This document shows, one piece after another, positions 1-32,000 of a stretch of DNA of 32,000 nucleotides. The notes under the pieces were generated by a model that was given only the letters and a program-made list of their open reading frames with translations, was not told the DNA's origin and ran no database searches. Every line of letters starts with the position of its first letter. The stretch's first letter is position 1. Origin of the DNA: Syntrophales bacterium (lineage in GTDB: Bacteria > Desulfobacterota > Syntrophia > Syntrophales > UBA5619); contig JALNYO010000022.1 of the NCBI GenBank assembly GCA_023229765.1, positions 1 to 32,000 of the forward strand, read 5' to 3'. The translations under genes were made by a program, and so were the position numbers.

Positions 1-78
1 ATTCCCGCAACGATTCTGAGCGGGAATCTGGTTCTAACTGCTTGAAAAACCATATTCCCGATAGAGACATTCGGGAAT
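1..78. repeat. Two hairpin-forming palindromes sharing the half-site ATTCCCG/CGGGAAT
   Basis: Read directly: ATTCCCGC-N11-GCGGGAAT at 1-27 and ATTCCCGA-N9-TCGGGAAT at 54-78. They lie about 100-175 nt upstream of the XRE/cupin regulator start. The window edge prevents seeing the upstream context. Confidence 0.45.
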
Positions 79-176
79 GACAAATGGTTTTGCAATTGCT
101 TCATTATAGTATCCATATCTTGATCTAAAGTTTTTTAGCTGTCTGGACAGGTAAAAAATAGAAGAGGGGGGTATTA

Positions 177-740
177 ATGGCAACAAAAAAGGTAGTGAAA
201 AAACCGGAGAAGTCATCCTTTGGGCGCCGCATGAAGGACGCCCGCGAAAAAATGGGGATCAGCATTGAGGATCTTGCCCTGGAGACGGGATATGTGCATG
301 AGAATCTGAGCGCGGTTGAAGAGGGAAGAAGTGTGCCGCCCGTTTCGCTTGTCCTCCAGTTAAGCCGTGCGCTGAAAATGAACATGGATGAGCCGGAGTC
401 CAATGGAAAGGGAAACGCCCCCAAAAGGCGCACCAAAGGTCACAAGATGCGGGTGGATTCCTATGCCTATACGGTGCTGAGCAAGCCGGGGACGGACAAA
501 CACCTGCGCGGCTATCTGGTGAACGTTGATGCCAACACCGAGCATAAAGGGGTGGAGTACCACCATGAAGGCGAGGAGTTTGAATATGTGCTGAGCGGGG
601 CCGTGACCGTTCAGGTCGGAGAAAATATAACAAAGCTTTCCAAGGGGGAAAGCATCCACTTCAATTCCGGGTTGCGCCACAAACTGAGTAACCCGAATTC
701 AGAGCCTGCCGAGCTTCTCGTTATCATTTACGTTCCCTGA
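177..740 (+). CDS. XRE-family HTH transcriptional regulator with C-terminal cupin domain
   Basis: 187-aa ORF. N-terminus (GRRMKDAREKMGISIEDLALETGYVHENLSAVEEG) looks like an HTH_3/XRE motif. C-terminus (HHEGEEFEYVLSGAVTVQVGE...GESIHFNSGLRHKLSN) looks like cupin_2. SD GAGGGGGG lies just upstream of the ATG. Confidence 0.8.
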   Translation: MATKKVVKKPEKSSFGRRMKDAREKMGISIEDLALETGYVHENLSAVEEGRSVPPVSLVLQLSRALKMNMDEPESNGKGNAPKRRTKGHKMRVDSYAYTVLSKPGTDKHLRGYLVNVDANTEHKGVEYHHEGEEFEYVLSGAVTVQVGENITKLSKGESIHFNSGLRHKLSNPNSEPAELLVIIYVP

Positions 741-757
741 ATTGGAGGAGAAAAAAG

Positions 758-1897
758 ATGGCTTTTGAACTGACCCAGGAACAAGAAATGATCCGGCTGA
801 TGGCGCGGGATTTCGCCAAAAAAGAGCTTGAGCCGTTTGCCGGAAAGTGGTCGCAGGAAAAGATCTTTCCGGAAGCGGCAATCAAAAAAATGGGTGAGTT
901 GGGACTTTTGGGAATGATGATCCCCGCTGAATACGATGGCGCCGGCGCCGGGGCGGTCAGCTATTGCCTTGCCCTTCAGGAGATCTCCTATGCCTGCGCC
1001 TCAACGGGAGTCACCATGTCGGTGACAAACCTCTCGTCCGATCCCGTTTTTAAATATGGCAGCGAAGAGCAAAAGCGGCGCTACCTGATGCCGCTGGCAA
1101 GTGGAAAAATGATTGGGGCATTCGCCGTTACCGAGCCGGATGCCGGTTCAGACCCCGGTTCCATGACAACCCGCGCCGAGGACAGGGGGGATCACTACCT
1201 GGTAAACGGTTCCAAGGTATTTATAACAAATGCCGGTTATGCCGGGGTTATTAATCTTATCGCCCGGACCGGCACTGATAAATCGAACCGGGGGCTTTCG
1301 GCGTTCATCGTGACCCCGGATATGCCCGGTTTCAAAATCGGCCGCAAGGAAGACAAAATGGGGCTGTGTGCCTCCAATACCGTCGAGCTCCTTTTTGATG
1401 ACTGTATTGTGCCAAAGGAGAATCTCATCGGCAAGGAGGGATTGGGATTTAAAATTGCGATGGTGGCCCTTGACAGCGGGCGCATTGGCATCGCCTCGCA
1501 ATCCCTGGGGATAGCCCGAGCCTGTCTCCATGAGGCTATCGAATACGCAAAGACCAGAAAGCAATTTGGCAAAAGTATCGGTTCTTTTCAGGCAATTCAG
1601 TGGATGATTGCCGATACTGCCGCGGAAATCGAGGCGGCCCACTGGCTGACGCTGGCAGCGGCGGAAAGAAAGGATCGGGGAATTCCTTTTACACGGGAAG
1701 CGTCGATAGCGAAACTGTTCTCCTCTGAGATGGCCAACAGGGCGGCATACCGGGCCCTGCAAATCCACGGCGGGTATGGATACATGAAAGAGTACAAAGT
1801 AGAGAGGCTTTACCGCGACGCCAGGGTAACCGCCATTTATGAGGGGACTTCAGAGGTGCAGCGGCTTGTGATCGCCCGCGAGGTCATGGCGGACTAA
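758..1897 (+). CDS. Acyl-CoA dehydrogenase (short/medium-chain, butyryl-CoA dehydrogenase-like)
   Basis: 379-aa ORF with family-typical stretches (GAFAVTEPDAGSDPGSM, FITNAG, QIHGGYGYMKEYKVERLYRDARVTAIYEGTSEVQRLVIARE). GGAGG SD present. Starts 17 nt after the regulator. Confidence 0.9.
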   Translation: MAFELTQEQEMIRLMARDFAKKELEPFAGKWSQEKIFPEAAIKKMGELGLLGMMIPAEYDGAGAGAVSYCLALQEISYACASTGVTMSVTNLSSDPVFKYGSEEQKRRYLMPLASGKMIGAFAVTEPDAGSDPGSMTTRAEDRGDHYLVNGSKVFITNAGYAGVINLIARTGTDKSNRGLSAFIVTPDMPGFKIGRKEDKMGLCASNTVELLFDDCIVPKENLIGKEGLGFKIAMVALDSGRIGIASQSLGIARACLHEAIEYAKTRKQFGKSIGSFQAIQWMIADTAAEIEAAHWLTLAAAERKDRGIPFTREASIAKLFSSEMANRAAYRALQIHGGYGYMKEYKVERLYRDARVTAIYEGTSEVQRLVIAREVMAD

Positions 1898-1927
1898 AGC
1901 TTATGGGTAATGAAGTCAAGACGATAA

Positions 1928-3127
1928 ATGCTGATTGATCCTTTAGATACGAGCAGGATTGCCATAATTGGACCGGGACGTCTCGGAACGTCCTTTGCGT
2001 ACAAGTTTGGCAGAGACGGTAAGCGTGTTGCCATCTACTACAAGGATGTGGACTTCTGCCGGTCTATTAACCGGGAGCACATCAACCCGAGGCATCTCAC
2101 CGAGGACATCGCCCGGCGTCTCGGCGGCATGGATCTGGTGCCCCGCCTCGCTGCGACTGTCAAGGCGACGAATGATCTCGACCGTATCGTAGATGAGAGC
2201 GACTTTATCTTTCTTTCCGTCACGATGGACCGTCTGCCCGAGATCCTCGATCAGATCGAACCGATTTTGCAGCGCAAGACAACCAATACATGCTTTATTT
2301 CGCCGATAAAGGGGCTTTCCGCCGTTGAAACGGTCTGCCAGCTTATAACCCCCTCGCAGCTTATCGCCAACCGTTTCTACCGAATGAGCGAAAAGATATC
2401 GATTGTTTCTTTGGGGGGGCCTTTTTTTGACATGGATGTCGCGCTGGGGAATCCAGTCTGTCTTACTGTGGCGGGGCCGAAGCAGATCTGCGCCACCATC
2501 CGCAAGGAGTTTCTCGGCGCCAATCGCCGGGAGCTGACCTCTCTGTATAATTTTGACATAGTCGGGGCGGAGGCCTGCGGGGCGCTCAAAAATATCGTGG
2601 CAAATTTAAAAGGGGTTACCGATTGCCTTGCGCTGGGCGATTCGATCCCGGGGACCATTTTCTCCCGTTCCGGAGTGGAGATTCGCGCTTTGTCAAAGAT
2701 TCTGGGGGGTAGCTTTCAGGCCTTTCAAAGCCAGGCCGGCGTCGGCGACATGTATGTAACCCTTGCGTCCGAAGCGAGCAAAAATCATCGTTACGGAAGC
2801 TATTTCTACGAGATGTTCAACGGCAATCCGGTTGATACCCACTTAAACGTACTAAAAAGGATAGACGGCAAACCGGAAGGCCCCAATACTATCTTGAACG
2901 TTCACAAGTTTCTGGAAAAGCGCAATATGTACAGCCCGATTTTTCACTGCGCGTATAAGATTTTCAACGAGGAGCGCAGCCGGGAGGGGATAAAGGAGCA
3001 GATCATTAATGCCACTCAGTTTGACCGCCGGACCAGAGAGTACATCGGTCCTGTTTCCCGATTGCTTTATCGCCTTTTCCCGAATCTCTGGTACCGGCGG
3101 CACCGGGGGTTACTTTCCAAACCGTAA
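1928..3127 (+). CDS. NAD(P)H-dependent glycerol-3-phosphate dehydrogenase (GpsA) family protein, divergent paralog with C-terminal extension
   Basis: 399-aa ORF. Has an N-terminal Rossmann motif (IAIIGPGRLGTSFA). GpsA-like blocks are INREHINPRHL, GGPFFDMDVA, GAEACGALKNIVA, GVGDMYVTLASEASKNHRYG. About 60 extra C-terminal residues relative to the GpsA length I remember. Confidence 0.7.
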   Translation: MLIDPLDTSRIAIIGPGRLGTSFAYKFGRDGKRVAIYYKDVDFCRSINREHINPRHLTEDIARRLGGMDLVPRLAATVKATNDLDRIVDESDFIFLSVTMDRLPEILDQIEPILQRKTTNTCFISPIKGLSAVETVCQLITPSQLIANRFYRMSEKISIVSLGGPFFDMDVALGNPVCLTVAGPKQICATIRKEFLGANRRELTSLYNFDIVGAEACGALKNIVANLKGVTDCLALGDSIPGTIFSRSGVEIRALSKILGGSFQAFQSQAGVGDMYVTLASEASKNHRYGSYFYEMFNGNPVDTHLNVLKRIDGKPEGPNTILNVHKFLEKRNMYSPIFHCAYKIFNEERSREGIKEQIINATQFDRRTREYIGPVSRLLYRLFPNLWYRRHRGLLSKP

Positions 3128-3277
3128 CTATAAGTTTTTCTGTATTTTTTTACTGATCGCCGGGCCAGTTCCATTTTTAGGTAAAAAATTTTGCTATAAA
3201 AAAAATGTTGACATGAATTGTTTGATTGTGTTAGGCGCAAACCACATATCAAATTAATAGTGTTCGGGGATAGACGC

Positions 3278-3337
3278 ATGGATTCAAAAAATGTAATGCT
3301 TTTCTGGTGGTGGCGGACGATAAGCGTCTGCCCTTAA
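3278..3337 (+). CDS. Candidate tryptophan leader peptide (19 aa, MDSKNVMLFWWWRTISVCP)
   Basis: ATG at 3278 is preceded by GGGGA 7 nt upstream. Three consecutive TGG codons sit at 3305-3313 and TAA at 3335-3337. It lies 154 nt upstream of trpB2 and is followed by a terminator hairpin. Too short for the ORF track. Confidence 0.6.
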   Translation: MDSKNVMLFWWWRTISVCP

Positions 3338-3395
3338 TCCTTTTAAAAGGGGTGTGGGCAGGGGGAAACCCTACCCATTGCTCTTGATAAGTCAT

Positions 3396-3437
3396 AAAAC
3401 AAAAGGCCATGGGAGGATCCCGTGGCCTTTTGTTTTG
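3396..3437 (+). terminator. Intrinsic terminator (attenuator terminator) between leader ORF and trpB2
   Basis: A 19-bp stem pairs AAAACAAAAGGCCATGGGA (3396-3414) with TCCCGTGGCCTTTTGTTTT (3418-3436), including one G-U pair. The loop is GGA. The GC-rich core is followed by TTTTGTTTTG. Confidence 0.7.
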
Positions 3438-3490
3438 TCTTGTCAGGAGCTTTTATCAACCAACTTTAAAAAGGAAAGGAGAAAATTGTT

Positions 3491-4849
3491 ATGCAGACTA
3501 AAGTCGTTCTTGAGGATTACGAAATCCCAAAACAATGGTACAACATCCAGGCGGATTTGCCGAAGCCGATGAGTCCGCCCCTCCACCCGGGGACTGGAAA
3601 GCCGGTTACTGCCGATGATCTTGCGCCGATTTTTCCAATGAACCTGATCGAGCAGGAGGTCAGTCAGGAGCGCTGGATCGACATCCCCGGCGAGGTGCTC
3701 GACAAGTACCTGCTTTGGAGACCGAGTCCACTTTACCGGGCGCGCAATTTCGAGAAACTCCTCGATGCCCCGGTCAAAATCTACTACAAAAACGAGGGAG
3801 TCAGCCCCGCCGGATCCCACAAACCTAACACGGCGATACCTCAGGCATATTACAACAAGGCCTTCGGGATTAAGCGCCTTTCGACGGAAACAGGCGCCGG
3901 GCAGTGGGGAAGCGCCCTTGCCATGGCCTGCCAGATGTTTGGTCTGGAATGCCGGGTATTTATGGTCAAAGTCAGTTACGAGCAGAAACCTTACCGGCGC
4001 TTGATGATGAATACCTGGGGGGCGAACTGTTTCGCGAGTCCAAGCAACCTCACCGAGGCCGGACGGCAGGTTCTCGCCGAACATCCCGATTCCCCTGGGA
4101 GTCTCGGGATCGCGATCAGCGAAGCTGTCGAAGACGCGGTTTCTCATGAGAACTCCCGTTACGCTTTGGGAAGCGTCCTGAATCACGTCATGTTGCATCA
4201 GTCAATCATCGGTCTTGAGGCGCAAAAACAGTTTGAGAAGATCGGCGAGTATCCCGATGTCGTCATCGGCTGTGCGGGTGGCGGCAGCAATTTTGCGGGC
4301 ATTTCCTTTCCCTTTGTTCGTGATAAAATCCACGGAAAGCAGTTGCGGATACTCGCCGCGGAGCCTGCCCTCTGCCCGACGATGACGCGGGGGCCGTTTG
4401 CCTACGATTTTGGCGATCTCGCCAAGAAAACGCCGCTTTTGCCGATGCACACCCTGGGCCACGATTACGTGCCTGCCCCCATTCATGCCGGCGGGCTCCG
4501 CTATCACGGAATGGCCCCCCTTGTCAGCCACCTTCTGAATTTAGGGCTTATTGAGGCGCAGGCATACAACCAGCTCGACACCTTCGATGCCGGCATTAAA
4601 TGGGCGAGAACGGAAGGGTTTATCCCGGCGCCGGAGACGACCCACGCCATCGCCGCCGTTGTCGCGGAGGCCCGGCGGGCGAAGGAAGAGGGAAAAGAGC
4701 GAACGATTCTCTTCAACTGGAGTGGTCACGGGCTGGTCGATCTGGCGGCCTATGACGCCTATCTCAATGGCAAACTGGAAGCATACGAGTTTTCCGACGA
4801 TGAGATGAAAAGGGCGCTCAAGGCGATCGAAGGCCTTCCCAAGCCTTAG
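3491..4849 (+). CDS. trpB: TrpB-like PLP-dependent enzyme, tryptophan synthase beta chain type 2 (TrpB2)
   Basis: 452-aa ORF. The long N-terminus ([30 protein letters not shown]) is typical of TrpB2. Also has [18 protein letters not shown] (PLP lysine region), [11 protein letters not shown] and [19 protein letters not shown] present. Confidence 0.9.
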
Positions 4850-4860
4850 AAAAGGGTAGA

Positions 4861-4904
4861 AATTCCGGGACCAGCCTTTTACAGGTGGTCCCGGAATTTT
4901 TTTA
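4861..4904 (+). terminator. Rho-independent terminator after trpB2
   Basis: A 13-bp perfect stem pairs AATTCCGGGACCA (4861-4873) with TGGTCCCGGAATT (4886-4898). It is followed by a T run through 4903. Confidence 0.75.
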
Positions 4905-5020
4905 CCATTTATCTTTTGTAAATGCCCTTATGGATAGACTGCCAGCTCTCGGGAAGCAAGCGCTTCTTTAGTGGCAGCTTTACCCAATAATGTGATAAAG
5001 AAAAAAAACAGGGGTGCGCA

Positions 5021-5299
5021 ATGGAACGCAAGGATGAAAAAACAAGCGATTATAAAACCCTGATAATCAGATGTCCGCGCCTCGGCGGGGAAGTTCCCTT
5101 TGCCTACTGTGAAAAGGAGGGGGGCGATCTCCCCTGCCGAATGGTTGTGGGCTGCTGGGAGGGAGTATTTTCGGTCGAGGGTTATCTGCGGGAGACACTG
5201 TCAGAGGCAGCGTGGATAAGACTTAACAGTCAGCCGCCGAAGGATAAACTGACAAATATTCTCGATATTGTTGAGAAGGCAAAAAAACGAATAAAATAG
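5021..5299 (+). CDS. Hypothetical small protein with four Cys (possible metal-binding)
   Basis: 92-aa ORF. Cys at residues 18, 30, 39 and 45 (IIRCPRLGGEVPFAYCEKEGGDLPCRMVVGCWEG), with a basic C-terminal tail. Weak SD. I do not recognise a family. Confidence 0.5.
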   Translation: MERKDEKTSDYKTLIIRCPRLGGEVPFAYCEKEGGDLPCRMVVGCWEGVFSVEGYLRETLSEAAWIRLNSQPPKDKLTNILDIVEKAKKRIK

Positions 5300-5316
5300 A
5301 TTAATTATCAACAGGA

Positions 5317-6681
5317 TTGGGATTGAAAAAGGAGCTGTTCGATAAAAAAAACCTGGGAACAGACAACCGACCGCTGGCTGACCGGATGCGCCCGCGGAGT
5401 CTTGATGAATACCTTGGCCAGGGGCATCTCCTCGCTGGCGATACCCTTTTGAAAAGGGCCATTGCGGAGGATCACCTTTTTTCGATAATATTTTGGGGGC
5501 CGCCCGGTTCAGGAAAGACAACCTTGGCCCGAATATTGGCCAAAGAGACCAAATCCCATTTCATCAGTTTTTCCGCTGTGCTCTCCGGAGTAAAGGAAAT
5601 ACGCTCTGTCGTTGAGGAGGCATCCGGGCTGCTGCGGTTAAGCAGTCGCCGGACGATTCTCTTTGTGGACGAGATTCACCGCTTCAACAAGGCCCAGCAG
5701 GACGCCTTTTTGCCCCATGTCGAAAGCGGCCTGATAACCCTGATCGGCGCGACAACTGAGAACCCCTCGTTTGAGGTTATCTCGGCGCTGTTGTCCCGGA
5801 TGCGGGTTCTTACTCTCAAGCCGTTTACCGTTACTGAACTTTCCGGGATAGTCAGGAACGCCCTGACTGATGCCGAGCGCGGGTTGGGCGCCCTCAAGCT
5901 TGAGATCGAGCCGGACGCCCTCTTGCAAATTGCCGATTATGCGGATGGCGACGCCCGAACTGCGCTGAACAATCTCGAAGCGGCAGCCTCGCTTGTGGAC
6001 AAAGGCTTGGAAAGTAACGGCCTGATCACCCGCGCAGTTGTCGAGCGGGCGATTCAAAAAAAGGCGCTCCTGTATGATAAAGATGGCGAAGAACACTACA
6101 ATTTGATCTCGGCGCTGCACAAAAGCCTCCGGGGAAGCGACCCAGACGCGGCCGTTTACTGGCTGCGACGGATGCTCATGGCGGGCGAGGATCCCCTTTA
6201 TCTCGTCAGACGGATGATCCGCTTTGCCTCAGAGGATATCGGGAATGCCGATCCCCGGGCGCTGAGCGTGGCAATAGATGCGATGCAGGCGTACCATTTT
6301 CTTGGTTCGCCGGAGGGGGAACTGGCGCTTTTCCAGGCGGCCGTTTATCTTGCCACGGCAACGAAGAGCAACGCGCTTTATGAGTGCTACGGCAGAACTG
6401 GACATGCCATAGAGAAAACCGGCGCGCTTCCTGTGCCGCTGCATATCCGTAACGCCCCAACTGGTTTGATGAAGGAGCTGGGCTATGGGAAGGGATATCT
6501 CTACGCCCATGATTTTTCGGATGCATTTGTTGCCCAGGAATATCTGCCCGACGAACTCCGCGGCGAAAAGGGGCGCTTCTATAAGCCGACAGACCGGGGT
6601 TATGAGAAGATCATCCGGGAACGAATTGAACAATGGCGGCTGATGAAGAATTCCGACGCCGCAAGACGAACGAAAAGGTAA
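5317..6681 (+). CDS. rarA: Replication-associated recombination protein A (RarA/MgsA), AAA+ ATPase
   Basis: 454-aa ORF with PLADRMRPRSLDEYLGQ, Walker A GPPGSGKTT, Walker B LFVDEIHRF, and the C-terminal MgsA block (HYNLISALHKSLRGSDPDAAVYWL...GEDPLYLVRRM). The TTG start at 5317 is uncertain. Confidence 0.9.
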   Translation: MGLKKELFDKKNLGTDNRPLADRMRPRSLDEYLGQGHLLAGDTLLKRAIAEDHLFSIIFWGPPGSGKTTLARILAKETKSHFISFSAVLSGVKEIRSVVEEASGLLRLSSRRTILFVDEIHRFNKAQQDAFLPHVESGLITLIGATTENPSFEVISALLSRMRVLTLKPFTVTELSGIVRNALTDAERGLGALKLEIEPDALLQIADYADGDARTALNNLEAAASLVDKGLESNGLITRAVVERAIQKKALLYDKDGEEHYNLISALHKSLRGSDPDAAVYWLRRMLMAGEDPLYLVRRMIRFASEDIGNADPRALSVAIDAMQAYHFLGSPEGELALFQAAVYLATATKSNALYECYGRTGHAIEKTGALPVPLHIRNAPTGLMKELGYGKGYLYAHDFSDAFVAQEYLPDELRGEKGRFYKPTDRGYEKIIRERIEQWRLMKNSDAARRTKR

Positions 6682-7213
6682 AAAGTAAGAGGGATATCCC
6701 TTTTTCCAGGAATTGTCTGTCAGCGGCGACTTTTTTATCGGAGTTGGCATATTTCTTGGTTAGGTGGAAGGTGGAATGGACAATGGGACACGGGTTAATA
6801 ACAAAAGGGGAGGTCCAAAGAACCCCCCCTCATTCAGGAGTTGGAAAGCTTGTTGGCCTTCCTTATTCTATTTCAGCGCTGTTTGATCGTGCCCGCGATC
6901 AGTCAGCATGTATCTTTGTAGGTTTATATAGCATTAAGTGTGCCATAGATAAGTAATGCCGATAAGGCAATGAAATAATTTATAATTATAGTATGGCGAT
7001 CGATACTGTCTTTTCCTGCTTTCGCAAAAGGGAGGCAATAAATGTCGCCCCGGCTGATTTTAATAATAATTAAAGTGAATGATAACAGTTAGTTTTAGAA
7101 GGAGAGCCTTTTTGTCAGCAATCGACAAAAATGTCGAAACGTCTTTATTCCTCCCGCTGTTCGGTGAACCGTCAACCAATTCGGGGGGATTTTAACTTTT
7201 ATGGAAAGTTTTT

Positions 7214-9007
7214 ATGAATTTTGAAGAAAATACTACCCGTCTGCGGGGAGCTCACCGGTTCAAGCTTAGGTTTATTCAACCTTTCGCTGTCATCCTGGTC
7301 AGCGCCATTTTCATTATTCTTATCTTGACCATGGGCTTGATCGATATGCGGCGCAGTGAACGAATGCTGAGCGGCTTTATCGAAGATCAGGGCCGGCGGG
7401 TAATTGGGGTAGTGGAAAAGCTGACCGAGGAAAATCTGAAGAACATGATTGCGGCCTCTCAGAAAACTCCGGGAAGCGTCACCATCTCCCTGAAAGAGCC
7501 GATTTTTTCTCCCGATACGCTGCTGACCGAAAAGATCATCGCGATGGGCAGGGAAATAGACAATCACTGGAAAAAGGAGCATATCAGCGGTTCATACATA
7601 AGTGAATTCGCACGGAAAAAGAACATCTGGCTGGTAGCCGTCCTTAATGCCGCGGGTAATGTTATATTCCAGAGCCGGCCGGTCGCCGAAAACCTGCGTG
7701 CCGACGTTCAGGAGAAAAAAAACATAAAACAAAGCGCGGCGAAGCTTATCAAGGGGTTAAACACCCTGAACCGGCAAAAGAAAATCGGCTTTATTGCCAT
7801 GAGCCGCAGGGATGAAAGCGGAACCATTATTCTTGCCCTCGACCGGGAGAGTATGCGTTATTGGGGAATGAGGGTTTCCGTGGAACGGGCGATAGAGAAA
7901 CTGGGGAAAGGTCAGGGGCTCCTTTACCTCGACATAAGCGACGACAAGGGACATGATCTCGGCAGTATCGGGTACATGCCGGGAGAGGTAGGGCTGGATG
8001 ATTCGCTGAGAAGCGGCATTCTTTCCGGCTCCAGGAGGTTCGAAAGCAGGAAGACAAGCCGTGGAGAAAACAGCGTTCAGGAAATAACAGCCCCTTTTTA
8101 CCTCGGGAAAGAGATTTTGGGTGTTATTATTCTGGGCCTCGACCGGGGGAACACCGACAAAATATTGATGGAAAACAGGAGGAACGTCTATCTGTTTCTT
8201 GTTTTTGTGATTGCGATTACCCTGCTTTCTCTGTGGCTTCTTTACCATAATCAGAACCGGCACTTGGGGCGGGTAGTGGAGATGACCAGACAACTGGAAA
8301 AGGCTGAAAGGCTCTCCTCTCTGGGGATGCTTGCCGCCGGCGTTGCCCACGAGATTCGCAATCCGCTCAACGCGATCAGCATGGCCAGTCAACGTCTGAA
8401 GAGGGAATTCCCTCCTTCTGAACTGGGGAAGAAAGAAGAATTTGATACGATAACAACGGTCATCCGTGACGAGATCAGACGTCTGAACGGAATCATTGAG
8501 GAGTTTCTGACCTTTTCCAAAAGCCGGCGCCTGGAGCTGCGGGAAAGTGCCGTCCAGGATGTTTTACGGAAGATTGTGAATTTAGTTTCCGCAGAGGCCT
8601 CCGCGAAGGGCGTCAGTATCAGGACCGATTGGCCCGAAGAGCCGATCGTGATCCCGATGGATATGGACAAGCTCCAGCAGGCCCTGCTGAATTTTGTCAA
8701 GAACGCCGTGGAGTCGATCAGCGGCGCCGGAGACGTGACCCTTGCCATCCTCAATGAGGAAAAAGGTCTGGTTAATATCATAATCACCGATACGGGATGC
8801 GGATTGACACCGGAAGAGGTGGAGCGGATTTTCAATCCGGAATACACGACAAAGGAAAAGGGCCTTGGACTTGGTCTTTCGCTGGCCCACGAAATAATCC
8901 GCGGACATGGGGGAGAGATACGGGTGAAAAGCCAAAAGGGCGAGGGGACGGTGTTCGAGATATTTATGCCGACAGAAAGGCTCAATGAAAAGGCGGCTGC
9001 AAAATAA
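7214..9007 (+). CDS. Sensor histidine kinase (two TM segments, large extracytoplasmic domain, HisKA + HATPase_c)
   Basis: 597-aa ORF. TM1 is FAVILVSAIFIILILTMGLI and TM2 is VYLFLVFVIAITLLSLWLLY. H-box is GVAHEIRNPLN. N, G1 and G2 boxes are NFVKNAVES, DTGCGL and GLGLGLS. Confidence 0.85.
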   Translation: MNFEENTTRLRGAHRFKLRFIQPFAVILVSAIFIILILTMGLIDMRRSERMLSGFIEDQGRRVIGVVEKLTEENLKNMIAASQKTPGSVTISLKEPIFSPDTLLTEKIIAMGREIDNHWKKEHISGSYISEFARKKNIWLVAVLNAAGNVIFQSRPVAENLRADVQEKKNIKQSAAKLIKGLNTLNRQKKIGFIAMSRRDESGTIILALDRESMRYWGMRVSVERAIEKLGKGQGLLYLDISDDKGHDLGSIGYMPGEVGLDDSLRSGILSGSRRFESRKTSRGENSVQEITAPFYLGKEILGVIILGLDRGNTDKILMENRRNVYLFLVFVIAITLLSLWLLYHNQNRHLGRVVEMTRQLEKAERLSSLGMLAAGVAHEIRNPLNAISMASQRLKREFPPSELGKKEEFDTITTVIRDEIRRLNGIIEEFLTFSKSRRLELRESAVQDVLRKIVNLVSAEASAKGVSIRTDWPEEPIVIPMDMDKLQQALLNFVKNAVESISGAGDVTLAILNEEKGLVNIIITDTGCGLTPEEVERIFNPEYTTKEKGLGLGLSLAHEIIRGHGGEIRVKSQKGEGTVFEIFMPTERLNEKAAAK

Positions 9008-10377
9008 TGAAAAAACTAAATATACTGGTTGTTGATGACGGTCGTTCTCAGCGAGAGATGTTGAGGGATTTCCTGAAAAAGGAGGGGCACTCGGTCGGCG
9101 AAGCGGAAAACGGGCCACTGGCCATTCAGCAGGTCAGAGATGGACACTTCGATCTGCTGCTGCTCGATTATAAAATGCCCGGCATGGACGGGATGGAGGT
9201 TTTGCAGGCGATTAAAAAGATAAATCCCGAGATCGATGTCGTGATCATAACCGCGTTCGGGACGATCGAGACGGCCGTGGAGGCGATGAAGGCGGGCGCC
9301 TTGGATTATATAACGAAACCTGTTGAATTCGAAGAACTTCTTCTTTTGGTGGAGCGCGTCTCGGAACGGAGGACGCTGATCAGGGAAAATGAAATTCTCC
9401 GCGAACACCTAGGTCAGAAAGGCGTTTCCACGGATAAAATAGTCTTCCGCAACGAGAAGATGGGCGCCCTGATCAATATGGCAGGAAGGGTTGCAGCAAG
9501 TCGGGCGACGATCCTGCTGCAGGGGGAAAGCGGGACGGGCAAGGAGCTTTTTGCCCGCCTGATCCACAATTTGAGTCCGCGGTCGGAAGGAAGAATTATT
9601 GCCGTTAATTGCGGCGCCTTGAACGAGAATCTGTTAGAGAGCGAGCTTTTCGGCCACGAAAAGGGGGCGTTTACCGGCGCTGCCGCGCGTCGGATCGGCC
9701 GGTTCGAGGAGGCGGACGGGGGAACGCTTTTTCTCGATGAAATCGGCGAGCTTTCGCCGCAGGTTCAGGTGAAGCTGCTGCGGTTTTTGCAGGAGCGGGA
9801 GTTTCAGCGTCTCGGCGGCAATCAGACCCTTCATGCCGATGTCCGGGTGATAAGCGCGACAAACCGCGATCTGGAAAAGATGGCGAAGGGAGGAGGGTTT
9901 CGCGAAGATCTCTTCTACCGGCTCAATGTCGTTACAATGCAGTTGCCGCCGCTTAGGGAACGTAAGGAGGACATCCCGCCGCTCATTGACCATTTTCTTG
10001 TTCGCTATGCCAAGGAAAACTCCAGGGAAATTGAGGGGACAAGCAGCGAGGCGCTGGACATGCTGCTCAAATACGACTATCCCGGAAACGTCCGGGAACT
10101 GGAAAACATCATAGAAAGAGCGGTCGTTATTGCCCGGGAAGATGTTATCTCCGTTGCCGATCTTCCTTTTGGCGAGGGAATCGAAGAAACGGACGGGGGA
10201 AAAAAGACGGAGGATGGGGCTCTGCGTCAATCGGTTGAGGAGCTGGAAAGAAAGTTGATTGCCGAGGCGATGGAAAAAACCGGCGATCATCAAAGCCGCG
10301 CGGCCGCGCTTTTGGGCATCAGCGAAAGGATGCTCCGCTATAAGCTAAAAAAATACGGTCTGAAGGCGGGGCAGTGA
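9007..10377 (+). CDS. Sigma-54-dependent response regulator (NtrC/AtoC family: REC + AAA+ + Fis-type HTH)
   Basis: 456-aa ORF. REC domain has ILVVDD...[16 protein letters not shown]+ domain has GESGTGKE and the GAFTGA motif (EKGAFTGA). C-terminal HTH is [20 protein letters not shown]. Its start overlaps the kinase stop (TAATG). Confidence 0.9.
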
Positions 10378-10547
10378 TAAAGGGTTTTCAAATCATAATC
10401 GGCATCGTTCTGCTGATCGTATCAATCCGGTTATTCTAAATTAATAAAGTGGAGAAGATAATTGAAGATTTGCCTGCCATCCGGGGACTGGCGGCTATGC
10501 AGACAGTTTTATGTAAGAATGGACGGTGAACGAAGCGCTATGACATC

Positions 10548-11489
10548 TCAACGGAAGAGTGCGCGTATTTTTTCTAAACGGTTTTCCTCCTCCCGGTAGA
10601 GGCGATGTGCCTCCTCGATGGAGGTCTGTGCGAATCTTACGATGCTGCCGGGCAGGGCTTGGGCCACTTTCTTGATATCTGCTGTGGTGACGGTGACGAT
10701 TTTAGAGTAGCCCCCGGTTGTCTGTTCCACCAGTAGAATGATAGGTTGGCCATCGGCAGGAATCTGAATGTTTCCCGGCACAACAGGCTCGGTTATAATG
10801 CTTTTGGGCGCATCCGGGTCATGCTCGATCAGAGGTCCCCTAAGTCTGTATCCCATTCGGTCGCTTTGCGCCGTTGCCTCAAAGCTTGCTGTAAAAAATA
10901 GGTTGAGCGCGCGCTTAAAGGAGTCCGCCTGCGGTCCCGGGATTGCCCCCAATACAATCTCTTTTGGATATTCCGGAATAAATTCAGGGGGGAGGAGGCG
11001 CGGCCGCTCCAGCAGGGCGGCTTTGCCCTTTTTCAATATATCCCCCTTCACCAGCGCCCGTCCCTGGAAGCCGCCGAAGCCGGCCCGGACGAAAGTGGAG
11101 CGGCTTCCCATGACAACCGGCGCAGCAAACCCGCCGTTCACCGCAAGATAGGCCCGGCATCCCTTTTCCGCTCGGGGAATCCTGATGACATCCCCTTTTT
11201 TTATCCGTATGGAACGCCACGCCGGGGCTGGACTTTTGTTGATTGTCATTCCCATTTCCGCGCCGGCGATCGCGATATCGGCCGCCGCCATCGCCTCAAA
11301 AAGGGGTCCCATGACCGTTATTTCCAGAACGCCCATGTTTTCCTGATTTCCGACAAGCAGATTGGCGATGCGACAGGCAAAGGAGTCAAGCGCTCCGGAA
11401 GGGGGGACTCCTCTGTCGAGAAAGCCGAAACGGCCGAGATCCTGGATGGTCGTGAGCGCTCCTGGGTTTTTGACGATAAAAAGATCCAT
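10548..11489 (-). CDS. pxpC: 5-oxoprolinase subunit C (PxpC; KipA / allophanate hydrolase subunit 2 family)
   Basis: 313-aa ORF with family-typical N-terminus (PGALTTIQDLGRFGFLDRGVPPSGALD) and GGYSKI block. Its start overlaps the pxpB stop by 1 nt. Confidence 0.85.
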   Translation of the reverse strand: MDLFIVKNPGALTTIQDLGRFGFLDRGVPPSGALDSFACRIANLLVGNQENMGVLEITVMGPLFEAMAAADIAIAGAEMGMTINKSPAPAWRSIRIKKGDVIRIPRAEKGCRAYLAVNGGFAAPVVMGSRSTFVRAGFGGFQGRALVKGDILKKGKAALLERPRLLPPEFIPEYPKEIVLGAIPGPQADSFKRALNLFFTASFEATAQSDRMGYRLRGPLIEHDPDAPKSIITEPVVPGNIQIPADGQPIILLVEQTTGGYSKIVTVTTADIKKVAQALPGSIVRFAQTSIEEAHRLYREEENRLEKIRALFR

Positions 11490-12202
11490 CAGGAGCGTTC
11501 CTTTTCATATAATCGTTTGAATTCATTCATAGATATGGGTTCGAAGCGGATGCGGTCGCCCGCCTTGTAAAGAAAAGGGTTTTCTCTCTCCGGGGCGAAC
11601 AGCCTTAGCGGCGTTTTGCCGATTATCTGCCATCCACCGGGACTTTCGATGGGATACATGCCGGTCTGCATCTCCGCTATTCCCACGGAGCCGGCGGGAA
11701 TACTGACGCGCGGCGTTTCCCGGCGGGGAGTTTTCAGCCTTTCGTCCATCCCTCCGAGATAACAGAACCCCGGTGTGAAGCCGATCATGTAAACGGGATA
11801 TTCGCGGGAGGAGTGGATATGGATGATTTCTTCGGTTTTGAGCCCCGTATGCGATGATACGATGTCGATGTCTGGTCCCCATTCATCGCCATAGCAGACG
11901 GGAATGGAAACAATCTGCATTTCCGGCCGGAGCGCGTTGTTGTGGTAATTTTCGATGCTGCTTATTTCCCTTTTCAATGTGTCCGGTTCTGTCAGGAGGG
12001 GATCGTAAAGAATAGCAAAGGAGCGGTAAGCAGGCACAACGGCTTGTACCCCCCTGGGAGGATTCTGGCGAACCAGCGAAGAGATTGCGAGTACTTTTTC
12101 GTTTACGGAAAGATCGATGCCCTCGCCGTAATCAACCAGCAGCGCCCGGTCCCCGCTCAGTCTGAAATGCGGTTCGTCAAAAAGATGAGGCATAGTTTCC
12201 AA
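11489..12202 (-). CDS. pxpB: 5-oxoprolinase subunit B (PxpB; KipI / allophanate hydrolase subunit 1 family)
   Basis: 237-aa ORF with VPAYRSFAILYDP, YMIGFTPGFCYLGG, and a cyclophilin-like C-terminus (GVYPIESPGGWQIIG-type: MYPIESPGGWQIIGKTP). Confidence 0.85.
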   Translation of the reverse strand: METMPHLFDEPHFRLSGDRALLVDYGEGIDLSVNEKVLAISSLVRQNPPRGVQAVVPAYRSFAILYDPLLTEPDTLKREISSIENYHNNALRPEMQIVSIPVCYGDEWGPDIDIVSSHTGLKTEEIIHIHSSREYPVYMIGFTPGFCYLGGMDERLKTPRRETPRVSIPAGSVGIAEMQTGMYPIESPGGWQIIGKTPLRLFAPERENPFLYKAGDRIRFEPISMNEFKRLYEKERS

Positions 12203-12207
12203 AACGC

Positions 12208-12975
12208 TTAATTTAAAGACCTGACCCCAATCCCTTCGGTTTCGAGAGCCAGTCTTATTGCCTGGGTATGTTTAACAGCGGAGGGGTTGTCGCCATGCAG
12301 ACAGAGGGTGTGGATTTCCATCTGGAGCCGGGAGCCGTCAACGGCGATTACTTCGCCGTCAATGGCCATCCGCAGGGCCTGCTCGACGCTCCGTTTAGGA
12401 TCCTCGATCACGGCGCCGGGACGCTTGCGCGAAGTGAGTTTACCGTCCGGGTCGTAGGTGCGATCGGGAAACGCCTCAAAGGCGACCCTGATCCCCGCTG
12501 CGTCGGCGATTTTTCTGGCCAGAGGAGCCTGGGCGCCGCCCAGGACGACCCAGATAAGATTGCGATCGACCGCGGCGATTGCCTCCGCGATTGCCCGGGA
12601 TAGATTTTCATTGCCGACGCTCATGTTGTAGAGATTGCCGTGCGGCTTTACATGCTGCATTTTTGCCCCGTGCAGGCTGCAAAAACCATTTAACGCGGCA
12701 ACTTGGTAGATGACAAAGTCGCGAACCTCAGCGGGGGTGCAATCCATGTTGCGCCGTCCGAATCCGACCAGATCGGGGTATCCGGGATGCGCGCCTACGG
12801 CAACGCCGTTTTCCCAGGCAAGCTTCACCGTTTTGCTCATAACCTGCGGATCGCCGGCATGGTACCCGCAGGCGATATTCGCGGAACTTATGTGTTTTAT
12901 CACCTCGCCGTCCATGCCGAGGGTGTAGGCGCCGAAACTCTCGCCCATGTCGCAGTTGATGTCAATTTTTTTCAT
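12208..12975 (-). CDS. pxpA: 5-oxoprolinase subunit A (PxpA; LamB/YcsF family)
   Basis: 255-aa ORF with DINCDMGESFG, SSANIACGYHAGDP, GAHPGYPDL and HVKPHGNLYN. AAGGAG SD lies 6 nt upstream. Confidence 0.9.
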   Translation of the reverse strand: MKKIDINCDMGESFGAYTLGMDGEVIKHISSANIACGYHAGDPQVMSKTVKLAWENGVAVGAHPGYPDLVGFGRRNMDCTPAEVRDFVIYQVAALNGFCSLHGAKMQHVKPHGNLYNMSVGNENLSRAIAEAIAAVDRNLIWVVLGGAQAPLARKIADAAGIRVAFEAFPDRTYDPDGKLTSRKRPGAVIEDPKRSVEQALRMAIDGEVIAVDGSRLQMEIHTLCLHGDNPSAVKHTQAIRLALETEGIGVRSLN

Positions 12976-13058
12976 TGCCGACTCCTTTGATGAATCAGGA
13001 AATGTCGCTTGCCCTCATCTATTGTTCCAGCCTCGCTTAAAGTTGCAACGGAAAGGGG

Positions 13059-14369
13059 CTACTTGCCGATCATCCGGTTCGGCAGATAAAGGGCGATTTC
13101 CGGAAAGACCGTAAGCAGAATGGCGGCCAGCAGCATAATCAGAAAAAAGGGAAATGCCGCCTTGGCGATCGTTCCCAGGTTGTCATTGTTCAGTCCGCTG
13201 ATGACGAACAGATTGAAACCAACCGGCGGCGTTATCTGGGCGATCTCGATCATCAGGACAAGGTAGATGCCGAACCAGACCGTGTCGAATTTTGCGGCCT
13301 GTATCAAGGGTACGACGATCGGCGTCGTCATGACGATCATCGAAAAGCCGTCTATGAGGCAGCCGAGAACGAGATAAAGGGCTGTCAGAATGACGATCAG
13401 CATGTAGGGGGAAAGTCCCATTTCGGTTACCAGCGTTGTCAGCGCCCGGGTAATTCCCATGTAGCCGATAACGTTGGAAAGGTACGCCGCCCCCATGACG
13501 ATCAGCATGATCATGGAGCTTGTCTTGACCGTGCCGATGAGACTCGTTTTGAAAACCCCCCAGTCAAGACTTCTGGTGATCAGGGCAAAAAACAGGGCGC
13601 CGATGACGCCGATTGCCCCGGCTTCCGTCGGCGTCGCCCAGCCCATGTAGATGCTGCCGAGGACGAAGAGAACAAGAATGACGACTGGCAGGATGGCCGG
13701 AATGGCGAGGAAACGCTCCTTCCATGTGTTTTTCTCAGCGCTGCGCGGCGCCATCTCGGGCGAAATCAGGCAGCGAATAGTTATATAGCCGCTGAACATG
13801 ATGGCGATCAGGAAGCCGGGGATGAAACCGGCAATGAAGAGCTTGCCGATGCTGACATCCCCGATTATTCCGTAAACAAGCATCATCATGCTGGGCGGGA
13901 TCATGAACCCCAGTGTTCCCGCTCCGGCCAGCGATCCAATCGACAGGCTGTGGTCGTATCCCCGCTTTTCCAGCTCCGGGATGGTTATCTTACCGACAGT
14001 GGCGGTAGTCGCGGCGGAAGAGCCGCTAACGGCGGCAAAGAAGGTGGAGGCGAGAATATTCACATGGATAAGTCTCCCCGGGATGGAGTCCATCCACGGA
14101 GAGAGCCCTCGGAAGAGATTTTCCGAAATGCTGCTGCGGAAGAGGATCTCCCCCATCCAGATGAAAAATGGCAGCGCCATCATCGCCGAGCCGCTGGTGT
14201 TGTTCCAGGCGATATTTGCCAGAATGGAGCCGAAGGAAACGTCGGTGAAAATAAAAAAACTCCCCATGCCGACGAGAAACAGGGCGATCCCTATCCAGAT
14301 CGATCCTCCTAAGAAAACGATCAGAAGGGCTACAATGACTGCGGAAACTGTTCCTATATCAACGTTCAC
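13059..14369 (-). CDS. dctM: TRAP transporter large permease subunit (DctM family)
   Basis: 436-aa, highly hydrophobic multi-pass ORF with DctM-like blocks (GIALFLVG..., FFAAVSGSSAATTATVG, PPSMMMLVYG). Confidence 0.9.
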   Translation of the reverse strand: MNVDIGTVSAVIVALLIVFLGGSIWIGIALFLVGMGSFFIFTDVSFGSILANIAWNNTSGSAMMALPFFIWMGEILFRSSISENLFRGLSPWMDSIPGRLIHVNILASTFFAAVSGSSAATTATVGKITIPELEKRGYDHSLSIGSLAGAGTLGFMIPPSMMMLVYGIIGDVSIGKLFIAGFIPGFLIAIMFSGYITIRCLISPEMAPRSAEKNTWKERFLAIPAILPVVILVLFVLGSIYMGWATPTEAGAIGVIGALFFALITRSLDWGVFKTSLIGTVKTSSMIMLIVMGAAYLSNVIGYMGITRALTTLVTEMGLSPYMLIVILTALYLVLGCLIDGFSMIVMTTPIVVPLIQAAKFDTVWFGIYLVLMIEIAQITPPVGFNLFVISGLNNDNLGTIAKAAFPFFLIMLLAAILLTVFPEIALYLPNRMIGK

Positions 14370-14419
14370 CGGGGTTTCTCCTTTTGACCGAAAACAAAGA
14401 GTTTTTTTCGCTGTTTGGG

Positions 14420-14956
14420 TTATCTCCCCAGTTCATCGGTTTCCTCCAGGATGACGAGACCTTCCGTGTTATTTTTTAAAATTGCGATTCCCTTAAGAAA
14501 TTCAGATAAAAACTGAAGCATGAACAAAAAGGAACCGAGGGGAAGGAAAATCTGCGGGATTGCCAGATAGCTTTCGGTAATCTGCATGGACTGTGTTTTA
14601 TTGACGACGGAATCCCAAAAGAAAACAAACGTATAGCGTGTAAGCGCCATGCAGAAGAGAAAACCGGCGAGCGAACAGACCATGTTGTAAATTACCCGCC
14701 GTTTCCCCCGCAAAAGGTGCGTCATTACCAAGACCCGGATATGCCCACGTTCGCGCAATGTATAGGCAAGACCCATGAAGGTAAGCATCGACATCAGATA
14801 TCCAGAATACTCGTCTGAAATATAGATGGTTTTGCCGAGAACGGACCTCGTGACGATTTCCGCAACCACTATGATTAGAGCAATGGCGACCAACAGGCCG
14901 GAAATTCCGCCGCTGAAGCCGGAAACCCGATCAATGGCGGTGATAATTTTTTTCAT
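14420..14956 (-). CDS. dctQ: TRAP transporter small permease subunit (DctQ family)
   Basis: 178-aa ORF with about four predicted TM helices, located between dctP and dctM as in canonical TRAP operons. Confidence 0.8.
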   Translation of the reverse strand: MKKIITAIDRVSGFSGGISGLLVAIALIIVVAEIVTRSVLGKTIYISDEYSGYLMSMLTFMGLAYTLRERGHIRVLVMTHLLRGKRRVIYNMVCSLAGFLFCMALTRYTFVFFWDSVVNKTQSMQITESYLAIPQIFLPLGSFLFMLQFLSEFLKGIAILKNNTEGLVILEETDELGR

Positions 14957-15011
14957 CGATAATTCTTTCTTTACCTCTCGGCACCGGAGTAATAATCCGG
15001 CGTCTGTTTGT

Positions 15012-15065
15012 ATGAAAATCCCCCCATCCCCCCTTTGCCAAAGGGGGGCAAGGGGGGATTTTCAT
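15012..15065. repeat. Nested G/C-tract inverted repeat (long hairpin) in the dctP-dctQ intercistronic gap
   Basis: The outer 14-bp stem pairs ATGAAAATCCCCCC (15012-15025) with GGGGGGATTTTCAT (15052-15065). The inner 9-bp stem pairs CCCCCCTTT (15028-15036) with AAAGGGGGG (15040-15048). It sits in a 243-bp gap inside an otherwise tight operon. Confidence 0.6.
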
Positions 15066-15199
15066 GCTTCGTTGTGCCCCACGGGCATGGGGGTTTATAG
15101 GGCAGTTCTAATTATGAAAGACAAGACCGGCAGCGCGTTGACAATTTTCCAAGTTTGCCGATATTGTCTATACGAAAATTGATTAGTTAACAGGCTGTC

Positions 15200-16192
15200 T
15201 TATCGTTTTACCCTCTTCATGAACTCGTCGTAAATCTTTTTGCCATCCGCCGGTGCGCCTTTGAGCCAATCGGCGCGGATGCCTTCGGTAATTTTTTCCA
15301 GCTCGCCCACCATTTTGGTGGAGGGCTTCACCGTTTCAATGCCGTTTTTGTTGCTGATGGCTTCCTGCTCCTTGTCCCAGGTCTTGACGTTTGCCCACAT
15401 TGTGCCTTCCAGCTCGCGTCCGATCTTCACGAGCAAGTCCTGCTGGGCCTTGGGAAGCTTGTTGAACGCCTTCAGATTGACGGTAACCATGTCGGTCGCG
15501 ATGGTGATGTTCAGGGGTTCAAAGTACTTAAGCACTTCCCAGAACTTGCCGTCAACGGCGGTCGGCGTCGAGGTCATGACGGAATCGATGAGGCCGGTTT
15601 GCAGAGAAGTATATACCTCGCTGAACGGAAGCGCGAACGGGGTTGCGCCGACTGCCTCCATCACCAGGGCGCCGTTCTTGTCGTAGGTTCTTGTCTTCAA
15701 CCCTTTGAGTTCCTGAAGGGTGGTAATCTTTTTCTTGGTCCAGAGACCGGCGCCTGGCCAAGGGGCGACGTAGAGGATTTTCTGCCCCCATTTCTTGGCG
15801 CTTTTGTCAAAGTAAGGACGGGAGATGTCGAGCAGAAGCCGCAGTTCGTCGAAATTCCGTACGAGGAACGGGAGGGTGACGATCTGGAAGGACTTCTCGT
15901 CTCCCGCCACGCCGCTGATGAGCATGTCGGAGACGGGAACAAGCCCGTCGCGCACGGCCTTCAGCAGATCCGGGCCCTTGTAGCCCAAGGCGCCGCCGGT
16001 GCTGACCACCACTTCCAGGTCGCCGTTTGTCGCCGTTTTCACTTTTTCAGCGAAATCCGTGAGGCCGACGCTGTGGAGATTTTTGGGAGGCCATACCGAA
16101 TTGGCGTTCCAAACCGTTTTGGCGAGGGCGGGAGTAACAGTCATCCCCAAGATAAAGGCACATACCAACAAGACGCGAACAACTTTTTTCAT
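15200..16192 (-). CDS. dctP: TRAP transporter substrate-binding protein (DctP family)
   Basis: 330-aa ORF with a signal peptide (MKKVVRVLLVCAFILGMTVTPALA). DctP-like body, first gene of the TRAP operon. SD AAGGGGA present. Confidence 0.9.
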   Translation of the reverse strand: MKKVVRVLLVCAFILGMTVTPALAKTVWNANSVWPPKNLHSVGLTDFAEKVKTATNGDLEVVVSTGGALGYKGPDLLKAVRDGLVPVSDMLISGVAGDEKSFQIVTLPFLVRNFDELRLLLDISRPYFDKSAKKWGQKILYVAPWPGAGLWTKKKITTLQELKGLKTRTYDKNGALVMEAVGATPFALPFSEVYTSLQTGLIDSVMTSTPTAVDGKFWEVLKYFEPLNITIATDMVTVNLKAFNKLPKAQQDLLVKIGRELEGTMWANVKTWDKEQEAISNKNGIETVKPSTKMVGELEKITEGIRADWLKGAPADGKKIYDEFMKRVKR

Positions 16193-16328
16193 ACAATTTT
16201 CCCCTTTCTTTTATGGTTTTACAAGGTTGTTATTGACAGCTCCAAGTAATTTTGAAGACTGATCTAAACTTGATTCATAACATTTATGCCGGCAATCGCC
16301 GCAAAACGGCAAAACCCCAATGGCTGTT

Positions 16329-17792
16329 TCACCGACTGGTTCCCGGTGCAACGTGCCTGGTTTTGATAACCACCCGGACCACTGGAGGTTTGCCGCTCAC
16401 AAAACGGATATCCTTGGGGTAGCGAAGCGAGGGGGTGAAAGCTCGCTGGACATCCAGTTGCGACAAATCAACCGGATCGGTGATGATTCGGACCCGTTTG
16501 CCGCTGAGAGTTTTAGGAATTAGCACCCGCGCCTCCCTTGGCGTCACCGTAATCGACTCTACCTCAATGCCGGCAGGAGGCTTGTTATCGGTAATGGCCT
16601 CGATTGGCACGCTCACCGGTAGGAGACGAGAGGTTGACACGATGACCCTCTCCGGGCTTATGCTGGTCACACTAAGATTCGGCGCATTTTTTACCATTTT
16701 TCCCGTCAGTAATATTTCCTGCTTTCCCGGACGGATTTTTTCAAGATCAAGCGATATTTTCAGGTCGGCAGGATTAAGCAGCTGCAGTGCCTGGGCGTGT
16801 CCCATCAGCATTACATTGGCTTCCGCAATTTTTGGCTCTTCTATAACCAGCTCCATGGGCGCGTTGAGGTACTCGATCGGCACTGCGAATTCCCGCCGGA
16901 TTATCTCCCGCTGATAGCCGAAAACAACCCACAAGATGCAGGCCAGAACGATGGCGAGAACCTTCTCGCGCGTATTCTCCTTGAGCCATCGGAGGAAAGG
17001 TTTCTGACGGGAAAGGGCGCCGTTTTTCTCGAAAAAAGCTTCCAACTCAACTCGCAGGGCAGACGCATTGGCAATTTTTCTAATTTTTTCTCCGCTGGCG
17101 AGGGAAATATCGCCGCTTTCTTCGGAGACCACGATGCAGATGGCATCCGATCTTTCCGAGAGTCCCAGCGCTGCGGTATGCCTGAGACCAAGGTTGCCTT
17201 GAGTGGAGGCATTGGCGGAAAGAGGAAGGTGGCATCCGAAACGCATGACCCGATTGCCTTCGACAAGGACGGCGCCGTCATGACCCGAGGAATGGGGATC
17301 GAAGACGCTGTCGAGCAGAGCCTTGCTGATGACTCCCGCTAGTTCGTTACCACCGGTAAGGTGACGGTCCAGAGGATCCTTCCCCTGAATAACGATCAAG
17401 GCGCCTATTTTCTTGCGTGCAAAATCGGCCGCTGTTTCCGCCAGGATATCGGTGCTTTCGTTGAAGGAGGCGGCCGGCGAGAACATCTTGCGGAAGTGTC
17501 CGAGCATGGCGAGCCGCTCAAAAAATCGGCGCAGATCCTCCTGAAAAATAACGACAAGAACGAAAAGCAGGATTGCAAAGAAGGACTGGAGAAAGACGGT
17601 GGTCAGATAGAGTTCGAAGAAACGGGCGATGATATAAATAGCGCCTAAAAGCGTGATTCCAAAAAAAACAAAACGCGACGCCCGATCCTTGAACCAGATG
17701 AGGATTGCCGAGATCATGAACGAGATGATCGCGATATCAAGTATATCCAATAAACGGATCATTTTTATAATCTTCAGGGCATATTCGAGCAT
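16329..17792 (-). CDS. cdaA: Diadenylate cyclase CdaA fused to YbbR/CdaR-like domains
   Basis: Three N-terminal TM helices, then a DAC domain (GALIVIQG, HDGAVLVEG, GLRHTAALGLSE, ICIVVSEESGDISL). Next come a fourth TM helix (VLAIVLACILWVVFGY) and about 170 aa of YbbR-like repeats (FAVPIEYLN...). The start is uncertain: the ORF extends to 17861 with ATGs at 17861, 17819, 17792 and 17762. I chose 17792 by comparing N-terminal spacing with the B. subtilis CdaA sequence as I recall it. Confidence 0.8.
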   Translation of the reverse strand: MLEYALKIIKMIRLLDILDIAIISFMISAILIWFKDRASRFVFFGITLLGAIYIIARFFELYLTTVFLQSFFAILLFVLVVIFQEDLRRFFERLAMLGHFRKMFSPAASFNESTDILAETAADFARKKIGALIVIQGKDPLDRHLTGGNELAGVISKALLDSVFDPHSSGHDGAVLVEGNRVMRFGCHLPLSANASTQGNLGLRHTAALGLSERSDAICIVVSEESGDISLASGEKIRKIANASALRVELEAFFEKNGALSRQKPFLRWLKENTREKVLAIVLACILWVVFGYQREIIRREFAVPIEYLNAPMELVIEEPKIAEANVMLMGHAQALQLLNPADLKISLDLEKIRPGKQEILLTGKMVKNAPNLSVTSISPERVIVSTSRLLPVSVPIEAITDNKPPAGIEVESITVTPREARVLIPKTLSGKRVRIITDPVDLSQLDVQRAFTPSLRYPKDIRFVSGKPPVVRVVIKTRHVAPGTSR

Positions 17793-18069
17793 GGCGAATC
17801 CCGTTTGGGTTCCCTTCATGTGAAAGAGGGTAATTTCCCGGGTAAGGCAGTTCCTTCCCATTTTTTTCTTAAGGACATATAACCAAAAGCCCTTATAAGT
17901 GTCAAGAAATTATCCGTTGCGGGGAAGAATACCTGTTTCACGAAGCTATTTGTCCTACGATAACGCCTCTGGATTTACGCGTACATGTTTTTATTGTATT
18001 TTTTATGCGGTCTCGGATATATTCAGCGGCGAGGGCGAAAGGTCGCCGCTGCTATAAGTGGGAGAGGCT

Positions 18070-18867
18070 ATGCTCGATCAGGTGCAGGAAAAAATTCTGG
18101 ACAGCGTCGCGAAGATGATCGTGAACGCGAAACGTGTCGTCTGCTTTACCGGAGCGGGAGTCAGCACGGAATCGGGGATTCCTGATTTCCGCAGCCCAGG
18201 CGGCATCTGGACGAAGTTTGATCCGGATGATTTTACGATCGACAAGTTTATGAAAAGCCCGCAAACCAGGCAAAAGCAATGGGAGCTGCTGCTGTCGGGC
18301 GGTTTGTTGACGGATGCTTCGCCCAACAGGGCGCATCGGGCCATTGCCGAACTGGAGAAGAGCGGCAAACTGGCCTGTATCATAACCCAGAATATTGATG
18401 GTCTCCACCAGAAGGCGGGTAACGACCCTGCCCGGGTTTTTGAACTCCACGGAAATGCCCGTACGGCGCTTTGTGTTGACTGTCGCACCCGCTATCCCAT
18501 CGAAGAAATTCTCTCTATGAATCCTGATAGAAAAGAAGCGCCCGTCTGTAAACAATGTGGCGGCATTTTGAAGCCGGACGTCATTTTTTTCGGAGAGGCG
18601 CTGCCCGAAGAAGCGTTGCGCCAGGCGGCATTTCACGCCGGCTGCTGTGATCTTTTCATCGTTGTCGGTTCTTCCCTTGTCGTTTATCCCGCCGCCTCCC
18701 TGCCCCAGCATGCAAAAGCGGGAGGGGCAAAAATGGTCATCATTAATTTTACTCCCACCCCGCTGGACGAACTGGCCGATCTGGTGATCCATTGCGCGGC
18801 TGGAGAAGCGCTGGAGAGGATTATTGCCGCAAGCGGGCTGTCTTCATTCGCAAACCATCAATTATAA
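18070..18867 (+). CDS. cobB: NAD-dependent protein deacylase, SIR2 family (CobB-type sirtuin)
   Basis: GAGVSTESGIPDFRSPGG, QNIDGLHQKAG, catalytic FELHGN, and a Zn ribbon CVDC...CKQCGG. ATG at 18070 is preceded by GGGAGAGG. The track ORF starts 12 nt earlier at a GTG. Confidence 0.85.
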   Translation: MLDQVQEKILDSVAKMIVNAKRVVCFTGAGVSTESGIPDFRSPGGIWTKFDPDDFTIDKFMKSPQTRQKQWELLLSGGLLTDASPNRAHRAIAELEKSGKLACIITQNIDGLHQKAGNDPARVFELHGNARTALCVDCRTRYPIEEILSMNPDRKEAPVCKQCGGILKPDVIFFGEALPEEALRQAAFHAGCCDLFIVVGSSLVVYPAASLPQHAKAGGAKMVIINFTPTPLDELADLVIHCAAGEALERIIAASGLSSFANHQL

Positions 18868-18877
18868 TGGGTTAAGT

Positions 18878-19642
18878 ATGTGCCTTTTACTTTTTGCCTG
18901 GAGGGTTCACGCCGATTATCCGCTGGTGCTTGCCGCCAACCGCGATGAGTTCTACGAGAGACCCTCCGCTCCGGTCGATTTCTGGGACGACGAGCCGGAG
19001 ATTCTTGCCGGGCGCGATCTGAAAGAAGGGGGAACCTGGCTCGGGATTACGCGAACCGGCAGGATTGCCGCCTTGACGAATTACCGCGATCCCGCCTCGT
19101 TGAAGGCAAGCGCCCCTTCGCGCGGAGGGCTGGTGAGCGGGTATCTTCGCGGCGATAAAAATGCAACGAGCTATCTTGAGGGGCTTGCACTGGATGCCGG
19201 TAAATACAACGCTTTCAATCTGCTGCTCGGGGATTGTTCCAGTCTTTATTATTTTTCGAACCGAGGTTCGCAGAAGTGGTTGGAACCGGGAATCTACGGC
19301 ATAAGCAATAGTCTGATAGATGTTCCCTGGCCGAAGGTTCTGCTGGGAAAAAGGAAACTCGCAAAGCTGCTCGCCGGCAAGAGGAAGCCGACGTCAGAGT
19401 GGCTCTTCGAGCTTTTATCCGACCACAGCCGGCCGCCCGATGACCAGCTTCCCGAAACGGGGGTCGGGGTGGAATGGGAGAGGGTTCTCTCTTCCCTTTT
19501 CATTCAGAGCCCCTCCTATGGGACGCGCTCATCGACGGTTTTGCTGGTCGATAATAACGGGAGAATAACATTTACCGAGCGGGTGTTTAACGAACACGGC
19601 GCCCCGTGGATGACGACGAAAACGGCGTTCAGTTCCGTATAA
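18878..19642 (+). CDS. NRDE family protein (DUF833 / TANGO2-like)
   Basis: N-terminus MCLLLFAW...LVLAANRDEFYERP carries the eponymous NRDE motif and Cys2. GGTWLG block present. The ATG at 18878 gives the family-typical Met-Cys start, so the track ORF is 18 codons too long. Confidence 0.8.
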   Translation: MCLLLFAWRVHADYPLVLAANRDEFYERPSAPVDFWDDEPEILAGRDLKEGGTWLGITRTGRIAALTNYRDPASLKASAPSRGGLVSGYLRGDKNATSYLEGLALDAGKYNAFNLLLGDCSSLYYFSNRGSQKWLEPGIYGISNSLIDVPWPKVLLGKRKLAKLLAGKRKPTSEWLFELLSDHSRPPDDQLPETGVGVEWERVLSSLFIQSPSYGTRSSTVLLVDNNGRITFTERVFNEHGAPWMTTKTAFSSV

Positions 19643-19687
19643 CGACTGCAAGGCAGCAGAAGGGCCATGTTTGACGGGAAACCTGTA

Positions 19688-21280
19688 CTACCACGGATCG
19701 ACAAAATCGTGGCCTGTCCCTCTGGCGCCTCCGGCGGGAACGGACTTCAACCCCTGTATAATCCACTTTCGCGTATCCGCCGGATCAATGACCGCATCGA
19801 TTTCAAGGTAAGAGGCCATGTTGATGGCTTTACCCCTTTCAACCAACTGGGCCACCAGTTTATCGTAGAGGGCTTCACGCTCCTGAAGGTTCTCAATGGC
19901 CTCAAGCTCTTTCTTGAAACCGGCTTTCACCGCCCCTTCCAGCCCCATGGCGCCGAATTCTCCGGTCGGCCAGGAAGCGGTGAAGAAGGATTCATGGAAG
20001 CCGCCCTTGGCCATGGCCATCGCGCCGAGGCCGTATCCCCTGCGTAAAACCACGGTAAAATAAGGCACCGTGACATGGGCGCCGGTCACAAACATGCGAC
20101 AGGCATGGCGAACCTGGGCGCGCTTCTCGATCTCCGGTCCCACCATGAATCCCGGTGTATCGCACAGGGAGAGGATCGGGAGACCATGAGCATTGCATAG
20201 CTGCATGAATCGGGCGGCCTTATCCGCGCCTTCCGCTTCAATCGCTCCGGCCATGTGCATGCAGTTATTGGCCATGAGGCCGAAAGGCCTCCCTTCGATG
20301 CGGATCAATCCCGTAATCATCTCTGGGCCGAATTGGGGCCGCAACTCGAGAAAGGAGCCCTTGTCGGCCAGCGCTTCGATTACGGTCCGCACGTTATAAA
20401 TGCGCCGCCGGCTTTCCGGAATCAAACCGCGCAGAATACGCTGGTCGGCGGCCTCCCATGGCGAAGTCGCTCCCTGAAAATAGGAAAGGTATTTTCTGGC
20501 CACAGCCACCGCCTCCGGATCAACGGCCACGGCGATGTCCACCACGCCATTATGGATTTGCACATCCAGCGGGCCGATTTCCTCCGGTTTAAAAACACCG
20601 AGTCCGCCCCCTTCAATCATCACCGGACCACCCATGCCGATGTTGGAATTTTGGGTAGCAATAATCACATCACAGCAGCCAAGCAAGACGGCGTTGCCCG
20701 CAAAGCAGGGCCCCGATACGATGCCTACCAGCGGGACCCTGCCGCTCAGGTTTGCGAACGAGCCGAAGGTGGACAAATCAAGACCCGCCACCATTACCCC
20801 GGCAGCGTCGATATCGCCCGGCCTTCCGCCGCCGCCTTCCGCGAAGAGAACAACGGGCAGGCGCTGCTCGTGCGCCAATTTCAGCATGCGGTCCATCTTT
20901 TTGTGATTGAAATAACCCTGGGTGCCGGCCAGAACCGTATAATCGTAGGCCATGATCATGCAGCGGGACTTGTCGTCTCCAAACAAAGAGCCATTCACCG
21001 ATCCGATCCCCGCGATCAAGCCATCGGCCGGGGTCCTGCTGACGAGATCGTCCGCGGATCGGCGCCCTCGCTGCGCGGCGACTGCCAAAGCGCCGTATTC
21101 AATAAAACCGTCGTTATCACAGAGGTCTGTGACGTTGGCGCGAGCCGTGCGCCGTTTTTTTTGCTGCTGCCGCGCCACCGCTTCGGGACGTCGTTCATCA
21201 AGGCCGAGTGCATGCCTCTCGATGACCTCCGCCAGTTCGGGACGTATCGAATCCTTATGGGTTTCCTTATCAACCGCCAT
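19688..21280 (-). CDS. Acyl-CoA carboxylase carboxyltransferase (beta-subunit family) protein
   Basis: 530-aa ORF with two crotonase-like carboxyltransferase halves (MAYDYTVLAGTQGYFNHKK, LFAEGGGGR, SLCDTPGFMVGPEIE). Substrate specificity is not assignable by eye. Confidence 0.85.
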   Translation of the reverse strand: MAVDKETHKDSIRPELAEVIERHALGLDERRPEAVARQQQKKRRTARANVTDLCDNDGFIEYGALAVAAQRGRRSADDLVSRTPADGLIAGIGSVNGSLFGDDKSRCMIMAYDYTVLAGTQGYFNHKKMDRMLKLAHEQRLPVVLFAEGGGGRPGDIDAAGVMVAGLDLSTFGSFANLSGRVPLVGIVSGPCFAGNAVLLGCCDVIIATQNSNIGMGGPVMIEGGGLGVFKPEEIGPLDVQIHNGVVDIAVAVDPEAVAVARKYLSYFQGATSPWEAADQRILRGLIPESRRRIYNVRTVIEALADKGSFLELRPQFGPEMITGLIRIEGRPFGLMANNCMHMAGAIEAEGADKAARFMQLCNAHGLPILSLCDTPGFMVGPEIEKRAQVRHACRMFVTGAHVTVPYFTVVLRRGYGLGAMAMAKGGFHESFFTASWPTGEFGAMGLEGAVKAGFKKELEAIENLQEREALYDKLVAQLVERGKAINMASYLEIDAVIDPADTRKWIIQGLKSVPAGGARGTGHDFVDPW

Positions 21281-21452
21281 CGTGCGCTTTCCTTTCCCGC
21301 TTCGGATGATGGGTAAAGTAAAGGAGATTTGTCAACATTTCATCAAATCTCGTATGCTTGACTCGTGGTGAAAGGCTTTTTCGGCCATTACAGTTTTTTT
21401 CTTGCTGCCGAATCGCTGATTGCGGAGAGCAAGGCAGTTGCTGCCCGTAATC

Positions 21453-22850
21453 CTATTTTCCAATGCAGAATTTGGAAAATATTCTGTTCAGGATATCTTC
21501 GTTTGAGGTTTTTCCGACTATTTCTCCGATGAAGTCCAGTGCTTCCCGGATTTCCAGGGCGACGATTTCCGCGGGCATGCCGTTGACAAGGCCAGAAGCG
21601 GCTCTGCTAAGGCATTCTTTCGCATTCTCCAGAGAGGTTTTTTGGTGCGAGTGGGCAATAGTCGCAGACGGAGCTTCCCCGGCCTCCGTGTTGACCGCGA
21701 GTTTACGGATGGCGGCGGTGAGAATATCGATTCCTTCGCCATACTTTGCCGAAATTCTCAGAGCCGGTGACAACCCTTCTGGTAAAAGGCCTGTCAGTGA
21801 TTTTTCGTCCGCCCGGGGGGGCAGATCGGATTTGTTGAAAACCAGCAGAACCTTTTTTCCGGATATCTTTTTTAACAGCTCCCGGTCGTCGGTCGTTATC
21901 TCCCTGCTTGCGTCAAGCAGAAAGATAATGGCATCGGCGCTATCAGCTTTTTCCCAGAGAAAGGCGATGCCCTCCTTTTCAATGTCATCCTGGGGGACGC
22001 GCAGCCCGGCGGTGTCGGTCAAACGCACGGGAATTCCCTCCATATCCGCAGTTTCTTCGATAAAATCCCGTGTCGTTCCCGGGGTGGATGAGACGATGGC
22101 CCTTTTTCCTCCAAGGAGTCTGTTCAGCAGACTCGATTTACCGACATTGGGAGCTCCCGCAATCACGACGCCGAACCCCAACCGCTCTATTTTCCCCCGT
22201 TTGTAGGTAGCGACGAGAGACGTTATCTTATCGATGACGCGATTTATTTTCAAAATATGATCGTCCGCTGTTTCCCCCATTCCCTCCTCGGCGGTGAAAT
22301 CGAGCGCGGCCTCTATGGCGGCGACCATGTCCAGTAGTTCTTCCCTGATTTCCTGTATTTGACTGGAAAGACCTCCTTGCAGACGGTTAAAGGCGGCCTT
22401 CAAGCCCTTCCCTGTCTGCGCTTTTATCAGGTCATTAACAGCCTCGGCTTGCGCAAGATCCAGACGGTTGTTCAGAAAGGCCCGTTTTGTGAACTCACCG
22501 GGGGCTGCCGGACGGGCTCCTGCCCGGAGAACCGCCTCCAGCAGGGTTTGGGTGATAAGGGCGCCGCCGTGACAGCTTATTTCCAGGGTGTCTTCTCCGG
22601 TAAATGAATGCGGCCCCCGGAAGAGGGTTAGCAAAACCTCGTCGAGCAACTCCTTTGTCTCCGGGGACACTATTTGGCCGTGGTAAAGGTGATGAGAGTG
22701 AAAATTATGCGGGGGCAAGGGGCTGAAAATCTGGAGTGCAATGTTCTCCGCGTCCGGTCCGCTTATCCGGATTACGCTTATGCCGCCAACACCGGGGGGG
22801 GTCGCAATGGCGGCAATGGTGTCCCTGAACATCATGATTTTATTTGCCAT
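21453..22850 (-). CDS. mnmE: tRNA modification GTPase MnmE (TrmE)
   Basis: DTIAAIATPPGVGGISVIRISG N-terminus. G domain has GAPNVGKSSLLN and DTAGLR. The C-terminus has the hallmark FCIGK. The start is uncertain: ATGs at 22889, 22850 and 22835, none with a clear SD. Confidence 0.9.
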   Translation of the reverse strand: MANKIMMFRDTIAAIATPPGVGGISVIRISGPDAENIALQIFSPLPPHNFHSHHLYHGQIVSPETKELLDEVLLTLFRGPHSFTGEDTLEISCHGGALITQTLLEAVLRAGARPAAPGEFTKRAFLNNRLDLAQAEAVNDLIKAQTGKGLKAAFNRLQGGLSSQIQEIREELLDMVAAIEAALDFTAEEGMGETADDHILKINRVIDKITSLVATYKRGKIERLGFGVVIAGAPNVGKSSLLNRLLGGKRAIVSSTPGTTRDFIEETADMEGIPVRLTDTAGLRVPQDDIEKEGIAFLWEKADSADAIIFLLDASREITTDDRELLKKISGKKVLLVFNKSDLPPRADEKSLTGLLPEGLSPALRISAKYGEGIDILTAAIRKLAVNTEAGEAPSATIAHSHQKTSLENAKECLSRAASGLVNGMPAEIVALEIREALDFIGEIVGKTSNEDILNRIFSKFCIGK

Positions 22851-22934
22851 TGTGTATATTAATAAACAGAGAAATTTGCATGCGCGCAATTCCCTGGATT
22901 GTTCCGCAACCTAAGCCTCTCTGCCCTTGAATAT

Positions 22935-23882
22935 TTATTCCTCATCGCGCAGGTTTGTCGCAACGTCGTTTGCAGCGGCTTGTTCCTGCCTTGCCGGGAC
23001 GATGACGATTTTGCGATACTCTCCCTCGCCGCGACTGATGGTCGTAAGCGCTTTGTCATTTTTCAAGGCAAGATGGATGATGCGGCGGTCGTGGGGGTTC
23101 ATGGGGCCAAGCGTTACCGGCTTGCGTGTTTTTTTGACCTTTTTGGCGGTTTGCATGGCCGTTGTCAGCAGGGATTCTTCCCGCCTTTTTCGGTACTCCT
23201 CGGTGTCTATGACAATCCGTTTGCCGTCGTTTATGGAGTGGTGAACAGCCTTGTTCACTATATACTGAATGGCGTCGAGGTTCTGCCCCCCCTTGCCGAT
23301 CAGCAGGCCATCCCCATCTCCTTGAATCTTAAGGATCACCATATCCGCTGCTTCCTGTAGCTTTACCCGGGCAGGGATATTCATTCTTGACAGTATTCCT
23401 TCGACAAGTTCCAGCGCTTTTATCGCTTCCGGTTGGGCGGGAGAGGGGGCATCCGAAAGGTCTGCGGGAGCAGTGTCTTTTGCGGCCGACCGTTTTTGGT
23501 TACAACCTCCATCAGAACTAACTGACGGGGAATTCCTTTCCGGATTACGTTTCTTTTTTGCAGCCTTGACTTCGGTTTTATTTTCCATTCTCTTTTCCCG
23601 TACCGTCGGGGAAGGGAAGGGCGCCAATGTTGGACTTGCGTTTACTGCGGGCGAAAGAACAGGCGCAAACGGAGGGGCGTCATTTATTAGATTATCAAGC
23701 TCCCGGTCGATATGCAGAACGCCGGCCCTGATCAGGGCCTTTTTGGAGCCAAATCCTAAAAAGCCTGGATTTCCCTCTGCAATTATCTCTATCTTCAGTT
23801 TTTCCCGTGTTGTCTGAAATTCCCTGCAAGCCTTTTCTATTGCTTCGTCTATTGTTTTGGCTTCAATATCAATCGCTTCCAT
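22935..23882 (-). CDS. jag: RNA-binding protein Jag/KhpB (Jag_N + KH + R3H)
   Basis: Jag_N is AKTIDEAIEKACREF. A low-complexity linker follows. KH domain has LLIGKGGQNLDAIQYIV and R3H has PMNPHDRRIIHLAL. Conserved position between yidC and mnmE. Confidence 0.85.
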   Translation of the reverse strand: MEAIDIEAKTIDEAIEKACREFQTTREKLKIEIIAEGNPGFLGFGSKKALIRAGVLHIDRELDNLINDAPPFAPVLSPAVNASPTLAPFPSPTVREKRMENKTEVKAAKKKRNPERNSPSVSSDGGCNQKRSAAKDTAPADLSDAPSPAQPEAIKALELVEGILSRMNIPARVKLQEAADMVILKIQGDGDGLLIGKGGQNLDAIQYIVNKAVHHSINDGKRIVIDTEEYRKRREESLLTTAMQTAKKVKKTRKPVTLGPMNPHDRRIIHLALKNDKALTTISRGEGEYRKIVIVPARQEQAAANDVATNLRDEE

Positions 23883-23935
23883 CTTGTGACTCTATCTCCA
23901 TTTTGAACATTAGCCACGCTCCCGAACCATCTTCC

Positions 23936-25633
23936 TCACGCCAGTTTTTTGTTGGTGTACATCTGCTGGCCGATGCTGATTACGTTATTGAGAAGCCAGT
24001 AAACAACGAGCCCCGAGGGGAAATTGAGGAACATGAAAGTGAAAATAATCGGCATAAACATCATTATTTTTGCCTGCATGGGGTCGGCGCCCGTCGGGGT
24101 CATCTTCTGCTGCATGAACATCGTTGCGCCCATAATCAGAGGCGTTATGTAGTAGGGATCCTTTGCGGAGAGATCCTGAATCCACCAGAAAAACGGGGCG
24201 TGGCGCAACTCGATCGCGTACAGCAGCGCCTTGTAGAGGCCGAAGAAAACGGGTATCTGCACGACCATCGGCAGGCAGCCGCCCATCGGGTTCACTTTAT
24301 GGGTTTTGTAGAGAGCCATCGATTCCTGGCTGAGCCGGGCCTTGTCATTCTTGTATTTTTCACGCAATTCCGCCATTTTGGGCTGTAGCTTCTGCATCTC
24401 CTTCATTGATCGGTAGCTCTTGTTTCCCAGCGGCCAGAAGATCAGCTTGATCAGAATCGTGAGCAGGATAATCGCTATTCCGTAATTATGAATATATCCG
24501 TAGATGAACTTGAGGGTAAGCAGCATCGGAATGGCAAGCCATTTCAACCAGTCTCCAAAATCGATGGCGTTCTCCAGCTTGATGCCCTGTGCCTTCAACA
24601 CATTGTAATCCTTGGGGCCGAGAAACAATTTGTACTTGAAGACGGACGGTTGCCCTGGCGGAACCACGTTCTTTGGCCCCAGCATACTTACAGAAACCAG
24701 ATCGCCTTGAGTTTTAACCAGCCTCATGCTTGTCAAGGAAGGGTTTTGCGGGATCATCGCGGCAATGAAGTATTTGCTTTCGAAGCCTCCCCAGGAGACA
24801 TAGGGCCCCATTGTTTTGTCCGCATCCATCTTCTTGACCGCGGGACGATCTATTTTATCGGCCACATAGGAAACCGGTCCATCGTGGCCGTAACTGTCGG
24901 TCGGCGCCTCCGGATCCACATACTGGTTCCAGGTGAGGGCCGCGTTTTCGTTGATTGGCGCATCCCGGAGGTTGTGCACCTTCACTTCCAGATCAAAGGC
25001 GTAGTTTTCGCGATTGAAGGTGAATATCTTGTCGATGCGCAGATCGCCGGGATAGGATTGCGTGAAGACGAGACTGCGGGTTGCTTCCCCTCTATTCAGA
25101 TCAAGCAGACTGCCCTGCGCCTCAAAAAAGGCGTTATCCGGAATATTGATCGTTGAGTCCGGAAAAGTTACGGTAAAGGGCAGGGGCATTCCCTCAGTTA
25201 CATGAACGAGCTCGATTGGCTGAGGCGCTTCATGAACCGGTTTTTTCTTGCCGATCAGCCCATAGAAGGTTTCGGCAATGTCTTTGGTGCCGGGAATAGA
25301 TGTTTTGTACTGCTTCAACTGAAAGGATTTTAGCGCCGCGCCTCGGGTGGTGAAGACCGCCCGGTAAAGGGGGGTTTCCACGACAACGTCTCGTTCGGAG
25401 CCGGTGATTGCGGCTGCGGACGTTATCGTACCCGCCGCGGTGGCGGCGCTGTTGGCTGCGACTGCCGGCAGCACGCTCTTCGGAGCCGAAGCAGGGGCCT
25501 TTTTATCCGCACCGGATACGGCGGCGGACTGCTGCTGCACAGGCGGTTTGACCGGGGGCTTGGCGAAGAAATATTGGTACCCCATCAAAACAACAACCGA
25601 AAGAACAACGGCAAGAATGGTTTTCTTGTCCAT
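23936..25633 (-). CDS. yidC: Membrane protein insertase YidC
   Basis: N-terminal TM helix, large periplasmic domain, and the C-terminal 60-kDa insertase core (GIAIILLTILIKLIFWPL..., NPMGGCLPMVVQIPVFFGLY). ATG at 25633 has a GGAGG SD 6 nt upstream. The track ORF starts 4 codons earlier. Confidence 0.9.
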   Translation of the reverse strand: MDKKTILAVVLSVVVLMGYQYFFAKPPVKPPVQQQSAAVSGADKKAPASAPKSVLPAVAANSAATAAGTITSAAAITGSERDVVVETPLYRAVFTTRGAALKSFQLKQYKTSIPGTKDIAETFYGLIGKKKPVHEAPQPIELVHVTEGMPLPFTVTFPDSTINIPDNAFFEAQGSLLDLNRGEATRSLVFTQSYPGDLRIDKIFTFNRENYAFDLEVKVHNLRDAPINENAALTWNQYVDPEAPTDSYGHDGPVSYVADKIDRPAVKKMDADKTMGPYVSWGGFESKYFIAAMIPQNPSLTSMRLVKTQGDLVSVSMLGPKNVVPPGQPSVFKYKLFLGPKDYNVLKAQGIKLENAIDFGDWLKWLAIPMLLTLKFIYGYIHNYGIAIILLTILIKLIFWPLGNKSYRSMKEMQKLQPKMAELREKYKNDKARLSQESMALYKTHKVNPMGGCLPMVVQIPVFFGLYKALLYAIELRHAPFFWWIQDLSAKDPYYITPLIMGATMFMQQKMTPTGADPMQAKIMMFMPIIFTFMFLNFPSGLVVYWLLNNVISIGQQMYTNKKLA

Positions 25634-25661
25634 TAAAACCTCCAAATTTATAACGTTATTT

Positions 25662-25901
25662 TCATTTTACCGGATCATACCCGCCGTGGTTCCACGGGTT
25701 GCAGCGGAGGATGCGCATGACGCCCATAAACATCCCCTTGAAAGGGCCGTAACGCTGCAAAGCAGTGATCGTGTATTCGGAACAGGTAGGGTAAAATCGA
25801 CAGTTGGAACCGATAAGCGGCGAAATGGCTATCTGGTAGATACGCACCAGTATCACCAGCAGTTTTCCGAATGTCACTGAAAAAATGTTTTTTTTAGACA
25901 T
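25662..25901 (-). CDS. yidD: Membrane protein insertion efficiency factor YidD
   Basis: 79-aa ORF with [19 protein letters not shown]...[16 protein letters not shown]. It overlaps the rnpA stop by 8 nt. Confidence 0.9.
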
Positions 25902-26241
25902 CTGTTCTCGTTAGCAGCCGACTCTCAAGCTCAGCGTAAACATCCTTATATTTCAATTGTGAAATGCCCCTTTTGGCGATTACCACGATATCGTGCGCTG
26001 CCGGAAGTCTTTCTTTGTTCAGCCGGAAAAACTCCCGTAAAAGACGTTTGATTCGGTTTCTTTTAACGGAGTTTCCAACTTTCTTGCTTACCGTGGTTCC
26101 CAGTCTTCTTGTATTGGTCTGATTAGGGCAGGTGATGATGGTGAAGTTTCTGGTGTAAACCCTTTTACCCTGATCATAGATTCGCAGGTAGTCCTGCCTT
26201 TTTCTGATCCGCTCTTCTGGTTGAAACGATTGAGATTCCAT
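25894..26241 (-). CDS. rnpA: Ribonuclease P protein component RnpA
   Basis: 115-aa basic ORF with [28 protein letters not shown]. Conserved position downstream of rpmH. Confidence 0.85.
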
Positions 26242-26296
26242 TCAAGTTGCCCCCCGTGAAAGGGGCTGGTTATCCCCGCCTGAAACTGTAAATCCC

Positions 26297-26434
26297 TTAA
26301 ACCGTCAGCCGTTTGCGGCCCTTTGCCCGCCTTCGGCTGAGGACATTCCGACCGCCCTTGGTGGCCATGCGCACCAAGAACCCATGGGTGCGTTTTCTTT
26401 TGGTATTGCTGAATGTGGTCAATGTCTTCTTCAT
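26297..26434 (-). CDS. rpmH: 50S ribosomal protein L34
   Basis: Hand translation of the - strand gives [45 protein letters not shown] (45 aa). GGAGA SD lies upstream. It is absent from the ORF track because it is shorter than 60 aa. Confidence 0.9.
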
Positions 26435-26583
26435 TTTATATTCTCCAAATCCGATGTTTATTAGTGAGGCTCTAAACCATAGTCACGATAATTTGTCAAG
26501 CAATATGAAGGCCTGCAACAGTGAAGCATGGTAAACAAAATTCGCGTTTAAGCATCAATGATATAAAGGGCAAGGCGTCATAT

Positions 26584-27024
26584 TTACTTTTCAAGGATGT
26601 ACAGGAATTTTGATACGGTGAGGATTGATACATCGTATTGTTTCAGGAAAGACGAAACTTCTCTGTCATGTTTAAGATCATCATCACGGGTGACGAGATA
26701 TTCAACATGGCCTTTGATGGCTGTTTCGAGAACCATATCATCGTTTTTGTCCCGGCATAATTGCAGATCGCCGGAAATTTGAACAGATTCCGATCGTTCT
26801 TCAAGCAATATGAGTAGTTCTTCTATATCAGCAGCAGTGAGGCCATATTTATCCTTGATCCGGGGGCGGTTGAGCACTTCGGCCAGCTCCACGAACATCT
26901 GTTCGGAAATGACGGGTTGAAACAGACCTTCTGTAAAGGATTTGCGCAGTTTGGACGGGAACCCGAAGGGATTCAATATGGCGGAAACCCATATATTTGT
27001 ATCGATAACGGCTCTAACGGCCAT
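26584..27024 (-). CDS. PIN-domain toxin (VapC-like; putative TA-system toxin component, PIN family)
   Basis: 146-aa ORF. AVIDTNIWVSAI N-terminus carries the first acidic PIN residue, and later acidic residues occur (LETAIKG...LVTRDDDL). It overlaps the upstream antitoxin gene by 11 nt. Confidence 0.8.
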   Translation of the reverse strand: MAVRAVIDTNIWVSAILNPFGFPSKLRKSFTEGLFQPVISEQMFVELAEVLNRPRIKDKYGLTAADIEELLILLEERSESVQISGDLQLCRDKNDDMVLETAIKGHVEYLVTRDDDLKHDREVSSFLKQYDVSILTVSKFLYILEK

Positions 27025-27253
27025 TCTTTTCTTCCCGAACTTCGGCGATAGCTCTTACGATATCGGATTCTATCACCGCGGAGCCTTGCAGGGTGGATTT
27101 CTGGTGAATTTTTTTGATGATTCGGTCAAACCGGCTTTGCCAGTCATCACGGGAGACAACTTTCATCGTCACCTCTTCGTGTTCCTTCATCTCTATGTGT
27201 TGTATGGGCTTGAAAACGCCGTTTTCAAAGACTGCCGTAAATACCTGTTGCAT
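27014..27253 (-). CDS. AF2212-like/DUF104-type antitoxin
   Basis: N-terminus MQQVFTAVFENGVFKPIQHIEMKEHEEVTMKV matches the YENGVFKP motif of AF2212-like antitoxins. ATG at 27253 has a GGAGG SD 8 nt upstream. The track ORF starts 13 codons earlier. Confidence 0.65.
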   Translation of the reverse strand: MQQVFTAVFENGVFKPIQHIEMKEHEEVTMKVVSRDDWQSRFDRIIKKIHQKSTLQGSAVIESDIVRAIAEVREEKNGR

Positions 27254-27330
27254 GAGTTTTCTACCTCCATGATTATTTAAAATCTGATACATTATTTTCC
27301 CAGTAGTTATGTGAGACTTGCAACACCTCT

Positions 27331-27359
27331 ATAATAGAAGGAATTGAACGTGCAGTCAA
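27331..27359 (-). promoter_or_regulatory. Sigma-70-type promoter for the antitoxin-toxin operon
   Basis: On the - strand: TTGACT (27359-27354), a 17-nt spacer, then TATTAT (27336-27331). This is about 75 nt upstream of the antitoxin ATG. Confidence 0.5.
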
Positions 27360-27561
27360 GAAATTTGGGAAGGCGCCATAAAGGGCTGTCGCCGGTTTGA
27401 TTTTTTTCTTGCTTTTGTAACGGGGGATATAATAATCGACTTACTGGTTACGGTTGAAGTGTGAGGCAGGTTTACCGTATATTCAGCAGTGGCTGATAGA
27501 GCGGAAAAGAAGATTGAAAGCGCTTAAATAATTGATTAAATAACGGAAAGGAGAAAAAAAT

Positions 27562-28569
27562 ATGAAAAAGCTGGCATTGGGGATAATTCTATCCGTCATT
27601 ACGGCTGCGGGTGCGTTCGCGGCGGAGCCGGGGGCGGCGCTTGCAGAAAAGGCGAAGGCGGAGGGCAAGGTTGCCTTTTACGCGAACATGACCGCCATTG
27701 AGCCGATCATCGCGGATTTTGGGAAAAAATACGGCGTGAAGGCGGAGTACACGAGGCTTTCCACAACCAAGTTTGTGGCGACGATCATGACGGAGCACGC
27801 CGCCGGAAAGCTGACCGCCGATGTCCTGCAGGCGCCGGTTCCGGTGCTCGAATTCTTGAAGGAGAAGGGGGTTATTGCCTCCTACGTCTCGCCTGCCGCG
27901 GCCGGTTATCCGAAATGGGCGAACACCGACGGCAAAATTCAGCTCTTCGGGATTGAATACGCTGCCCTCATCTACAACAAGGAACTGGTAAAACCGGCTG
28001 ATGTTCCTAAAACATATCAGGATTTGACCGATCCCAAATGGAAGGGGAAGATCGTCATGGCCGATCCCGCCACCCATCCGACGACCATTTCCTGGCTGGT
28101 TGGTCTGAAGGAAAATGTTATCAAGTCCGATGCCGAGTGGATGAAATTTCTCAAGGGGCTGGCTGCGAACGACCCCATGTTCGTCGCATCGTTCGGTCCG
28201 ACCCCCGCCCCGATTGAAAGCGGCGAGAAGCTGATCGGCATCTCGATGCCAAAATATATTGTTACCAAGGCCCCGGCGCCGCTCGATTGGGCGCATGTTT
28301 CGCAGCCGATGATGGGAACGCCGCGCGGGATTGCGATTGCCGCCAAGGCGCCCCACCCGAATGCGGCCCGTCTGTTTATGGACTACTGGCTCTCCAAGGA
28401 AGCGATGACCATCATGGCCGCCAAGGTCGGCGAATATGTTCTTACCCCGGGCGTTTACCCGCCGATCGCCGGGATCGACAAGGCGAAGGTCATCCCGATC
28501 CGGGAGCTTTCCGATGAGGAGATCAAGAGCTGGGGCAAGGAATTCAAAAAGATTTTCGCGAGACCGTAA
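27562..28569 (+). CDS. ABC transporter periplasmic substrate-binding protein (Fe3+/polyamine-type, SBP family 1)
   Basis: 335-aa ORF with a signal peptide (MKKLALGIILSVITAAGAFAAEP). Body resembles iron(III)/extracellular solute-binding proteins. AAGGAG SD present. Confidence 0.8.
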   Translation: MKKLALGIILSVITAAGAFAAEPGAALAEKAKAEGKVAFYANMTAIEPIIADFGKKYGVKAEYTRLSTTKFVATIMTEHAAGKLTADVLQAPVPVLEFLKEKGVIASYVSPAAAGYPKWANTDGKIQLFGIEYAALIYNKELVKPADVPKTYQDLTDPKWKGKIVMADPATHPTTISWLVGLKENVIKSDAEWMKFLKGLAANDPMFVASFGPTPAPIESGEKLIGISMPKYIVTKAPAPLDWAHVSQPMMGTPRGIAIAAKAPHPNAARLFMDYWLSKEAMTIMAAKVGEYVLTPGVYPPIAGIDKAKVIPIRELSDEEIKSWGKEFKKIFARP

Positions 28570-28650
28570 TCTTTTGTCTCCGCCTGTTTTTATCTCTCAA
28601 TGTTCCGGGAGTTTGTGCAACGCTTCCGGAACATTTCAGGAAATGCAATT

Positions 28651-29739
28651 ATGGAAATAACGATCAGAAATCTCTGTAAAAACTACATCGTGGAGAAAAA
28701 GAGTTTTGCGGCGCTCGATCATATTGATCTGACCATCCCCGCCAACAGGATTTTTACGCTTTTGGGCCCCAGCGGCTGCGGCAAGACCACGCTTTTGCGG
28801 TGTATCGTGGGTTTGGAGATGCCCGACGCAGGGGAGATTGTCATCGGCGACGAGGTGGTTTTTTCATCGCAGAAAGGTATTTCGCTGGCGCCGGAGAAGC
28901 GGGGCTTGGGGATGGTCTTTCAAAGCTACGCCATCTGGCCGCACATGAATGTATTCGATAACGTCGCCTATCCGTTGCAGACGCAGAAAATCCCCAAAGA
29001 GGAAATCGCCGAACGGGTGGAAAAGACGCTCCATTTTGTCCAGTTAGACGGATTCGGGAATCGTCCGGCGACGAAGCTCAGCGGTGGGCAGCAGCAGCGG
29101 GTCGCCCTCGCGCGGGCTCTGGCAGCGGAGCCCAAGGTGATTCTTTTCGATGAGCCGCTCAGCAACCTGGATGCAAAATTGCGGGAGGAAACGCGCAAGG
29201 AGTTGCGGAGGTTTCTGACGGAGCTTGCGATTACCGCTGTTTACGTTACCCACGATCGGCTGGAGGCCCTTTCACTGTCCGACAATGTCGCGGTTATGAA
29301 AAGTGGGCAAATTGTTGAGATCGGCACCCCCTGGGAGATCTATTTTGATTCCGATCGCCGTTTTGTCGCCGATTTCATCGGGCGCGTCAATTTCATCGAA
29401 GGCAGCATCGCGGAGGCCGGCCTCGATTTCACAGTTGTAAATTCGTCAATCGGCCCGATCGTCTGCGAAAAGAAGAAGGATTACCCTGTGGGCGGAAAAG
29501 TGACGGTCGGCATTCGTCCTGAGTTCATTACAACCTGCCGCGATAACCCCGGAAACGGTGAAAATATTTTCCGGGGGAAAATTGAATCCCTTGTTTTTGT
29601 CGGGGATGTCTGGGAGGCGGAGGTGCGGATCGAAGATACGCTGCTTGTGCTGCGCATCGATCCGACTCTGCCCATCGCCATGGGCGACGATATTTTTCTT
29701 CATCTGAATCGGCGTTACTGCTCGCTGTTGTTCAACTGA
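28651..29739 (+). CDS. ABC transporter ATP-binding protein (FbpC/PotA/MalK-type with C-terminal TOBE-like domain)
   Basis: Walker [11 protein letters not shown]-loop, signature [15 protein letters not shown], Walker B ILFDEPLS and an H-loop VTHD. The start at ATG 28651 (MEITIRNL...) is preferred over the track start at 28600. Confidence 0.9.
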
Positions 29740-29776
29740 CCGCTCAATACTATAACAGGCAATAAGGCATATCCTT

Positions 29777-31456
29777 ATGAAAAAACAAGGTGCGATTCTC
29801 TCGCCGACGCTGATTGCAATAGTCGGCTTCCTGACGGTCTGTCCGGTTGTAATGCTTGCCCTCGGGAGCTTTAGCGAGGGGCTCGGCGCGTTCGGAACCT
29901 TTACGACGGCGAAGTATGTAAGCGCCTACACTGACCCTGAATTTGCAAAAATAATCATCAATACGGTCATCTTTACCGTTGGTTCGGCCATTGTCGCAAC
30001 GGTGCTGGCGCTCTTTCTGGCCTATCTGAACACCAGGACGAATATCCCGTTCAAGTTTCTTTTCCAGATCATCTCGCTCGTGCCGATGATGGTTCCCCAT
30101 ATCCTGTTTGCCGTGAGCTGGGTACTGCTGCTTAACCCGACCAACGGGATGCTCAATCTCTTTCTCCGCCAGATATTGGGGTTTGAGGCGATATCGTTGA
30201 ACATTTACACCTTGAAGGGAATGATTCTTGTGGAGGGACTCCTCGATCTGCCGATTGCCTATCTGGTCATCGCCCCGGCGATGTCGTCTTTTGACGTCTC
30301 GCTGGAGGAATCGTCCCGGGTCTGCGGGGCTTCGAATTGGCGCACCCTTTTTCGGATTACGCTCCCGGTGCTGCGCCCGGCGATCCTGGCTGCCGCGACG
30401 CTCGTTATCGTCCGCAGCATGGCCTCGTTTGCCGTTCCCTCCGTAATCGGCATGCCAGGAAGAATATATGTGCTGGCTACTCACATTTATCGCGTAGTGG
30501 CAACAGGTTACGCCACTGATTACGGTCTGGCGGCGGCAGTCGGGATGAGCGCGCTGGTCGCGTCGATTACGCTGATTTTCGTATATCGGCGTCTCACGAA
30601 AGAGGGGGAAAAGTACGTGACGGTCACCAGCCGCGGCTACCGTCCGAGTACGATTGACCTGAAAGGGGCGCGCTATCCGCTCTTCGGGATTGTTGGCGTT
30701 CTTTCCTTCATTCTGATAGTTTTGCCCGTCGCGGTGCTTTTCTACACGTCTTTAATCCCCTATTCCATGGCGCCGAGCGCGAAGGCGTTTGCCAGCATGA
30801 GCTGGCGGCACTACTTGGCGGTGCTGAACGATCCGGTTTCGCTTCTTTCCCTGAAAAACAGCCTGCTGCTCGGGGTCGGAGGCGCGACCCTCGGAATAGT
30901 CCTTTCGTTTTTTGTCGCCTATACAATCGTTAAAATAAGGTCAAAAGCCTCAGGATTTCTTGAATCTTTGAGCTTTTTTTCCTTTTCGTTCCCCGGCATT
31001 GTCGTCGGGATCGGCTTCATGTGGTTTTTTGTGCAGACGCCCCTCTATTCGACGATCTGGGCGCTCTTGATTGGTTACATCGCGACGTATCTTCCCTACG
31101 GGATCAGGCCGCTTACCAGCGCCTTTGTCCAGATCCACGGAAACCTTGAGGAATCATCCCGCGTTTGCGGCGGCGGCCCGCTCTACACGATGCGACGGAT
31201 CGTCCTGCCGCTCCTGGTTCCGGGAATCGTTTCGGGATGGATTTTGATGGCGACGATGTTTGTCCGGGAACTGAGCCTGTCCGTTGTCCTGTCCCGCCCA
31301 GGCACGGAGGTGCTTGCCGTGCAGATCTTGAGGTTTGCCGAAGATGGGCTCTGGGGAAGATTGTCAGCCCTGGGAATACTGATGATTTTCATTTCCACGA
31401 CGCTGGTGCTCGTCGCTTCGCTGCTTGGCAAGAGGCTGACAGCGGTAAAATCTTAG
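29777..31456 (+). CDS. ABC transporter permease, fused double BPD_transp_1 (FbpB-like iron(III)-type)
   Basis: 559-aa hydrophobic ORF with two EAA-like loops (LEESSRVCGASNWRTLFRITLP and LEESSRVCGGGPLYTMRRIVLP). This indicates an internally duplicated permease. Confidence 0.9.
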   Translation: MKKQGAILSPTLIAIVGFLTVCPVVMLALGSFSEGLGAFGTFTTAKYVSAYTDPEFAKIIINTVIFTVGSAIVATVLALFLAYLNTRTNIPFKFLFQIISLVPMMVPHILFAVSWVLLLNPTNGMLNLFLRQILGFEAISLNIYTLKGMILVEGLLDLPIAYLVIAPAMSSFDVSLEESSRVCGASNWRTLFRITLPVLRPAILAAATLVIVRSMASFAVPSVIGMPGRIYVLATHIYRVVATGYATDYGLAAAVGMSALVASITLIFVYRRLTKEGEKYVTVTSRGYRPSTIDLKGARYPLFGIVGVLSFILIVLPVAVLFYTSLIPYSMAPSAKAFASMSWRHYLAVLNDPVSLLSLKNSLLLGVGGATLGIVLSFFVAYTIVKIRSKASGFLESLSFFSFSFPGIVVGIGFMWFFVQTPLYSTIWALLIGYIATYLPYGIRPLTSAFVQIHGNLEESSRVCGGGPLYTMRRIVLPLLVPGIVSGWILMATMFVRELSLSVVLSRPGTEVLAVQILRFAEDGLWGRLSALGILMIFISTTLVLVASLLGKRLTAVKS

Positions 31457-31668
31457 GTCGTCTCCCCTATCCCTGCCGCTTCCTCGAACACGGCCTTGCC
31501 TTCACATACCCGACGATGGAGGCAGTCCTGAACGACCTGATAAATGCTTAATTTAATTTTCATGGTAAAATGGGGATATGCAATTACGATGTTTTCCCTA
31601 AAAAACTTGACACCCCGGTTATGTGCGTATATCCTCCCGCAAATTTTACTTTTGGATAATAGGCGGGG

Positions 31669-32000
31669 ATGGATAGGGAGACACTAAAATACTGGCTCGC
31701 GCTCAGGGCTGTTGAGGATGTCGGCTGCGTGGGTTTTCGCACGCTGCTTAAGGCCTTTGGGTCGCCCCGGGAGGTGTTTTCGGCCTCCGGGCAGACGCTG
31801 CGGGTAATTCCCGGCATCGGCCCGAAAACTGCCGATAACATCCGTTCGTTTTCGTCTTGGGGGGAAATTGAACAGGAGCTGGCCAACGCCGAAAAGATGG
31901 GCGTCGAGATAGTTGTCTGCACGGACCCCCGCTATCCCAATAACCTCTTAAATATATATGATTATCCGCCTTTTCTCTACGTGAAGGGCACGCTTCTGCC
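31669..32000 (+). CDS. dprA: DNA-processing protein DprA (Smf), 5' partial, runs off the window
   Basis: Hand translation from ATG 31669 gives MDRETLKYWLALRAVEDVGCVGFRTLLKAFGSPREVFSAS...IPGIGPKTADNI...YPNNLLNIYDYPPFLYVKG. This matches the DprA N-terminal HhH region and the start of the Rossmann-like domain. The - strand ORF at 31584-31922 is its shadow. Confidence 0.75.
   Translation, partial: MDRETLKYWLALRAVEDVGCVGFRTLLKAFGSPREVFSASGQTLRVIPGIGPKTADNIRSFSSWGEIEQELANAEKMGVEIVVCTDPRYPNNLLNIYDYPPFLYVKGTLL

Follow-up and report, generated by a model that had tools for sequence, protein, structure and literature searches.

A conserved tryptophan-codon leader ahead of stand-alone trpB2 in Syntrophales and related Desulfobacterota is a probable ribosome-mediated attenuator

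Introduction

In the trpL leader of Escherichia coli, tandem UGG codons before or inside segment 1 sense charged tRNA-Trp, the stop codon follows a few codons later, and an intrinsic terminator lies ahead of the structural gene; the RNA is built from four segments (1:2, 2:3, 3:4). The hisL leader of E. coli and Salmonella works as a six-segment relay, in which A:B, C:D and E:F (the terminator) alternate with B:C and D:E, and stalling at the run of regulatory codons, here seven His codons ahead of a biosynthetic operon, frees the second segment. In Sinorhizobium meliloti, the trpE(G) leader trpL is short, contains three Trp codons in a row and acts on only one gene of a trp regulon that is dispersed (PMC6614838). 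Similarly, leaders with UGG runs have been predicted in actinobacteria before trp operons and before the lone trpS2 of Streptomyces avermitilis, with segments that are conserved owing to their several pairing partners (PMC1262725).

Here, we analyze a leader that shares these features and lies upstream of trpB2 in a Syntrophales bacterium (contig JALNYO010000022.1, positions 1 to 32,000; this 32,000-nt stretch is called the window). Unlike the E. coli and S. meliloti trpL leaders, which have a four-segment structure, it comprises six segments, and unlike hisL it carries three Trp codons and precedes a single trpB2 gene. The S. meliloti leader furthermore belongs to another phylum and another sequence family, and its target is anthranilate synthase, the first step of the pathway, whereas the target in the window is a salvage-type last step. 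The actinobacterial leaders differ in lineage and in sequence. We rejected the 'trpB2A' arrangement of C. diphtheriae as a precedent, since that second trpB lies beside trpA and is not a stand-alone member of the TrpB2 family (PMC1262725). Within a full-text literature search that covered subscription papers only in part, we found no description of a Trp leader before a stand-alone TrpB2-family gene, or of one in these lineages. The mechanism is textbook; the conserved leader family and its trpB2 target appear to be undescribed.

TrpB2 is widespread and is viewed as an indole scavenger, and its physiological role has mostly been deduced from enzymology and from gene neighbourhoods in a small number of genomes. 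The enzyme makes Trp from indole with a very high affinity for indole (Hettwer and Sterner 2002, as cited in PMC2700814 and PMC11535334), and in Geobacter trpB2 is found inside trp operons (PMC2700814).

Results and discussion

Organization of the leader and trpB2

The leader occupies a 363-nt intergenic span between a G3PDH-like gene (1928-3127) and trpB2. An earlier note on this DNA had reported a 19-codon leader ORF with three TGG codons, a terminator and the trpB2 start codon, and all four were recovered where it placed them. The features outside the pairing segments are the following:

3208-3213, plus strand: putative -35 hexamer TTGACA of the leader/trpB2 promoter, with a constant spacing to the leader ORF in nearly every related locus
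3227-3237, plus strand: putative -10 region TGTGTTAGGCG (extended -10-like TGTG plus TAGGCG), proposed from conservation
3266-3270, plus strand: Shine-Dalgarno-like GGGGA of the leader ORF, read directly, 7 nt 5' of the ATG
3278-3337, plus strand: leader peptide ORF of 19 codons plus stop, MDSKNVMLFWWWRTISVCP, with ATG at 3278 and TAA at 3335-3337; mini-ORF homologues in relatives
3305-3313, plus strand: three consecutive Trp codons (TGG), near-invariant columns in the alignment of 46 leaders
3476-3482, plus strand: Shine-Dalgarno sequence AGGAGAA of trpB2, read directly, outside the attenuator pairing
3491-4849, plus strand: trpB2, the putatively regulated gene (TrpB-like PLP enzyme, 452 aa), recognized by TrpB2 profile scores
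4859-4903, plus strand: terminator ending the trpB2 unit, a strong hairpin followed by T7 (-31 kcal/mol, z = -8.3)

The trpB2 product exceeds the cut-offs of both TrpB2 models, with 748.8 bits against NF009057 (cut-off 366) and 659.3 bits against TIGR01415 (cut-off 518.85), and stays below that of the canonical TrpB model TIGR00263 (149.9 bits, cut-off 392.45), so that we assign it to TrpB2. No other trp gene is present among the Pfam-annotated ORFs of the window, which means that this trpB2 stands alone, with no adjoining trp genes within 32 kb. Given the strong terminator behind it, trpB2 is monocistronic in this genome.

The predicted promoter (3208-3237) is placed between the upstream gene and the leader. 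Upstream of the leader, related loci show the conserved form TTGACA-N17/18-TGTGTTAGG, and the motif TGTG(T/C)TA, 15-18 nt 3' of TTGACA, is kept across them. This conservation suggests that the leader and trpB2 form a transcription unit separate from the upstream gene. A strict consensus scan for promoters and terminators missed both this promoter and the attenuator terminator, the latter because a stem of more than 20 bp and an interrupted U tract fall outside the scan rules. Since the trpB2 Shine-Dalgarno sequence lies about 40 nt 3' of the terminator, control should act on transcription rather than on translation.

Two mutually exclusive pairing registers

Downstream of the Trp codons, the leader RNA contains the following segments and helices:

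3312-3319, plus strand: segment 1, GGCGGACG, beginning within the third Trp codon; 1:2 hairpin of -13.6 kcal/mol
3325-3333, plus strand: segment 2, CGUCUGCCC, partner of 1 or 3 according to pairing counts and folds; it encodes the V-C-P tail of the peptide
3337-3353, plus strand: inner hairpin UCCUUUU/AAAAGGG, which stacks under 2:3 and stabilizes the antiterminator (fold of 3325-3364, -19.1 kcal/mol)
3354-3364, plus strand: segment 3, GUGGGCAGGGG, partner of 2 or 4 according to pairing counts and folds
3369-3378, plus strand: segment 4, CCCUACCCAU, partner of 3 or 5 according to pairing counts and folds
3409-3416, plus strand: segment 5 core, AUGGGAGG, terminator 5' arm plus loop, partner of 4 or 6 according to masked minimum free energy (MFE) folds and helix 4:5 counts
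3394-3438, plus strand: intrinsic terminator (the attenuator), stem of 19-21 bp with a GGA loop (-32.3 kcal/mol, z = -7.5)

Re-reading of the sequence confirmed the five pairings drawn by hand in the earlier note. Segments 1 and 2 pair over 8 bp including one G.U (3312-3319/3325-3332), segments 3 and 4 over 3355-3363/3369-3377 (hairpin, -14.4 kcal/mol), and segments 4 and 5 over 3370-3378/3409-3416. The terminator stem comprises 19 bp (3396-3414/3418-3436), is extendable to 21 bp, and carries the U tract UUUUGUUUU at 3428-3436. For 2:3, the core CTGCCC (3328-3333) with GGGCAG (3356-3361) exists as proposed, but the 6 bp given for it are too few: the helix consists of 7 outer base pairs (3327-3333/3356-3362) on the inner hairpin (3337-3343/3347-3353), together -19.1 kcal/mol. 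In relatives, the inner hairpin has the counterpart GCUC...GAGC.

The unconstrained MFE fold of 3270-3445 contains 1:2, 3:4 and the terminator and nothing else. At -76.1 kcal/mol, it compares with a mean of -48.5 kcal/mol for shuffled sequences (z = -6.5).

Ribosome position and choice of fold

Ribosome positions on the window leader were represented by masks, with 3270-3318 or 3270-3324 standing for a ribosome whose A site holds the first or the third UGG and 3320-3348 for the stretch that a ribosome covers at the stop codon. With segment 1 masked and the transcript ending at 3365 or 3380, 2:3 is the MFE structure and outcompetes 3:4; at a transcript end of 3420, the MFE structure combines 2:3 with 4:5 (-34.9 kcal/mol). 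Masking of 3320-3348 instead gives 3:4 and the terminator. The switching logic drafted by hand, in which covering segment 1 leads to 2:3 and then 4:5 and a ribosome at the stop codon leads to 3:4 and the terminator, is thus reproduced by folding.

The RNAalifold consensus of the relatives behaves alike: with segment 1 unpaired it folds into 2:3 when ending after segment 3 and into 2:3 plus 4:5 when ending after segment 5, and without a mask it forms 1:2, 3:4 and 5:6. Taken singly, 40 of 46 sequences form 2:3 plus 4:5 when masked and ending after segment 5, and 42/46 form 3:4 plus 5:6 when unmasked. The position of the stop codon fits as well, as it lies in the 1:2 loop or just 3' of segment 2, 15-39 nt after the first UGG, so that a terminating ribosome would always cover segment 2.

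Replacement of the terminator by 4:5 under a segment-1 mask, which the earlier note had put forward as a check, holds for the transcript ending at 3420 but not for the full-length RNA, in which the terminator is still favoured thermodynamically in the window and in 38 of 46 relatives; in eight Desulfobacterales sequences, 4:5 is the MFE structure even at full length. Read-through must therefore rest on kinetic pre-emption, with 4:5 forming before segment 6 is made. The full-length preference for the terminator is shared by the classical trp leader, and we therefore rejected it as a refutation of attenuation. The trp and his leaders of E. coli are generally taken to work through such kinetic trapping.

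Altogether, it is very likely that trpB2 is under the control of a ribosome-mediated (leader-peptide) transcription attenuator, through which charged tRNA-Trp governs its expression. In this model, transcription would begin at the conserved promoter (about 3208-3237), and a ribosome would translate the 19 codons of the leader. If Trp-tRNA ran short, this ribosome would stall with a UGG codon (3305-3313) in its A site and cover segment 1, so that the free segment 2 could pair with segment 3 once this is made, helped by the inner hairpin. The unpaired segment 4 would then capture segment 5 before segment 6 is transcribed, the terminator could not nucleate, and the polymerase would enter trpB2. 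When Trp-tRNA is plentiful, the ribosome would reach the UAA (3335-3337) and cover segment 2, or depart and allow 1:2 to form; 3:4 would form, segment 5 would remain free, and the 5:6 terminator with its U tract would stop transcription at about 3436. The 8-12 bp helix 4:5 would have to act as a kinetic trap against a terminator hairpin of -32 kcal/mol. In this scheme, the geometry of the ribosome footprint, the kinetic pre-emption of terminator formation and the tryptophan response are inferred. The model predicts that a WWW-to-AAA exchange or loss of the start codon would cause constitutive termination, and that disruption of segment 4 (CCCUACCCA to GGGUACCCA) would abolish induction by read-through.

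Conservation of the leader upstream of trpB2

A scan with one genome per species yielded 80 trpB2 loci from Syntrophales (Syntrophus, Smithella), Desulfobacterales, Syntrophobacterales and unclassified Desulfobacterota MAGs, with TrpB2 proteins that are 76-87% identical. A first pass found a short ORF with WW or WWW 140-430 nt upstream of trpB2 in 50 loci, and altered runs in three further loci (WRW in L020, WWRQ in L036, WWW in L039). Under a uniform criterion, an in-frame WW/WWW mini-ORF on the coding strand occurs in 48 of the 72 loci with at least 450 nt upstream, whereas the control searches of the opposite strand and of the adjoining 450 nt farther upstream gave 1/72 and 0/72, respectively. 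The expectation that trpB2 orthologs would share such a mini-ORF was thereby borne out in three Desulfobacterota orders, which also retain this series of segments. Every W run is read in frame from a start codon located 8-25 codons before it and is followed by a stop codon after 15-39 nt, and in close relatives a purine-rich GGAG/GGGG precedes the start codon by 7-12 nt.

Alignment A1 comprises 46 leaders; it starts 12 nt 5' of the W run and extends through the U tract of the terminator. It has 20 invariant columns, and the W run abuts segment 1 in 46/46 leaders. The consensus reads GGCAGRC for segment 1, GYCUGCCC(A/G)C for segment 2, GUGGGCAGGG for segment 3, CCUUCCCAUG for segment 4, GCCAUGGGAA for segment 5 and UUCCCAUGGC followed by U5-9 for segment 6; T5-9 stands after the terminator stem in all relatives. 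Segments 4 and 6 are near-copies of each other, as are segments 3 and 5, which is a signature of competing helices.

Both registers are conserved across the 46 leaders. In the terminator state (1:2, 3:4, 5:6), 92.5% of cells are paired, compared with 41-53% in slid controls, and 14 pairs and 62 cells are changed on both sides; none of 500 shuffles matches its cell count or covariation score. Within this state, helix 1 (1:2) is 95% paired with 3 covarying pairs and helix 3 (the terminator) 96% with 4. The antiterminator state (2:3, 4:5) reaches 91.5% paired cells compared with 37-50% in slid controls, and helix 4:5 by itself 92%. Double changes are restricted to 4 pairs there and do not exceed shuffles by that measure; one example is pair 49:87, which changes from C-G to U-A in 8 sequences of the Smithella group. 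Covarying stems, which the earlier note had expected, are therefore clear for the terminator state but thin for the antiterminator state, as each segment is bound to two partners. In this way, computation establishes that the elements exist, that they are conserved and that there are two mutually exclusive registers.

A covariance model built from the alignment (R1) matches the window with 91.5 bits (E about 2e-22). All of its strong plus-strand matches lie upstream of trpB2, and the weaker ones are mostly opposite-strand echoes of the same hairpins. Two matches, L061 and L067, keep the hairpins with only one Trp codon, the leader of L041 is cut by the contig end, and L048 retains segments 3-6 only. 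The leader is absent from at least 17 of about 75 loci with sufficient upstream DNA, most of which have trpB2 directly after a G3PDH-like or acyl-CoA dehydrogenase gene. The leaderless loci and the two loci with one Trp codon indicate that the element is dispensable. A pattern scan of metagenomes (TGGTGGTGGCRGN{9,17}CTGCC) was unspecific; among the matches listed, only L141 looked genuine, and its 32.8 bits against the model are a weak confirmation.

The six-segment relay is the form of most loci, including the window. In the Desulfobacterales form, 3:4 also carries a U run, which results in tandem terminators, and the Syntrophobacter-like loci L068, L075 and L040 have the classical four-segment form, in which 3:4 is the terminator.

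These data bear on a competing explanation, namely a chance mini-ORF beside the ordinary terminator of the G3PDH-like gene, in which case trpB2 would have a constitutive promoter 3' of 3440. Finding one TGGTGGTGG within 32 kb is unsurprising, as 15 of 100 shuffles contain at least one, and the single occurrence is insufficient to establish the mini-ORF as more than chance; that status rests on its recurrence upstream of trpB2 relative to the two controls. The A tract of the terminator complements its U tract, as in bidirectional gene-end terminators, but the terminator lies 270 nt past the stop codon of the G3PDH-like gene, with the conserved TTGACA promoter in between. Moreover, upstream genes vary among leader-bearing loci and the G3PDH-like gene is found in only some of them, so that the hairpin is not simply the terminator of that gene; leader and hairpins persist where the upstream gene is different or absent. 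Considering also that both alternative pairings are conserved and that no conserved promoter was seen between 3440 and 3491, we regard this explanation as extremely improbable.

The strong sequence conservation also raises the question of an additional function. The attenuated leader RNA of about 190 nt, the WWW peptide, or both could act in trans on other trp genes, on top of the attenuator acting in cis. There is a precedent in S. meliloti rnTrpL/peTrpL, where the trpL attenuator RNA is reported to regulate trpDC in trans and its peptide, likewise with WWW, to have a trans role (PMC6614838; bioRxiv 10.1101/864512). The 20 invariant columns and a conservation spanning three orders would suit such a role, but the two pairing partners of each segment already explain high conservation, and the N-terminus of the peptide is not conserved. 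We consider a trans function in addition to cis attenuation to be unlikely.

Relation to known RNA families and leader peptides

The leader belongs to no curated RNA family. Searches of the 32 kb with the curated models of Rfam 15 (T-box, riboswitches, PyrR and others) gave 0 matches at the gathering threshold, and Trp_leader (RF00513) had no match at gathering in the window and none at E <= 10 in 3100-3520. A permissive Rfam search of 3100-3520 returned sub-threshold matches to miRNA precursors, His_leader, ylbH and PyrR, which we rejected as indications of family identity because they merely fit the big hairpin. His_leader (RF00514) is the best-scoring leader-type model in the region and spans hairpin 3:4 plus the terminator; at 24.6 bits (E = 0.058) it is far under its gathering threshold of 49, so that the likeness is one of architecture and not of sequence homology.

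Control of the terminator and antiterminator by a protein or ligand (TRAP-like, T-box-like or riboswitch), with an incidental and untranslated mini-ORF, has to be weighed against these results. Translation of the leader is a prediction, and the Shine-Dalgarno-like motif in the window is of only moderate strength. However, none of the Rfam families for such elements matches at threshold, and the leader contains no GAG/UAG repeat array. In addition, the W run is always framed by a start and a stop, such runs hardly occur on the other strand or in the DNA nearby, and the stop codon is invariably placed so that a terminating ribosome would mask segment 2. Hence, protein or ligand control is very unlikely compared with sensing of Trp-tRNA by a translating ribosome.

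The peptides of the relatives are free in length and sequence before the W run and conserved after it, typically as ..FWWWQ(T/A/V)...VCP. This WWWQ..VCP tail is the translation of RNA segments 1 (GGCAGAC) and 2 (GUCUGCCC), which points to a constraint on the RNA and not on the peptide. A resemblance of the window peptide to E. coli TrpL had been pointed out, and a local match does exist (WWRTS compared with WWWRTIS). We rejected homology to TrpL in view of the WWWQ(T/A/V) of most relatives and of the absent Trp_leader match; judged from these sequences, the likeness is coincidental.

A small cysteine protein downstream of trpB2

Behind the trpB2 terminator, the window contains a further conserved gene:

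5021-5299, plus strand: ORF92, a conserved small protein of 92 aa with four cysteines, which tblastn places after trpB2 in about 60 of the 80 loci

The four cysteines are invariant (motif IRCPRLGGEVxFxYCx8PCx5CW). ORF92 has no match in Pfam or NCBIfam, its AlphaFold model reaches a pLDDT of 63, and a Foldseek search of this model against the PDB returned nothing with E < 1. It also lies 3' of trpB2 in the distant loci L201-L203, whose genomes have no leader. A terminator between trpB2 and ORF92 is found in only 12 of 78 relatives, which suggests that in many species the attenuator probably controls the trpB2-ORF92 pair.

A bolder and rather doubtful proposal is that Desulfobacterota possess an unrecognised Trp-starvation unit, which in most species would be a module of two genes, trpB2 and ORF92, with ORF92 as a functional partner of TrpB2, and which would allow syntrophs to scavenge indole from their partner organisms at low Trp. 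If this were true, ORF92 could, for instance, act as a metal-dependent accessory in the handling of indole or phosphoserine, substitute for TrpA or serve as a regulator.

Implications for TrpB2

The earlier note had expected such a leader to be direct evidence that TrpB2 serves tryptophan supply. It does provide regulatory evidence, but this is inferred, and it is not the first evidence from context, given the trp operons of Geobacter (PMC2700814). If a stand-alone trpB2 is controlled by a sensor of uncharged tRNA-Trp, this is good regulatory evidence for a role in Trp supply, because the cell would raise the enzyme exactly when Trp is short.

The finding adds a well-supported leader-peptide attenuator family from Syntrophales, Desulfobacterales and Syntrophobacterales that is absent from Rfam. 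Its four-segment, six-segment and tandem-terminator forms are variants of one design and are useful for annotation and for studies of attenuator evolution. In addition, the finding draws attention to an unstudied small cysteine protein that travels with trpB2. For the biology of these anaerobes, the conserved sensor indicates that they would raise TrpB2 specifically at Trp limitation, which fits a role in Trp supply or indole salvage better than one in unrelated PLP chemistry.

Genes flanking trpB2

The stand-alone trpB2 is preceded by a gene cluster and followed by a predicted terminator and a small hypothetical gene:

177-3127, + strand, cluster of an HTH-cupin regulator, an acyl-CoA dehydrogenase and a G3P-dehydrogenase-like gene
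4859-4903, + strand, strong hairpin with T7, -31 kcal/mol, right after the trpB2 stop
5021-5299, + strand, ORF92, a 92-aa hypothetical protein (also at 1830-2096 and 4001-4270 of the distant trpB2 loci L201 and L203)

In many Syntrophales loci the upstream cluster shows conserved synteny with trpB2. At least 17 loci have trpB2 directly behind the cluster with no leader in between, and judging from this arrangement trpB2 may be co-transcribed with the cluster in these loci. On the downstream side, a terminator comparable to the one of the window lies directly after trpB2 in only 12/78 relatives; thus, trpB2 is monocistronic in this genome, whereas most relatives probably transcribe it together with ORF92.

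ORF92 lies directly 3' of trpB2 in approximately 60/80 related loci, and this adjacency persists in distant genomes whose trpB2 has no Trp leader, and also where rarA does not adjoin. Altogether, trpB2 and orf92 are a conserved gene pair. The protein carries four invariant cysteines (motif IRCPRLGGEVxFxYC..PC..CW) and had no match in Pfam and NCBIfam. Its AF2 model was poor (pLDDT 63), and comparison of the predicted structure with the PDB yielded no fold match.

Other genes of the window

Further genes were annotated as follows:

7214-10377, sigma-54 two-component pair, upstream of the transporter and carboxyltransferase genes
10548-16192, - strand, TRAP transporter (DctP/Q/M), then LamB/YcsF, then carboxyltransferase subdomains A-B and C-D
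16329-17861, DisA-domain protein, upstream of the same genes
21453-25645, - strand, mnmE (TrmE), jag/khpB (Jag_N-KH-R3H) and yidC in a row

LamB/YcsF and the carboxyltransferase subdomains resemble the 5-oxoprolinase genes pxpA/B/C. These genes, the TRAP transporter, the sigma-54 pair and the DisA-domain protein appear unrelated to the attenuator. As the order mnmE-jag/khpB-yidC adjoins rnpA/rpmH/dnaA in many bacteria, the window may lie near the replication origin.

Variation of the attenuator among relatives

Departures from the usual leader were seen in these related loci:

L061, 2630-2830, and L067, 2760-2975, single-Trp-codon leaders
L003, 2404-2995, 590-nt spacer upstream of trpB2 in a Syntrophus aciditrophicus-like MAG

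The leaders of L061 and L067 retain all hairpins (53-66 bits with R1, the covariance model of 46 aligned leaders) and have one Trp codon each, in peptides of the ..FIWRQ.. or ..YVLWQV.. type; they may represent weakened or decaying attenuators. No leader was found in the L003 spacer; the TrpB2 of this locus is 85% identical. One reading frame of the spacer encodes ..WIPAFAGMTKK.., which is similar to a translated repetitive extragenic element, and the attenuator has apparently been replaced at this locus.

Nine Desulfobacterales loci (L029, L032, L034, L035, L045, L046, L047, L052, L065) have a T6 run after hairpin 3:4, followed by the 5:6 terminator, so that one attenuator comprises two terminator-like hairpins in tandem, about 110-150 nt past the run of Trp codons. 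The Syntrophobacter-like loci L068, L075 and L040 have the four-segment form only. Together, these two architectures suggest that the six-segment relay originated by duplication of the 3:4 hairpin.
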